Shown one piece after another: positions 1 through 61,027 of a stretch of DNA of 61,027 nucleotides (its first letter is position 1; each line of letters opens with the position of its first letter). The stretch is from assembly GCA_964569715.1 (NCBI GenBank), contig CAZMUD010000002.1:1-61027 (forward strand), written 5' to 3'. The DNA comes from an uncultured Dehalococcoidales bacterium. Its GTDB lineage: Bacteria; Chloroflexota; Dehalococcoidia; Dehalococcoidales; UBA2162. The position numbers and the translations under genes are program-made. Below the pieces are notes generated by a model. It searched no databases, was not told the origin of the DNA, and was given only the letters and a program-made list of their open reading frames with translations.

Positions 1-2327
1 GAGGCCCGATGTCGAACCACTGGATAGACCTGGGTAACAGTGATTGCATCATGGTTATCGGCGGTAACATGGCTGAGACCTTTCCTATTGCCTTCAAGTG
101 GGCTACTCGGGCTAAGGAGAAGGGAGCCAAGCTTATTCACATTGACCCTCGCTTCACCCGTACCTCAGCCAAGGCTGACCTATATGCCAGTGTGAGACCC
201 GGCACTGATATTGCCTTTATCGGCGGCATCATAAGGTATGTCATTGACGATATGGAAGCTAATCCCAGCAACTACAACATGACCTATGTCAAGGAATACA
301 CTAATGCTTCCTTCCTTGTCCATCCTGACTTCACTGGTCCGGCTGACTCGCTGGACGGGTTATTCTCAGGGTGGGATGGCAGCAAGTATGACAAAAAAAC
401 CTGGGCTTATCAATCGGATGCGACTCAGCCTGATAAGATAAAGAAGGATGCCACGCTCACTGACCCTAGCTGTGTCTTCCAGCTTCTGAAGAAGCACTTT
501 GCCCGCTACACTGATGATAAAGTAGTTGAAATCACCGGCACGGACAAGGCTACCTTCAGGCAGATTTGCCAGACTTACGCTGCAACCGGGCAAATAGGTA
601 AGGCAGGAGCCATTGTCTTCTCTTCCAGCGCCTGTCAGCGGAGCACCGGAACCCAGACGGTTCGAAGCTTTGGCATATTGCAGCTTCTCCTGGGTAACAT
701 GGGGGTAGCTGGTGGTGGGTTGGATGGTATCACAGGGGCGGTAAATGGGCTTGGCTGCACCCTGCAGGGTCTGGTCAATCACTGGGGACCCGGGGCAGGG
801 AGTGTTCGTCCAGCCAGCAGTAGTGAACAGAGTTTTTCTGCCTATGGTAAAAACAAGGCTCAGTTCGCCAGCATACTCAAGGCATGGTATGGTGACACAG
901 ACCATAATACCAGCTTTAACTATCTACCTAAGAGAGATGGCGACTATTCCTGGCAGCCCCTTTTCAAGGCAATAGATGACGGGGCAATAAAGGGGCTTAT
1001 CTGCTGGGGAATGAATCCCGCGGTGAGTGGACCAAGCAGCGCCGCGGCGCGCCAGGCATTGGGAAAGCTGGAATGGATGTTAGTGATTGACCTCTGGGAA
1101 ACAGAAACCGCTGCCTTCTGGAAGCCAGAGGCAGGGGCTAATCCCGCCAATATTGGGGCGGAGGTCTTTCTCCTGCCAGCGGCACACTCACTGGAGAAGG
1201 AGGGGAGTGTCTGCAATACCTGCCGCTGGAATCAGTGGCGCTACCAGGGAGCAGACCCTCCTGGTGAGGCTAGGAGTGACCTGTGGATAATAGACAAGCT
1301 GATGTTAAAGCTTAAAGAGCTTTATACAGGGCAGACGGAAAAGAATGCTGAAGCCATTACCAATCTGACCTGGGATTATGGTAATCCTCCAGACGTTCAC
1401 AAGGTAGCCAAGGAGATGAACGGCTACGACCTGAGCACAGGTAAGCTACTATCAAGCCCAGGCAATCTCAAGGACGATGGCACTACCACTTGCGGCAATT
1501 GGCTGTGGTGTGGGATGTATACTGAAGAGGGCAATATGGCGGCGAGGCGAGGCACTGCTGACCCTTCAGGAATTGGACTCTTTCCTAGTTGGGGATGGGC
1601 CTGGCCGTTGAATCGACGCATAATGTATAATCGTGCCTCAGTTGACCTCGACGGCAAGCCTTGGGACGACGCGCATCCTGTTATCTCATGGGATGGTACC
1701 AGTTGGGCAGGGGATGTTGCCGATGGGGGCGCATCGCCGGTAAGTCAAGGCGGGGGATATCCCTTCATTATGAAGCCTGAGGGGAGAGGGCATCTTTTTG
1801 GTTCCGGCAGACCTGATGGTCCATTCCCCGAGCATTATGAGCCCTGGGAGAGCCCAGTGTCGAATCCAATGTCATCTCAGCAGAATAACCCAGCCATCGA
1901 GGTCTGGGAAACCATTGCCAAAGGTACTGTGGCAGACTACCCCATCGTGGCTACTACACACCGTGTGGTGGAACACATGCATACCGGAGCGATAACTAGG
2001 CGCCTGCCGTGGCTGGTACAGATGATGCCGGAAATGTTTGTCGAAATGAGCCGGGAACTAGCAGCCGAGAACGGGATTGCCAATGGCGACACCGTTATTG
2101 TGGAGTCGGCCCGCGGCAGTATGACAGGAAAAGCTGTGGTCACCGCTCGTCTTAAGCCTTATCAAGTGAATAGCACTAAGGTTCACTACATCAGCTTGCC
2201 ATGGAATTGGGGATATATGGGACTGTCTAAAGGGGATAGTGCCAATCGGCTTACCCCCCGCATAGGAGACCCAAACAGTGGAATTCCTGAATTTAGGGCG
2301 TTCCTGTGTAACGTTCGGAGGGGATAG
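1..2327 (+). CDS. Molybdopterin oxidoreductase catalytic subunit, formate dehydrogenase alpha-like paralog (5' end outside the window)
   Basis: The frame is open from the window edge (codons start at nt 3: G-P-M-S-N-H-W). The product is collinear with the FdhA at 21770..24799 from its GAMTNHWNDIANSDC block onward. Shared blocks include DPRFTRTS, GTDIAFIGG, KDDGTTT, PFIMKPEG, PEHYEPWE and PWLVxMMPE. Confidence 0.9.
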   Translation, partial: GPMSNHWIDLGNSDCIMVIGGNMAETFPIAFKWATRAKEKGAKLIHIDPRFTRTSAKADLYASVRPGTDIAFIGGIIRYVIDDMEANPSNYNMTYVKEYTNASFLVHPDFTGPADSLDGLFSGWDGSKYDKKTWAYQSDATQPDKIKKDATLTDPSCVFQLLKKHFARYTDDKVVEITGTDKATFRQICQTYAATGQIGKAGAIVFSSSACQRSTGTQTVRSFGILQLLLGNMGVAGGGLDGITGAVNGLGCTLQGLVNHWGPGAGSVRPASSSEQSFSAYGKNKAQFASILKAWYGDTDHNTSFNYLPKRDGDYSWQPLFKAIDDGAIKGLICWGMNPAVSGPSSAAARQALGKLEWMLVIDLWETETAAFWKPEAGANPANIGAEVFLLPAAHSLEKEGSVCNTCRWNQWRYQGADPPGEARSDLWIIDKLMLKLKELYTGQTEKNAEAITNLTWDYGNPPDVHKVAKEMNGYDLSTGKLLSSPGNLKDDGTTTCGNWLWCGMYTEEGNMAARRGTADPSGIGLFPSWGWAWPLNRRIMYNRASVDLDGKPWDDAHPVISWDGTSWAGDVADGGASPVSQGGGYPFIMKPEGRGHLFGSGRPDGPFPEHYEPWESPVSNPMSSQQNNPAIEVWETIAKGTVADYPIVATTHRVVEHMHTGAITRRLPWLVQMMPEMFVEMSRELAAENGIANGDTVIVESARGSMTGKAVVTARLKPYQVNSTKVHYISLPWNWGYMGLSKGDSANRLTPRIGDPNSGIPEFRAFLCNVRRG

Positions 2328-2384
2328 CGAACCACTGATAGCGCGAGATTTGGTGTCATGGAGGAGAGCTAGTGGTATCAGAAG

Positions 2385-3632
2385 TTACTTCAGTAAATCT
2401 TGTAGCTGGGTAAGGGGGACGGTTTTTTGCTGGGCATTGGTCATATCCCGTAGTATCACGGTGCTCGTCTTTATCTCTTGCTCACCGATAATCACCGCAT
2501 AATGGACACCAAGAGTATTTGCCTGCCTCAGTTGAGCTTTCAGGCTCTTGCTGCCGATAGCCTCTATTACTCCAATACCAGCCTGCCTCAGCCTGGATAC
2601 CAGCTTTATTGCCTCGTCCTTGGCTGCATTGCCCACATGGGCGATAAAAACCTGTGGTCTGGGTAGAGGCGGGATGGATGCCTTTTGTTTCTTTAAATTA
2701 AATATTATCCGCTCTATACCAGCAGCAAAGCCAATAGCTGGGGTAGGCTTGCCGCCCAGTCCCTCAATCAGGTCATCATATCGTCCCCCGCCACCGAGGG
2801 TGCTTTGGGCTCCTTCTGCCTCAGGCTGAATCTCAAATACTGTTCTGGTGTAGTAGTCCAGACCACGAACCAGGCGGTGGTTTACTTCAAAGGGAAGTTC
2901 AAGTAAGCCCAAGTATCTCTTCAACTGGCTAAAGTGCTCATCACATTGTCGGCAAAGGTAGTCAATACTTTTAGGAGCCGAGTCAGCTATTGGCTGGCAT
3001 GAGGACTTTTTACAATCGAGCAGGCGAAGGGGGTTTCTCGTTAGCCTGGTTTTGCAGTCTGAACACAGCTCATCAGCGTAGTTAGCATAGTAATCCTTCA
3101 GGGCAGTGAGATATCCTGGTCGACACGCTTTACAGCCGATGCTATTTAGGCTCAGTGACAGGTGGTGAAGGTTTAGAGACTGGAAGAATTGCCATGCCAT
3201 ATCAATAACTTCAGCATCAAGGGCAGGGTCGTCATCGCCAATAGCCTCATAGCCAAACTGGTGGTGTTGTCGGTGTCTGCCTGCCTGAGGTCTTTCGTAT
3301 CTGAAAATAGAAGCAAAATAATAGAGCTTTGCTGGTTGTGGCAAATTATGCAGGCCATGTTCCACATAGGCTCGGCATATTGACGCGGTGCCCTCTGGTA
3401 TCAGGGTTAGTTTGTTTCCTCCTCTGTCCTCAAAGGTGTACATTTCCTTTGCTACAATATCGGTTCCTTCTCCCACACTGCGACTGAACAGCCCGGCATC
3501 CTCGAAGGCTGGGACATCAATGCGCTCGTAGCCATAGAGTTGACAGACATTAACCGCCTTTTGCTCTACATAACGCCAGTATGCTTGTTCCTGGGGTAGA
3601 ATGTCTGATGTTCCGCGTGGTGCCTGGTACAA
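2385..3632 (-). CDS. hisS: Histidine--tRNA ligase
   Basis: 415-aa ORF with a class II aaRS HisS-type N-terminus (MYQAPRGTSDILPQE), an RYERPQAGRxRQ motif and a C-terminal anticodon-binding region. Confidence 0.93.
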   Translation of the reverse strand: MYQAPRGTSDILPQEQAYWRYVEQKAVNVCQLYGYERIDVPAFEDAGLFSRSVGEGTDIVAKEMYTFEDRGGNKLTLIPEGTASICRAYVEHGLHNLPQPAKLYYFASIFRYERPQAGRHRQHHQFGYEAIGDDDPALDAEVIDMAWQFFQSLNLHHLSLSLNSIGCKACRPGYLTALKDYYANYADELCSDCKTRLTRNPLRLLDCKKSSCQPIADSAPKSIDYLCRQCDEHFSQLKRYLGLLELPFEVNHRLVRGLDYYTRTVFEIQPEAEGAQSTLGGGGRYDDLIEGLGGKPTPAIGFAAGIERIIFNLKKQKASIPPLPRPQVFIAHVGNAAKDEAIKLVSRLRQAGIGVIEAIGSKSLKAQLRQANTLGVHYAVIIGEQEIKTSTVILRDMTNAQQKTVPLTQLQDLLK

Positions 3633-3841
3633 CCTGATTTCCCCCTGCCTTTATTTTTCTGGGTGCATTTTAGAGCTAGAATACATTATTAACGCTGGAC
3701 TTGTAAAGGCGAAGCGATGTATATCTTCAAATCAGTGGGGAATTTAAGAAAGAGAGCTTACAGAGTGCCGAGATAGCAGTAACCAGCCTACCACACAAGT
3801 TGCGGGACAAGTTAAGATTTGCTAAACTGGGCTAGATACAT

Positions 3842-3917
3842 GGGCCGTTAGCTCAGTTGGCAGAGCACCTGACTTTTAATCAGGGTGTCACAGGTTCGAG
3901 ACCTGTACGGCCTACCA
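3842..3917 (+). tRNA. tRNA-Lys (anticodon TTT), CCA encoded
   Basis: Hand-folded cloverleaf: acceptor GGGCCGT/ACGGCCT (G1-U72 wobble), D arm GCTC..GAGC, anticodon stem CCTGA/TCAGG with loop CTTTTAA, T arm ACAGG-TTCGAGA-CCTGT, discriminator A, then CCA. Confidence 0.9.
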
Positions 3918-3955
3918 AAGCTAGTAGACCTTCCCTGCTAGGGAGTTTTGAAAAG

Positions 3956-4003
3956 AATCAGGGTGTCAAGATACCAGGTCAACCGACACCCTGATTTTAT
4001 TAT
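3956..4003 (+). terminator. Intrinsic terminator-like hairpin downstream of tRNA-Lys
   Basis: 12-bp perfect stem AATCAGGGTGTC (3956-3967) / GACACCCTGATT (3985-3996) followed by TTTATTATTT. Confidence 0.6.
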
Positions 4004-4300
4004 TTCGCAAATAAAATATCAAGCTACATCTGAAATATTGATTGCGGGGTGTGTATGTTTGTGACTCTGCGTATAACACTACTTATACGCGAATATTCAA
4101 GCAAGGCTATCACAGTAACAAAAGCCCCTTTTGTTTCACAATGAAGCTGTAAAAACAGGAAGCCAGAATGTGTGATTACCGGATTGGGCTTTCAAGGTGT
4201 TAAAATATCAGGTAGACCTGAAAAAGCGGCTAGATTTTGATTGCAGTGCGTCAGGTCTGGAACCAGTTCAATTTTAAGCATATTGTATTCTTCCCTTTGT

Positions 4301-4627
4301 CTAGGATATACAAAACAATGCGAGGTTCCAGCCCACGACTGCCGCCATTACTATATTTAACCACTGTAGCATCTGTAGTTTCTGTATATGAGACAATAGA
4401 ACTATAGCCATAAAGGTAAGAGCTATCTTATAGCCCACCAACCCAGCGATGTTCTCTCCAATCAAAGCCGCAACCGGATTGCCCTCAACGAACCCCCCAT
4501 CCATAGCCTGCATAGTTACTATGGTCACCATCAAATCAGCTAGATTAAGGCTTATCCATAGGGCAATACGAGTTGCCTCTCTCCTCCAGTTTGCCTTCTG
4601 TGGATACCCGCCTTCAAAAAATCCCAT
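4301..4627 (-). CDS. Small integral membrane protein, DUF5658-like
   Basis: 108-aa ORF with about 3 hydrophobic helices and a VEGNP motif typical of that family. Assigned from memory of the family pattern only. Confidence 0.6.
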   Translation of the reverse strand: MGFFEGGYPQKANWRREATRIALWISLNLADLMVTIVTMQAMDGGFVEGNPVAALIGENIAGLVGYKIALTFMAIVLLSHIQKLQMLQWLNIVMAAVVGWNLALFCIS

Positions 4628-4762
4628 CTATTAACTCTTCGTCCTTATCCGACTCTCCCAACTTCTCTACGCTCAAGTTTTACCTCAATACTTCCATTTT
4701 AGACTGCTGACATTTATTACTCATAAAGCTACCGTTAAAATCTCGTTAAAAATCACACAGTT

Positions 4763-4828
4763 TTGTGATTTCTTTTTGAGCTTCTGAGGTCTTTTTGTGA
4801 TGTGAATGTGAGTTGGCTCCCGTAACCT
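4763..4828 (+). promoter_or_regulatory. Direct-repeat operator plus -10 element (copy a) upstream of the OmpR-family regulator
   Basis: TTGTGAT boxes at 4763-4769 and 4795-4801, ATGTGAG at 4806-4812, then a 10-nt spacer and TAACCT at 4823-4828. Aligns without gaps to copies b, c and d. Confidence 0.6.
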
Positions 4829-4862
4829 GAAAGCAGATAAGGTGAAAGGACGGCTGCTACAA

Positions 4863-5558
4863 ATGGAGGACAGACCACGCATCATGGTGGTAGATGACGA
4901 CCGAGAGATGCTGCGGCTGCTTAAGCGTGTTTTTGAACTGGAAGGGTACGATGTTACCATAGCTGCCGACGGCAGTTCAGCACTAGCCCTGCTGGGAGAG
5001 TGTAAGCAAGACTTAGTTATCCTGGACATTGTGATGCCTGGTCCCGATGGTTATCAAGTTCTTGAGGCTATACGGCAAGGCTCTGATATTCCTGTAATCA
5101 TGCTCACCGCAAGGTGCGACGTGACCTCATTACACAAGGCTCTGGCGCTCGGTGCGGACGACTACGTGAAAAAGCCGTTCCGCCCGCTGGAACTTATGGC
5201 TCGCGTTCAGGCGAAGTTGAGGCGTGCCAAACACTGGGGCGAGCGTCTCGAACCTACATTCTATTCCCATGACCTCGTAATTGACTTTGTGAGACACAGG
5301 GTCACCTTAGGCAACAAAGAAGTGAAACTGACCGCTACCGAGTACAGGCTGCTATCCTATCTAGTACACAACGCTGGACAGGTCGTTACCCCTGACCAGA
5401 TTCTGAAGACGGTCTGGGGTGAGAAGCACAGCGGTGACAACCACCTTCTTCAGGTGAATATAGCTCGCCTCAGGCAGAAGCTAGGGGATGACGCCGGGAA
5501 CCCCAGTCACATCTTGACCAGACACGGCCAAGGATACATGGTTGTGAAGCAAACATGA
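4863..5558 (+). CDS. OmpR/PhoB-family response regulator (receiver + winged helix); no adjacent kinase
   Basis: Receiver motifs VVDDD and LVILDIVMPGPDG; the C-terminal LTATEYRLLSYL...GYM region is winged-helix type. The ATG at 4863 is preferred over the ORF-track GTG at 4842 (AAAGGA about 11 nt upstream, and the length then matches the 232-aa paralogs). Confidence 0.9.
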   Translation: MEDRPRIMVVDDDREMLRLLKRVFELEGYDVTIAADGSSALALLGECKQDLVILDIVMPGPDGYQVLEAIRQGSDIPVIMLTARCDVTSLHKALALGADDYVKKPFRPLELMARVQAKLRRAKHWGERLEPTFYSHDLVIDFVRHRVTLGNKEVKLTATEYRLLSYLVHNAGQVVTPDQILKTVWGEKHSGDNHLLQVNIARLRQKLGDDAGNPSHILTRHGQGYMVVKQT

Positions 5559-5600
5559 ACATATAGAGAACGTCCTTAAAGCAACACGATACTCATTAAA

Positions 5601-5638
5601 GGAGCCTTCCTAAAACCCGAAGGTTCTTCTTTTATTTT
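5601..5638 (+). terminator. Intrinsic terminator after the regulator gene
   Basis: Stem GGAGCCTTC / GAAGGTTCT with a 9-nt loop, followed by TCTTTTATTTT. Confidence 0.65.
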
Positions 5639-5670
5639 GCTCCCCCAGGGCATCTGAAGGTACTTTACAT

Positions 5671-5736
5671 CCGTGACCTTTTTGTGAGGTTTAACAGGTG
5701 TCTTGTGATACGGTTGTGATTCGGCTCCTCTATGAT
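5671..5736 (+). promoter_or_regulatory. Direct-repeat operator plus -10 element (copy b) upstream of the type IV pilus operon
   Basis: GTGA cores at 5673, 5684, 5705 and 5716 (spacing 11/21/11). TTGTGAT-ACGG-TTGTGAT, then a 10-nt spacer and TATGAT at 5731-5736. Confidence 0.6.
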
Positions 5737-5822
5737 TCAAACAGGATAATCATTGATATCATTGAATATGTGATAACTGCCAACATTCAGTCAACTACTA
5801 ATTAATAAGGTATCGAAGGAGA

Positions 5823-6074
5823 GTGAACTTGGGAAGCAGGTTTGAGGAGTTGTATCCAGAATTTATGACTACTGGTTTTGTTGCCGAGCACTGCGGGGTC
5901 ACTAATGCAACAGTATTGCGGTGGATTGAAAAAGGGCGTCTGCCAGCGTTTAGGCTCCCAGACCGGCATTATCGGATACACAGGGAGGATTTCGTCGGAT
6001 TCCTAACAGAGTATAGTATACCAGTACATCGCGGAGCATCTGGTAACAAAAGGAGTGGTGGACATACACAATAA
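5823..6074 (+). CDS. Excisionase/MerR-like helix-turn-helix DNA-binding protein
   Basis: FVAEHCGVTNATVLRWIEKGRLPAFRLP...YRIHREDF matches the HTH_17 (excisionase-family) pattern. The start is uncertain (GTG 5823, TTG 5829 or ATG 5865). Confidence 0.7.
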   Translation: MNLGSRFEELYPEFMTTGFVAEHCGVTNATVLRWIEKGRLPAFRLPDRHYRIHREDFVGFLTEYSIPVHRGASGNKRSGGHTQ

Positions 6075-6211
6075 CGTGGGGAAAACAAGGGTTGGGAAAT
6101 GTAGGATAACGATATGGGTAAACATATCTGGATAGCTAAGTCAGAAAATATTTTAGGGGGTGAGTTATGAAAATAGTAAATGCAAGGAATAGAAAAAAAG
6201 GAGGTAGAACC

Positions 6212-6562
6212 ATGAACCGCTTTCTGAAAAGGTTTCAGCAGGACAATAAAGGCTTCACCTTGGTAGAACTACTTGTTGTCATCGGCGTTATGGCAATACT
6301 GGCATCTGTCGTTCTACTCAATGTCACCGGGGTCATTGGCGAGGGTGAAACAGAGGCAGCAGCGACCGAACTGGTAACCATCCAGACAGCCATGGATGTG
6401 ATGATGGCGAAGAATGACCTAAGTTCAGTGGCAGCTACTTCTTCAACCAATGATATGTCGACCTTTCCTACTGGAAACCCGTTATATCCAAACTATCTGC
6501 GGACGGAACTGACCTCGGCGAACTACTCCTGTAGCACTACTGGATTGGTTACACCAGACTAG
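6212..6562 (+). CDS. Type IV pilin (prepilin with N-terminal cleavage/methylation motif)
   Basis: Leader MNRFLKRFQQDNKG followed by FTLVELLVVIGVMAIL (G|FTLxE class III signal). AAGGAGG lies 7-8 nt upstream of ATG 6212; the ORF-track start at 6167 is probably too early. Confidence 0.88.
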   Translation: MNRFLKRFQQDNKGFTLVELLVVIGVMAILASVVLLNVTGVIGEGETEAAATELVTIQTAMDVMMAKNDLSSVAATSSTNDMSTFPTGNPLYPNYLRTELTSANYSCSTTGLVTPD

Positions 6563-6640
6563 CTACCGGCGGCTAGTAGTGTCCCAGCTAAATGTAAAAG
6601 GTTGATGACAAGTCTATAGCTCACACCGGGAGTGGTTCTC

Positions 6641-7015
6641 ATGGATAAGAAGATTTTAGTTATTGAAGACGACCCGGCTAGTTTGAGGCTCATGGTGTAC
6701 ACCCTCCAGCATGAGGGCTATCAAGTGATTACCGCAGCCAATGGACTGGAAGGACTGAGAAAAGCTTTGAAGGAGAAACCTGACCTTCTCATCCTAGATG
6801 TCATGCTGCCGGGTATAGATGGCTTTGAGGTTTGCCACCGTCTGCGTGCTGAATCTCAAACTGCCCATCTGCCTATTTTGATGCTCTCAGGCAAAGCGCA
6901 GGAAATAGATAAAGACACCGGGCTCAAGGTAGGAGCTGATGACTACGTCACCAAGCCGGTAAGTCCTTCAGAGACAGCAAGTCGGGTGAGGGCATTGCTG
7001 GCACAGCAAAAGTGA
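6641..7015 (+). CDS. Single-domain CheY-like response regulator embedded in the pilus operon
   Basis: KILVIEDD, LLILDVMLPGIDG and KVGADDYVTKP receiver motifs; no output domain. Confidence 0.88.
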   Translation: MDKKILVIEDDPASLRLMVYTLQHEGYQVITAANGLEGLRKALKEKPDLLILDVMLPGIDGFEVCHRLRAESQTAHLPILMLSGKAQEIDKDTGLKVGADDYVTKPVSPSETASRVRALLAQQK

Positions 7016-7097
7016 CCAGAACCCAAAAAGAGACAGGGGAACATGATTATTACTCAGCATAAACAATAAGGATTCCTCTTAAGCTCAGGAGAAAGGG

Positions 7098-8804
7098 TTG
7101 GACATAAACGAATCGGTAAGAGTTACTGACAAGGTACAACGCAAAAAACTGGGCGAAATGCTGGTCGAGGAGGACCTCATTACTGCTGAGCAATTAGAGA
7201 ATGCTCTGGAGTTGCAGCGGAGGCAGGGGGGGGAACTCAGTGAGGTCTTGGTAAACCAGGGGCTGGTCAAAGCTGAAGACTTGGCAGCAGTGCTCAGTGT
7301 CCAGCTGAATGTGCCTCTAATCGACTTCAAGAGGCACATGGTTCAACCCAACGCCCTGCGGTTAATCCCTCAAGATATGGCCAGGAAACACACCCTTATT
7401 CCTCTTGATGTGGTCGGTGATGTCCTAGTGGTGGTTATGGCTGACCCGGAGGATATCCGCACTATAGAGGACATCAAGGCTCAGGCTAAGATGAGGGTTG
7501 AGGTAGCCCTTGGTATTCCTGCTGATATTGAGCAAGCCATTGACCTTAACTACAGGTCTAGCGTTGAAATAGAGAAACAAGTAAGCCAGTTTGCACCTAC
7601 CGTCGAGGAAGAGGCTGAGGTTACCCCAGAGCTTATTGCCAGGACACCTATTGCTCAGAGTCTGGACTTAATCATGGCACAGGCAGTACGGGATAGAGCC
7701 TCGGATGTCCACCTTGAACCACAGGTGAATAGGCTACGGATACGCTACCGCATTGATGGTGTTCTGCATGATATGTTTTCCTTGCCACTGAGTGCTCACA
7801 TGCAACTGGTGTCCAGGGTTAAAATTCTGGCTGAGATGAACATTGCCGAGCAAAGACGCCCTCAGGATGGTCAATTCTCAATCAAGGTAGGTGATAGAGA
7901 TATTGACATTCGTGCTGCCACTATGGAAATGGCTTACGGGGAGAGACTAACATTGCGGATTCTGGATAAGTCTCTCTCTCTTTTCACCTTGCCTGAGCTG
8001 GGTCTCTTACCTGATGCTCTCGAGAAGTATCGGGCGATGCTGAACAGTCCCTTCGGTCTGGTACTGGTGGGCGGCCCTACTGGCTCAGGCAAAACGACCA
8101 CCCTTTATGCATCGATTAACCAGCTCGACCGAAACGAGCGTAATATCCTGACAATTGAGGACCCTATTGAGTACCGTTTTATGGACATCAATCAAACCCA
8201 GGTTAACTCTAAGGCTGGGATAACCTTTGCCAGTGGGCTGAGGTCTATCATGCGGCATGACCCTGATGTTATTCTGGTAGGCGAGATACGGGATAAAGAT
8301 ACGGCAACGACAGCAGTTCAAGCCGCTCTCACTGGACACCTGGTACTCTCTTCAATTCATGCCAATGATGCCGTTGGTGTGCTTTTCCGGTTAATGGACC
8401 TGGGTGTTGAGCCGTATCTTATCTCCTCGACGCTGGTTGGTATTGTTGCCCAGCGGATGGTTCGCCGTGTCTGTACTCACTGCCGTGCTCCCTCCCAACC
8501 CTCGGTGGAAGAGCAAGTAGCCTACGATGAGGAAATGAAGGAACAGCCAACTACCTTTTATAGCGCGGTAGGGTGTAACCTCTGCGCCAGCACTGGCTAC
8601 CGGGGACGGACAGGACTTTTTGAAATCCTAGTTATGAGTGAGAAAATCAGAAGGATGTCACTTAGCAATGACAGTGCCAGTGATATTAGAGCAGAGGCAC
8701 TCAGGGAAGGAATGGTAACCATGAAGCAAGATGGGATGCTGAAGGTAAAAGAGGGCACTACCTTGATAAGTGAGGTGCTACGCAGCGTTTTTTCCCTTGG
8801 CTGA
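7098..8804 (+). CDS. pilB: Type IV pilus assembly ATPase PilB/GspE family
   Basis: 568 aa. Walker A GPTGSGKTTT, Asp/His boxes, a C-terminal tetracysteine cluster (CTHC...CNLC) and an N-terminal MshEN/GSPII_E_N-like region. Confidence 0.93.
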   Translation: MDINESVRVTDKVQRKKLGEMLVEEDLITAEQLENALELQRRQGGELSEVLVNQGLVKAEDLAAVLSVQLNVPLIDFKRHMVQPNALRLIPQDMARKHTLIPLDVVGDVLVVVMADPEDIRTIEDIKAQAKMRVEVALGIPADIEQAIDLNYRSSVEIEKQVSQFAPTVEEEAEVTPELIARTPIAQSLDLIMAQAVRDRASDVHLEPQVNRLRIRYRIDGVLHDMFSLPLSAHMQLVSRVKILAEMNIAEQRRPQDGQFSIKVGDRDIDIRAATMEMAYGERLTLRILDKSLSLFTLPELGLLPDALEKYRAMLNSPFGLVLVGGPTGSGKTTTLYASINQLDRNERNILTIEDPIEYRFMDINQTQVNSKAGITFASGLRSIMRHDPDVILVGEIRDKDTATTAVQAALTGHLVLSSIHANDAVGVLFRLMDLGVEPYLISSTLVGIVAQRMVRRVCTHCRAPSQPSVEEQVAYDEEMKEQPTTFYSAVGCNLCASTGYRGRTGLFEILVMSEKIRRMSLSNDSASDIRAEALREGMVTMKQDGMLKVKEGTTLISEVLRSVFSLG

Positions 8805-8837
8805 CGATGCATAGTCAAACTCATGCTAGAGGGAATC

Positions 8838-10046
8838 ATGTCATATCAATATACAGCCTATACTCTCGATAAGCGGATTGTGCAGGGTGCGATTGATGCC
8901 ACTTCCGAAAGTATGGCTGAGGAAACCTTATACCGTGCAGGGTATCAGCGTGTCCTCAGCCTGAAAGAGGTACGCCCCGGCCTGAGCTTGGCAGAATTGA
9001 TGCCCACCTTCTTTGGGGTTAAAGCTCAGAGTGTGATTGATTTCTCGCAGCAGCTAGCCACCCTAGTCGAGTCCGGTATTGGTCTTCTCATTGCTTTGCA
9101 GCTGCTTGAGGGGCAGGCCTCTAAAGTTGCTCTCAAAAAAGTCATCGCTGGATTGATTGAGGAGCTTCAGAGAGGCATCTCACTTTCCCAGGCGCTCAGC
9201 AAGTACCCAAATGTATTCTCCTATACCTACTGCCAGGTGATAAGAGCCAGCGAGCAGGCAGGGAATCTTGAAGTCGGTCTCAGGCAGATAGCTGGCTACA
9301 TGGAAAAGCAGGCAGCAACGACGAAAAAATTGACACGCGCTATGTCATATCCCACCTTGGTTGTACTCATGGCAATCGGGGTTTTCGCCATAATGGTTAC
9401 TGTGGCTCTACCGCCGCTGGTTGGACTATTTACCTCACTTGGTGCTGAGTTACCCTGGACGACAAAACTAGTCATCGCTATGGCTAGTTTCCTCGGCAAC
9501 TATAAGCTGTACCTTCTAGGAGGACTACTTACCCTAATTATTTTAATCGTTGGCTACGTGAGGTTACCGGCCGGAAAACTAACCATGGACAGGTTGATGT
9601 TGAAGGCGCCGGTAGTTGGTTCTATCAATATACAACAAAATATGTACCGCTTCTGCCAGTCAACGTCAATGATGTTAAAAGCCGGGCTACAGTTGCCTAA
9701 CATAATGAATATCGTAATTGAAACCGTCGGGAACGGGATTATCCGCCAGGCATTACAGGATACCCGAGATAAACTGCTTCAGGGGCATAGTTTGTCTCAG
9801 TCGATGGCTGCCACTAACCTATTTCCCAAGCTTCTGGTGGAGATGATAGTCGTGGGGGAGAAGACGGGTAACCTGGACTCCACTCTCGCCACCCTTGCTG
9901 ATTTTTATGAACAGAGGGTTGACCAGAGGATTGATACCCTCATATCGATGATAGAGCCCGCTTTGACGCTAGGTATTGGGCTGGTGGTTGCCTTCATCGC
10001 CCTCTCAATGATAACGCCGATGTACTCCATACTGCAGTCTCTATGA
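8838..10046 (+). CDS. pilC: Type IV pilus platform protein PilC/GspF family
   Basis: Two GspF-type repeats and 3 TM segments. The ATG at 8838 has GAGGG upstream; the ORF-track start is 8823. Confidence 0.9.
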   Translation: MSYQYTAYTLDKRIVQGAIDATSESMAEETLYRAGYQRVLSLKEVRPGLSLAELMPTFFGVKAQSVIDFSQQLATLVESGIGLLIALQLLEGQASKVALKKVIAGLIEELQRGISLSQALSKYPNVFSYTYCQVIRASEQAGNLEVGLRQIAGYMEKQAATTKKLTRAMSYPTLVVLMAIGVFAIMVTVALPPLVGLFTSLGAELPWTTKLVIAMASFLGNYKLYLLGGLLTLIILIVGYVRLPAGKLTMDRLMLKAPVVGSINIQQNMYRFCQSTSMMLKAGLQLPNIMNIVIETVGNGIIRQALQDTRDKLLQGHSLSQSMAATNLFPKLLVEMIVVGEKTGNLDSTLATLADFYEQRVDQRIDTLISMIEPALTLGIGLVVAFIALSMITPMYSILQSL

Positions 10047-10465
10047 TAACTGGCTACGGTAGGTGTGAGAAGATGGTAAGGACAATAAAGCAATGGGTTG
10101 GAAAGGTAAAAGTCCGACTTCAAGATCAAAGAGGACTAAGTCTGGCTGAGTCTGTAGTCGCGGTTGCCATCATAGGGATCGCCGTGGTTGCTTTTGTAAC
10201 AGCACTATCAGCTGGGTCAATTGCAGCGCGTGAGGGAGGACAGGAAGTTGTAGCGCAGAGATTAGCGCGAACCCAGCTGGAATACATCAAAAGCTGTCCC
10301 TATGATACCACCTATTCTACAGTCGATACACCAGAAGGCTATACCATTTCTGTTGGGGTTGATTCTACCCCTGATAATGATGCTGACATTCAAAAAGTAA
10401 CGGTAACTATCTTCCGAGCTGGTGACAACATTACGGCAGTCGAGAACTATAAGGTGAACCGATGA
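10043..10465 (+). CDS. Minor pilin / pseudopilin-like protein
   Basis: RG|LSLAESVVAVAIIGIAVVAF prepilin-type N-terminus. ATGA overlap with the pilC stop. Confidence 0.7.
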   Translation: MITGYGRCEKMVRTIKQWVGKVKVRLQDQRGLSLAESVVAVAIIGIAVVAFVTALSAGSIAAREGGQEVVAQRLARTQLEYIKSCPYDTTYSTVDTPEGYTISVGVDSTPDNDADIQKVTVTIFRAGDNITAVENYKVNR

Positions 10466-10917
10466 TGAAGTGGCAGCGAGGGTTTACCTTAGTTGAACTG
10501 CTCGTATCCACTGCTATTACCGGCCTTATCCTTAGTGGACTGGGTACGGCTATCTACCAGATTATTACCGTTACCGAGTATGGCAACGATAGGCTAACAG
10601 CCATGCATGAGCTTCAAAACATGGCTCACTGGTTTAGCCTTGACGGGCAGAGGGCGAGCGCGGCAAGCGGCGGTAGCGAGCTGGTGCTTACTCTATCCGA
10701 CGACTCGTCAGTTACCTATACCGTGGTGGGCACTGAGCTTTACCGCACGGCTGATAGCTCAAATATGACGCTGGCACGGAACATCACCAGTGCTAACTTC
10801 TCCGTTGAAAACCGCTTTATCACCATGACCATAACCTCGTCCCCTCAGGGCAGATGGGGAGTGAGTGAGAATGGAACTTACAAGGTTTACCGCCGACTTA
10901 CAGAGGAGCAAGAGTGA
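10462..10917 (+). CDS. Minor pilin / pseudopilin-like protein
   Basis: QRG|FTLVELLVSTAITGLIL prepilin-type N-terminus. 4-nt overlaps with both neighbours. Confidence 0.8.
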   Translation: MMKWQRGFTLVELLVSTAITGLILSGLGTAIYQIITVTEYGNDRLTAMHELQNMAHWFSLDGQRASAASGGSELVLTLSDDSSVTYTVVGTELYRTADSSNMTLARNITSANFSVENRFITMTITSSPQGRWGVSENGTYKVYRRLTEEQE

Positions 10918-12215
10918 TGGATGGCGAAAAAGGACAGGTTCTTCCTCTAGCCCTGGTTGCTCTGGCTATTGGCTCAATGGTCATAACGCCCTTCATCAGT
11001 CACGCCAGCAGCAGCCTTATTGGCTCTCGAATCTACGGGCAGGCGATAGCCGAGCAATACTCTGCTGACGCCGGGGTGGAGCACGCTATCTGGCGCCTGA
11101 CCGACGGTGGTCTCGCAGATGAGTTGCCTTCCCCGGGAGACAACACTATCTATCAGGTGAGTGAAACGGTTAACGGCGTAGCACCTAGCATCACGGTGAC
11201 CAGAGATATGGTGACTATAGCCAGCGATGACTTCGAGAGCGTGGGTTGGTCCGGTGGTAGTGGCTGGCTTGATGCCTGGTATTACGAGGGTGATGCAAGT
11301 ATTGTAACTGAGAGAAGCCCTTACCAGGGAAGCTACCACCTACGGCTGAGAAGAAGTAACGGATATGTAAAGCGGGCCGTTGACCTTTCTGGCTATTCCA
11401 GCGCCAGCCTCCAATTCTGGGCCAAGACTAGGTCATTTGAGCGTGGTGAAGAAGCAAGGTGTTTGGTCAGCTCCAACGGGGCCGACTGGACGGTAGTTAA
11501 GACCTGGATAAATGGAGATGACGACAATACCTATTACTTCTACGAGATTGATTTGTCTTCGTACACGCCCTCCAGTGAGTTCTGGATTGCCTTTCAGGCT
11601 GATATGTCAGGGACAGGAGACCAGCTTTATGTTGACGACCTGAAGGTGGTAAGTGTGTTCACTGGTGCTGCCCTGGGATTGCCGAGCGACGACTTCGAAA
11701 GTGGCGGTTGGTCTGGAGGTTCAAGCTGGCTGTATGGCTGGTATCACGAGGGCACTTCGCAGGTCACAAGTAGTGGTAACCCTTATGAAGGAAACTACCA
11801 CCTGAGAATGAGGAGAGGGAATAGCTATGTGGACCGGGCGGCGGATTTATCCGGCCAGTCTAACCTCCGCCTCCAGTTCCGGGCTAAGGTGAGTTCTTTT
11901 GAAGGTAGCGACTCTATGGAGTGCCTGGTAAGCTCTGATGGCGAGACCTGGACTACCGTCCAGACCTGGACCAGCGCCGATAGTGATAATACTTATCACT
12001 TCTGTGACATCGACTTATCGCCCTACACCATGTCCAGTGAGTACTGGGTTGCCTTCCAGTCGGGGATGAACAACAGGAATGATTATTTCTACGTTGATGA
12101 CCTGAAGATAACAGCGCCTTTTGTCGTCTACCAGATTGTATCTACCGTCGGCGACAGAACTATCAGAGCCGTCGTTAAAATTTCGGACACAACCGTTTCT
12201 ATTCTCTCGTGGTAG
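10914..12215 (+). CDS. Pilus-operon protein with a hydrophobic pilin-like N-terminus and two tandem ~154-aa beta-rich (CBM/MAM-like) modules
   Basis: N-terminus KGQVLPLALVALAIGSMVI (no Glu5). Internal repeats start at DDFESVGWSGGSGW (nt 11226) and DDFESGGWSGGSSW (nt 11688), and each ends in YVDDLK. Confidence 0.75.
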   Translation: MMDGEKGQVLPLALVALAIGSMVITPFISHASSSLIGSRIYGQAIAEQYSADAGVEHAIWRLTDGGLADELPSPGDNTIYQVSETVNGVAPSITVTRDMVTIASDDFESVGWSGGSGWLDAWYYEGDASIVTERSPYQGSYHLRLRRSNGYVKRAVDLSGYSSASLQFWAKTRSFERGEEARCLVSSNGADWTVVKTWINGDDDNTYYFYEIDLSSYTPSSEFWIAFQADMSGTGDQLYVDDLKVVSVFTGAALGLPSDDFESGGWSGGSSWLYGWYHEGTSQVTSSGNPYEGNYHLRMRRGNSYVDRAADLSGQSNLRLQFRAKVSSFEGSDSMECLVSSDGETWTTVQTWTSADSDNTYHFCDIDLSPYTMSSEYWVAFQSGMNNRNDYFYVDDLKITAPFVVYQIVSTVGDRTIRAVVKISDTTVSILSW

Positions 12216-12244
12216 GTGGAATAGTATGAGCGCAGGAGACACTG

Positions 12245-12805
12245 GTGAAGGGTAAGTTAATGATTACGCTCGTAGTAATTGCTTCAGTAGTAGTCTACGC
12301 TTATTTCGGCATGGGCTATATGAAACAGCGCAATGAGCGTGAGGTGCTGATTTCCCATATTACCGACGTCAGCCAAACACTTGCCCAAATGCCCAAGCCT
12401 CCGCAGGACCTGGAGCAGCGATTAGCAGCTGCTCAGGCTAGTCTGGCTGCCGAGCAAGGTACATTCCCCGGCAAGATGAACAGCACCCATATCATCAATA
12501 GCATTCTCAAGCTGGCCGATGACTGCGATGTTAAAGCCATCCCTTTGATAACTCGACCGTGGTCAATAGAGAATGTTGGGAAATATGGCTATCATGTTTT
12601 CCGGTTAGATGTAACCGTTGAGGGAAGTTTCTCACAAGTGGTCAGTTTCGTTAGCAAATTGGAAAATGGGGAGTTTAGGACACTTATCGTGGAGGACCTG
12701 AGTGTCACCAGGGTTACCGAACAGTCCGAAGGAGAAACTGTTACCGAGGGAATCATGGCTAGCTTGGGTCTGGCTATCTATACGCAGTCTGCGGCTTCTG
12801 AGTAG
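12245..12805 (+). CDS. PilO-like pilus biogenesis protein
   Basis: N-terminal TM helix, a coiled segment, and a C-terminal VTVEGSFSQVVSFVSKLENG pattern typical of PilO. Confidence 0.7.
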   Translation: MKGKLMITLVVIASVVVYAYFGMGYMKQRNEREVLISHITDVSQTLAQMPKPPQDLEQRLAAAQASLAAEQGTFPGKMNSTHIINSILKLADDCDVKAIPLITRPWSIENVGKYGYHVFRLDVTVEGSFSQVVSFVSKLENGEFRTLIVEDLSVTRVTEQSEGETVTEGIMASLGLAIYTQSAASE

Positions 12806-12827
12806 AGGCGAAGGGTTTGTTTACATA

Positions 12828-14306
12828 ATGTATGCAACGCTAAATATCAGTGCCACCAGCATGAGGCTCCTCTCCGTGGAGGGAAGTCGGGTAAAGAAGT
12901 GGGGGGATGTATCTCTCGCACCGGAGCTGGTCAGGGATGGACTCATTTTACAGCCGAAAGCGGTAGGGGCAGTCATCGACGACCTGTTTGAATCAATGAA
13001 AGTCCCTAAGGAGCGAGTTATCATTACCCTGACTGGCTTGTCCTTTACTTACCGCATCCTGAGCTTGCCCCGGATGAAGCCCGACCTTTTAGAGGAGGCT
13101 ATCCTGCGGGGGGCAAAGAGAGAAATACCACTGCCTCTAGAGGAACTTTACCTTTCATGGCAAGCTATCGGTAGTAAAGACGATGAGATGGATTTCTTTG
13201 TTTTAGGTGTGCCGCGGAATCTTATTGATGCCATGGTTCAGACGCTGGAAGAGGCTGGAGTGAAGCCTTATATCATGGGTCTGAAGCCGCTGGCATTGGC
13301 TAGAGCAGCCAATCGAGGAGATGCCCTAATAGTAGATTTGGAGCCCGATTGTTTCGATATTGTTCTAGTAGCTAATGGTATTCCCGCTATTATGCACACA
13401 ATAACTCCAAGAGGGGAAGGGGCGGATATAGAGGACAACATTCGGCGGCTGGCAGACGAGTTGTCAAAAACAGTAAAGTTCTATAACAGCAGCCACCCAG
13501 AAAACCTTCTTAGTCCAACCACACCTTTGTTGCTGACTGGAGAGCTCTCAACCAATGCCACCGCCAGCAAGATTATCCAAGCCGAGATAGAATACCCAGT
13601 CGAGCCCTTAGTTCCACCACTGGAATTCCCTACGGACTTACCTATTGCTTTATATGCAACCAATATGGGGCTTGCTCTTAAAAAGGTGCCATGGAAGCAA
13701 GGATTAAAAGGAGATGCTACCCGTTTCCACGATATAAACCTTAATATATTGCCTGGTAAAAAAGAAGCTAGAGCCTTCTCAGTATCAATACGAAACATAC
13801 TTCTCACTCTGGCTTTAATAATTATTATTGGTCTCCTATCTCCTCTGTACTTGGTTAAGAGTCAAGCTGATGCTGAAACTGTGCGATTGCAAGCTGAGTT
13901 GAGTGGCGTTAGCCAGGAACTCCGTCAAGCTCGGCTCGCTATCGATGAGGCAAAGCAAATCGAGGACACTATAAATGAAATAGCAGCCGATGTGGAAACC
14001 CTGAAACAGGAGCATCAAGGCATTCTCAGCAAAGAAGATAACTTCGCCAGCAAACTGACATTGGTTACCGATGCCCTTCCATCTGGAGCGCATTTCACCT
14101 ATATAGAGGTAGGAACTGGCCAGCTCACTGTAAAGGGTGAAGCTGATAGCTCCTTCACGGTCATCAGCTACGCAATGGCTTTGGAGTCACAAGGGGTGTT
14201 CCCTGAAGTTCGCGTTGCTGAGATTGGTGAGAATAGGAGTACTGAAGATGAGACCACAGAGGTGGAGAGCAGTGGAGTATTCTTCACAATTATTATTAGC
14301 TTCTAA
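12828..14306 (+). CDS. PilM-PilN fusion protein (actin-like ATPase fold + TM/coiled-coil PilN-like part)
   Basis: MYATLNISATSMRLLSVEG... is a PilM-type N-terminus. A TM helix (ILLTLALIIIIGLL) and coiled coil follow. The ORF-track start at 12702 overlaps pilO and is unlikely. Confidence 0.8.
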   Translation: MYATLNISATSMRLLSVEGSRVKKWGDVSLAPELVRDGLILQPKAVGAVIDDLFESMKVPKERVIITLTGLSFTYRILSLPRMKPDLLEEAILRGAKREIPLPLEELYLSWQAIGSKDDEMDFFVLGVPRNLIDAMVQTLEEAGVKPYIMGLKPLALARAANRGDALIVDLEPDCFDIVLVANGIPAIMHTITPRGEGADIEDNIRRLADELSKTVKFYNSSHPENLLSPTTPLLLTGELSTNATASKIIQAEIEYPVEPLVPPLEFPTDLPIALYATNMGLALKKVPWKQGLKGDATRFHDINLNILPGKKEARAFSVSIRNILLTLALIIIIGLLSPLYLVKSQADAETVRLQAELSGVSQELRQARLAIDEAKQIEDTINEIAADVETLKQEHQGILSKEDNFASKLTLVTDALPSGAHFTYIEVGTGQLTVKGEADSSFTVISYAMALESQGVFPEVRVAEIGENRSTEDETTEVESSGVFFTIIISF

Positions 14307-14308
14307 TC

Positions 14309-14334
14309 AGAGAGGCTGGTTACCCAGCCTCTCT
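14309..14334. terminator. Strong hairpin between convergent genes
   Basis: Perfect 11-bp stem AGAGAGGCTGG / CCAGCCTCTCT with loop TTAC. No clear U-tract on either strand. Confidence 0.45.
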
Positions 14335-14362
14335 AACACCCTTGATAGCTATAAAGTTAGCT

Positions 14363-14503
14363 TTAGCTCTTCCCTATTCTAAACATCTTGGTGCCACATA
14401 CGGGGCAAACACCCTGGGTCGCTGGCTTTCCATTCTTCATGGTTATGGCTTTGGCATCCCGCATTTCTCTCTTGGCACGACATTTCACGCAATAGGCTTG
14501 CAT
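14363..14503 (-). CDS. Small zinc-ribbon protein, DUF5679-like (46 aa; below the ORF-track cutoff)
   Basis: Hand translation: MQAYCVKCRAKREMRDAKAITMKNGKPATQGVCPVCGTKMFRIGKS. Two CxxC pairs. GGGAGG lies 7-8 nt upstream of the ATG. Confidence 0.75.
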   Translation of the reverse strand: MQAYCVKCRAKREMRDAKAITMKNGKPATQGVCPVCGTKMFRIGKS

Positions 14504-14637
14504 CGAGTCTACCTCCCTTTTTGTTATGAACGATAAACTATTTCCGCCGTGGTGTCAATACCCACAGACGCTTGATATGCAGGTCACACTTCGATGAATT
14601 GTGACTAGGATGACTTGCGCAGAGCTTGTTCTCACTC

Positions 14638-14892
14638 TTAGGTCTTTTTCACATAGACCTTGATTTCCCTACCCTCCTCTTCCACTCCTAGAAACTCGTG
14701 TCCGGTGGCCTGGCACCATGCCGGCATGTCCTGAGTAATCCCCTTATCATCAGCCACCACTTCCAGAACCTCACCCTGCTTGAGCTGTTTAATCTTCTCC
14801 GCAGTTTTGACAATAGGCATAGGACAGTAAAGCCCTATGCAATCCAAGCTCTGGTCTGCCTTCATCTCCTCCTCCTTGATTTGCCTCAGCAC
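14638..14892 (-). CDS. tusA: TusA/SirA-family sulfurtransferase
   Basis: LDCIGLYCPMPIV motif with the conserved active-site Cys-Pro. Confidence 0.85.
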   Translation of the reverse strand: MLRQIKEEEMKADQSLDCIGLYCPMPIVKTAEKIKQLKQGEVLEVVADDKGITQDMPAWCQATGHEFLGVEEEGREIKVYVKKT

Positions 14893-14900
14893 AATTCTGG

Positions 14901-15389
14901 TTAGATGAAGAGGGTCACCTTTGACTGGCGAGCTTCGCCCAGGAAATAGGCAGCGCCAGCCAGACTCTCCACTTCACTGCGGAAAGTGTCTGTTACTGGA
15001 GGCAAGCCCATCACCCCACACGTAGTGGTGCAAGCAATAAGTTTTACCCCCATTTGATGTGCCATAGCGATAAACTCGTCGATGGACGGCATATTAGTAT
15101 CCTTCATCAGCTGTTTCATCATCCAGGTACCGAGGCCAAACATATTAAACTTGGAAAGCTTTAGCCGCCTGGAGCCGCCCCGGTTTATGAGGTTCAGCAT
15201 CTTCCTCATCAGCCCTTTGCTCTTAATGCTACCTTCATTTCTTTTAATAATGTTCAGTCCCCAGAAAGTGAAGAACATGCTCACCTCCATCCCCATACTG
15301 GCGCCAGTTACCGCCAGCATAAAAGCAGCCAAGGCCCGTTCCAAGTCCCCGCTTAAGACAGCTATGGTTAATTTTTCCTTCTCTGCCAT
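14901..15389 (-). CDS. DsrE/DsrF/DrsH-like family protein
   Basis: FFTFWGL motif, LSKFNMFGLG, ACTTTCGVMG and a C-terminal TLFI, characteristic of the family that pairs with TusA. Confidence 0.8.
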   Translation of the reverse strand: MAEKEKLTIAVLSGDLERALAAFMLAVTGASMGMEVSMFFTFWGLNIIKRNEGSIKSKGLMRKMLNLINRGGSRRLKLSKFNMFGLGTWMMKQLMKDTNMPSIDEFIAMAHQMGVKLIACTTTCGVMGLPPVTDTFRSEVESLAGAAYFLGEARQSKVTLFI

Positions 15390-15412
15390 TTAGACCTCCA
15401 TTTAAAGCAACC

Positions 15413-15601
15413 TCAACCCTTAATCTCAGTCCCACAATGTGGGCAGACCCTATTCTCCCGGGGCACAGGTTCACGGCACTTAGGACAGTAAAATATGGTT
15501 ACTCTGCAAGCCTGGCAGTATGGGAAATTGGCCTCCATTATCTCCGTATCACAGTAGGGACAGAAAATAGGCTTTCTTTCTTCTTTTTGTTCTGTCATCA
15601 C
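15413..15601 (-). CDS. Zinc-ribbon protein (four CxxC pairs)
   Basis: CPYC...CQAC...CPKC...CPHC. ATGA overlap with the iscU stop. Confidence 0.65.
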   Translation of the reverse strand: MMTEQKEERKPIFCPYCDTEIMEANFPYCQACRVTIFYCPKCREPVPRENRVCPHCGTEIKG

Positions 15602-15990
15602 TCCTTTCCTCCTCCTTTCGCCTTCTTGCTCAGGTAATCTTGTATAGCTTTATGCAAAGCTTGGGCACCCAGATTGGAGCAGTGAAACTTGTTTTTGGGC
15701 AATCCCTCAAGTTCATTAGCCACCGAGCGGGGAGTGATTTTCATCGCTTCTTCCAGTGTCTTGCCCTTAGCCATTTCACTGACCATACTGGAAACGGCAA
15801 TGGCTGCGCCACAACCGAAGGTCTTGAACTTAACATCCTCCAGGTGGTCATCTTTAACCTTTATGTAGAAGGTCATCATGTCCCCGCATACCGGGTTGCC
15901 TTCCTCACCAACTCCGTCTGGATTTTCGAGTTCCCCTACATTGCGGGGATTCATAAAGTGTTCCATTACCTTTTCGCTATATACCGGCAT
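15598..15990 (-). CDS. iscU: Fe-S cluster scaffold IscU/NifU N-terminal type
   Basis: NPRNVGE, NPVCGD, FGCGAAIA and HCS motifs. Confidence 0.92.
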   Translation of the reverse strand: MPVYSEKVMEHFMNPRNVGELENPDGVGEEGNPVCGDMMTFYIKVKDDHLEDVKFKTFGCGAAIAVSSMVSEMAKGKTLEEAMKITPRSVANELEGLPKNKFHCSNLGAQALHKAIQDYLSKKAKGGGKE

Positions 15991-15991
15991 A

Positions 15992-17179
15992 TTACTTGCC
16001 TCCTTTACTTTCTTTTATGAATTTGGCGTAAAGTGGCGACATCTGCCGCAGTCTGTCTACGATGGGAGGCAGTACCTCAAGGACATAGTCTATATCTTTA
16101 GCGGTATTATCTATGCCCAGGCTAAAGAGGAGGGAGCCCTGGGCCAGCTCGTGAGATATCCCCATGGCGATGAGCACGTGTGAGGCTTTAAGAGCCCTTG
16201 AGGTGCAGGCTGAACCACTGGAGACGGCGACTCCTTGGCTATTTAATAACATAAGCATGGATTCACCCTCGATAAACTCCACGCAGAAGCTGGCGTGTCC
16301 GGGAAGGCGATTTTGTGGGTGACCGGTAACCACTACGTGGTCAATCTTACCTGGCAATTCCGTTAGCAAGCGGTCACGGAGTGGAGTGAGATGCTCTACT
16401 TGAGCCGCCACATTCGTTGTAGCCAGTTCAGCAGCCTTACCCAGACCGACAATAGCTGGGACATTCTCTGTGCCGGCACGCCGCCCTCCCTCCTGCACAC
16501 CACCATCAAGAAGAGGCATAATGCGCACTCCCTTTCGCACCCAGAGGGCACCTATTCCTTTGGGACCGTAGAACTGGTTTCCGGCCAGGCTCAAGCTGTC
16601 CACCCCCAATCTCTTTACATCTACCGGTATAGTTCCAGCCGTAGCCACGGCATCAGTATGGAAGACCACGTTATTCTCTCTGGTTATTCTGGCAATCTCC
16701 TGTATTGGCTCTATGGTGCCCGCCTCGCCATTGGCATGCATCACTGATACGAGTATAGTATCTTTCCTCAAGCTTTTTCGCACATCCTCTGGGTCAACTA
16801 GACCATGCTTATCCACCGGCACCAGGCTCAGCTCAAAGCCCCATTTCTCCAGAGTTCTGGCTGAGTGCAGTACTGAGAAATGCTCAATAGCCGATACGAC
16901 CACATGCTTACCCTTATTTTGTTTAACTAGCGTCAGCCCCTTAATGGCGAAATTGTTGCTTTCAGTGCCGCTGCCGGTAAAGATTATCTCCTCGGCATCG
17001 GCACCGATAAGTTGAGCCACCTGCGCTCGAGCAACCTCCACTGCTTCCCGCGCAGCATCACCCCAGTTGTGAAGTGAGGATGGGTTGCCATAAGTCTCAC
17101 CCAGGAATGGCGTCATTGCCTGCCAAACCTCAGGGTGAAGTGGAGTAGCGGAGGCATTATCCAAATAGACTTTTCTCAT
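15992..17179 (-). CDS. nifS: Cysteine desulfurase (NifS/IscS type)
   Basis: 395 aa. PLP-Lys region ([12 protein letters not shown]), active-site SSGSACTS and a C-terminal LRFSLG-like motif. Confidence 0.92.
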
Positions 17180-17415
17180 ATCGATACCTCCTAGCCATAC
17201 TATTATTCTAACGCGCCTTGCTCATACAAGCAAAAGAAACTATTGCTAAACCCACCTTCAGTAACCAGTCCTCTCGAGGCAGGTATTTCTAAATTATTAT
17301 GATATGATTATTAAAACAGGTATATGATTTAAATCATAGTCGGCAATGCCAATAAGTCTTACTATAGGTGTAGGAGTTAAAACTCAAGCGTCCACCGCTA
17401 GAGGAGGTGACAGGA

Positions 17416-17646
17416 GTGACGAGCAAATGTCCTGGTCAGGATTTCAGGAAGCTGCGGGTGTCACTACACAAATGCCCCCACTGTGGTGCTGAGGTTGAAA
17501 TCTTCTCTGACGAAATAAAAGTGAAGTGCCAGAAGTGTGGTGAGATGGTCTACCAGGAGAAGATACCTTCCTGCATTGACTGGTGTGCTTCCGCCCGCCA
17601 ATGCCTGGGGGAGGAGAGGTGGAAGGAGTTGAGAGGCGAGGACTAG
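17416..17646 (+). CDS. Cys-rich zinc-ribbon protein of unknown function
   Basis: CPHCGAEV...CQKCGEMV plus CIDWC...C. GAGGAGG lies 8 nt upstream of GTG 17416 (ORF-track start 17407). Confidence 0.55.
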   Translation: MTSKCPGQDFRKLRVSLHKCPHCGAEVEIFSDEIKVKCQKCGEMVYQEKIPSCIDWCASARQCLGEERWKELRGED

Positions 17647-17667
17647 CCGGGCGTATTCTATCAAGAA

Positions 17668-17778
17668 CTATTCATGTCCGATGCCGTCGGGATTTTCGAG
17701 CTCCCCTACATTCCTCGGGTTCTTGAAGTGCTCCATCACCTTCTCGCTATACAGTGACCACACATCACCCACCACCCA
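17668..17778 (-). pseudogene. Truncated iscU remnant (N-terminal ~30 codons only)
   Basis: Reverse-strand translation ...LYSEKVMEHFKNPRNVGELENPDGIGHE* matches IscU residues 4-32 (VYSEKVMEHFMNPRNVGELENPDGVGEE) and then stops. It occupies the same position downstream of nifS copy 2 as iscU does after copy 1. Confidence 0.8.
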
Positions 17779-17790
17779 CGTTTTCCTCTC

Positions 17791-18957
17791 CTATCTGTGG
17801 CTTTTCAGGAGTGGCGACATAGCTCTGAGCTTGGTAACAATTCTGGGCAGGATGTCCAAAACCCGCTCTATGTCCTCCTCAGTGGTCCACTTGCCTAGAC
17901 TAAACCTTAAGGAGCCATGCGCCTGCTCATGGGAAAGGTTTATTGCCAAAAGAACATGAGATGGTTCAAGGCTTGATGAGTTGCAGGCAGAGCCGGTAGA
18001 AACGCAAATGCCTGCCAAGTCAAGGTTCAGGACCATTGATTCGCCTTCAACATAATCAATACTTATGTTGACATTATTAGGTAGCCTCATTGTGGGATGA
18101 CCGTTTAAGCGGGCGTGGTCAATCTGTTCCAGAAGTTCCTTAACGAGCCGGTCACGAAGACAAGTCAGCCGCTCCGCTTCCTCACTCATTTCCTGCCGGG
18201 CAAGTTCTACCGCCTTACCAAAGCCTACAATTCCAGGCACATTCTCAGTGCTAGCTCGCCGCCTTCTCTCCTGCTCACCTCCATGTATGAAGGGAGCCAG
18301 CTTGGTACCTTTTCTGACATACAGTGCTCCAGCTCCCTTGGGGCCGTAGAGTTTGTGCGCCGACATAGAGAGTAAATCCACTTCGAGCTTATCTACATCC
18401 ACCGGGATATGCCCCACCGTTTGCACAGCGTCAGTGTGGAAACAGATTCCTGCCTCCTTGGCGACCTTCCCTATCTCAGCTATCGGCTCTATGGTGCCTA
18501 TCTCGTTATTGGCGTGCATCACCGAAATGAGGGTGGTTTTGTCTGTGATGGCCTTTTTGACATCGTGGGGGTGAACCAAGCCATACTCATCTACCGGTAG
18601 GTAGGTTATCCCGAATCCCCTTCCCTCCAAAAACTTGCACGTCTCTATCACCGCGTGGTGTTCGATGGAGCTGGTAATGATGTGATTTCCTCTGTTCTCG
18701 TTGGCGTAAGCTATACCCTTTATGGCGAAGTTATCTGCCTCAGTTCCACCGCTGGTAAAAACAATTTCTTCATCACGGGCATTAATAAGATTGGCAACCT
18801 TAACCCTCGCCTCTTCAGTAGCTCCTTTTGCCTCCTGCCCATAGGAATGGATGCTCGAAGGGTTACCAAAGGCATCGGTAAAATACGGGAGCATTGCCTT
18901 TACCACCTCAGGGTGTATCGGCGTGGTGGCAGCATAATCAAGGTATCTCCTTCTCAT
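17791..18957 (-). CDS. nifS: Cysteine desulfurase (NifS/IscS type), second copy
   Basis: 388 aa, collinear with 15992..17179. Active-site STGSACNS. Confidence 0.92.
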   Translation of the reverse strand: MRRRYLDYAATTPIHPEVVKAMLPYFTDAFGNPSSIHSYGQEAKGATEEARVKVANLINARDEEIVFTSGGTEADNFAIKGIAYANENRGNHIITSSIEHHAVIETCKFLEGRGFGITYLPVDEYGLVHPHDVKKAITDKTTLISVMHANNEIGTIEPIAEIGKVAKEAGICFHTDAVQTVGHIPVDVDKLEVDLLSMSAHKLYGPKGAGALYVRKGTKLAPFIHGGEQERRRRASTENVPGIVGFGKAVELARQEMSEEAERLTCLRDRLVKELLEQIDHARLNGHPTMRLPNNVNISIDYVEGESMVLNLDLAGICVSTGSACNSSSLEPSHVLLAINLSHEQAHGSLRFSLGKWTTEEDIERVLDILPRIVTKLRAMSPLLKSHR

Positions 18958-18962
18958 CTTTC

Positions 18963-19205
18963 TTAGCCCTCCACAATGTCTCCAATGACAGGGTCAATCC
19001 TCACCCCTTTGCTAATCGCCCAGGTGATGCCATCCTCTATTTCCTTCTCTTCTCCCTCCAGTTCCAGCACCACCCAACCCTTATCCTCGGATACATCAGC
19101 ACGGCGAATATTGGTCACCACCTTGAACTGGTGACTGAGAGTATAGATAATGGGCTCCCTGATTAGCTCTTGGGGAAAGGTAAACATTACTTGTCTTTTG
19201 ACCAT
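18963..19205 (-). CDS. NIL-domain protein
   Basis: FPQELIREPIIYTLSHQFKVVTNIRRADV...GWVVLELEG pattern of NIL domains. The ATG at 19205 has AAGGGGG upstream (ORF-track start 19265). Confidence 0.7.
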   Translation of the reverse strand: MVKRQVMFTFPQELIREPIIYTLSHQFKVVTNIRRADVSEDKGWVVLELEGEEKEIEDGITWAISKGVRIDPVIGDIVEG

Positions 19206-19379
19206 CTTAGCCCCCTTTATCTTTCCTTGGATTAGTATAGCACGGGTGAGGTATGACAGTCTCAAACTTGCGCCCCGAGCACTTCTTCAAGTTTTACGGA
19301 GTATCGCTTGTCACCTCCTCTCATTAGGTTTGTTTCTGATTTCGACCTTTGAGCCTGGGTAAGCACCTACCATACCTGT

Positions 19380-19832
19380 CTAGGGTGTTATTCTGGCTAA
19401 CCTAAAGAGCACTACTCCAGTCCCGCCAAGGGCAATTCCTGTGACAATCATAAAGACGCCACTCGCCTTTACGACGGTGAAAATGCCGAAGGATGCTACG
19501 GCAAGATATAGGTAGTTCTCAAGATTGAGAGCTTGGGCGTAGCTCAACTGCTGGAGGTCTGTAGGGTCGAAGCGTCCTTCGCCTAAAAGGTCTCCATAGG
19601 TCGGGGCTATACCATGACGATGCTCCCTAACGATATCACCCGCAGTCTGTGCTTTCTCAGGAGTATCAACGATGCCTTCAACACCATCAATTGTTATTTC
19701 CTCTTGCTGCATAGCCTCAGTCAGGAAAGCTTCTTTAGCAAATCCCTGCTGAATAAAGACTATACCAATAGCTAAGGATATTACTGCACATATTATTACA
19801 ACTATTGCTAGATATCGGCTTGTACGTCTCAT
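19380..19832 (-). CDS. Membrane protein of unknown function
   Basis: 150-aa ORF with an N-terminal TM helix, a ~70-aa hydrophilic loop and two C-terminal TM helices. Confidence 0.55.
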   Translation of the reverse strand: MRRTSRYLAIVVIICAVISLAIGIVFIQQGFAKEAFLTEAMQQEEITIDGVEGIVDTPEKAQTAGDIVREHRHGIAPTYGDLLGEGRFDPTDLQQLSYAQALNLENYLYLAVASFGIFTVVKASGVFMIVTGIALGGTGVVLFRLARITP

Positions 19833-19931
19833 AATTTACTTTTACCTCCTTTATTTTGCCTATTTTTGTTGAATTTCCGCTTGTCTCTTACCAAGCGTCT
19901 TCTTAATTATATATTATATGCCTGGTGCAAC

Positions 19932-20951
19932 CTAGTAGAGCTCTTGAAAAAGCCAGGTGGACAGATAGCGCTCGCCGGTATCAGGCAAAACTACCACTAT
20001 AAGCTTACCCTTATTGGCTGACCTTTTGGCTACCTCTAATGCTGCCCAGGTTGCCGCTCCCGAGGATATACCGGCCAATATTCCTTCCTCTTTAGCTAAT
20101 CTTCTAGCCGTTATTCCGGCATCTTCATTGGTGACCTTAATAATTTCATCGACCAAATCTGTCCGCAACACGTCAGGGATAAAACCAGCCCCGATGCCCT
20201 GAATCTTGTGGGCCCCTGGCTTCCCCCCGGAGAGAACCGGGGAATCGACAGGCTCAACGGCGATTGCCTCAAACTGCGCCCTCCTGGGCTTGATTACTTC
20301 GGCTACTCCGGTAATCGTTCCTCCGGTTCCTACCCCAGAGACTAGAATATCTGTCTTGCCATCGGTATCTCTCCAGATTTCCTCGGCTGTGGTCAGCCGG
20401 TGCACCTCTGGATTTGCCGGGTTCCTAAACTGTTGGGGCATAAGATAATCGGGGTTCTCCGCCACCAATTGCTCGGCTTTCCTGATTGCCCCTGGCATCC
20501 CATCTGCTCCTGGTGTTAGCACCAGCTCAGCGCCGAAAACTGATAGGAGCCGCCTCCGCTCCAGGGACATAGTGTCCGGCATGGTAAGGATGAGCTTATA
20601 TCCCCTGGCAGCGCAGACGAAGGCAAGAGCGATGCCTGTATTACCGCTAGTAGGCTCGACGATTACTGTATCCTTATTGATGAGCCCCATCTCCTCAGCA
20701 GCAACAATCATTGACATTCCTATCCTGTCCTTCACGCTGCCTAAGGGATTAAAGGACTCAAGCTTGGCCACTACCTCTGCCTTCAATCCGCCGGTTATTC
20801 GGTTCAATCTGACAAGGGGCGTATTCCCGACTAGCTCGGTAGAGTCCTTGGCTATGCCTCTGGTTAGCCTGGGTATGCCTACCGTCTTGTAATGGAGTTT
20901 ATCTACTTTTTGCATTGTCTCTGGTATCTTCACTATTTCCTCCTTTTGCAC
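19932..20951 (-). CDS. cysK: Cysteine synthase (O-acetylserine sulfhydrylase family) with a ~30-aa N-terminal extension
   Basis: [12 protein letters not shown]-lysine motif, [11 protein letters not shown] and [10 protein letters not shown]. Confidence 0.9.
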
Positions 20952-20978
20952 ACCTCGTTCGAGTTATCAACTGTAAAC

Positions 20979-21422
20979 TTATATGTAGTACATCACCTCT
21001 TCGGGGCGCCCTTTTCTTTTTTGCCGCTCAACCAAATCCTGTAAGGTTGTAGATTCCAGAACTCCGTTCACTGCCTTTTTCATTTCACCCCAGATATCCC
21101 GGGTGACACATAATTCAGAGCGGCTACATACTCCTGGATTGTTAATGCACTCCACCGGAGCAACTGAGCCTTCAAGAAGTTGGATGACCTCGCTCAATCT
21201 TATCTCTTCGGGAGGCTTGGCTAACGAGACCCCACCTCTGGGACCCCGAGTACTCAGCACCATACCCGCAGCTATAAGGGGGGTAATTAAGTGTTCTAGA
21301 TACTGTAGTGGGATCTGCTGCCTCTGGGAGATATCTTTTAATAGAACCGGTCCTTCTCCCTGGTGAAGGGCTAGCTCTAAGAGTGCCCTAGTTCCATATC
21401 GTCCTCTAGTGGAAAGCTTCAC
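20979..21422 (-). CDS. Rrf2-family transcriptional regulator (IscR/CymR-like) with three clustered Cys
   Basis: GTG start gives VKLSTRGRYGTRALLELA, a typical Rrf2 N-terminus. CINNPGVCSRSELC is a possible Fe-S ligand triad. Confidence 0.88.
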   Translation of the reverse strand: MKLSTRGRYGTRALLELALHQGEGPVLLKDISQRQQIPLQYLEHLITPLIAAGMVLSTRGPRGGVSLAKPPEEIRLSEVIQLLEGSVAPVECINNPGVCSRSELCVTRDIWGEMKKAVNGVLESTTLQDLVERQKRKGRPEEVMYYI

Positions 21423-21596
21423 TGCTCTATCCTCATTGTTTACTATTATGACCAACAAAGTATACAATACCATAAGACGGGGTTTTTGTCAATAGTCTTT
21501 ATGACTTTTAATAGAATAAAGATTCGTCAATAAAGCCAGAGAGGATTGGATAGATGCTATAAGGCACAAAGAGGCTTACGTTTCCTGAAAAAAGCG

Positions 21597-21626
21597 TTGA
21601 CAAAGTATTCCCCAATAGTTTATACT
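21597..21626 (+). promoter_or_regulatory. Sigma70-like promoter candidate for the fdh operon
   Basis: TTGACA (21597-21602), 18-nt spacer, TATACT (21621-21626). Confidence 0.5.
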
Positions 21627-21685
21627 TCTATTCTGGAGTGGAGAGAGCTTGTTTTTTATAATACTATTCTACATGTTTTCCTGAA

Positions 21686-21709
21686 GGAAAGCAGGGCTTT
21701 CCTTTTTTT
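21686..21709 (+). terminator. Intrinsic terminator-like hairpin inside the fdhA leader (possible attenuator)
   Basis: GGAAAG-CAGGG-CTTTCC followed by T7. The upstream TTTTCC (21676-21681) can alternatively pair with GGAAAG. Confidence 0.5.
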
Positions 21710-21769
21710 GTAGTAGGTAGTTAAGCTGGTAAATTTGGGGAAAAGGGACGTAGATATTAAGGAGGTGCT

Positions 21770-24700
21770 ATGGAGCTAAACCGGAGAGATTTCCTAAAAG
21801 CCTCGGGATTTGGGGTGGGTGGTATTTTTCTGCTTGGAGCACTTGACCCTAGTGTAGCCTTAGCCGGAGTACCTAAAGTCTTACCACTGAAAAAAAGGAT
21901 TGGCGAAAAGAGCACTATCTGCCCCTATGATGGTACCGGCTGTGGTTTCATCATTGCTGCCGAGAATGGTAGGGTGGTAAACATCGAGGGTGACCCTGAC
22001 CACCCTATTAACCGTGGAGGTGCCTGTGCCAAGGGCGCTACGTTACGCCAGCTATCTGCCGATAATCCCTGGCGGTTGAGCAAGGTTCTTTACCGACAGC
22101 CGGGTGGAACCGAGTGGGAGGAAAAAGAATGGGACTGGGCAATCGATAGGATTTCTCACAAGATTAAAAACACAAGGGACGCCAGTTTCATCGTGAAGGA
22201 TAGTAAGGGTAATCTAGTAAACCGTACCGAGGCCATCGCTAACCTGGGAGGTTCAGCCCTGGATAACGAGGAATGCTACCTTCTGGCGAAGCTAACACGG
22301 GCGTTAGGTTTGGTGTATATTGAGCATCACGCCCGGATATGACATTCCCCCACCGTCGCCAGTTTGGCGGAAAGCTTTGGTCGCGGGGCAATGACCAACC
22401 ACTGGAACGATATTGCCAATAGCGATTGCATCCTGGCAATAGGTTCCAATGCTGCCGAGAATCACCCGGCCTCTTTTGGCTATATTATGAAAGCCCAAGA
22501 CAAGGGTGCTAAGCTTATTAGCGTTGACCCCAGGTTCACCAGAACCTCATCCAAAGCAGATATATATGCCCCCCTGCGGTCCGGGACTGACATTGCCTTC
22601 ATCGGTGGCATGATTAAATATGTGCTCGATGATATCGAGCGTAACCCCGACAACTACAATATGACCTACATTACGGAATACACCAATGCTTCTTACCTCA
22701 TCGACCCCGGTTTCAAGGGTCCTGCCGAGCTTGAAGGTCTATTTTCTGGCTATGCCGGCAGCCTAAATGAAACTGACGGCGGAAAGAGGAAGTATGATAA
22801 ATCTAGCTGGCAGTACCAAGTGGATGCACAGGGTATCCCCAAGAAAGACAAGACTCTTAAAGACCCGAACTGTGCCTTCCAACACCTGAAGAAGCATTTT
22901 GCCCGTTACACTCCAGAAAAGGTGAACAGTATTTGCGGCGCTCCTACTGATACCTTCCTTGAGGTTTGTAAAACTTATGCTGCTACCGGTAAGACGGGTA
23001 AGGCAGGTACTATAATGTATGCCATGGGGACTACCCAGCATACATATGGCGCACAGAACATACGGTCTTACTGCATACTACAGCTACTCCTGGGTAACAT
23101 CGGAGTCTGTGGCGGTGGCATTAATGCCCTGAGGGGTGAATCCAACGTGCAGGGTTCTACTGACCACTGCCTGCTGTTCCATATTCTCCCTGGATACTTG
23201 AAGGTACCCATAAACACGGATACCTCGCTTGACACATACCTAGAGCGGACTACCCCCCAGAGTAATGACCCTAATAGTGCTAACTGGTGGCAGCATACGC
23301 CTAAGTATGTGGTCAGCCTCCTCAAAGCCTGGTACGGAGATGCTGCCAGTAAAGATAACCAGTTTAGCTTCCATTACCTGCCCAAGATTGAGGCCGGCAA
23401 GAACTATTCCCACATTTCTCTGTTCGAGGCCATGAACTCAGGTGTAATTAAGGGCTTAATGTGCTGGGGGCAGAACCCGGCAGTAGGCGGCCCCAATGCT
23501 AACCTGGAACGAAAGGCACTGGACAAACTAGACTGGATGGTGGTCACAGACCTCTGGCATACCGAGACAGCTGATTTCTGGAAGCGTCCGGGCGCAGACA
23601 CTGCTAACATCAAGACCGAGGTCTTCCTACTTCCAGCTCTGAGTTCCTACGAGAAAGAAGGAAGTGTTACCAATAGTGGTCGCTGGAGTCAGTGGCGATA
23701 CAAAGCTGCTGATGGTCCGGGAGATGCCAAGGAGGACCTGTGGATGCTGACCGCAATCGCCCTCAAGTTAAAGGAACTCTACGCTAAGGAGGACGGGCCC
23801 AATGCCGAGGCGATTACCAAGCTTACCTGGGACTATGGAGCGCATCATCCCGATGTGCACAAGGTAGCCAAGGAAATAAACGGCTATGACCTGACCACAG
23901 GTAAGTTACTTCCAAGCTTTGGTAAGTTGAAGGACGACGGCACCACCACCTCAGGCAACTGGCTCTACTGTGCCAGTTACACCGAGGATGGAAACATGGC
24001 TGCCCGCCGTGACCCGACTCCCGGCCCGTTTAATGTTGGTCTTTACCCAAAGTGGGCTTGGTGCTGGCCAGTGAACCGGCGGATTATCTATAACCGAGCC
24101 TCGGTTGACCTCAACGGAGTGCCGTGGGATAAGGAACACCCGGTTATCTGGTGGCAGGATGGAAAGTGGGTAGGTGATGTGCCTGATGGTGGTTGGCCAC
24201 CGATGGCAGTCGACCCGGAGAAGACCAAGCACCCGTTCATCATGAAGCCAGAAGGGCATGCTCGTCTCTTTGGTTCCGGCATGGCTGAGGGTCCGTTACC
24301 GGAGCATTATGAGCCCTGGGAGGCCCCAATACAAAATCCCATGTCAAAACAACAGAATAACCCCGCCTTCAAGGTCTGGCATCCTGAAGAGCAAGGTACT
24401 GCTAACCGCTTTCCGATAGTGTGCAGCACCTACCGGGTCAGCGAGCACTGGCAGGGAGGGCAGATGACCCGTAACTGTCCCTGGTTAGTGGAGATGATGC
24501 CAGAGCCCTTTGTTGAAATGAGCGAAGAGCTGGCGGCAGAGAAGAGTATCGTTAATGGGGAAAAGGTTATTGTGGAATCAGCCAGGGGGCAAGTGACGAT
24601 GGTAGCCATGGTCACCAAGCGCTTCAAGCCGTTCCATTTGAATGGACGCACGGTGCATCAGGTAGGTATGCCATGGCACTGGGGCTACACCGGTCTATCA

Positions 24701-24799
24701 ACCGGGGACAGCGCCAATGTTCTCACACCCCATGTTGGTGATGCTAACACCATGATACCGGAGTATAAAGCCTTCCTGGTTAATGTCCGTAAGGCTTAG
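21770..24799 (+). CDS. fdhA: Formate dehydrogenase alpha subunit, Tat-exported, selenocysteine-containing (TGA at 22340-22342 read through)
   Basis: Twin-arginine signal MELNRRDFLKASG. ORFs 21770..22342 and 22364..24799 are in the same frame, and the junction reads EHHARI-U-HSPTVASLAESFGRGAMTNHW, the canonical Sec/Cys active-site context of FdhA/FdnG. Confidence 0.88.
22343..22385 (+). promoter_or_regulatory. Candidate bacterial SECIS hairpin
   Basis: CGCCA (22357-22361) / TGGCG (22365-22369) apical stem, extendable by U-G. It starts 14 nt after the UGA, within the usual bacterial SECIS window. Confidence 0.45.
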
Positions 24800-24837
24800 T
24801 CAAATAGTAATAGATGAGTCTTTACTTGGAGGTAATA

Positions 24838-25680
24838 ATGGCAGATAAAGCAATCTTGTACGACGCGACAAAATGCACTGCCTGCCGCGGCTGCCAGGCT
24901 GCTTGTAAGCAGTGGAACGAGAACGATGAGGTTATACCTGAGGAGGAAAATGGCGTAAAGTCAGTTAACTGGGGCAGTTATGAAAATCCCCCTGACCTCT
25001 CCCCCCAAACTTGGCTCAAGATGGAGTTCCGTGAGGTAGAGCGAGAGGGGAAGGTGGACTGGCTCTTCACCCGTCGAGCCTGCATGCACTGCTCAGATGC
25101 CGCCTGTGTTAAGGTGTGCCCCACTGGTGCCCTCTACCATCATGAACTCGGCTTTGTTGCTTATGATAAGGACCTTTGTAGCGGCTGTGGCTACTGTGTA
25201 GACTTCTGCCCCTTCCATATACCGCGGAGCCAGCGTGATTTGCTGACCGGTGTCGCTAAAATGGACAAGTGTACCTTCTGTACTACTCCCGGCTTAGATC
25301 GAATTGCTGCTGGCTATGAGCCAGCTTGCGTCAAAACCTGTCCTACCGGTGCGCTGATATATGGTGACCGCAATGAGTTGGTGGCAGAGGGGAAGAAACG
25401 AGTGCAGTCTCTTAAAACTAAGGGGTATAGCAATGCATACTTATACGGCGATAAGGAGCTTGGTGGCTTGCATGTTATGTATGTCCTGAGTGACTCCCCT
25501 GAAGTTTACGGGCTTCCCGTAAATCCTCAAGTTCCGGCGGCAGCTATCGCTTGGCAGGATGTAATTCAGCCATTGGGCTGGGCGGTAGGCGGATTAACCA
25601 TTCTCGGGTTGGGATTAAATTACCTTATCGCCCGAGAAGCAAAACTAACCAAGGAACTACCTGGTAAGAAGGAGGAATAG
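24838..25680 (+). CDS. fdhB: Formate dehydrogenase beta subunit (4Fe-4S ferredoxin type with a C-terminal TM anchor)
   Basis: CTACRGCQAAC, CMHCSDAACVKVCP, CSGCGYCVDFCP and CTFC...CVKTCP motifs. GGAGG lies upstream of ATG 24838. Confidence 0.9.
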   Translation: MADKAILYDATKCTACRGCQAACKQWNENDEVIPEEENGVKSVNWGSYENPPDLSPQTWLKMEFREVEREGKVDWLFTRRACMHCSDAACVKVCPTGALYHHELGFVAYDKDLCSGCGYCVDFCPFHIPRSQRDLLTGVAKMDKCTFCTTPGLDRIAAGYEPACVKTCPTGALIYGDRNELVAEGKKRVQSLKTKGYSNAYLYGDKELGGLHVMYVLSDSPEVYGLPVNPQVPAAAIAWQDVIQPLGWAVGGLTILGLGLNYLIAREAKLTKELPGKKEE

Positions 25681-25681
25681 G

Positions 25682-26347
25682 ATGGAGACAGAAATTGAAC
25701 GCTATCGTAAGCCAACCCGGATTTTACACTGGATACATGCTGGTGCTTTTGTAGCCCTGTTTCTCACCGGTCTTATATTGTTTGTTCCCCCTCTGGGGTT
25801 CCTGGCACAGGATAGCTGGACCCGGGTCATACACCGTGTCGCAGCAATTCTCTTTGTGGTAGCACCTCTCATTTATATACCTCTCAACTGGAAGGCAACT
25901 TTGAGAGGGATAAAGGATGCCTTCTCCTGGGGAGGAAAAGACATGGGCTGGATGCAAGCAGCTCCCCGCTACTATTTTCTGAGCGATGAAGAGGCAATGC
26001 CTCCGCAGGAGCATATGAATACCGGCCAGAAGCTATGGTGGTTAATGGTTATTGTCTTCGGAGTAATCTTTGCCATAACCGGGGTTATTATGTGGTTTGC
26101 CAAGACAGCGGCACCGATTGCGCTTCTGCAATGGATGGTTATCATTCATGATGTAGCCTTCATTGCTACTGGCTCTATGCTTTTTGTCCATATTTACCTC
26201 TCGGTGGTTCATCCCCTGATGCGCCCGTTGCGGACTGGGGCATGGAGTTCTATGGCTCGGGGCAAAGTATCAGCCGACTATGCTAGGTCACATCATGCTA
26301 AATGGTACGATAGAGTTTCTAAGGAGAAGGAGGCAGAGCTCCATTGA
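25682..26347 (+). CDS. fdhC: Formate dehydrogenase gamma subunit (cytochrome b, FdnI-like)
   Basis: 221 aa with 4 TM helices and conserved His in helices (RILHWIHA..., IHRV..., IHDV...HIYL). Confidence 0.85.
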   Translation: METEIERYRKPTRILHWIHAGAFVALFLTGLILFVPPLGFLAQDSWTRVIHRVAAILFVVAPLIYIPLNWKATLRGIKDAFSWGGKDMGWMQAAPRYYFLSDEEAMPPQEHMNTGQKLWWLMVIVFGVIFAITGVIMWFAKTAAPIALLQWMVIIHDVAFIATGSMLFVHIYLSVVHPLMRPLRTGAWSSMARGKVSADYARSHHAKWYDRVSKEKEAELH

Positions 26348-27264
26348 CCACGGGAACAGATAGCAAAATCCTTAGAAAACTGGAGGAGCAGCAAAAGAAA
26401 GAAGGAAGTCTATCACAGCTTTTGGAGTTCTATCAGAAGTTACTTCGCATTCAAACTAGGGTTGGGAAACGTATAGACGTGCCCAACCTTAGTTTTACTG
26501 ATGATGATATCAATGCACGAGCAGAGCAGGGGAAACCATTAATAGGATTTAACGACCTTGTCCTCAATTGGTCACTACTGCGCGATGTGTTTGTGGAAGT
26601 CACCGCCGTCTTTGCCGACTACCCCGAACTTTTTGGTAGGCTCCCCAAAAGCCTGAGGGAGCCAAAGTCTCACCCATCACTCCCCAAGAAAGTGGTTAAG
26701 GCATGGTTCGAGGGAGCCAAGTTGCCTTCTACGATAGCAGTCGATGATGTTAATGAATATCTTCTCCTAGAAGCTATAATCCAGGCTGCTCTCAGGCCTT
26801 TCTTGATAAGCCATTGCAAAGCCCTGCTTGGCTTCGTGAAGCAGGAGCAGTGGTGGCGTGGATATTGCCCAATTTGCGGAGGTAATCCCGATTTCGCTTT
26901 TCTGGACAAAGAGCGTGGGGCTAGGTGGCTATTATGCTCTCGATGTGATGCTGAGTGGCTTTTTCGACGTTTAGAGTGCCCATATTGCGGCACCCAAGAC
27001 CAAGGTGTCCTAGCCTATTTCACTGACGATGAAGGGCTTTATCGGCTCTATGTATGCGAGCGATGTCAGCACTATTTGAAAGCCATAGACCTCCGGCAGG
27101 CTGGGGGTGAGGTCTTGCTGCCCTTGGAGCGTTTTCTTACCCTCGACATTGATATTCAAGCCCACAAGAATGGATATAGTCCTTGTGCGAAAGCTGGAGG
27201 AGGTGAAGGGATGGAAAGGCAGTGGGGGGGCAACTCTACTGGCAAGGGAAGAAAGCTAAGATGA
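26344..27264 (+). CDS. fdhE: Formate dehydrogenase accessory protein FdhE
   Basis: Four CxxC pairs in FdhE spacing (CPICGG, CSRCDAEW, CPYCG, CERCQHYLK). 4-nt overlap with fdhC. Confidence 0.85.
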   Translation: MTTGTDSKILRKLEEQQKKEGSLSQLLEFYQKLLRIQTRVGKRIDVPNLSFTDDDINARAEQGKPLIGFNDLVLNWSLLRDVFVEVTAVFADYPELFGRLPKSLREPKSHPSLPKKVVKAWFEGAKLPSTIAVDDVNEYLLLEAIIQAALRPFLISHCKALLGFVKQEQWWRGYCPICGGNPDFAFLDKERGARWLLCSRCDAEWLFRRLECPYCGTQDQGVLAYFTDDEGLYRLYVCERCQHYLKAIDLRQAGGEVLLPLERFLTLDIDIQAHKNGYSPCAKAGGGEGMERQWGGNSTGKGRKLR

Positions 27265-27487
27265 ATGCTAAAGAGCAGGTATCAATCAAAGATGTGCGTT
27301 AGGAGCAGAGGTGTGGAACTAAGCCAGAGAGGCTTTCCTCCCAACCCAGTTTCTGCCGTGATACCTATTTCTAACTTACAAAAACAGCTAAACCGCCTGC
27401 CTTCACCTAGTGCTTTATGCCTAGGCGTTACTGCCTAAAATTAGGTATAAGTGCTTATCCACATACTTATTTGAATTAAGGCTGGCG

Positions 27488-28975
27488 TTAAACTATATAT
27501 TCAGTCGGCCAGTCTGGCAACTCCTTCAATGCAGGATGCTCTTTCCACCCCGGAATCTTGGCAATTCTTTTAGCGGTGGCTTTATACTTTTCCCAATCAG
27601 CGGCAGCATACATAGCCATTTTCTGCGCTGCTAGAGAGCCTTCCGTATGAATAAAGGCACCATCGTGGCCGTGACCTACCAAGTCCTTTACCAGCCTTAT
27701 GGCCTTAAGCCGGTGCTCGGTTGGTATGCCATCTTTGCCGGCAAGGTACTTTTCAATATAAGGCCTTTCTTCAGGGTTCATCCAATCCTTGTAGGAGAAG
27801 ACAGTGCTTGCCAGCCCACCGGCGACATCGGCAACGAGCTTGGAAGTCTCGTGCTGGTCATTAGCGAAAATATACTTGGCTATATTGGTGTACATTAGAT
27901 TGGGAGCGGCTAAGCCTATATCAGGGAATATATCAGGGTGCTCACAACCTGCCTTGGACATGACATCGATTAACACAGCGTGCATGGCAAGCCAGGCCAG
28001 TTTCTCCTGGATATGAGAATACCGGTCAATACCATTATATTCAGCCATCAGTGCTGCTATGCCGGCATCTTGTTCAGTTGATATCACTTTGTGGCAGGAG
28101 CCGAAAAGGCGATGGAAGACGCCAAACATCCAGGCGATGTCTCTGGAAAACTGCCATTCACCGCACATAAACACCCGGTTCCAGGGGACGAAAACATCAT
28201 CAAAGACAATCATGCACTCACTAACCCCGGCACCACGTCCGGAGGCAGGCCAGTTCCACTCAGCTTCCTCGCCTGTTTCCTCGAAATACCCCGGCGAAGT
28301 TAAAAGTGTAATGCCTTTAGCATTTACCGGGGTAGCAAAGACCACGGCATAGTCCTTGTCCTCTTCACGGTGAGCCCGGCACGGTGAAACGATTAGTTCA
28401 TTGGCGGTGGGGGTAGCACTTATGTGCATCTTGGCTCCCCTTACTACTATTCCATCCTTTTGCCGGTCAACAACCCTGACATAGAAATCCTTATGTTGTA
28501 CCTGCGCTGAAGGGCGCATGCCCCGGTTCCCCTTAACATCGGTAATGGCTCCAGTAATAGCCGGGTCGGCTGCTTTCAGATGCTTACGATAATCCTCAAC
28601 AGCATCGGTATAGTGGGTGCCCAATTGCTTATCCATTCTGGCAGCGACAACCCCTGAGGCAGCCAGGGCATCAGGACCCATGCCACTCATAGCTGCACCC
28701 CATCGCATGCAGGTTATATAAACGTCCCTCCGTCTCACCAGCTCTTCAGCGTTTGTGGGCTGCTTCCACAGGAACAAGTATCTATCCCCGTCCTCTTCTA
28801 TAGTGAGCAGGTCTTTAAACTTAGGGTGATTATAAAGGACATAACTCGTGGCTCTAGCATTGATGGGTCCCTTCATTTTTGGATGCTTTGTTATATCTGG
28901 TATCTTCTCCCCATTGAGATAAATCACCCTTCCATCGTTCAAGCTTTCCACATACTGCTTCGCTGTCCTAATCAT
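27488..28975 (-). CDS. 4-hydroxybutyryl-CoA dehydratase / 4-hydroxyphenylacetate 3-hydroxylase (HpaB/AbfD) family protein
   Basis: 495 aa with the typical family N-terminus (MIRTAKQYVESLNDGRVIYLNGEKI) and length. The sub-family cannot be resolved by eye. Confidence 0.75.
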   Translation of the reverse strand: MIRTAKQYVESLNDGRVIYLNGEKIPDITKHPKMKGPINARATSYVLYNHPKFKDLLTIEEDGDRYLFLWKQPTNAEELVRRRDVYITCMRWGAAMSGMGPDALAASGVVAARMDKQLGTHYTDAVEDYRKHLKAADPAITGAITDVKGNRGMRPSAQVQHKDFYVRVVDRQKDGIVVRGAKMHISATPTANELIVSPCRAHREEDKDYAVVFATPVNAKGITLLTSPGYFEETGEEAEWNWPASGRGAGVSECMIVFDDVFVPWNRVFMCGEWQFSRDIAWMFGVFHRLFGSCHKVISTEQDAGIAALMAEYNGIDRYSHIQEKLAWLAMHAVLIDVMSKAGCEHPDIFPDIGLAAPNLMYTNIAKYIFANDQHETSKLVADVAGGLASTVFSYKDWMNPEERPYIEKYLAGKDGIPTEHRLKAIRLVKDLVGHGHDGAFIHTEGSLAAQKMAMYAAADWEKYKATAKRIAKIPGWKEHPALKELPDWPTEYIV

Positions 28976-29068
28976 AATAGCCTCCTTTAATTAGATTTTA
29001 ACTCCCTTGCCTGCTCCACAACTTCTACATAATAATAATACCTCCTTGCTACCGCCTTTGTCTCTAAA

Positions 29069-29311
29069 CTAACCGCTACCCATCTTTCTTGGGATAGCTA
29101 CCAGGATAAGGTGATAGTCGGCAGGTGCTAAATTGCGAAGGGTAAACAGCTCCGTGCTGCCTAAAAACTTTGGAGGGCGTATAGATACCCTTATTTCTTC
29201 AGCCTCCTGAAGCTCCCTCTTCTCAATCGTTCCTCTTTTTACTGCCCCGCCCAGTCGAATTGCCTCCGATTGTATTTGCTCAAGCAGTTTCTGGCTTTCC
29301 ACGTCAAGCAT
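29069..29311 (-). CDS. Hypothetical protein (80 aa)
   Basis: ORF with AAGGAGGG just upstream, located inside a co-directional gene run. No recognisable motif. Confidence 0.45.
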   Translation of the reverse strand: MLDVESQKLLEQIQSEAIRLGGAVKRGTIEKRELQEAEEIRVSIRPPKFLGSTELFTLRNLAPADYHLILVAIPRKMGSG

Positions 29312-29341
29312 TTACCCTCCTTATTTTGTCTCCAGTTTCCC

Positions 29342-30184
29342 TTATTGCTGGCTGTACCCGCTCCCTGGTCGGTCAATACCAAGCCCCTTGCCCTCGTCTC
29401 TCCAGCCAAACTCTTTCAGTATTGCCTGGCTGTAGGTGACGCGGCCGGCAACTTTGCCCAGCGGCTCGGTGGCCAGGAGGAGGATTGCTCTTGCCATTAT
29501 CTGCGGGGGCTCACCCCGTGGGTCGTCCAGGCCAGTGACTAATTTGTGGTACACGGTGCCGGGGGTAGGCACGACCAGGGAAGGCGATACGCAGGTCACT
29601 GAGATGCCGTACTGGTAGACTTCGTTGGCTAACCCTTGACTAAACCGCTCCAACGCCGCTTTTGTTGCGCCATACATCGTGCCACCAGTGCCGGAGCTCG
29701 TATAGGGACCGTGTCCCGGTCCAATGGCAGCTCCCGATGAGACATTGACGATGGCACCACTGCCTCGCTCAATCATATCCGGCAATACCTTCTGACTCAG
29801 CATGAAGGGACCATGCACATTCACTGTGAAAGCGCGGACCCACCGCTTGATGGGATAGTCCTTGATGGGGATGAAGTAGCTCAAGGCTGCGTCGTTTACC
29901 AGCACATCCACCGGGCCAAAAGCCTGTTTGGCAGTTTCTACAAGCTGGGCACAGCTCTCCTCGCTGGACACGTCGGTTTGGACAGCCAAAGCGGTGCCTC
30001 CAGCCTTCTTGATTTCTGAAACCGTGGTGCTAAGCGAGCCCTCCAGCATGTGTTCACCTTCACCAAGGGTGCGGGCGGCGCAAACGACTTTAGCACCCTC
30101 AGTGGCGAAAAGCTGGGCTGTCGCTCTGCCAATACCGCGGCTGGCTCCGGTCACTATTGCTACCTTGCCATCGAGTTTGTCCAT
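29342..30184 (-). CDS. Short-chain dehydrogenase/reductase (SDR)
   Basis: TGASRGIG cofactor motif, NDAA, and a Y-x3-K catalytic pair (YGATK). Confidence 0.88.
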   Translation of the reverse strand: MDKLDGKVAIVTGASRGIGRATAQLFATEGAKVVCAARTLGEGEHMLEGSLSTTVSEIKKAGGTALAVQTDVSSEESCAQLVETAKQAFGPVDVLVNDAALSYFIPIKDYPIKRWVRAFTVNVHGPFMLSQKVLPDMIERGSGAIVNVSSGAAIGPGHGPYTSSGTGGTMYGATKAALERFSQGLANEVYQYGISVTCVSPSLVVPTPGTVYHKLVTGLDDPRGEPPQIMARAILLLATEPLGKVAGRVTYSQAILKEFGWRDEGKGLGIDRPGSGYSQQ

Positions 30185-30340
30185 AGCAGACCTCCTTTAC
30201 TTTACTGTTAATCGGGACTTCTCATTTTAACTCAGATTGAGAAACCTGTAAATAGGGGCGTGAAGTAGGGAAAAGGAACTTGGTGGCCAAGCCCACTAAA
30301 GCATAGGCCTGTTTAAGGTGCTGGCAGCATGTCCCAGAGT

Positions 30341-30427
30341 TTATTTGAAGGATACTTTTAACAGGTGTGCCGAGCAGGAAATACAGGGGTCGTAGGCTCT
30401 AGCCAGCATCTCTAGAGTGAGTCTGAT
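30341..30427 (-). pseudogene. Relic of a [NiFe]-hydrogenase large-subunit C-terminus
   Basis: Reverse translation IRLTLEMLARAYDPCISCSAHLLKVSFK* contains the diagnostic C-terminal R-x-YDPC-x2-C-x2-H nickel-binding motif. A stop lies immediately upstream and no other hydrogenase sequence is nearby. Confidence 0.65.
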
Positions 30428-30500
30428 TTATCCTCAGGCAGGCCCTAGGCTCTGGATGAACTGTGGTCTATCGCTATGATTCCTGCCGAACTTATGCAGT

Positions 30501-32336
30501 TTAAGAAGGCCACAAATCCTTGGCGGCGTCCTCCAGCCCCAGTTCCATTAGCTTCTCTCTCGTCGGCTTGCCCGTGCTCCAGTCCCACTTCCTGAAGTTA
30601 TAGTAGTCCCTGAGCAGCAGGTCCATATCTGGAGATTTGCCGGCTGTGCTGCCTTCTTTCAGTGCCTTGATGCATATACTGGGCAATTTGTCGTCTTCCC
30701 GGCTCACTCCAAGTTTATTATTGATTGCCCTTTTGATGTTAACCGACCTCTCACCAGCCGTATTGATGTCAGCCGGGGTGTAATCCCATCCGGTGATATT
30801 GCTGAGTATCTCGCTAATCTGGGTTACGGAGAGCGGAGCAAATTTGCAGAGAAGCAGGGAATCAAACATATCCCTGAAGTTCTGGAATTTGGCAGCCGGC
30901 TCAGCCTTGCCCTCGGACTGGAACCTGTCTCCAGGCTCGATACCCAGCTCAGGTATGGCTCTACCCATATCTACTCCGTAGTAATCACCCTTGAGGTGGC
31001 AGGCTCCCCTGGGTCCGGTAGCGTAACTTATTGCCATACCACTATATGCTCTGGCATCATGCATTGGCATCTCCAGTCCTTTGACATGGGCTGCTTCGCT
31101 GGGGTCAGCACCAAGCTCTTCAGCCATCTTTCGTGTTCCCTTAGCTAACAACTCACCTATCCCTTCCTTCTTGATAATCATCTCCACCAGCTTAACGATG
31201 CATTCACTATCACCCCACTCGATTTTCATTCCTGCTCTGTTCTTATCTAGGGTGCCCTTTTCAAAGAGGTGCATTGCATAGGCAATGGTGACGCCTGCCG
31301 ATATTGTATCTATACCATGAGCATTGCAGAGATGATTGGCATATATAATGGAATCAAGGTCGGAATTGCGGCACAGAGGACCGAAAGCGATAGCTGTCTC
31401 ATATTCAGGCCCATTGACCTCCTCTATGTCCTTCCTGAAGTGTTTCAGCAGACGACCGCAGCCCACCGGGCAGCCAAGACAGGCATCACTCTCCACAGTG
31501 TAAGCCTGCCTTAATGCCTGACCGGTTACCTTATTTGCCGGGAACACACTCTTGGTGAAATACTCTGCCGGCGCATCACCTGTGAACATGGCCATATCTG
31601 AATACATCAATGTGCCGTACTCTCGATAAGCAAAGCTAGTCGCGTTTGACGAAATTGAATCCCTTGCCTGCCTGGTAAGCTCTCGAATCTTGGCTTCATC
31701 TGCAATCTCTGCCTTCTTATTTCCGGTGACAGCTATTGCCTTAAGCTTCTTGGAGCCCATAAGTGCCCCTAAACCACAGCGACCGGCAGCCCTACCGCTG
31801 TCATTTATTATCCCGGCATACGTCACCAGGTTCTCGCCTCCTGGCCCAATACAGGCAACACTCAGCCCACTTTGCTTAATCTCAGCCTTCAGCATTTTCT
31901 GAGTCTGGTAGATATCCTTACCCCATAAGTGGGATGCATCCTTTATCTCAGCGGCACCATCTTTTATATACAGGTAAACAGGCCTGTCTGATTTGCCGGT
32001 AACAAGGATGCCATCAAATCCTGAAGCCTTGAGTCTGAATGGAAAGACACCACCACTCGTTGACTCACCCCAGATGCCTGTCTGGGGTGAGATGCCGCAT
32101 ACAGCGTAGCGACTTACCATAGGGATTGTTGACCCTGTGAATGGACCGACGGCAAATACCAGAGGGCTATCGGCACCCAAAGGGTCCATACCACCCTTAA
32201 CCCGGTCATAAATCAACCTCGCCGCCAAGCTAGCACCGCCAATGAAATTCTTTAAATCCTCCTCCTTAAGTGCCAGGTTTCTGGTCTCTTTAGTGCTTAA
32301 ATTTACTTCGAGGAAATTACCGTGGTAGCCAAACAT
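30501..32336 (-). CDS. Aldehyde:ferredoxin oxidoreductase (tungstopterin AOR family)
   Basis: 611 aa. N-terminus MFGYHGNFLEVNLS, and a CLGCPVGCG cluster motif typical of AOR. Confidence 0.9.
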   Translation of the reverse strand: MFGYHGNFLEVNLSTKETRNLALKEEDLKNFIGGASLAARLIYDRVKGGMDPLGADSPLVFAVGPFTGSTIPMVSRYAVCGISPQTGIWGESTSGGVFPFRLKASGFDGILVTGKSDRPVYLYIKDGAAEIKDASHLWGKDIYQTQKMLKAEIKQSGLSVACIGPGGENLVTYAGIINDSGRAAGRCGLGALMGSKKLKAIAVTGNKKAEIADEAKIRELTRQARDSISSNATSFAYREYGTLMYSDMAMFTGDAPAEYFTKSVFPANKVTGQALRQAYTVESDACLGCPVGCGRLLKHFRKDIEEVNGPEYETAIAFGPLCRNSDLDSIIYANHLCNAHGIDTISAGVTIAYAMHLFEKGTLDKNRAGMKIEWGDSECIVKLVEMIIKKEGIGELLAKGTRKMAEELGADPSEAAHVKGLEMPMHDARAYSGMAISYATGPRGACHLKGDYYGVDMGRAIPELGIEPGDRFQSEGKAEPAAKFQNFRDMFDSLLLCKFAPLSVTQISEILSNITGWDYTPADINTAGERSVNIKRAINNKLGVSREDDKLPSICIKALKEGSTAGKSPDMDLLLRDYYNFRKWDWSTGKPTREKLMELGLEDAAKDLWPS

Positions 32337-32349
32337 AGCATTAACCTCC

Positions 32350-33612
32350 TTAAAAGTCTATATCCTTACCTTCGTATGCATACCTGAAGAACTGCTTACA
32401 TTGTTCTACTGTAATCGGCCTCGGGCACGAGAATGTGTCAGGGTCCTCTAAGGCATCAAGTGCCAGCTTGTCTATGTTATCCTCGAGCTGCTTCTTGGTA
32501 ATACCTAGGCCTTTCAGGTCTAAAGGCAAATCCAGCTCCTGGAATAGTGCCTTGAGCTTCCCAACCAGGCTAGCCAGACTTTTCTCCTTGGTTCCATCTT
32601 TGATATCCAGTGCCTTACATATATCCAGATACTTGTCCGTTACCGGGGAATAGAATTGAAGGGCGTAGGGGATTATGATGCCTACCGAAACACCATGGTG
32701 TATGCTGAACACCTTCCCCAAAACGTGTCCCAGGCTGTGAGTTAAGCCAAGGCCAGCATTGCCAAAGGCTATTCCGGCCATACTGGAGGCAATATGCATT
32801 CTGAACCTTGCCTCTCGGTCTCCGGGATTCCGGTAGGCTCGGGGGAGGTATTTGAAGACCATCTCAATAGCCCTAAGCGCCAGCGCATCCGTCATGTCAT
32901 TGGCTGATGGAGACATAACACAGTCCATAGCGTGTGTCAGCGCATCCATCCCGGTGCCTACGGTCAGTTTGGGGGGCATCCCCATAGCGAAGGTAGGGTC
33001 AATCACCGCAAAGTCGGGGAAGAGTTCACGCGAGGCTATCGGCACTTTTCTCTTTGTCTCCTCATCGCTTAGCACGGAAACACCGGTGCACTCAGAGCCG
33101 GTGCCACTGGTTGTTGGCACAGCCACCAGAATGGCTTTCTTTCTTAATCCAAGGGTTCTAACGGGTAGGAGCATCCCCAGGTCAGTTATATCGGGACGCT
33201 CATACAGTATCCAGGCTGCCTTGGTTATGTCCATAACTGAACCGCCGCCAACGGCTATTATCAGGTCGGGTTCAAATTGCGTCATTGCTTGGGCGCACTC
33301 TTTGGCATTTGGCAACGGCGCCTCTGGCTCAGCTTTGTCCCAGGTCTGTGTTGTAAATTGACCATTTTTCATAGCCCTGGACACCCTGGCAGCAAGACGA
33401 TTGCTTGCGTGCCCACCGCAGACAATAAATGCCCTTTTCTTGGGGCACATAGCCGATAGAATTCTAACAATGCCACGGCCTCCTTCAGGGATGACATTGG
33501 CACCCATAAAGATTTTGGGGACGGTAAAAGTGGTAGAAAGTCCCCTCATAGCACTGCTACTGGCTAATGGCATAAGTCCTTTTACTTGGGGTATGGTAAA
33601 CCAGTAGGTCAT
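32350..33612 (-). CDS. Iron-containing alcohol dehydrogenase family protein
   Basis: GGGSVMD and the His-rich metal site (HAMD...HGVSVG, LTHSLGH). Confidence 0.88.
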   Translation of the reverse strand: MTYWFTIPQVKGLMPLASSSAMRGLSTTFTVPKIFMGANVIPEGGRGIVRILSAMCPKKRAFIVCGGHASNRLAARVSRAMKNGQFTTQTWDKAEPEAPLPNAKECAQAMTQFEPDLIIAVGGGSVMDITKAAWILYERPDITDLGMLLPVRTLGLRKKAILVAVPTTSGTGSECTGVSVLSDEETKRKVPIASRELFPDFAVIDPTFAMGMPPKLTVGTGMDALTHAMDCVMSPSANDMTDALALRAIEMVFKYLPRAYRNPGDREARFRMHIASSMAGIAFGNAGLGLTHSLGHVLGKVFSIHHGVSVGIIIPYALQFYSPVTDKYLDICKALDIKDGTKEKSLASLVGKLKALFQELDLPLDLKGLGITKKQLEDNIDKLALDALEDPDTFSCPRPITVEQCKQFFRYAYEGKDIDF

Positions 33613-33818
33613 AGTTACACCTCCCCTTTATGTATTTCCAAAGGCAATCATAGCATACTACGAGCCTCATTTCTAGGGGGTTACCAGAGATTTTTTAGAA
33701 AATTTAATCCCCCAGTAATTGAAATGGTAAATCCCGGCTGTAATTATCGATGGTAAGCTAGTATAATTACGCTAGTGGATGTGAACGCGCCAGTTGCGTT
33801 ATGCGAGGTGGGCATAGG

Positions 33819-34223
33819 ATGAGCGCAAAGTCGGGTTTTGAAGCTATACCAGTTGGACTGGATATGGGAACGGTGGAAATGACCCTGGACGAGGATACCG
33901 TTAACGATAGACTCGAACTTGTTCAATGGGAGGCCAGAGAGCTCGTAGATAAGCTTCACCTCGCTCCGCCTGGGATAGGCATTGTTCAACATGCCGTGAT
34001 GAAATTCATAAAGCTTCCTGATATGAAGGCTAGCATCTGGGCCAGAAGCGAGCACGAATTCCTGAAGCCGATGAAGATTGGCAGCAAGATATTCATCCGG
34101 GGCAAGATTGTAGATAAGTACGTTAAGCGGGGTAGGAAGTATCTCGTAACCGACTTTGAAACTGTTGATGAAGCCGGCGAGGTGCTGTTGAGGAGCCGTG
34201 AAACCAGCGTATACGTTGAATAG
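33819..34223 (+). CDS. Hotdog-fold (MaoC-like) dehydratase subunit
   Basis: GSKIFIRGKIVDKYVKRGRKYLVTDFETVDEAGEVLL is a typical hotdog core. The start is uncertain (33801 or 33819). Confidence 0.7.
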   Translation: MSAKSGFEAIPVGLDMGTVEMTLDEDTVNDRLELVQWEARELVDKLHLAPPGIGIVQHAVMKFIKLPDMKASIWARSEHEFLKPMKIGSKIFIRGKIVDKYVKRGRKYLVTDFETVDEAGEVLLRSRETSVYVE

Positions 34224-34236
34224 GGAGGAGAAAAAA

Positions 34237-34635
34237 ATGGAGAGGGTTGCCAGAACCATAAGAGTAGGCGAGGAGATTCCTAGCTTAACCAAAACGGCCT
34301 TTATGCCTATCGATCCGGAAGCACGCAATGTCATCCATACCGATGACTACACCAGGAGATTCGGCGGGCGAGGTGCGTTGATTGGAGGCTCCACCTTGCT
34401 TAGCTATGTGCTGGAGATGCTATACAACTACTTTGACCAAAGCTGGCTATACCATGGGAAGATAAGCGTGTCATTCATTGGCGGGGGAGCGATAAATGGT
34501 GATGTTCTCACTGCTCATGGGCTGGTCACATCGGTAGAGCCAGAGGAAGCCGGCACTAGGCTCAATCTTGATATCTGGATGGAAAACCAGACGGGGGCTA
34601 AGATTGTAGTAGGCGATGCTAGCTGCATCCAATAG
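34237..34635 (+). CDS. MaoC-like dehydratase/hydratase subunit
   Basis: N-x-IHTD...G...I..G hydratase-2-like motif (RNVIHTDDYTRRFGGRGALIGG). GGGAGGAG lies upstream of ATG 34237. Confidence 0.72.
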   Translation: MERVARTIRVGEEIPSLTKTAFMPIDPEARNVIHTDDYTRRFGGRGALIGGSTLLSYVLEMLYNYFDQSWLYHGKISVSFIGGGAINGDVLTAHGLVTSVEPEEAGTRLNLDIWMENQTGAKIVVGDASCIQ

Positions 34636-34754
34636 CAACCACTCCCCGACACTACAGACAGTCAGTAGGAAACGAGATAGCCAGCAACGAACTGGCTGAT
34701 TATTTACTCATCATGGGAGCAGCTTGACCAGGCTATAAGAAGGAGGCACAACTG

Positions 34755-36695
34755 GTGAATGGAGCACAATTCAGGAAGCTTTTTGAGCCAACCTGGATAG
34801 GACAAATGCAGCTAAAGAATCGTATAGTGATGCCACCTATGGGAACTGGCTTTGCTACGGAGCAGGGCTATGTCAGCCAGCGACTTATCGACTACTACGA
34901 AGCACGAGCCAGGGGTGGGGTGGGACTGATTATTATTGAGGTTACAGCTCCCGATTTACAATGCAGGGGGTCAGGTTCCCAACTAACCATCGGTGATGAT
35001 AGCTATATCCCCGGGTTTCAGGAATTGGTAGGGGCGATTCATCAACATGGAGCCAAGGTAGCCCTGCAACTACAGCATTCCGGCATGGAGATTAGAGCCG
35101 GTGAGCGTATACAGGTAGCCCCCTCTCCGATTGTGGTGCCAACACGTGTCGTGGGGGTCTCAGGTAAAACTCCCCACGAACTCACCACTGATGAGATTGG
35201 GGAAATCGTGCAGTGGTTTGCTACGGCAGCGAGACGAGCTAGGGAGGCTGGGTTTGATGGGGTAGAGGTACACGGTGCTCACCAGTACCTTATCGCTTCA
35301 TTTCTCTCTTCAGCAACCAATATACGTAAGGACCGGTATGGTGGCACAGTGGAAAATAAGGCGAGGTTTCTTGTTGAGGTTCTTCAGGCTATCAGGAAAG
35401 CAGTAGCCCCGGACTACCCGGTATGGCTACGACTCAATGCTCAGGAATATGGAGTGGAGAACGGCGTCACCATCGAGGAGACCAAACAGGTAGTCCCGAT
35501 GGCTGTAGAAGCTGGTGCTCAGGCTATTCACGTATCAGCCTATGGTGCCGGCTCCTATGTTACGAAAGCCCCAATAGCAGATACGCCAGGTTTCCTGGTG
35601 CCGTTGGCTGGCGAGGTCAAGAGGGTTACCAATGTGCCGGTGATTGCTGTGGGAAGACTTGACCCTGAGATTGGAGAGCAAATTCTGGAGGAAGGTAAAG
35701 CCGACCTGATAGCTATGGGCAGACGCCTGATGGCTGACCCCGAATTACCCAACAAGGTAGCTGAGGATAGGCTGGATGAGGTCAACCCCTGCACCGGGTG
35801 TATGGAGTGTATCGAACGCATGATGTATGACGGTCAGGGGGTAGTGTGTACAATCAATGCTGCTATGGGCAGGGAGAGGGAGTATCAGATTCAGCCAGCC
35901 GAGAGGGTGAAAAGGGTTGTGGTAGTTGGCGGGGGGCCGGCGGGGATGGAGGTGGCCAGGGTGGCGGCGCTAAGGAGTCACCAAGTTGTGTTATTTGAGA
36001 AAGAGTCCAGGCTGGGAGGACAACTTAATGTGGCTGCTATCCCTCCATATAAAGGCGACATTTTGCCCCTAATTAACTATCTGGCAAGCCAGGTAGAGAG
36101 GGCTGGCGTCGAGATTAGGCTGGGCACTGAAGCAACTTCGGAGGTTATTATCGAGAGCCAGCCAGACGCCGTCGTTGTTGCTGTTGGGGGCATTCCCACA
36201 GTCCCTGAGATTCCTGGCGTGGATAGACCAAATGTGGTCATTGCTAAAGATGTTCTGTCCGGCAAAGCAGAGGTTGGACAAAATGTGGTCATCATAGGTG
36301 GAGGAATGGTCGGCTGTGAGACGGGTCACTTCTTAGCCGAGAAGGGGAAGAAGGTAACCATCATTGAAGTATTGAAGCGGATGGCAGCCGATATGCTGCT
36401 CATGGTCAGGCGCCGACGCCTCGACGGGCTGAGGGGGAAACAGGTCGCCATGCTGACCAGTGCAATATGTGAGGAAATAATGGAAGGCAGCGTGATTGTA
36501 ACCACCGGTGAAGGCCAAAAGGAAACTATCCAGGCTGATACCGTCATCTTAGCTGTTGGCTACAGGACAAATGATGACCTATTCAAAGAGTTAGAGGGTA
36601 AGATTCCCGAGGTTTATTGCATTGGCGATTCTTCCCAGCCGCAACGAATAGTGGAAGCCATTAATGATGGCTACCGCACTGGGCTTTCGTTATGA
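34755..36695 (+). CDS. Old-yellow-enzyme-type NADH:flavin oxidoreductase fused to an FAD/NAD(P) domain (2,4-dienoyl-CoA / enoate reductase family)
   Basis: 646 aa. OYE TIM-barrel N-half, a CTGCMEC Fe-S motif, then VVVVGGGPAGME and VIIGGGMVGCE Rossmann motifs. Confidence 0.88.
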   Translation: MNGAQFRKLFEPTWIGQMQLKNRIVMPPMGTGFATEQGYVSQRLIDYYEARARGGVGLIIIEVTAPDLQCRGSGSQLTIGDDSYIPGFQELVGAIHQHGAKVALQLQHSGMEIRAGERIQVAPSPIVVPTRVVGVSGKTPHELTTDEIGEIVQWFATAARRAREAGFDGVEVHGAHQYLIASFLSSATNIRKDRYGGTVENKARFLVEVLQAIRKAVAPDYPVWLRLNAQEYGVENGVTIEETKQVVPMAVEAGAQAIHVSAYGAGSYVTKAPIADTPGFLVPLAGEVKRVTNVPVIAVGRLDPEIGEQILEEGKADLIAMGRRLMADPELPNKVAEDRLDEVNPCTGCMECIERMMYDGQGVVCTINAAMGREREYQIQPAERVKRVVVVGGGPAGMEVARVAALRSHQVVLFEKESRLGGQLNVAAIPPYKGDILPLINYLASQVERAGVEIRLGTEATSEVIIESQPDAVVVAVGGIPTVPEIPGVDRPNVVIAKDVLSGKAEVGQNVVIIGGGMVGCETGHFLAEKGKKVTIIEVLKRMAADMLLMVRRRRLDGLRGKQVAMLTSAICEEIMEGSVIVTTGEGQKETIQADTVILAVGYRTNDDLFKELEGKIPEVYCIGDSSQPQRIVEAINDGYRTGLSL

Positions 36696-36848
36696 AGGTA
36701 TTCACCAGGGTGGAGCTAGGCTATGAATCTGAAAGAGTCAGGTGTCCAGGCTCATAAGTCGAGTAAAGGGTAGCTAGAAATCCTGTGTGCTAGTCCACCC
36801 ACTGAGTAGCATAAGGCTCATATTTAAAATCCAGATAGGAGGGAAAAA

Positions 36849-38447
36849 GTGAACATCGCAACACTGGTTGAGGATAATATCAAGAGATTTGGGGAACGGG
36901 AGACCATCTATTTTGAAGGGAGATGGTATACCAATGTGGAGCGCAATAGAAATGCCAACCGACTGGGCAATGCCCTCAAGACTTTGGGCATAAAGAGGGG
37001 GGATAAGGTAGCTGTTCAGCTCGCCAACTGCCCCCCGGTGCTTTGGGCTTTTCCCGCCATTTTGAAGATTGGGGGCGTTGTTGTTCCCCTTAGCCCCGTG
37101 CTGCGCCCCGATGAGGCTGCCTACATCTACCAGGATTCGGGGGTGGTGGCGGTGATAAGCAGCAGTGACTACCTGGAACGGATAAGAGAGGCCCAGAAAG
37201 AGGTAACCGGGCTCAAGCATATAATCCTGGTGGATAAAGAGGACGAACCAGGCACCATTTCGTATGAGAAGATAATGGCCGGAAGCTCGGATGAGCTGGT
37301 CATTGAGGAAAGGGATAATGACGACGTAGCTACCCTCATGTACACGGCGGGCACCACGGGAAAGCCCAAAGGGGTGATGCATACCCACTATTCCCTCTAT
37401 ACCAACTGTGCCGGGCTCTTAGAAACGATAATGGTGTCACGCTCGACAACGCTGAAGACTGTCATCGGAACTAGGGAACCCGAAACAGGCCAGCTTGTGG
37501 AAGAGGTGCAGGAGGTCAATGGATTGGATACAGACCAAAGCTCGCTTGGCGTCCTTCCTCTTTCCCACTCTTTCGGGATAGCGGTGATGAATGTTGGCTA
37601 TCTCGTTGCGGGAAGGAGCATTCTGATGAAGTGGTGGAACGTGGAGGAGGCGTTGAAAGCCATCGAGCACTTCCGCATTACCACTTTTGCTGGTGTTCCC
37701 ACTATGTATGTGCAGGTTCTCAACTTCCCCGACCTTGACAAGTATGACCTCAGTTCTATTCAATATTGTGCCTGTGGCTCCGCACCTCTGCCTGTGGAAG
37801 TGATTCGTGCCTGGAAGGAGAAATTCGGCCTGGATATTGGCGAGGGGTGGGGCTTGACCGAGGCGGGGGCAAACAACTCCGGCCAGCCCGCGGGCCGCCC
37901 ACCTAAATACGGCTCCATTGGTAAATGCCTCCAAAGGTGCAATACGATGAAGATATTCGATGAGGAGGGAAAGGAAGTCCCCCAGGGCCAGGTGGGTGAG
38001 ATTGTCATCAAAGGCCCCACTATCATGAAGGGATACTGGAACATGCCTGAAGAAACCGCCGAGGTCATCAAGGACGGCTGGCTCTACACTGGAGACATCG
38101 GCTATGTAGATGAAGACGGCTATTTTTACATCACAGAGAGGAAGAAAGACCTCATCATCAGGGGAGGTGAGAACGTCTATCCAAAGGAAGTGGAGGAGAT
38201 ACTCTATCAGCATCCCAAGGTCATGGAGGCAGGGGTAATTGGTATTCCCGACAAGGTTTACGGAGAGGAGATAAAGGCTTTTGTCGCTCTGAAGCCCGGT
38301 GAATCAGCTACAGCCGAGGAGCTCATCGCCTTTTGTAAAGAACGGCTGGCCACTTTCAAGACGCCGAAGTCGGTGCAATTGATGGATTCCCTGCCGAAGA
38401 GTCTTATCGGTAAGATACTGAGAAAAGAACTCAGGGCACTGGGGTAA
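36849..38447 (+). CDS. AMP-forming acyl-CoA synthetase/ligase
   Basis: YTAGTTGKPKGV AMP-binding motif, GEIVIKGP, YTGDIGY and GKILRKEL. Confidence 0.9.
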   Translation: MNIATLVEDNIKRFGERETIYFEGRWYTNVERNRNANRLGNALKTLGIKRGDKVAVQLANCPPVLWAFPAILKIGGVVVPLSPVLRPDEAAYIYQDSGVVAVISSSDYLERIREAQKEVTGLKHIILVDKEDEPGTISYEKIMAGSSDELVIEERDNDDVATLMYTAGTTGKPKGVMHTHYSLYTNCAGLLETIMVSRSTTLKTVIGTREPETGQLVEEVQEVNGLDTDQSSLGVLPLSHSFGIAVMNVGYLVAGRSILMKWWNVEEALKAIEHFRITTFAGVPTMYVQVLNFPDLDKYDLSSIQYCACGSAPLPVEVIRAWKEKFGLDIGEGWGLTEAGANNSGQPAGRPPKYGSIGKCLQRCNTMKIFDEEGKEVPQGQVGEIVIKGPTIMKGYWNMPEETAEVIKDGWLYTGDIGYVDEDGYFYITERKKDLIIRGGENVYPKEVEEILYQHPKVMEAGVIGIPDKVYGEEIKAFVALKPGESATAEELIAFCKERLATFKTPKSVQLMDSLPKSLIGKILRKELRALG

Positions 38448-38503
38448 CCGGGTTTGGGTAGGATGGCAATCTCTTCGACTCCACTATTGTGGGTCACGGC
38501 TCT

Positions 38504-40219
38504 TCATCGACGACGGATGACAGCTAAATAGATAATCGCTACCAGAACTATACAGGCAGTAATGATACCGCCTGGAAGCCACCAGTTAATCGGCTTTGGT
38601 GGTGTCCTGACCACAAATGTCCCTGATAGACCGTCAACGGTTACGGCACAGGTTCCGGCAGTATGCCTAACTATAGTGAAGGTTACTTCTTCACTGGCGC
38701 CGCTTTCCAGGGTTACCTCCCTGGTAGCCACCACCGCATTATCTATCCTGAGGGTTAGTTTATAGCTGCCAGCAAGCTCACCGGTATTGGTTATGAGGGT
38801 AGTGATGGTTACCTCTTCACCAATATCAACCTCAGCCGGAGTTATGGATAGTTCACTGGTGGCAAAGGTAGTCGGGCCCCTGACCACAAATGTCCCTGAT
38901 AGACCGTCAACGGTTACGGCATAGATTCCAGCAACATCCTTAGCTGCGGTGAAGGTTACTTCTTCACTGGCACCACCTTCCAGGGTTACCTCCCTGGTAG
39001 CCACCACCGCATTATCTATCCTGAGGGTTAGTTTATAGCTGCCAGCAAGCTCACCGGTATTGGTTATGAGGGTAGTGATGGTTACCTCTTCACCAATATC
39101 AACCTCAGCCGGAGTTATGGATAGTTCGCTGGCGACAAAGGTAGCCGGGCCAGTGTAAGCCAGAATGGTAAAAGTGGTGAAGTGACTGACTGGCGCGGTG
39201 ATGGTATTGGTCTCAGGGTTAACGGTGCCGCCGACAAGCATAACCCACTCACCGGTTGCCTCATCCCACATAGTCATGAGCAGGTTCTCTTCGGCAACGC
39301 CCTCGGGCATCAGTGACTCGTCATAGGTGATGGTGAGAGTTATCGGCGGGTCAAAGGTAGCCCCTTCGGGTCCGAGGTCATAAGTGAGGCCAATAATATC
39401 GAAATTCTCAGGCGGAGCCAGCCAATCTTCCATCTCGGTCATAGCTATCTCGGTAAGTCGGTCACCCTCCCGGCTAAGCCCCCTGGTGCCCTCGTCAATG
39501 GTTAGCTCACATTTGCCGTCAACAGATTCAGCAACGACTGTCCCGGTGAATGTGCCATCGGCACTGACGAAGCCTGACACATCGGTAGTGCCTGGTGGTA
39601 GAGCCGGTGGCAGAGGCATTTCCTCCTCTTCTTCCTCATCATCTCCACCTCCACCGGGCCCACCACCTCCGCCACCTGAGCTGTATGTGACTGAGCCTAC
39701 CGTTTGAACTGTTTGAGATGAAGGTAAAAGAGCACGTAAAAGAGCAATAACCGAAATCCCGCTAACGCTAACTCCTATAAGCTCTCCGACCACACTGTAG
39801 GTACCAGATTGACTCCCCGAAGGGAATTGTAGGGGTACAGTCTCATTTACCGAGGTAGTCTGGCCCGCTTCTTTGGGAAAGTCCGTTATAGTTACAGTAT
39901 ACCCCGAATTCAGTGTTACGTTGGCACCACTCGCCTGGTGTCTAGCTATGATACTACCGGTGATTTCGGCTTCGTTGGCTAAAGAAAATGGTAATGGTAA
40001 GGTTTTATTACAAGTTGCCGTAGCTTCAATCATAGCGTAAAAAACCTCACTCCCCGTAACCTGAGACTTGCTGAGTTCCACAGTAGAGGTATATTCGAAA
40101 TACTCCCCCAGACTAATGGCAGCTGCCGGCTTTGAAGTGATGGGGAGGAGGCACAGCGCTAAAATCAGGGCGATTATCAAGCGCCATAAAATCCCCGCCG
40201 GCGATGTTTTTCGTCTCAT
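38504..40219 (-). CDS. Cell-surface protein with signal peptide, Gly/Glu-rich linker, two CARDB-like repeats and a C-terminal TM anchor
   Basis: N-terminal hydrophobic signal ending AAA, a GGGGGGPGGGGDDEEEEEE linker, two 91-aa repeats (SELSITPAEVDIGEEVTITTLITNTG...), and a C-terminal WWLPGGIITACIVLVAIIYLAVIRRR. Confidence 0.85.
   Translation of the reverse strand: MRRKTSPAGILWRLIIALILALCLLPITSKPAAAISLGEYFEYTSTVELSKSQVTGSEVFYAMIEATATCNKTLPLPFSLANEAEITGSIIARHQASGANVTLNSGYTVTITDFPKEAGQTTSVNETVPLQFPSGSQSGTYSVVGELIGVSVSGISVIALLRALLPSSQTVQTVGSVTYSSGGGGGGPGGGGDDEEEEEEMPLPPALPPGTTDVSGFVSADGTFTGTVVAESVDGKCELTIDEGTRGLSREGDRLTEIAMTEMEDWLAPPENFDIIGLTYDLGPEGATFDPPITLTITYDESLMPEGVAEENLLMTMWDEATGEWVMLVGGTVNPETNTITAPVSHFTTFTILAYTGPATFVASELSITPAEVDIGEEVTITTLITNTGELAGSYKLTLRIDNAVVATREVTLEGGASEEVTFTAAKDVAGIYAVTVDGLSGTFVVRGPTTFATSELSITPAEVDIGEEVTITTLITNTGELAGSYKLTLRIDNAVVATREVTLESGASEEVTFTIVRHTAGTCAVTVDGLSGTFVVRTPPKPINWWLPGGIITACIVLVAIIYLAVIRRR
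38606..39151. repeat. 2 x 273-bp tandem repeat inside the surface-protein gene
   Basis: 38707-38856 is identical to 38980-39129. A ~30-bp patch (about 38646-38680 vs 38919-38953) is strongly diverged. Confidence 0.9.
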
Positions 40220-40373
40220 TTCTTCACCACCCTGCCTCTATATACTTTATCACCAAACCAGTAGCTTCACAACCAGCTTTTCAGTCGCCAGGCAAGCGTT
40301 TCAACTCATTGCCGTGCCGAGCTGTGATTGATAGTGAAGCAGAATCTTTGTAGGGTGAGATAAATAAGGTCTT

Positions 40374-40685
40374 GTGGGGAGAGATACGGTCTTTTCCGAC
40401 AGCCACTGACACCTGGATAGATACCGACCTGAACTGCTGGCAGAGGTGCTTGAGCAAGCGAGCGTAAAACAGGTTGGTATCATGGTCAGCATAGGGATGA
40501 CCGTGGAATCTTCAGCAGAGACTGTGCGCCTGGCTCAGTCTTATGAGGTGGTGCTAGCTGCAGTCGGGATTCACCCCTGGAATGCAGTGTCACCAACTGA
40601 TGAGATACGCCGGCACCTTGCCGAACTTGCTAGGCAGGAACAGGTTGTTGCCATTGGTGAAATAGGGCTGGCACTGTCCCTAATG
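40374..40685 (+). pseudogene. TatD-family hydrolase remnant (in-frame TGA, 3' truncated)
   Basis: Translation VGRDTVFSDSH*HLDRYRPELLAEVLEQ...AAVGIHPWNA...VVAIGEIGL covers only about the first 100 residues of TatD. TGA at 40407-40409 sits where the DSHCHLD Cys codon is expected. Homology is lost after GEIGL, where the convergent gene begins. Confidence 0.7.
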
Positions 40686-41462
40686 CTAGTTCAAAGCAGT
40701 TACGAGTTCCTGCCTAGCCGTGTCAGGCTCTTTCAAGGTTATGCGGAGCCTTTGGCTGGGGTTGATTCCTAATCTCGGCGAAAGCCTAAACTTCTTGGGC
40801 AAGCTGGAAGAGGTACTTTTCGTCAGTGGTTCCTCCTCTACTTTGTCTACCTCAGCCATATTAGCTAGCGCAATTACGAGACTGGAGTGTGTGGTGGAGT
40901 ATGGCCGGATGGTGATGACAGTGCCGTGGTTCCAGGAGCCAACCGTGCAGATGATACTATCAAAGCCATCATGAAGTATCTCTGCCAACTGGTATATAAA
41001 TCTCAAAAGACAGGCAGCATTGGCTGACGGAGGTATAACCAGTTCAACTGTGTCTTCAACAAGATCAGCACACTCCTTTGATGAGTGCCTATCCCGATAA
41101 ACCTGCCTGATAGCCTGGGTAAGTTCTGTATGTGTTGTATCTTTGAGGAGGTAGCTGGCTGCTCCGGCCTCTATGGCCTCGGCCCGATAATGCCCCGACT
41201 CAGCTAAGATGATGACGTCAATGCCGGAATACAGGTTGTTTCTTTTCAAACTGCGGGTAGCCTCAAGCCAGTTCATTCCTGTCGTCCACGTGCCCATAAT
41301 AATGATTTCAGTGTGGAGTCTTATCATTTCGAAGAGGGCTTCCTCAGCATTAGCGTAGTCACCCACGATTTTCATGTCCTCCTCCGATTCCAGCATGTGC
41401 CGTAACCCGTAGCGAACGAGTTCGCGGCCATCAACTAAGACGATTCCGATAACTTTATTCAT
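40686..41462 (-). CDS. Atypical (pseudo-)receiver-domain protein with an unknown ~130-aa C-terminal domain
   Basis: NarL-like receiver fold (IVLVDG..., ILAES, YLLKD), but the phospho-acceptor position reads IIIMGTW (Gly instead of Asp). No recognisable HTH. Confidence 0.7.
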   Translation of the reverse strand: MNKVIGIVLVDGRELVRYGLRHMLESEEDMKIVGDYANAEEALFEMIRLHTEIIIMGTWTTGMNWLEATRSLKRNNLYSGIDVIILAESGHYRAEAIEAGAASYLLKDTTHTELTQAIRQVYRDRHSSKECADLVEDTVELVIPPSANAACLLRFIYQLAEILHDGFDSIICTVGSWNHGTVITIRPYSTTHSSLVIALANMAEVDKVEEEPLTKSTSSSLPKKFRLSPRLGINPSQRLRITLKEPDTARQELVTALN

Positions 41463-41581
41463 TGTATTCCTCCCTACTAAAGAATCTGAGAGTGTCCGTA
41501 GCTCTTAGGTTTTCCTACTACCTCTTTCTTCCATTATTCGTCTCCTTTCTGTGATTGTGAGGAAGGGTTACTAGCGCCTTC

Positions 41582-41857
41582 CTAGTTTGGCGAAAATTTG
41601 CGTGGTGTTACTTGGTACATGGGAAAGATGGCTGACCCGTTTATCCTGCCGCTGATATTTCTTGCCCCTTTTCTTTCGGTCATGACATGAGCAATATCGC
41701 GGGGAGGTGTTTTCTGGATGGCAGCCCTCATCCCTACGTCGCTGGCATGAGACCTGCGGAACTCTCTCATGCGTTCATTGTGTTCCTGAAAAGACTCCCT
41801 GCCATTCCCACCGTTGGGGTCAAACCGGTTATCTCTGTTATTCCATATCATTGTCAT
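41582..41857 (-). CDS. Hypothetical basic protein (91 aa)
   Basis: ORF only, with weak GAAGG upstream. Overlaps an antisense ORF of similar size. Confidence 0.35.
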   Translation of the reverse strand: MTMIWNNRDNRFDPNGGNGRESFQEHNERMREFRRSHASDVGMRAAIQKTPPRDIAHVMTERKGARNISGRINGSAIFPMYQVTPRKFSPN

Positions 41858-41929
41858 TTTTCCATACCTTCTATTGATGAATAATTCTTTTTGCCAATAG
41901 CTGCTCAGAATGCTTCTGGCTATCCTTTT

Positions 41930-42457
41930 CTAATCTACAGTCAGGTAAAACCGGGGAGAAAGGCTACCTCCATCAACATCGGTGTTAGTGCAGTAAAAAC
42001 TGCCGCTATCAATGGTGATTTTGTATTTTGCATACCCCGATAGGGTGAAGCTCACCCGAGCATCGTGCAATGTAATGAAGGTATCGGGAATCGGTGCGCT
42101 GCCACCCATAGATACCTTCTCCCACTGACCAGCATTACTCTCGACATAGCCCCCCACCTTGAGGATTAGGTAGCGATAGTAGTGGGAAAGTTCTTGCGTG
42201 TTGGTGAGATACAGGGTGACCTCGATGTCAGCAGTGTTACTGGTAGCGTCAATGTAGAAGAGGTCACCGGGGGTAGTGACGCCGCCGATTGCTCTTCGGA
42301 ATACGGTCCAAGTTGGTGCTGCTGAAGCTTCAGCGACCTCTATCCGGACTGTCTCCTGTCCAATCACGCCATCGCTTACATCATGGGCGAAGGCTACCGG
42401 CCAAGGGGCGAGCAGTAATACGGCTAAAAGGGGAAACATCTTCTTAATGAAGTGCAT
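41930..42457 (-). CDS. Secreted protein of unknown function (signal peptide; beta-rich)
   Basis: MHFIKKMFPLLAVLLLAPWPVAFA signal. AAGGGGG lies 8 nt upstream of ATG 42457. The ORF-track start at 42484 would overlap the predicted -10 element. Confidence 0.7.
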   Translation of the reverse strand: MHFIKKMFPLLAVLLLAPWPVAFAHDVSDGVIGQETVRIEVAEASAAPTWTVFRRAIGGVTTPGDLFYIDATSNTADIEVTLYLTNTQELSHYYRYLILKVGGYVESNAGQWEKVSMGGSAPIPDTFITLHDARVSFTLSGYAKYKITIDSGSFYCTNTDVDGGSLSPRFYLTVD

Positions 42458-42483
42458 TGTCGACCCCCTTTGTTTTACCTTCA

Positions 42484-42549
42484 AGTCTAGGGAGGCCGAC
42501 TCACAACCATATCACAAGGCGTGTCTGAACCCTTACAGAGAAATCACAA
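42484..42549 (-). promoter_or_regulatory. Direct-repeat operator plus -10 element (copy c) upstream of the secreted-protein gene
   Basis: Reverse strand: TTGTGAT...TTGTGAT-ATGG-TTGTGAG, 10-nt spacer, TAGACT. Same 66-nt architecture as copies a, b and d. Confidence 0.6.
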
Positions 42550-42578
42550 ATAGGGATTAGTTTCTGACTGAGGCTTGG

Positions 42579-42790
42579 CTACCCGGCTGTTACCTCGGCA
42601 CGCTTTAGCTTTGCCTGAATGCGAGCCACAAGTTCCCGTGTGCGGAACGGCTTTCTCACGTAGTCGTCCGCACCGAGCGCCAAAGCCTTATGCAGTGAGG
42701 TCACTTTGCACCTTACGGTGAGCATAATATCCAGGATAACTAAATCTGGCTTACACTCTTTCAGTATGGCTAGTGCTGAGCTGCCGTTGG
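42579..42790 (-). pseudogene. Receiver-domain fragment of a decayed OmpR-family regulator (paralog of 4863..5558), part B
   Basis: Reverse translation ...VANGSSALAILKECKPDLVILDI/MLTVRCKVTSLHKALALGADDYVRKPFRTRELVARIQAKLKRAEVTAG*. High DNA identity to 4960-5235, with a 69-bp internal deletion and no winged-helix domain. Confidence 0.8.
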
Positions 42791-43566
42791 CTACTATGTG
42801 CTTATGAAGGAGGGTTACTATCTGGTCAGGTCTTCTGCTGCATTATGTAGCCTATTCCTGACTTAGTCAGTATATATTTGGGGTTCTTGGCGTCGTCCTT
42901 TAGCTTCTGCCTAAGTCGGGCCATATTTACCTGAAGCAGGTGGGCCTCGCCGATATATTCCTCCCCCCACACCGTCTCTATTATCTGGTCAGGGGTAACC
43001 ACCCGGCCGGCGTTGTGTATCAGGTATGCTAGCAGCCTGTACTCGGTAGCGGTTAAATTCACTTCCTGGCTACTTACGGTGACCTTGTGTCGGACAAAGT
43101 CTATCACCAAGTCTTGGAAAGAGAAAGCTGGCTCGGGATGCTCATCCCAGAGCCTAGTGCGGCGCAGCACTGCCCTCACTCGAGCCACCAGTTCGTTGGA
43201 AGAGAAGGGCTTGGTCACATAGTCGTCAGCTCCGGCATCTAGCCCTTGGACTTTTTCTTCGTCACCGTTCTTGGCGGTAATCATAATTATTGGTAGCTGC
43301 GAAAATTCGCGAATGTTCCGACACACGGTATATCCGTCTATATCAGGCAACATAATGTCCAGCAACACCAGTTCTGGGGTTTTCTCATCAAATATATCCA
43401 GAGCAGCTACCCCGTTGCTGGCGGTGAGTACGCAGTAGCCCTCAAGCTCCAGCATACGCTGCAACATGCGCAATATGTGAGTATCGTCATCGACCACTAG
43501 CACCGACACTTTTCTTGATGGCATGTTAATATCACCTTTTCTGATGCAGGATGCGGGTAACAGCTT
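42789..43566. repeat. Direct repeat copy 1 (778 bp)
   Basis: Matches 43786..44563 at a 997-bp offset, with a single mismatch seen (43551 A vs 44548 G). Confidence 0.9.
42826..43524 (-). CDS. OmpR/PhoB-family response regulator, duplicate copy 1
   Basis: 232-aa product identical to that of 43823..44521. Confidence 0.9.
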   Translation of the reverse strand: MPSRKVSVLVVDDDTHILRMLQRMLELEGYCVLTASNGVAALDIFDEKTPELVLLDIMLPDIDGYTVCRNIREFSQLPIIMITAKNGDEEKVQGLDAGADDYVTKPFSSNELVARVRAVLRRTRLWDEHPEPAFSFQDLVIDFVRHKVTVSSQEVNLTATEYRLLAYLIHNAGRVVTPDQIIETVWGEEYIGEAHLLQVNMARLRQKLKDDAKNPKYILTKSGIGYIMQQKT

Positions 43567-43568
43567 GC

Positions 43569-43613
43569 CTACTTGGTCATCTCTACCACCATGATGTATG
43601 GGCGGCTCTTCAT
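43569..43613 (-). pseudogene. 5' fragment (14 codons) of the decayed regulator paralog, part A
   Basis: Reverse strand ATGAAGAGCCGCCCATACATCATGGTGGTAGAG... parallels ATGGAGGACAGACCACGCATCATGGTGGTAGAT... of the 4863 gene. The stop falls exactly at the repeat junction. Confidence 0.7.
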
Positions 43614-43647
43614 TGGCAGCAAGCCCTCGTTCAGTTTTTCTGCTTTC

Positions 43648-43713
43648 AGACTACGGTAGCCATCTCACATTTACATCAAGAAGAGGCCTCAAAACCTCAC
43701 AAAGAAATCACAG
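43648..43713 (-). promoter_or_regulatory. Direct-repeat operator plus -10 element (copy d)
   Basis: Reverse strand: CTGTGAT-TTCT-TTGTGAG...ATGTGAG, 10-nt spacer, TAGTCT. About 80% identical to copy a, including the downstream leader. Confidence 0.55.
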
Positions 43714-43744
43714 AGAGCCGATAGCTTCATGTGACTTGAAAGGA

Positions 43745-43779
43745 GAATAAAAGGGGGTCTTCCAATTTGAGGAAGACCC
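43745..43779 (-). terminator. Intrinsic terminator after regulator copy 2
   Basis: GGGTCTTCC / GGAAGACCC stem; on the minus strand it is followed by CCTTTTATTC. Confidence 0.65.
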
Positions 43780-43785
43780 GTTGTC

Positions 43786-44563
43786 GGCTACTATGTGCTT
43801 ATGAAGGAGGGTTACTATCTGGTCAGGTCTTCTGCTGCATTATGTAGCCTATTCCTGACTTAGTCAGTATATATTTGGGGTTCTTGGCGTCGTCCTTTAG
43901 CTTCTGCCTAAGTCGGGCCATATTTACCTGAAGCAGGTGGGCCTCGCCGATATATTCCTCCCCCCACACCGTCTCTATTATCTGGTCAGGGGTAACCACC
44001 CGGCCGGCGTTGTGTATCAGGTATGCTAGCAGCCTGTACTCGGTAGCGGTTAAATTCACTTCCTGGCTACTTACGGTGACCTTGTGTCGGACAAAGTCTA
44101 TCACCAAGTCTTGGAAAGAGAAAGCTGGCTCGGGATGCTCATCCCAGAGCCTAGTGCGGCGCAGCACTGCCCTCACTCGAGCCACCAGTTCGTTGGAAGA
44201 GAAGGGCTTGGTCACATAGTCGTCAGCTCCGGCATCTAGCCCTTGGACTTTTTCTTCGTCACCGTTCTTGGCGGTAATCATAATTATTGGTAGCTGCGAA
44301 AATTCGCGAATGTTCCGACACACGGTATATCCGTCTATATCAGGCAACATAATGTCCAGCAACACCAGTTCTGGGGTTTTCTCATCAAATATATCCAGAG
44401 CAGCTACCCCGTTGCTGGCGGTGAGTACGCAGTAGCCCTCAAGCTCCAGCATACGCTGCAACATGCGCAATATGTGAGTATCGTCATCGACCACTAGCAC
44501 CGACACTTTTCTTGATGGCATGTTAATATCACCTTTTCTGATGCAGGGTGCGGGTAACAGCTT
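43786..44563. repeat. Direct repeat copy 2 (778 bp)
   Basis: See copy 1. Confidence 0.9.
43823..44521 (-). CDS. OmpR/PhoB-family response regulator, duplicate copy 2 (last gene of the kinase/receiver operon)
   Basis: VLVVDDD, LVLLDIMLPDIDG and a winged-helix LTATEYRLLAYL...GYIM. Confidence 0.92.
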   Translation of the reverse strand: MPSRKVSVLVVDDDTHILRMLQRMLELEGYCVLTASNGVAALDIFDEKTPELVLLDIMLPDIDGYTVCRNIREFSQLPIIMITAKNGDEEKVQGLDAGADDYVTKPFSSNELVARVRAVLRRTRLWDEHPEPAFSFQDLVIDFVRHKVTVSSQEVNLTATEYRLLAYLIHNAGRVVTPDQIIETVWGEEYIGEAHLLQVNMARLRQKLKDDAKNPKYILTKSGIGYIMQQKT

Positions 44564-44918
44564 CCCTCAGGCTGGCGGCACTCAGGGGCTTGACCAGGTA
44601 GTCGCTGGCACCCATACTGAGCGCCTTCTCCCGCTGTGATACTCCAGCCGAGGCAGTGAACACGATTACAGGTATTGCCTCGAGTCCTGGCTTACTCTTA
44701 ATCTGCCGCAGCACTACCCAGCCATCGCGTCTGGGTAGCCTCAGGTCCAGCAGCAGGAGACTGATCCGGCCCTCTCTTATCAATCTCATGCCCTCCTTGG
44801 TGTCCTTAGCCTGAAGAACGTGGTAGCCTTCCAGCTCGAGCACCCGGGAGGCAAAGTGAAGGATCTCAGCCTCGTCTTCTATGATAAGGATTCTCTTTGT
44901 TTCAGGTGTCTTTTCCAT
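44529..44918 (-). CDS. Single-domain CheY-like response regulator
   Basis: ILIIEDE, LLLLDLRLPRRDG and MGASDYLVKP. Confidence 0.88.
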   Translation of the reverse strand: MEKTPETKRILIIEDEAEILHFASRVLELEGYHVLQAKDTKEGMRLIREGRISLLLLDLRLPRRDGWVVLRQIKSKPGLEAIPVIVFTASAGVSQREKALSMGASDYLVKPLSAASLREAVTRTLHQKR

Positions 44919-47145
44919 GTCCCTGTCCGGCTGCGTTAGTTACGAGCGGAAGGGTAAAGCGAAAAGTGCTTCCCTTTCCCAGTTCGCTCTCTACCCAGAT
45001 GCGGCCGCCATGAGCCGTTATCAGTCCCTTGCAGATGGCCAGCCCTAGCCCTATGCCTCCCATCTCTGGAGTCAGTCTTTGCTCAATGCGGTACATCCGG
45101 TCGAACACCATCCCTAGTTCATGGCTAGGGATGCCTATGCCTTGGTCAGCCACGCTGATTAGCAATTCCTGCCCCGCTCGTTGCGCCGATACCACTACTT
45201 CTGATTCCTTGTCAGAATACTTGACGGCGTTGTCGATGATGTTGTCCAGCACCTGCCTAATGCGCCGGGCATCAACCTCCACCGTTGGTAGTCTCTGTCT
45301 CTCGTCGGTCTCTATCTTATGCCTGGGTGCCCTGAGCTTAGCCTCAGCCGCCGCCTCCTGGATTAGCTGTGAGATATTGGTGGGCTGTTTATCCAGTTTC
45401 AGCAGCCCTGCCTCCAGCCGGGACATGTCCAGGAGATGGTCAATAAGCTCGGTCAACCGGTCGGTGGCTCTGTCTATGGACTGCAAGTGCTCCTTTTTCT
45501 CCTCAGACCTGAGCCTCCGGTCATAATCCACAAGCATGGTGGAATACCCCTTGATGATTGCTAGGGGAGTGCGTAGCTCATGGGAGACTGTGGAAAGAAG
45601 GTTGCTCTTAAGTCTGTCTAACTCCTCATATTCAACCACTCTCTCCTCTGCTCGCTTTTGCTCGGTGATGTCTATGAAGTTTGCCAGAGCTGCACGTTTT
45701 CCTTCATACTGAATGGACCTAATTGTCCCTAGAGCCCACCTTATCTCACCACTCTTGCTAATATACCTGAACTCGTAAGGGGAAAGACGTTTCCCTTTCA
45801 ACATTTCTATTGCGCTTTCTCTGACTGTCTCCCTATCTTCAGGGTGGAGAATGTTCAAAGAGAGCCTGTCCAACACCTCGCTTTCAGCATAGCCTGTCTG
45901 GTCGAGGAACCGCCTATTAACAAACTTAATCTTACCGTCCTGAACAATGTGAATGCTAACCGGCGAGCTGTTGGTTAGCACTCTGTACAGCTCCTCCATC
46001 TGCTTGCGCTCGGTGATGTCCCGGATAAAAGCAACATTGGCACGCTCCCCCTTGTATGTCGTATAGGCACTGGTAAGCTCAATGGGAACCTCGGTGCCAT
46101 CTTTCCTGATAATGGACATCTCGAAAAGTCCCGGCATAATTGCACCCCGCATCTTTTTTCCATGTCTTTCTAGAGAAGCCTGGCGGTGTGAGGGGTGGAC
46201 GAGGTCGAAAAACGACATACTGAGCAGCTCTTTCTTAGAGTAGCCGGTGATGCGGGGCCACTCATCGCTAACGAAGGTTTGGGTGGCGTGTCCCTGCTCA
46301 TTGTCCTGCAGCATGACAACAGCCTCACCGACTTCGGCACCCAGATTCACCAGGGCGCGGTATCTCTCCTCGCTCTCCTGCAGTGCCTCCTCTGCATGCT
46401 TGCGCTCGGTGATATCGCGAAAAAGCCCAAATATTAACCGCTTTTCTCCAATGGTAACGGGGGCCGCGCTGATGCTTACTAGGACAATGCTGCCATCCTT
46501 CCTGATAGCCTCACCATCATAATTCGCAGCATGTCCCTTCTTAGCATGGGTTGCGAACCTCTGGCGATACTCGTCAGCCTTTTCTGGGGGGTGAAGCTTG
46601 CTTTGGTGCATGCCGATAATCTCCTCATGAGTACGACCTATCAGCACCTCGCCCTGCTCGTTCGCGTCGAGGATACGTCCGGTTTCCACATCCGCCAGGA
46701 ACGCCGCGTCATTCATGTTCTTAAAAAGAGCTCTATATCTCTCCTCTGACTCCCGTAAGGCCTCCTCCGCCCACCTGCGCTCAGCTACCTGTGTGATAAG
46801 AGCTAGAAGGTGGTCCATATCAAGCGGCTTGGTCTCATAGGCTATTATATGTCTCTGCCCGACAGCTTCGATAGCAGTCTCTAGCGAAGCATAACCAGTG
46901 TTGATGATATACTCCATTCCAGGGGATAGTCTGGCTAACTTCTTTATTAGCTTTACCCCAGATATGTCAGGCAGCTTGAGGTCGATAAGCGCCAGTTCAA
47001 ATGTCTTCTCCTGACAGAGAGTGAACGCTGTCTGGCCATCCCCGGCAAGCGCAGTATCGTAACCTTCCGCTTCCAGAATATCCCGCAGGTTTGAAGCGAG
47101 GTCCACATCATCATCCACAATGAGTATGTCAAACTTTAGGGCCAT
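44902..47145 (-). CDS. Receiver-PAS(x3-4)-HisKA-HATPase sensor histidine kinase
   Basis: N-terminal receiver (ILIVDDD, LALIDLKLPDISG), repeated PAS blocks each followed by ITERK, an H-box SHELRTPL, and N/G boxes (DNAVKY, DQGIGI, GGIGLGL). Confidence 0.9.
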   Translation of the reverse strand: MALKFDILIVDDDVDLASNLRDILEAEGYDTALAGDGQTAFTLCQEKTFELALIDLKLPDISGVKLIKKLARLSPGMEYIINTGYASLETAIEAVGQRHIIAYETKPLDMDHLLALITQVAERRWAEEALRESEERYRALFKNMNDAAFLADVETGRILDANEQGEVLIGRTHEEIIGMHQSKLHPPEKADEYRQRFATHAKKGHAANYDGEAIRKDGSIVLVSISAAPVTIGEKRLIFGLFRDITERKHAEEALQESEERYRALVNLGAEVGEAVVMLQDNEQGHATQTFVSDEWPRITGYSKKELLSMSFFDLVHPSHRQASLERHGKKMRGAIMPGLFEMSIIRKDGTEVPIELTSAYTTYKGERANVAFIRDITERKQMEELYRVLTNSSPVSIHIVQDGKIKFVNRRFLDQTGYAESEVLDRLSLNILHPEDRETVRESAIEMLKGKRLSPYEFRYISKSGEIRWALGTIRSIQYEGKRAALANFIDITEQKRAEERVVEYEELDRLKSNLLSTVSHELRTPLAIIKGYSTMLVDYDRRLRSEEKKEHLQSIDRATDRLTELIDHLLDMSRLEAGLLKLDKQPTNISQLIQEAAAEAKLRAPRHKIETDERQRLPTVEVDARRIRQVLDNIIDNAVKYSDKESEVVVSAQRAGQELLISVADQGIGIPSHELGMVFDRMYRIEQRLTPEMGGIGLGLAICKGLITAHGGRIWVESELGKGSTFRFTLPLVTNAAGQGHGKDT

Positions 47146-47157
47146 TCTATTATCCCC

Positions 47158-47943
47158 TCATTGGCTATCCCGTAAATTCCATTCAGGTTTTTTGAGAATG
47201 CCCTTGGCTTTCTGTTCCTTAATCTGCTCAAGCAGGGAAACCAGCTCGCCCATGTCTATTGGCTTCTCCAGGCAGGCATAGGCGTTCTTTTGCAGCGCCT
47301 GCTGTGCCAGCTTAGCCATCTTCTGCGGATAGCCAGTGATGATAATTACCACCACATTCGGCCGGAAATCGCGGATGGCCAGGTAAGTCTCCATGCCATT
47401 CAGGGCAGGCAGTTTCATATCAATGAGCATGACATCAAAGTTGTCCTTCTTTGCCTTCTCTATTGCCGTGTTACCATCGTAGGCAACGTTTACCCGGTAG
47501 CCTTTATCGCTCAGCACATCTTGCATATTGGCACAGAGATTCTCATCGTCATCTACTATGAGTATCAGCTCCCCGTTGGGAGTGGCTTGTTCAATAAGTT
47601 CAAAGATTTCGTCAAAGTCCAGTGGTTTCTTGAGGGAACCAAAGGCTCCCTCCCGCAGTGCCTCTCTGATGAGGTTCTCAACAGCAAAGGCGGTTACCAT
47701 AATGACCGGGGTATCCGGCGCTATCTTTTTGACCTTCTTGAACGTTTCCACGCCGTCCATTACCGGCATCTTGACATCCATCAGCACCAGGTCAAAGCCA
47801 TTTTGTTTCACCAGCTCCAGTGCCTTGAATCCATCATAGGCAGTCACCACCTCATAATCCTTCAGTTCCAGAATATCGGTCACGTTCCGGCAGAACTCCT
47901 CGTTATCGTCAACAACCAGTATTCTTGATTTTTCAGGCACCAT
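47158..47943 (-). CDS. Tandem double-receiver protein (REC-REC)
   Basis: Two complete receiver domains, each with the DD pair and phospho-acceptor Asp (LVLMDVKMP; VMLIDMKLP). Confidence 0.88.
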   Translation of the reverse strand: MVPEKSRILVVDDNEEFCRNVTDILELKDYEVVTAYDGFKALELVKQNGFDLVLMDVKMPVMDGVETFKKVKKIAPDTPVIMVTAFAVENLIREALREGAFGSLKKPLDFDEIFELIEQATPNGELILIVDDDENLCANMQDVLSDKGYRVNVAYDGNTAIEKAKKDNFDVMLIDMKLPALNGMETYLAIRDFRPNVVVIIITGYPQKMAKLAQQALQKNAYACLEKPIDMGELVSLLEQIKEQKAKGILKKPEWNLRDSQ

Positions 47944-49074
47944 TCATACCTCCTTATCTTTATCTGTATATGGGGGGAGCCGTATGATGATGACTGCTCC
48001 CTTTCCTAGTTCTGATTTGGCTTCTACCGTGCCGCCGTGCTTATTAACAATCGTCTTAGCAATAGACAGGCCAAAGCCGATGCCCTTGGCCTTGGTGCTG
48101 AAAAGTGGTTGGAAGACCCTATCCATGTCCTCTGGGGCAATGCCCGGGCCGGTATCGGCAAAGGACACTTCAGCCTGGCCATCAGCGCTCGTATGGACGG
48201 TTACTGTCAGCGTTCCCTTGCCATCCATCGCTTCACCCGCATTTTTTACTATGTTCTGGAAAGCCATGCCGAGCTGTTCCCGGTCGGCATTGACCAAAAC
48301 CTCTTGCTCTGGAAAATTTCGTATTACATTGACCGTGTCCGACACTTTAGAGGTGACAATTGCGTCATGTGTAGTGGCTATAAGGTCAAGCCCTGATAAC
48401 TGCGGTTCCTTCATTCGGGTCAGGTTAAACAGGCTCTCGATGATGGCAGTAGCACTGCCCACACTGGACTGAATACGGTTAAGATGCTCTAGAGTCTTCT
48501 TATCGGCATCCTTTAGCTTTGCCCTCAGGTAGTATGCGGAACTATCTATCACACTCAGGGGGTTCCTTAACTCGTGGGAGATACTTCCTGCGAACTGTCC
48601 CAGGGTAGCCAGCCGTTCGGAGGTAAAAAGCCTCTCCTGTATTTGCTTGCGTTCGGTAGTTTCAATTTTTAGTTTTTTATGGGTGGTAGCGAGCCTGGTA
48701 GCAAGGGACTGCTGCTGAATCTTTGTCTTTTGTTGGGCACTGATTAGCCAGCTAAGCGCAGTGCCAATGGCAACAATAGCTACTGTCTCAGTTGCGGCAT
48801 CCATCCTCCAAGGGCTTACTATGACTCGTGGGGTCATGATTAACCCAGAGACAATAGAGCAAATCAGTCCTCCTTTGAAGCCAAATTTCCAGGCAGTAAT
48901 AAGTATGGGTATCAGGAATAAGGAGCGCTGAAAGGTTCGCTGGGTCAGTCCTAAATAGGTCTGGGGAGCTAACCAGCCGATGGCAAATATATCAACCGCA
49001 TGGTAGAAGATACCCAGAAAGGATACCAAAGCAATGGCAACCCAGAAATACTTGTTCTTTAAAAGACGAGCCAT
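47944..49074 (-). CDS. Membrane-bound sensor histidine kinase
   Basis: About 4-5 TM helices, H-box SHELRNPL and HATPase motifs (DTGPGI, GIGFGL). The start is uncertain (ATG 49074, or TTG 49209 in the ORF track). Confidence 0.85.
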   Translation of the reverse strand: MARLLKNKYFWVAIALVSFLGIFYHAVDIFAIGWLAPQTYLGLTQRTFQRSLFLIPILITAWKFGFKGGLICSIVSGLIMTPRVIVSPWRMDAATETVAIVAIGTALSWLISAQQKTKIQQQSLATRLATTHKKLKIETTERKQIQERLFTSERLATLGQFAGSISHELRNPLSVIDSSAYYLRAKLKDADKKTLEHLNRIQSSVGSATAIIESLFNLTRMKEPQLSGLDLIATTHDAIVTSKVSDTVNVIRNFPEQEVLVNADREQLGMAFQNIVKNAGEAMDGKGTLTVTVHTSADGQAEVSFADTGPGIAPEDMDRVFQPLFSTKAKGIGFGLSIAKTIVNKHGGTVEAKSELGKGAVIIIRLPPYTDKDKEV

Positions 49075-49260
49075 TTTGTCGTCACTTATTTCCGCTTCCA
49101 CGGAATTGATTGCCGTATTTTTGTCAGAGTTGCGACTAGAAATATTACCACTTGTCACATTTATTGTCAAATGTGGACAGCTGGCAAGATACGCATTGGT
49201 GGATAGCAACTCCTGCTGAGCAGCTCTTGTTTTAGGGATACTATGCGCTACATCTACGGT

Positions 49261-49300
49261 TTGTTATCTAGTTGTGATTTGGAGTGGAAGCATTTATAAT
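49261..49300 (+). promoter_or_regulatory. Sigma70-like promoter overlapping a TTGTTAT-N4-TTGTGAT direct repeat
   Basis: TTGTTAT (49261-49267), CTAG, TTGTGAT (49272-49278); 17 nt after TTGTGA comes TATAAT (49295-49300). Confidence 0.4.
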
Positions 49301-49474
49301 CTTAATCTAGCATTGTTCATCTTCAGGAGATGACATAAAGTGGAAAATCATAGGTGCTACAACTAATATAATGCGGCGGAATCCGTGTTGAAGCCTACAA
49401 AACAACCTTGAAAGGATACTACTATTAAGAAATTCAGGGTTCGCTCGCTCTTTTCAGGATTACTCCCTCTATTT

Positions 49475-50620
49475 GTGCTGGCACACTTTGGGCATCACCT
49501 GTTGACGGCACTGCCGGTACCACTTTTACCGTTAATCCGTGATGACTTTGCCCTAGATTACACCCAATCGGGACTGGTGGTCATGGCATTCAATCTGGCG
49601 TATGGCATCGGTCAGTTGCCAGCGGGGTGGCTTGCCGACCGTATCGGTCCCCGCATACTGATTACCATAGGTATCGGCGGTGTGGCGCTGGCTGGACTCT
49701 TAGTCGGGCTTTCGCAGACCTATATTATGATGATTGTCTTCCTGGTGCTGATGGGAGTAGCCGGTGGTGGCTACCACCCGTCGGCGGCATCGCTGGTTTC
49801 AGCATCGGTCGAGCCGAAGAACCGGGGTCGGGCATTGGGGTTTCACCTGATTGGTGGCAGTGGTAGCTTCTTCCTGGCGCCGCTCATTGCTGCTGCCATT
49901 GCTGCTGCCTGGGGGTGGCGTGGTTCATTCATCGGGTTAGCTGTCCCCACTGCGGTATTCGGAATCATATTTTATGTACTTCTGGGCCGGCGGATAGATA
50001 CGAGTAGGGCCCGGCAGGTGATAACCGACCGTCGTGATGAGGCACCATCTCCTCCAGGCCGTTTGCGTCGCCTAGTGGTGTTTATGTTTCTAAGCACCTT
50101 CACCCAAGCAGTAGCTTTCTCCACAATAGCGTTCGTCCCGCTATTCATGGTTGACCATTTCGGCGTTGGTGAGGAGGCAGCGGCGGCCTTTTTAGCTATT
50201 ATCTACTCTGCCGGGCTCTGGGCGAGCCCTTTGGGTGGCTACCTCTCCGACCGTTTGGGGAGAGTGCCGGTTGTGCTGGTAATTTGTCTTATTACCAGTC
50301 CTGTCATCTACCTGCTGAACCTGGTTCCCTATGGCCATGGACTAGGTATCGGCGCCCTACTGCTTATTTTCGGCATAGTTATGTATATTCGTATGCCGGT
50401 GTCGGAAGCCTACATCGTTGGTCAGACGTCGGAGCGTCACCGTTCGATGGTACTTGGCATCTACTACTTCTCGGCTATGGAGGCTGGCGGCATACTTGCC
50501 CCGGTAATGGGTTCCCTCATTGACCGGTTTGGCTTCGATTACAGCTTTAACATTGCTGCTGTTGCCGTGCTCGCAGTGGCGCTGACCTGCTCGGTGTTTT
50601 TATGGGGGAGCCGGGACTAG
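49475..50620 (+). CDS. MFS transporter
   Basis: 381 aa with about 11-12 TM helices and an MFS loop motif GWLADRIGPR. GTG start; no better start lies upstream before the stop at 49409. Confidence 0.85.
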   Translation: MLAHFGHHLLTALPVPLLPLIRDDFALDYTQSGLVVMAFNLAYGIGQLPAGWLADRIGPRILITIGIGGVALAGLLVGLSQTYIMMIVFLVLMGVAGGGYHPSAASLVSASVEPKNRGRALGFHLIGGSGSFFLAPLIAAAIAAAWGWRGSFIGLAVPTAVFGIIFYVLLGRRIDTSRARQVITDRRDEAPSPPGRLRRLVVFMFLSTFTQAVAFSTIAFVPLFMVDHFGVGEEAAAAFLAIIYSAGLWASPLGGYLSDRLGRVPVVLVICLITSPVIYLLNLVPYGHGLGIGALLLIFGIVMYIRMPVSEAYIVGQTSERHRSMVLGIYYFSAMEAGGILAPVMGSLIDRFGFDYSFNIAAVAVLAVALTCSVFLWGSRD

Positions 50621-52692
50621 CTGTCCGGCGAATGGCGGGTAACCGCATTTCGCCTCAAGGCAGACAGCCTTCGTCTTGCTTCCAGGATGGTCGCTGGGTT
50701 GAAGGGCCTGGAATCGTAAGCGGCGCTACTGGTAGCCTGGGTTAACCATTCTATCTTTTCCCGACCATCTGGAATTTGAGGACATATGATAGCGGCGTAT
50801 TCATAGGGAGGTTGATATGGCTGTCGAGGGGACAAGCCTTTTTTGACGAGTAGAGCTACCATTTTGTGGTATAGGCTCAGCATTGTTCTTCTCGACTCTC
50901 CATCCAGAACGCTGTACCCTTTTGCCTCTTGCTTGATTCTTACCTGGCGGCGACTGAGAAGCAAAGCTAGAACAGCAATGGCACCCCCTACGGTGAGCAA
51001 CACTACCCAAAACCAGGTGGGCACGGAGAGTGGACCTAGGGATAAATTGCCGGCTAGCGGTGACAGTATGCTGGCAAAGGTAACCCCGGTAAAGTCCTCC
51101 AGACCGAAGTAGACCCAATTTCGTCCGGCAGCAAAACCCATAGTAGCATCGGCTCTCGGTGTTGGGTCGAAAGCTACCCAGCCCTGTCGTTGAAAGTGGA
51201 TTTCTACCCAGGCGTGGGCATCCCCCGCTCGCACGGTATGTGCCCCTGTCATCGGGTCGATGAAACCGGGTAAGTAGCCAGCGGCAATGCGAGCCGGTAG
51301 ACCCACGTGCCGAGCCATGACTGCCATGGTAGTAGCAAACTGCGAGCAATAACCAGCTTGTTGTTCAAATAGAAAGAAATCTACCGCATCACGCTCCGGT
51401 GGCAACGGCTCCACGTTCAGCTCATAGGGGTAATTGGTGAGCAGGAAGCGCTCCAGCCTGGCTGCCTTGTCGTAATCTGTGGAGGCACCCTGCACGATGG
51501 ATTCAGCTAGAGCGGCTGTTCGTTCACTGATGGGTGGAAGCGTTAGATTGGAAATGTCCTCTGAGACAGCGCTGTCACTGCGCAGCAGCTCTGGTGTGAG
51601 ATATGGCACCAAGGAAAGGGCACGGTATAAGGTGCCTCTTTCAAGGAAGGTCGGACCTGTCTGGGGCAGATAGATTCTCCCGGGCTTGTAGCCAGTGAAT
51701 ACAGCGTTGGGCTGGTCTGACAACAAATAGTATACCTGCCAATATACCCTTTTTCCCGACAAGTTCAATGTGGAGTCTGGCAAGATAAACTCCCGCCGGC
51801 GCTCGTCAAGCAATTCGATTTCAGACGAGGAAGGTAGCCATCCCTGTCCATCATATTTGTCCAGTGTCAGGCCGCGCCAGTAGCTGGATATTCGGCTCCG
51901 TACGTGCATCACTGCTCTATCGGCTGGGGAGTCAGCATAACCCAAAGTGGCGTATTCCCTGTCGTCAAAGGCTCTGTCATCCTGACGGGAGGGGAGTATT
52001 CCTGGCGATACCGAGGCGCTGGGCTTACTGGGGAGCATGGCCGGCCCACTAAGGCTGAGGTCTAACCGACTGGGAAGCCAGCTTGCCTGGGCTATCTGGC
52101 TGCTAGCCACCCTGGGCATCAGCAGGAAGAAGACAGCCGAGAGCAGCAAGGTACCCGTGGCAAAGCCCAACCAGACCTTTCCAGCGGTGAGCCACCTTAA
52201 TTTACCCACCAGCACGGCTTGAGTTGTTTCAGCTTCGACACGGCCAACAGCAACTGCTATTAGTGCCAGAACCGTAAATACTACCAGAAAGACCAAAAAC
52301 CACAAGCTAAGAGCTAATTCACTGATAAGCACTAAGAGCAGGGCTCCCAGAATCAAACTAGCCACCACGTTCCTTCTCTTCATAAGGTCGAAGCTGCCTA
52401 ACACTAGCCCGTAGATAAGGTAGCGTGATAGTAGTAGCCGGTCACTAAATCCAGAAAGCAATATCTCCCCACCTAGGAAGACGGTAAGGACCATAAAGAG
52501 AAGCAGAATCAGGCTGCGACGTATCGAGGCATCACGCCGGCGCCAGCTATAGAAGTGACCTGCTGCCAGGCCTGGTATTCCAATAGCAAGTAGTATGGGC
52601 TCCCTGATTGCCCAGGCTACAGCCGCTATGGAACAACTGACAGCGAGGAAGGCAAGAAATCTTGAACCAGCCAGGTGTTTAGTGATTCGCAT
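50617..52692 (-). CDS. Transglutaminase-like membrane protein (TgpA-type)
   Basis: N-terminal multi-TM region and a transglutaminase core GYCSQFAT...DAHAWVE...FDPT. Confidence 0.88.
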   Translation of the reverse strand: MRITKHLAGSRFLAFLAVSCSIAAVAWAIREPILLAIGIPGLAAGHFYSWRRRDASIRRSLILLLFMVLTVFLGGEILLSGFSDRLLLSRYLIYGLVLGSFDLMKRRNVVASLILGALLLVLISELALSLWFLVFLVVFTVLALIAVAVGRVEAETTQAVLVGKLRWLTAGKVWLGFATGTLLLSAVFFLLMPRVASSQIAQASWLPSRLDLSLSGPAMLPSKPSASVSPGILPSRQDDRAFDDREYATLGYADSPADRAVMHVRSRISSYWRGLTLDKYDGQGWLPSSSEIELLDERRREFILPDSTLNLSGKRVYWQVYYLLSDQPNAVFTGYKPGRIYLPQTGPTFLERGTLYRALSLVPYLTPELLRSDSAVSEDISNLTLPPISERTAALAESIVQGASTDYDKAARLERFLLTNYPYELNVEPLPPERDAVDFFLFEQQAGYCSQFATTMAVMARHVGLPARIAAGYLPGFIDPMTGAHTVRAGDAHAWVEIHFQRQGWVAFDPTPRADATMGFAAGRNWVYFGLEDFTGVTFASILSPLAGNLSLGPLSVPTWFWVVLLTVGGAIAVLALLLSRRQVRIKQEAKGYSVLDGESRRTMLSLYHKMVALLVKKGLSPRQPYQPPYEYAAIICPQIPDGREKIEWLTQATSSAAYDSRPFNPATILEARRRLSALRRNAVTRHSPDS

Positions 52693-52695
52693 GCT

Positions 52696-53913
52696 TCATC
52701 CCACCGACACTGGTGATTTGCCAGCGAAGAATAAGGAATTGCCCAACTTTTTTATTGCCGTCTCCAGATTACCCCGGGAGCAGCTGATGATGTTCAGATT
52801 GCTCCCCTTCAATCTGGAAAGGAACTCATGGGGTGTCTCATTCGGCGCAAAGCCTTCCAGAAGCACTACCGCTAGTCCCCGTACCCGGTCGGCTAATTGC
52901 GATAATGTAGAGATTAGCTCGGTTTCTATTGCCGGCACAATAGCCACTACGACCTGGCCTGGCACTGCTGTCAATTCAGCCAGGGCAGCCTTTCCTCCCA
53001 CTTCTAGCTGCGCCAGGTAGTCCATTGCCTCTCGCCACCCGGCGTGGTGCAAGGGTGTTTCGCCAGCGATAATGTCTATACTGCGTCCAGAATCAGCAGA
53101 AAGCTTGGCCAGGCTGGCAGCAATCTTGATGCTATATTCTAAGGTTGTCTCTCTCCCTGTCCCAGAATCACGCCTCGTTTCAAAAGTGACAGTCACTGAG
53201 CCCTGGTTAGCCTGCTCGAACTCCTTAAGCATGAAGTGCCCCAGTCTGGCAGTATTGCGCCAGTGGATATGTTTTAATGGGTCACCATGTTGGTATTCTC
53301 TGGAACCGTAGAATTCAGCGGCAGCACTGGACTTGACCGCATGGCCCCAGTCCGCCCAGGCTGCATCGGCTATGGGTAGCCCTTCCATCTGGTAATAGGT
53401 GGGGTAAACCGTTAGATTCAACGGTAACTGAAAGGTGCGGCGCCGCACAATCAGCCCCAAAGGCCCGCTGGATTGCAGGGTGGCGCTCGATGAAGGGTAG
53501 TATCCTCGCCGGTAGCAGGTGGTCGTATAGGAAAAGGCGGTCATAGACCTCGGGTTGAGGCTGGCGAGAAGAAAGGCTCTGTGCTGCTCCTGCGGTTGAG
53601 CAAAGGGACAATCCTCCAGCACCTTAATGAAATGCCTAGCCAGGCGCCCGTTGTTGGTCACTTTGAGCTTAACCTCAACAGCGTCGTCCTCCAAGGGACC
53701 GCCTAATTGTGGCTGGCGGAGAGTAGAAGTCGGAAGTAATAGCTGGCGCTCTACTTGCAGGGATTTGAGGCTATACCAGGGCAAGATGGCTGACAGCAGA
53801 AGCGAGCTCCAGATGATAGCATCAAACAGGTAGAGCCAGCCTATTTGAGTTTGACCGGCTACTAAATAAATTAACCCGCCGGCGGCTATAAAACCAAAGC
53901 CTGCTTTAGTCAT
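52696..53913 (-). CDS. DUF58 domain protein
   Basis: REYQHGDPLKHIHWRNTAR motif. Sits between the MoxR ATPase and the transglutaminase, as in the classic operon. Confidence 0.85.
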   Translation of the reverse strand: MTKAGFGFIAAGGLIYLVAGQTQIGWLYLFDAIIWSSLLLSAILPWYSLKSLQVERQLLLPTSTLRQPQLGGPLEDDAVEVKLKVTNNGRLARHFIKVLEDCPFAQPQEQHRAFLLASLNPRSMTAFSYTTTCYRRGYYPSSSATLQSSGPLGLIVRRRTFQLPLNLTVYPTYYQMEGLPIADAAWADWGHAVKSSAAAEFYGSREYQHGDPLKHIHWRNTARLGHFMLKEFEQANQGSVTVTFETRRDSGTGRETTLEYSIKIAASLAKLSADSGRSIDIIAGETPLHHAGWREAMDYLAQLEVGGKAALAELTAVPGQVVVAIVPAIETELISTLSQLADRVRGLAVVLLEGFAPNETPHEFLSRLKGSNLNIISCSRGNLETAIKKLGNSLFFAGKSPVSVG

Positions 53914-54005
53914 AGGTCATTTTCCACCCTGTCAAACATAGTTGGCCCCCCGTTAGGCTCTTCAAATATCTTAAAATGTTTGTGTGTGGTTCTTTGAAAT
54001 TCTTT

Positions 54006-54929
54006 CTATAAGGGTACGGGGACTGTGTTCAGAATAGCTTCAACGCACTTTGCTGGGGAATCAGGCTCTGAGGACCGGGTTAGAATGCGGTGTCGGAGCA
54101 CTGCTGGCGATACTGCCTTGACATCATCAGGTGTGGCGAAGTCTCTACCTTCCATAGCTGCTCTAGCCTGGGCAGCCCTCTGTAGAAAGACGGCACCGCG
54201 AGGGCTCGCTCCTATGGCTATTTCAGCACTCGCTCTCATCTCAGCTACGATATTAGCAATATATTCTTTTACCGGGCGAGCAACCTCGACCATGTATATT
54301 TGGTCTTGCATAGTAGAAATGTCATCAGCGGTGAGAACTGGGTCTAGGCTTGGTTCCCCGTGTTCGTGCCGTTCCAGGATTTCCACCTCTTCCTCTCGCT
54401 TCGGATAGCCAATGCCGAAGGAGAGCAAAAATCTGTCCAGCTGGCTTTGCGGTAGAGGAAAGGTGCCATGTGCTTCAGCGATGTTTCGTGTGGCAATGAC
54501 GAAGAAGGGCTTGGGTAAAGGGTGGGCGATTCCATCAAAGGTAACACACCCCTCATCCATTGCCTCAAGTAGAGCTGACTGCGTTCGAGGGCTGGAGCGA
54601 TTGATTTCATCGGCCAGTACTATATTGGCAAAAACAGGACCGGGTATAAACTTGAAGTCACCAGCAGCCTGGTTATATATTGATGACCCGGTGATGTCTG
54701 TAGGCAGCAGGTCCGGGGTGAACTGAATACGCTTGAAGTTAGCTTGTATTGACTGCGCCAGTGCCTTAGCCAGTAATGTCTTGCCTACACCCGGAAAATC
54801 GTCCAGCAGAACATGACCCTGGCACAGCAGTCCCAGCAAACTCATTCTGATAACATCCGGACTAGCGACCACCACCTGGCGAATATTATCCACTACTGTC
54901 CGCACTTGGCTGGCTAATTCCTGGTTCAT
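54006..54929 (-). CDS. MoxR-like AAA+ ATPase
   Basis: GHVLLDDFPGVGKT Walker A, LADEINR Walker B and a C-terminal AAA lid. The start may be 54929 or 54953. Confidence 0.9.
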   Translation of the reverse strand: MNQELASQVRTVVDNIRQVVVASPDVIRMSLLGLLCQGHVLLDDFPGVGKTLLAKALAQSIQANFKRIQFTPDLLPTDITGSSIYNQAAGDFKFIPGPVFANIVLADEINRSSPRTQSALLEAMDEGCVTFDGIAHPLPKPFFVIATRNIAEAHGTFPLPQSQLDRFLLSFGIGYPKREEEVEILERHEHGEPSLDPVLTADDISTMQDQIYMVEVARPVKEYIANIVAEMRASAEIAIGASPRGAVFLQRAAQARAAMEGRDFATPDDVKAVSPAVLRHRILTRSSEPDSPAKCVEAILNTVPVPL

Positions 54930-55216
54930 AGGATGCCTGCAACTTCCTGCCATAAGATTTTTGCCACTTTGGTATCACCTCTAAATCAAGTGCCAATCAG
55001 TTTATTATACCTTGCTTTCGGGGTCAAATGAAAGGCAATCTCCCAAAGCCATGGTTTATCACTCTTACCTGTAAGAGCCCGTCTAGGCATCTACTGTAAT
55101 ATCCCGAATTTTTGAAGTAGCACAAAGTTTAATGGTATAATATGCTCAAGCAATAGGTAAATTCTCGTATGGTAGAGGATTGCGGGGGAAAAGTCGTTCA
55201 AGGAGGTGAGCCGACA

Positions 55217-55504
55217 ATGATAGTGGTAGCTGCGATGCTAAAGGCGGTCAATGGCAAGGGAGATGAACTTGAGCGGGAATTCCAGAAGCTCGTGCCCAAG
55301 GTCCTCAATGACGCCGGCGCGATAGTTTACGCCGTTCACCGCAGCGTAGATAACCCATCCAAGTTCCTTGTCTACGAAAAATATGAGAGCAATGAGGCTT
55401 TGAAGCAGCACTCTTCAACGCCGCACTTCCAAGAATTTTCCCGTGCCATCGCATCTATGTTGGATGGACGCCCCGAGGTGGGGCTCTATCGTGAGATTGC
55501 GTGA
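55217..55504 (+). CDS. Antibiotic-biosynthesis-monooxygenase (ABM/Dabb) domain protein
   Basis: 95-aa ferredoxin-like fold pattern (...FLVYEKYESNEALKQHSSTPHFQEF). AAGGAGG lies upstream of ATG 55217. Confidence 0.75.
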   Translation: MIVVAAMLKAVNGKGDELEREFQKLVPKVLNDAGAIVYAVHRSVDNPSKFLVYEKYESNEALKQHSSTPHFQEFSRAIASMLDGRPEVGLYREIA

Positions 55505-55628
55505 AGTGGCTGCACATAGTTACGAAAGCGAATACTTCTAGTATCCAACAATTAGCCACAATAGCAAGCTGAAAGGCTCCTTAGGGAGCTTCTGTAAGAA
55601 TGAGATATTTGGAGGAGGATGTCAGGCT

Positions 55629-57566
55629 ATGGCTGAATTATCACTACCATTTGAGTCCAGGTACTTTCCTTTAAAGAAGTTTTTCAATATTTACCAAATG
55701 TCCATAGAGAAGCCAGAGGAATTCTGGGAGGAACAGGCACGCCAGCTGGACTGGTTTAAGACCTGGGAAAAGGTGCTGGAGTGGGAGCCGCCTTTTGCCA
55801 GGTGGTTTGTTGGTGGGCAACTGAATGCATCATATATCTGCGTCGACCGTCATGCTAAGACCTGGCGGAGGAGTAAGGTAGCCATATACTGGGAAGGTGA
55901 GCCGGGAGATGTTAGGGTTTTAAGCTATTCGACACTATATAGTGAAGTCAATAAATTCGCTTCCATCCTGAAGAATTGTGGAGTGGGCAAGGGGGATAGG
56001 GTTGTCTTATACCTGCCAATGATACCGGAACTGCCTATTTTCATGCTGGCCTGCGCCAGGATTGGCGCCATCCATACAGTAATCTTTTCCGGGTTCAGTG
56101 CTCAAGCGCTGGCTGATAGAGTTAATGATGTTCAAGCCAAGTTACTGATAACTGCCGACGGGGGATTCAGGAGGGGAAAGGTTATTCCGCTGAAGAGCAT
56201 AGCTGATGAAGCATTGACTATGTGCCCCTCGGTGGAGAAGACTATCGTGGTCACTAGAGTCAATACCTCGGTGAGCATGAAGCAGTCAAGAGACTTCTGG
56301 CTGTATGACCTGCTCAATGAGGCAGACCCTTTTATTGAACCCGAGCCAGTGGAGTCGAACCACCCGCTCTATATACTTTACACCTCAGGAACCACAGGCA
56401 AACCTAAAGGCATTGTCCACAGCACCGGTGGCTATCTTGTCCACAATTATTCCGCCTACAAGTGGGTCTTTGACCTTAAGGAGGAATCGGTCTACTGGTG
56501 CTCGGCTGATGTGGGTTGGGTTACCGGGCATAGCTCGATAGTATACGCCCCGCTGGCACACGGGGCAGCCATAGTCATTTATGAAGGGGCTCCAGACTAC
56601 CCTTCGATTGATAGGTGGTGGGACATTATTGAGAAATACGGGGTTACCATATTGTATACCTCACCCACTGCCATCAGGATGTTTATGGGATACGGTGAGC
56701 AATGGCCAAAAAAGCATGACCTTAGCAGCCTGGAGCTACTGGGAAGTGTAGGAGAGTCGATTAACCCCGAGGCATGGCTCTGGTTCTACCGGCATATAGG
56801 TGGTGAGAGGTGCCCTATCGTTGATACCTGGTGGCAGACGGAAACCGGTGGGGTCATGATATCACCTACCCCTGGGATAGAGTGTGTCCCTTTGAAGCCT
56901 GGCTCAGCAACATTTCCATTACCCGGAGTAGATGCTGATGTAGTCGATGAAGATGGTAAGCCAGTGCCAGCCGAGGAAAGGGGCTTGCTGGTGATAAAGA
57001 AGCCATGGCCAGGAATGCTGCTTGGCATACATGGTAATCCGGAGCGCTATAAGGAAGCCTACTGGTCGCGGTTCCCCGGCATTTATTACACTGGTGACTA
57101 CGCAGTAAAGGATAAGGATGGATACTTTTGGATTCTGGGCAGGGCTGATGAGATACTAAAAGTTGCTGGACATAGAATAGGTACTGCTGAACTGGAGGAT
57201 GCCGCCGTCTCCCATCCACAGGTGGCTGAGGCAGCCGTAGTGAGCAAAGCTGACCCGGTGAAGGGTGAAAGTATCGTCATCTTTGCTGTGCTTAAAGACG
57301 GGGTCAGCTCCTCCTCAGGCTTGAGGAAGGAGTTGGCCAAGCACATGCGGGATATGGTAGGGCCGATAGCAACTCCTGATGAGGTTTATTTTGTTGCCAG
57401 GCTGCCCAAGACGAGGAGTGGCAAGATTATGCGCCGAATTCTGAAGGCGGTAGCTAATAACGCTAGTATTGGCGACCTCACCACCTTGGAAGACGAAGCT
57501 TCCGTGGAGGAGGTAATCAAGAGTTACCGGGAACTCAAGAAAGCGGGGGAAGAGGCGGGAAGCTGA
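55629..57566 (+). CDS. acs: Acetyl-CoA synthetase (AMP-forming)
   Basis: 645 aa. YTSGTTGKPKG, WWQTETGG, YYTGDYA and the SGKIMRR catalytic-Lys motif. Confidence 0.92.
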   Translation: MAELSLPFESRYFPLKKFFNIYQMSIEKPEEFWEEQARQLDWFKTWEKVLEWEPPFARWFVGGQLNASYICVDRHAKTWRRSKVAIYWEGEPGDVRVLSYSTLYSEVNKFASILKNCGVGKGDRVVLYLPMIPELPIFMLACARIGAIHTVIFSGFSAQALADRVNDVQAKLLITADGGFRRGKVIPLKSIADEALTMCPSVEKTIVVTRVNTSVSMKQSRDFWLYDLLNEADPFIEPEPVESNHPLYILYTSGTTGKPKGIVHSTGGYLVHNYSAYKWVFDLKEESVYWCSADVGWVTGHSSIVYAPLAHGAAIVIYEGAPDYPSIDRWWDIIEKYGVTILYTSPTAIRMFMGYGEQWPKKHDLSSLELLGSVGESINPEAWLWFYRHIGGERCPIVDTWWQTETGGVMISPTPGIECVPLKPGSATFPLPGVDADVVDEDGKPVPAEERGLLVIKKPWPGMLLGIHGNPERYKEAYWSRFPGIYYTGDYAVKDKDGYFWILGRADEILKVAGHRIGTAELEDAAVSHPQVAEAAVVSKADPVKGESIVIFAVLKDGVSSSSGLRKELAKHMRDMVGPIATPDEVYFVARLPKTRSGKIMRRILKAVANNASIGDLTTLEDEASVEEVIKSYRELKKAGEEAGS

Positions 57567-57661
57567 CCTCATCGTGAAAGGGTATGCTGAAGAACCCATA
57601 GAGCCGTTAAGTCCAGCTAGGTTAATTGCTGACTAATCTAATTCAAGAACAGTGCTAGCCT

Positions 57662-58210
57662 CTAGCGTTGTAGCCCGGAGGCAGCTGCTCCACCAAGCTT
57701 TCCCTGAAGCTGGATGATTTGTGCTTCAGCTTTGCCTGAGTTAACCGTCAGCAGACCTATGGTACCCAGCTCATATTTATAGCGGGGGAAAGTTGGACTA
57801 CCGGGATTTATTCGAATAATACCTTTGTGGTTTTCCAATGTGGCTTGGTGAGTGTGGCCAAAGACGACGACATCGGGGGGCTCCTCATGCTCATCCCAAG
57901 ACCATGCTTCATACTCATGGGCGAGCCAGATGGTAACTCCCTCCACAGTAATGACGTGTTTCCACTTTACACGCTTATCGTTCATTATCTCGAAGGGGTC
58001 GTCGTCACCCTCGGCTGCTAGTACCGGCGCGATATGTTCCAATTCATCCAGTATGGGAGTAGTATAGATATCGCCAGCGTGTAGAATCAGGTCAACACTG
58101 TGGAAAGCCTCCTTTATTTGAGGCGGGAGTGTATTTGCTGATAACTGACTGAGGCTGGCACGATAACCGGGAGTACGAATATGGGTATCCGAAAGTAGTC
58201 CAATAAGCAT
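57662..58210 (-). CDS. YfcE/MJ0936-family metallophosphoesterase
   Basis: LSDTH, HAGDI and VVFGHTH motifs. Confidence 0.85.
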   Translation of the reverse strand: MLIGLLSDTHIRTPGYRASLSQLSANTLPPQIKEAFHSVDLILHAGDIYTTPILDELEHIAPVLAAEGDDDPFEIMNDKRVKWKHVITVEGVTIWLAHEYEAWSWDEHEEPPDVVVFGHTHQATLENHKGIIRINPGSPTFPRYKYELGTIGLLTVNSGKAEAQIIQLQGKLGGAAASGLQR

Positions 58211-58319
58211 GGTGCTGCTAATACCCTAGCTAAACCTGGGCACTTTGTCAATCTGGTATGGAGAAAAGGGGAAGGTTTGTGTTATATTGTGTCTATATAT
58301 TTTGTTGTAGAGCTAAATT

Positions 58320-59921
58320 ATGAAAAGAATCGTATATATACTGCTCTCGGTAGTATTGATGTGCAGCCTGCTGGTGTTCTTTCTACCTACTGCTGTCTGC
58401 CAGCCAACGCAAGAAGAGGTAACATCACCACCAGCAGAGAAAGTTCTTAACCTTTATGGAAGAGACCCGCATACGCTTGACCCGGCCGTTTCCGGTGAAA
58501 TGCGCTCCCACCAATATATAATGCAGCTATTTGGCGGTTTAGTTTGCCTTGATGATAATCTGGAGCCAGCCCCAGATATAGCCCTGGAGTGGCAAGTTAG
58601 TGATGATGGCAGAACCTATACCTTCTATTTGCGGCACGATGTTAGATTTCACGATGGCAGAGAGGTTAAGGCCGAGGATTTTAAGTATTCCTGGGAGCGT
58701 GCCTGTGACCCGGCTACTGGCTCGCTGACAGCGGCCGCTTATCTTGGTGATATTGTCGGGGTAGAGGAGGTGTTAGCCGGTGAAAGCAAGGAGATTAGCG
58801 GTGTCAGGGTTATTGATGATTACATCCTTGAAGTGACGATAGATGCTCCTAAGTCCTATTTCTTATCCAAGCTGACCTATTCCACCGCCTTGGTGGTGGA
58901 TAGAGCCAATGTGCAGTCAGGAAGTGAGTGGTGGCGCAGTCCAAATGGCACCGGTCCGTTCAAACTGAGACAGTGGGATGAAAATAGCCGGCTTGTTCTG
59001 GAAAGGAATGAGCTTTATTACGGCGAGTTAGCTAAGGTTGATTCTGTTGTATTTAACCTGTGGGGTGGTGTGCCAATGAATATGTATGAGACTGGCGAAA
59101 TCGATGTCACCGAGGTCTCTCTTAATTATATTGATAGGGTTACTGATGAAGCAGGCCCCTTCTACCGTGAGTTGGTCATAGTCCCTGAGTTAAGCTTTTA
59201 CTACATTGGCTTCAATACTACCAAGCCACCGTTTGATGATGTCAATATTCGCCGTGCTTTCTCCATGGCTATAGATAAGGATAAACTGGTTTCTCTGGTA
59301 TTCAGGGATATGATGCAGCCGGCTGATGGCATCTTACCACCCGGTATGCCTGGTTTCAATGAAGACTTGGCGGGGCTGAATTATGATGTAAATAAGGCAA
59401 GGCAGTTGATTAAGGAATCTAAGTATGGTGATGTATCTCAATTGCCACCAATCACCATTACCAGCGCGGGTTGGGGTGGCTTAATACCTCAGGGGCTGGA
59501 AGCTATCGTTCATGAGTGGCGGCAGAATCTGGGGGTGGAGGTAAAGGTAAGGCAGCTAGAACCACAGAGGTTCTTCTATCACCTCAGGGAGGAGAAGGAC
59601 GAGATGTTTGATATGGGTTGGATTGCTGACTACCCGCATCCACAGAATTTTCTTGAGGTTTTGTTTCATAGTGGAACTGATAATAACTACGGCGAGTACA
59701 GCAACCCCGAGGTAGATACCCTGCTGGAGATGGCTGGTGTGGAGATGGACAGCGACCTGAGCCTGGAGCTATATCAGCAGGCTGAACAGAAGATGGTTGA
59801 GGACGCCGCCTGCCTGCCTTTATGGTTCGGCAGAAACTATATCCTGGTCAAGCCCTATGTTGGGGGATATAATATGGGTCCTCAAGGTCTGGCTATGCTA
59901 AATAGCGTCTCTATTGACTGA
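58320..59921 (+). CDS. ABC transporter substrate-binding protein, family 5 (peptide/nickel type)
   Basis: Signal peptide, LEWQVSDDGRTYTFYLRHDVRFHDG and other SBP_bac_5 signature regions. Confidence 0.88.
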   Translation: MKRIVYILLSVVLMCSLLVFFLPTAVCQPTQEEVTSPPAEKVLNLYGRDPHTLDPAVSGEMRSHQYIMQLFGGLVCLDDNLEPAPDIALEWQVSDDGRTYTFYLRHDVRFHDGREVKAEDFKYSWERACDPATGSLTAAAYLGDIVGVEEVLAGESKEISGVRVIDDYILEVTIDAPKSYFLSKLTYSTALVVDRANVQSGSEWWRSPNGTGPFKLRQWDENSRLVLERNELYYGELAKVDSVVFNLWGGVPMNMYETGEIDVTEVSLNYIDRVTDEAGPFYRELVIVPELSFYYIGFNTTKPPFDDVNIRRAFSMAIDKDKLVSLVFRDMMQPADGILPPGMPGFNEDLAGLNYDVNKARQLIKESKYGDVSQLPPITITSAGWGGLIPQGLEAIVHEWRQNLGVEVKVRQLEPQRFFYHLREEKDEMFDMGWIADYPHPQNFLEVLFHSGTDNNYGEYSNPEVDTLLEMAGVEMDSDLSLELYQQAEQKMVEDAACLPLWFGRNYILVKPYVGGYNMGPQGLAMLNSVSID

Positions 59922-59930
59922 TATAAATAG

Positions 59931-60020
59931 TGGCGGAGGGGGTGGGATTCGAACCCACGGTCCCCTTGCAGGGACAACGGTTTTCAAGACCGTCACCATA
60001 GACCTCTCGGACACCCCTCC
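59931..60020 (-). tRNA. tRNA-Ser (anticodon TGA), long variable arm, CCA encoded
   Basis: Reverse strand GGAGGGG...ACGGT-CTTGAAA-ACCGT...TGTCCCTGCAAGGGGAC (variable arm)...GTGGG-TTCGAAT-CCCAC-CCCCTCC-G-CCA. Confidence 0.88.
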
Positions 60021-60087
60021 ATAGCTTCGGTTTTTGATAATCTACCTTGACATAATTACGGATTGCTACTAATTTGCTACTAATGCC

Positions 60088-60267
60088 TTATTTTCTAGCA
60101 CTTTCATTATGCTTCAACTGCAAAGCATCGTCAAACCGCTTGGCTGCCGCTTCCTGTAATCCGGGGGATACATGGGAATAAGTATCAAGTGTGATTGCTA
60201 TTGTGCTATGACCCAGTCTTTCCTGAACTATGCGAGGGTGTACTCCCGCTTTGAGCTTCGCCGTATT
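60088..60267 (-). pseudogene. 3' fragment of a tyrosine recombinase (phage-type integrase) gene
   Basis: Reverse translation ...LNTAKLKAGVHPRIVQERLGHSTIAITLDTYSHVSPGLQEAAAKRFDDALQL... contains the C-terminal box II with the catalytic Tyr. A stop lies immediately upstream, so only about 60 codons remain. Confidence 0.8.
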
Positions 60268-60386
60268 CAGTTTTTAAGGTGCTTTTGTTTTTCTAGCTTC
60301 ATTATTGAACAAAAGACTCTTTTGTGATATGTGATAACCTAGCTGGATAATCTTCTCCTTCCCCCAGCGGGAAGATTGGCAAACAG

Positions 60387-60415
60387 AAAAAGCCTCTCAA
60401 ACAGGGAGGCTTTTT
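60387..60415. terminator. Bidirectional intrinsic terminator
   Basis: AAAA-AGCCTC-tcaaacagg-GAGGCT-TTTT. Confidence 0.6.
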
Positions 60416-60694
60416 CACATAATGAGCCTGTCGTTTAGGCAAAGACTGGCTTAACTATCTTTGAAAAGCATTCTAGCGCTTTTCGTGCCAGGTTGAACAA
60501 AACAAGCAAGTGTTACTCCAGCAACCCATTGGCTTACAGCCAACTTGATGGCTAGACTCCGCAAGAGTATCATAAAAGCCAGAGTTGCCAGAAAGTGCCT
60601 TAACTTGAAGAGAGGGAATTCGGTCCATCTGGCAGTTTCTTCTTACAAGGGGTAGATTGGCAGTTTATCCAAGGTTTTCTAGAGAGAGAGTTTC

Positions 60695-61027
60695 TTGATT
60701 AAGAAAGGAAAGTTCCCCAAGGTATTTTTTGGTTGGTGGACTGTTCTAGCTGGTAGTTTTTTATCCGCGTGGGGGATTGGCTTTCAGGTTCACGGATTCT
60801 CCGCATTGTTCCAACCTATAGCCTCAGAATTTGGATTCGGCCGGGCAGCAACATCTGTCGCTACTAGCATTGGGAGGCTTGGTCGGGGGATTGAAGCACC
60901 ACTGGCAGGGGGGCTTGTTGACAGATTTGGACCAAGGTTCTTAATTATCATCGGCATGTTCATCGCCGGTCTAGGCCTCATATTGATGAACTTCATAAAT
61001 TCGCTCTGGACTTTCTATGTAGTTTGG
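60695..61027 (+). CDS. MFS transporter (oxalate/formate-antiporter-like), 3' end outside the window
   Basis: The frame is open from TTG 60695 to the window end: LIKKGKFPKVFFGWWTVLAGSFLSAWGIGF...GRLGRGIEAPLAGGLVDRFGPRF..., a typical MFS N-terminus. It is not in the ORF track because it has no stop. Confidence 0.75.
   Translation, partial: MIKKGKFPKVFFGWWTVLAGSFLSAWGIGFQVHGFSALFQPIASEFGFGRAATSVATSIGRLGRGIEAPLAGGLVDRFGPRFLIIIGMFIAGLGLILMNFINSLWTFYVVW

Follow-up and report, generated by a model that had tools for sequence, protein, structure and literature searches.

A conserved 66-nt direct-repeat module, a candidate OmpR-type promoter, in front of regulator, type IV pilus and secreted-protein genes of a Dehalococcoidales bacterium

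The regA gene (4863..5558, + strand) is located near the beginning of the window, i.e., the whole 61,027-nt stretch of DNA analysed here. It encodes an OmpR-family response regulator (Pfam domains Response_reg and Trans_reg_C) with the recognition helix NHLLQVNIARLRQKL, has no kinase gene next to it, and is a lineage-specific paralogue of the R2 family described below (3 of 120 database matches are nearer to regA than to R2). A 66-nt segment, module a (4763..4828, +), lies 34 nt 5' of the regA start codon. Counting module positions 1-66 in the reading direction of the downstream gene, as is done throughout, it comprises boxes at 4764-4768 (TGTGA), 4775-4779 (TTTGA), 4796-4800 and 4807-4811 (TGTGA), followed by a -10-like TAACCT (4823-4828). 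An everted TCACA-N6-TGTGA beside module a is the sole inverted partner of a box.

Module b (5671..5736, +; -10-like TATGAT at 5731-5736) sits 3' of the terminator-like hairpin and T-run of regA and 86 nt 5' of a gene for an HTH_17/excisionase-like protein (5823-6074), which opens a type IV pilus operon (5823..14306, +; Pfam assignments). The following genes code for a prepilin (6167-6562), a CheY-like receiver (6632-7015), the PilB ATPase (7098-8804), PilC (8823-10046), minor pilins (10043-10917), a protein of unknown function (10914-12215), a PilO/T2SSM-like protein (12245-12805) and a PilM-PilN fusion (12702-14306). No secretin gene for this operon was found among the ORFs scanned. The arrangement recurs in locus L124, where a module is followed by HTH_17 (60%), prepilin (44%) and, further on, PilB (85%) and PilC genes; this pilus locus has no adjacent regulator gene.

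The kinase-linked regulator cluster (43823..49209, −; Pfam) includes a histidine kinase (47944-49209), a double receiver (47158-47943), a PAS hybrid histidine kinase (44902-47145), a single receiver (44529-44918) and the OmpR-type regulator R2 (43823-44521) with the recognition helix AHLLQVNMARLRQKL. The order histidine kinase, single receiver, R2 is kept in five other loci (L088, L090, L214, L216 and L218). Module d (43648..43713, −; -10-like TAGTCT at 43653-43648) is located 3' of the R2 terminator (43779-43755). The first intact gene after it, R3 (42826..43524, −), is an intact copy of R2 with 100% identity, and the identical block covers 762 nt (42789-43550 equals 43786-44547). R3 was inserted into regA', a paralogue of regA, and the inserted segment also comprises the R2 ribosome-binding site and the 3' part of the receiver gene preceding R2. 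The 5' relic of regA' (43582..43612, −) is frameshifted and stops after 14 codons, while its 3' relic (42597..42798, −) has an internal deletion and matches regA positions 4958-5033 and 5097-5228 at 84-86%. A mis-assembly of the perfect R2/R3 duplicate was considered and rejected because an independent NCBI genome (L087) has the same tandem arrangement; module d is identical there, and the R2/R3 copies show signs of concerted evolution. Judging by this gene order, module d most likely now drives R3.

The 3' relic of regA' is directly upstream of module c (42484..42549, −; -10-like TAGACT at 42489-42484), which precedes by 26 nt the ATG of a gene for a secreted 175-aa protein (41930..42457, −). 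Its signal peptide, ...PWPVAFA/HD, was read from the sequence. The protein belongs to a conserved uncharacterised family with 558 homologues and has no Pfam or NCBIfam match at E <= 0.001; membership of Peptidase_M73, in particular, is not backed by any Pfam match. The AF2 model (pLDDT 80.5, pTM 0.74) has a jelly-roll fold, and the top five Foldseek matches are all CanA/Hyper2 (E 1e-6 to 1e-5, probability 1.00, TM 0.47-0.57), with a further match to 7ueg. With a CanA/TasA-type jelly-roll in the predicted structure and a Sec signal peptide in the sequence, the protein models as a CanA/TasA-like fibre subunit, closest to the CanA cannula subunits. Modules also precede its homologues in L013, L087, L092, L119 and L218, and independent contigs repeat the order regulator, module, secreted-protein homologue.

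The four modules align without gaps, with 37-53 identical positions out of 66 in pairwise comparisons. All of them have TGTGA-like boxes at module positions 2-6, 13-17, 34-38 and 45-49, with box cores beginning at positions 3, 14, 35 and 46 (11/21/11 phasing), and a TAnnnT hexamer at positions 61-66, exactly 10 nt beyond the last 6-mer. Single boxes can be degenerate: box 2 is TTTGA in a and TGTAA in c, and box 3 is CTTGA in d. The pattern of the proximal part, TGATN5TGTGAN3GGC, occurs four times in the window against 0.31 expected, and none of 100 shuffles reached this number. TGTGAN6TGTGA with at most one mismatch has eight matches in the window, seven of them within the modules. Scored with a position matrix for which only metagenome modules without relation to the window (111) were used, the copies reach 46.5 (a), 50.7 (b), 49.2 (c) and 44.6 bits (d), the top score in 100 simulated 61-kb windows being 8.9 bits; the matrix scan of the window returned no further modules or half-modules. 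The intergenic regions of the modules did not show a correctly oriented canonical -35/-10 promoter, nor was a TTGACA-like -35 hexamer found 16-18 nt from the conserved -10.

An earlier note on this DNA had described four gapless 66-nt segments with this phasing and spacing to TAnnnT, placed in front of an orphan OmpR-family regulator, an HTH-pilin-pilB operon, a secreted protein and the relic of a paralogous regulator. Coordinates, alignment and geometry agree with our analysis in every copy, with matrix scores of 44.6-50.7 bits, and so do the first three placements, those of the pilus operon and the secreted protein recurring in other loci. For copy d the relic is indeed present, but the intact R3 now lies downstream, so it is not a relic alone that follows this module.

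The likeness of a and d spans 131 nt and reaches into the regulator gene (4764-4894 versus 43582-43712, 77%), while the regA-type coding sequences preceding b and c are 84-86% identical. From these homologous flanks it follows that a cassette of the form module-regA-module was duplicated as one unit, and the pairs a/d and b/c are recent paralogues. Since the copies are pairwise paralogous, the window by itself overstates their independence and could not prove function.

Metagenomes were scanned with a pattern that fixed 18 of the 66 positions. It matched at least 120 stretches with at least 117 distinct modules, and the box layout is gap-free in all of them. Conservation was counted in the 75 listed modules with enough flank. 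Among these, positions not fixed by the pattern are near-invariant at T2 (71/75), G3 (72/75) and G14 (74/75), and several others are well represented (T61 in 65, C65 in 55, T34 in 54 and T45 in 53), while spacers and flanks carry almost no information. The conserved C65 is not a feature of canonical TATAAT. The fourth base of boxes 2-4 is G in 67-75 of the 75, a count in which G was fixed by the pattern in boxes 3 and 4, A or G was permitted in box 2, and box 1 was left free and uncounted. A62 and T66 were also fixed by the pattern, yet they are invariant in all 10 protein-anchored examples. Conservation is thus footprint-like, covering the four boxes together with T61, A62 and T66.

None of the listed matches lies within a same-strand ORF, and for 112 of 119 modules among them a co-oriented ORF starts within 350 nt downstream. 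The first genes after the listed modules include those for Usp, hemerythrin, OsmC and FtsH; HTH_17 genes are among the most frequent, following 8 of 112. A PhoU domain was found once, and pst genes not at all, among these 112 downstream genes. A family regulator is located directly upstream of 6 of the 74 listed modules with enough upstream sequence, so adjacency links motif and regulator for only a minority of the metagenome sites. As to the taxonomy of the soil contigs, one cluster member is named: MDQ2887980.1, a Chloroflexota bacterium. By its sequence distribution, the module is a predicted promoter type found across Chloroflexota and not peculiar to this genome.

Loci fetched by protein similarity, and not by the motif, give a closer link to the regulator. 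Nearly all of them carry a module beside a gene of the family: the cognate regulator co-occurs with modules in the window (a, b and d), L013, L085/L086, L087, L088 and L090 (two modules each), L214 and L216 (about 20 bits) and L218 (42 bits). The divergent modules of L214 and L216 have TGTTAT/TGTAAT boxes, and in L216 the site that follows the regulator gene is a degenerate one. Module a has a counterpart upstream of the regA orthologues in L085 (70% identity) and L086 (66%), and module b has one downstream of regA in L086 and a partial one at the contig end in L085. Out of 12 family-anchored loci, 10 have modules, nine of them scoring 19.7-54 bits. The soil-family regulator of L213 has only weaker, distant sites, and no module was found within 10 kb on either side of that of L212; adjacency of module and regulator is therefore not universal.

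The matches from scanning genome contigs with regA were nearly all generic OmpR regulators of other phyla and of no use for orthology. The scan did provide a negative control of 79 OmpR loci of other lineages (910 kb), in which there was no matrix match of 10 bits or more, the four modules of the window scoring 46-54 bits in this comparison. L013 stands alone among the 80 generic genome loci both in encoding the HLLQVN helix and in having modules. A genome-scale matrix scan had been proposed in the earlier note as a way of separating the motif from background and of linking it to pilus genes. The lack of same-strand coding matches among those listed, the empty control and the recurrence of the module-pilus link in L124 all speak for the motif, and the OmpR/PhoB-type reading offered there, a direct-repeat operator replacing the -35, gains support from conservation, geometry, adjacency to a single regulator subfamily and the control loci.

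We therefore propose, with a probability of about 0.75, that each module may be a complete regulator-dependent promoter, at which a phosphorylated OmpR-family regulator of the HLLQVN subfamily would act by class II activation. Direct repeats of a 6-7 bp unit at about 11-bp spacing are present in the four copies and in at least 117 metagenome modules. They form two pairs with the consensus TTGTGAy-N4-TGTGAG, 11 bp apart inside the pair. The 11 bp within a pair and the approximately three helical turns between the pairs would put all four boxes on one face of the DNA, and each pair is a predicted site for a head-to-tail regulator dimer. The subfamily is characterised by the helix HLLQVN(M/I/V)ARLRQKL and is represented in the window by R2, R3 and regA. 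As regA and R2/R3 carry the same recognition helix (HLLQVNxARLRQKL), the sequence is equally compatible with binding by either.

Between the end of the proximal pair, which takes the place of the missing -35, and the downstream -10 (TAnnCT, assigned by consensus only) there is a fixed distance of 10 bp. The bound and phosphorylated regulator would be expected to recruit RNA polymerase in the manner of pho-box class II promoters, with transcription starting about 7 nt after position 66. Four units would be controlled: regA (a), the pilus operon (b), the secreted-protein operon (c) and R3 (d). The predicted output is cell-surface appendages, the regulators being in addition subject to two loops of positive feedback, and the PAS/hybrid kinase cluster that precedes R2 would supply the input.

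A regulator bound to the same boxes could also repress by occluding a promoter. The proximal pair would cover about -40 to -23 as counted from the presumed start, and ArcA, another OmpR-family protein, represses through multi-repeat sites (PMC3798270). We find this unlikely, since the lack of a -35-like hexamer 16-18 nt from the -10 is typical of activator-dependent promoters and the distance from box 4 to the -10, which is fixed in all instances, fits a contact between protein and polymerase and not simple occlusion.

Still less probable is binding of the boxes by the small HTH_17/excisionase-like protein, assembling head-to-tail on direct repeats as a BldC-like protein. The HTH_17 gene is the first after module b and several others (the 8 of 112 listed), and the protein of the window matches the BldC family weakly, below threshold; BldC is a cooperative binder of direct repeats. 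However, a scan of the flanks of 12 family-anchored loci detected no HTH_17 homologue, almost all lineages fetched by protein have modules adjoining HLLQVN-type regulator genes, and an 11-bp period of paired boxes at a fixed distance from the -10 is characteristic of dimers of the OmpR/PhoB family. On this sequence evidence, the HTH_17 gene seems better explained as a recurrent target.

We regard it as very improbable that the likeness of the modules is a mere by-product of segmental duplication of a regulator with its flanks and has nothing to do with operator function. It is true that the pairs a/d and b/c lie inside longer homologous blocks, that 762 nt were duplicated at 100%, and that b and d are each preceded by the terminator of one of the paralogous regulator genes, with likeness reaching upstream of the module. 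But neutral DNA would not hold four 5-mers and TAnnnT in register while the spacers randomise, and this register is kept across at least 117 modules on unrelated contigs and between regA orthologues whose proteins are no more than 66-70% identical; some modules, moreover, are remote from any regulator gene and precede genes for Usp, hemerythrin, OsmC, FtsH and others. It is hardly credible that the modules are structured RNA leaders, or ends of a mobile element (a MITE-like dispersed repeat, also named as a possible undoing of the motif in the earlier note): the module is dispersed in many copies, possibly several per locus, but no Rfam family matches the modules (the window yields two tRNAs only), the segments fold less stably than their own shuffles (z +0.47 to +1.85), with TAnnnT at the 3' end transcripts would lack the greater part of the module, neither terminal inverted repeats nor target duplications were found around the modules, only the 5-mer cores are conserved between random spacers among the matches listed, and the listed modules are intergenic and co-oriented with the downstream gene.

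The promoter proposed here resembles the pho box. In Escherichia coli the latter consists of direct repeats of a 7-bp unit and a 4-bp spacer (11-bp period) with the core CTGTCAT, and class II promoters activated by PhoB have a box pair 10 bp upstream of the -10, lack a -35 and, in pstS, have a second upstream pair. The module shares the 11-bp-period repeats facing the gene, a closely similar 7-mer (TTGTGAT compared to CTGTCAT), the 10 bp to the -10, the lack of a -35 and the presence of a second pair further upstream, while its core is TGTGA and not TGTCA, its pairs are 21 nt apart from start to start and not contiguous, and its 66-nt layout is rigid across a phylum. Membership of a Pho regulon was rejected, as R2 and regA score 206.9 and 173.3 against the PhoB equivalog TIGR02154 (cut-off 296.2) and the targets are not phosphate genes: no phosphate-acquisition target (pst, phoA, phoU) was found in the window, where the targets are two regulators, the pilus operon and the secreted protein.

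Type IV pilus genes are known to be controlled by PilS-PilR with sigma-54 and by AlgR, regulators of the NtrC and LytTR types. Two-component control of a pilin or pilus operon is predicted here as well, with the differences that the regulator is of OmpR type, the -10 is sigma-70-like and the operon opens with an HTH_17 gene.

PhoP of Mycobacterium tuberculosis, one of the solved structures nearest to R2 (E 1e-46), binds TCACAGC 7-bp direct repeats with a strict 4-bp spacer (PMC4832192). Its site is likewise one for a tandem dimer (PDB 5ED4), and the complement, GCTGTGA, contains the TGTGA core (PMC4832192). However, in a by-eye alignment the base-contacting residues N212, V213, E215, S216, Y217 and Y220 of PhoP are not conserved in HLLQVNMARLRQKL, so a shared reading head does not explain the similar core; moreover, PhoP controls a different regulon and lacks a fixed four-box layout.

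In NCBIfam, R2 and regA both match best to RpaB (237 bits for R2, cut-off 330), MtrA (229, cut-off 300) and WalR/VicR (YycF; 223, cut-off 340), with regA scoring below R2 against all three. Orthology of R2 and regA to these regulators was rejected, because all scores are under the equivalog cut-offs and the targets differ. WalR/VicR binds TGTWAH-N5-TGTWAH (PMC4168254), and the fourth base of the module boxes is mostly G (67-75 of the 75 counted); the TGTTAT/TGTAAT boxes of L214 and L216 are a point of likeness, but recognition helix, regulon and kinase partners differ from those of WalR, MtrA and RpaB. ArcA sites consist of 2-5 direct repeats at 11- or 22-bp spacing (PMC3798270). As in the module, the repeats are one or two helical turns apart, but ArcA architectures are plastic and mostly repressive, whereas the layout of the module is invariant and tied to the -10 at a fixed distance.

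The OmpR/PhoB-type direct-repeat promoter mechanism is textbook knowledge; what is new is the regulon and its breadth. No described motif of this kind from Chloroflexota or Dehalococcoidia was found in the literature searched, the coverage of which is incomplete, so that this is absence of evidence.

To our knowledge, next to nothing has been learnt of how Chloroflexota control transcription, especially in the case of the Dehalococcoidia, most of which are uncultured. The module is specific enough to serve as a handle, a partial pattern having given at least 117 instances with essentially no false positives, and regulon members can thus be read directly from metagenomes. Tying a defined two-component cluster to a pilus operon and a fibre-like protein leads to hypotheses on attachment, aggregation and DNA uptake. 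The locus is also a natural example of a regulator-plus-operator cassette that duplicated and decayed, with a remnant operator re-used for a fresh regulator copy, which would thereby have come under positive feedback.

Going beyond these loci, we tentatively speculate that the HLLQVN subfamily may be a Chloroflexota-wide master regulator that acts via an unusually rigid 66-nt promoter, has its regulon rewired by lineage and amplifies itself via duplicated and gene-converted copies set behind the promoter that it controls. If so, its regulon would consist of stress and dormancy genes (Usp, hemerythrin, OsmC, Hsp20, FtsH) in soil Chloroflexota and of surface appendages in marine and subsurface Dehalococcoidia, where the pilus would be co-regulated with a cannula/TasA-like fibre. 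Such fibres have, as far as we know, so far been described only in archaea and Firmicutes.

Two further candidates were discarded. A CRP-type site (TGTGA-N6-TCACA) does not apply, the boxes being direct repeats. A potential fifth site at 49262-49277 has one box pair only and is below threshold with every matrix; its TTGTGA is 17 nt from a perfect TATAAT (49295-49300), which makes it an ordinary -35/-10 promoter facing an MFS gene.

Modules a (4763-4828, + strand), b (5671-5736, +), c (42484-42549, -) and d (43648-43713, -) align without gaps over 66 nt each, exactly where the earlier note had placed them. TGTGA-like boxes occupy module positions 2-6, 13-17, 34-38 and 45-49 (numbering 1-66), and a TAnnnT hexamer (positions 61-66) lies ten bases past the last 6-mer, also as described there. 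The window has four occurrences of the proximal pattern TGATN5TGTGAN3GGC against 0.31 expected, and of its eight matches to TGTGAN6TGTGA with at most one mismatch, seven fall within modules. A position matrix derived from 111 modules that have no relation to the window, and not from the four copies as had been suggested, gave 44.6-50.7 bits for modules a-d, while the best score in 100 simulated windows was 8.9 bits. The observation is therefore confirmed, and its interpretation as regulator-dependent promoters is supported by computation.

In pho-box promoters the proximal repeats take the place of the -35 element and end 10 bp before the -10. The geometry of the modules is alike: they contain no -35-like hexamer, no canonical promoter was found in the intergenic regions bearing them, and the proposed PhoB/OmpR class II arrangement, with the proximal pair replacing the -35 10 bp before the -10, finds computational support. 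Two head-to-tail regulator dimers would occupy the two box pairs on one helix face, the proximal pair sitting in the -35 place and ending 10 bp before the -10, and RNA polymerase contact would activate transcription from about 7 nt past position 66. Repression by the modules is the less likely alternative; because of this geometry activation through polymerase contact is favoured. At position 65 (e.g., window 4827 and 5735), the fifth of the -10-like hexamer, 55 of 75 listed modules have C (TAnnCT); canonical TATAAT lacks this feature, which may stem from the sigma factor of the phylum or from a need of the particular regulator. A stretch at 49272-49300 was rejected as a half module despite its likeness: its TTGTGA and TATAAT, 17 nt apart, make it a canonical sigma-70-type promoter that faces an MFS transporter gene (49475-50620). 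In module a, box 1 pairs with an inverted box immediately ahead of it to make up an everted palindrome, AAATCACAcagtttTGTGATTT (4750-4772), kept in locus L085 and with one change in L086; in copy d the TCACA is 11 nt further off than in copy a. The palindrome may serve the divergent DUF5658 gene (4301-4627).

The candidate binding proteins are the OmpR-family response regulator regA (4863-5558, +), the OmpR-type regulator R2 (43823-44521, -) and its copy R3 (42826-43524, -). They have a common recognition helix, (A/N)HLLQVN(M/I)ARLRQKL, a signature present throughout the R2 family; among 80 generic genome loci L013 alone encodes this helix and L013 alone has modules. The R2 family is large, with members about 75% identical, while regA is a lineage-specific offshoot (only three of 120 database matches are nearer to regA than to R2). 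By sequence, regA and R2/R3 appear equally compatible with the window modules and may compete or cooperate. Best NCBIfam matches of the regulators (RpaB, MtrA, YycF/WalR) are each below cut-off, as is their score with the PhoB model; among solved structures, RegX3, MtrA, KdpE and M. tuberculosis PhoP come closest. Sites of known relatives are comparable to the modules: TCACAGC (GCTGTGA on the opposite strand), strictly spaced by 4 bp, for PhoP (PMC4832192), TGTWAH-N5-TGTWAH for WalR/VicR (PMC4168254), and two to five repeats one or two helical turns apart for ArcA (PMC3798270). Binding by the HTH_17 protein, encoded by the small excisionase-like gene heading the pilus operon, is unlikely because no HTH_17 gene was detected in the flanks of 12 family-anchored loci, nearly all module-bearing. 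Across the R2 family (L088, L090, L214, L216, L218, window 43823-47145), genes for a histidine kinase, a single-domain receiver and an OmpR-type regulator follow one another in this order, which suggests a three-component relay or phosphate sink.

Inside the window the four copies are not independent of one another. Copies a and d lie within a 131-nt block, 77% identical, extending into the start of an OmpR-type gene, and both b and c are preceded by regA-type coding sequence (84-86% identical). In minus-strand order, the second locus has R2 and its terminator, then module d and the frameshifted 5' relic of a regA paralogue; an inserted block separates this from the paralogue's 3' relic (42798-42597), behind which come module c and the gene for the secreted protein. 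The 762-nt insert (42789-43550) is 100% identical to 43786-44547 and holds the final codons of the receiver gene upstream, the R2 ribosome-binding site and the complete R3; its junction displays microhomology (CATAGTAGCCGAC vs CATAGCTGCCGAC). Thus copy d does precede the relic of a paralogous regulator, as the earlier note held, but an inserted intact R3 now lies downstream of it. From these block homologies and the inserted R2 copy we infer that the cassette [module]-regA-[module]-target was duplicated and one regA then destroyed by the insertion. Mis-assembly was rejected, since the independent NCBI genome L087 has tandem regulators alike. R2 and R3 show no difference in the window and 2 over 699 nt in L087, yet 17-18 nt differ between the two genomes, which indicates that gene conversion keeps the copies alike (concerted evolution).

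That the similarity is a by-product of duplication alone is contradicted by conservation beyond this uncultured member of the Chloroflexota (class Dehalococcoidia). On two contigs whose regA orthologues are 70% and 66% identical, the gene is still flanked by module a on its upstream side and module b on its downstream side. Modules also adjoin the regulator gene at loci found via R2-family proteins or the secreted protein: two each in L088, L090 and L013, with scores of about 20 bits in L214 and L216 and of 42 bits in L218. A metagenome scan with only 18 of 66 positions fixed recovered at least 120 stretches, at least 117 distinct modules. In the 75 listed with enough flank, box and -10 positions free in the pattern are nearly invariant (T2 71/75, G3 72/75, G14 74/75, T61 65/75), T34, T45 and C65 are likewise conserved, and spacers and flanks carry almost no information. 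Such a profile is, judged from the alignment, a protein-binding footprint and not a repeat family, the dispersed repeat that the earlier note had considered. For 112 of 119 listed modules, a co-oriented ORF starts no more than 350 nt downstream. A mobile element or RNA leader does not fit: conservation is limited to boxes and -10, no listed match lies inside a same-strand ORF, Rfam gave no match and the modules fold less stably than their own shuffles. As to motif density elsewhere, no match of 10 bits or more turned up in 910 kb of control sequence surrounding OmpR genes from other phyla.

Four units are predicted to be under module control: regA, the pilus operon, the secreted-protein operon and R3. 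Module a would mediate autoregulation of regA, and module d a second positive feedback loop through R3. The pilus operon behind module b (HTH_17-pilin-receiver-PilB-PilC-minor pilins-PilM/N) has a counterpart in L124, where a module precedes HTH_17 (60%), prepilin (44%), PilB (85%) and PilC, bearing out the claimed link; the 1.7 kb of contig preceding that module contains no regulator gene. For the secreted protein, the link likewise recurs in L013, L087, L092, L119 and L218. In L218 the order is probably ancestral, with the HK, single-receiver and R2-type regulator genes followed by a terminator, a module, and the genes for the secreted protein and receivers. The module promoter also frequently targets small receiver proteins; a chain of module, single-domain receiver gene, second module and HTH_17 or S8 peptidase gene recurs in L100, L167 and L088.

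The secreted protein (175 aa; 41930-42457, -) belongs to a conserved family of 558 homologues with no family annotation. Its AlphaFold model (pLDDT 80.5) is a jelly roll nearest to archaeal cannula subunits (CanA of Pyrodictium, Hyper2) and related TasA-superfamily filaments and TasA-like bundling pili; a role as a donor-strand fibre subunit in bacteria is possible. In a published survey, homologues of CanX were confined to Pyrodictiaceae, and CanX-like proteins came mainly from Thermoproteota. Together with the pilus operon, this model makes the regulon output in the window look like surface appendages.

In soil Chloroflexota, genes following listed modules of this promoter type encode Usp (9), HTH_17 (8), hemerythrin (4), OsmC (4) and 2-oxoacid dehydrogenase E2 (4), as well as FtsH, Hsp20 and PNPOx, a predicted regulon of stress- or dormancy-like character. 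It is presumably governed by a related 242-aa regulator family (helix HMLQVNINRLRHKIE, >6000 matches, one named member, from Chloroflexota), which accompanies the GC-richer modules. PHB synthase and baeRF-family genes also stand behind the four-box promoter in GC-richer soil Chloroflexota (metagenome loci L092-L211). Elements of this kind are already well known; for the regulon, its rigid layout of four boxes and its distribution across Chloroflexota, a literature search of incomplete coverage found no earlier description, and these appear to be undescribed.

Two further duplications were seen in the window. Paralogous molybdopterin oxidoreductase genes (9-2327 vs 22364-24799, offset about 22.4 kb) are 71-80% identical over long nucleotide stretches, and downstream of the secreted-protein operon a gene encoding a 571-aa CARDB-domain protein contains a 273-nt tandem duplication (38606-39151, 93% identical).
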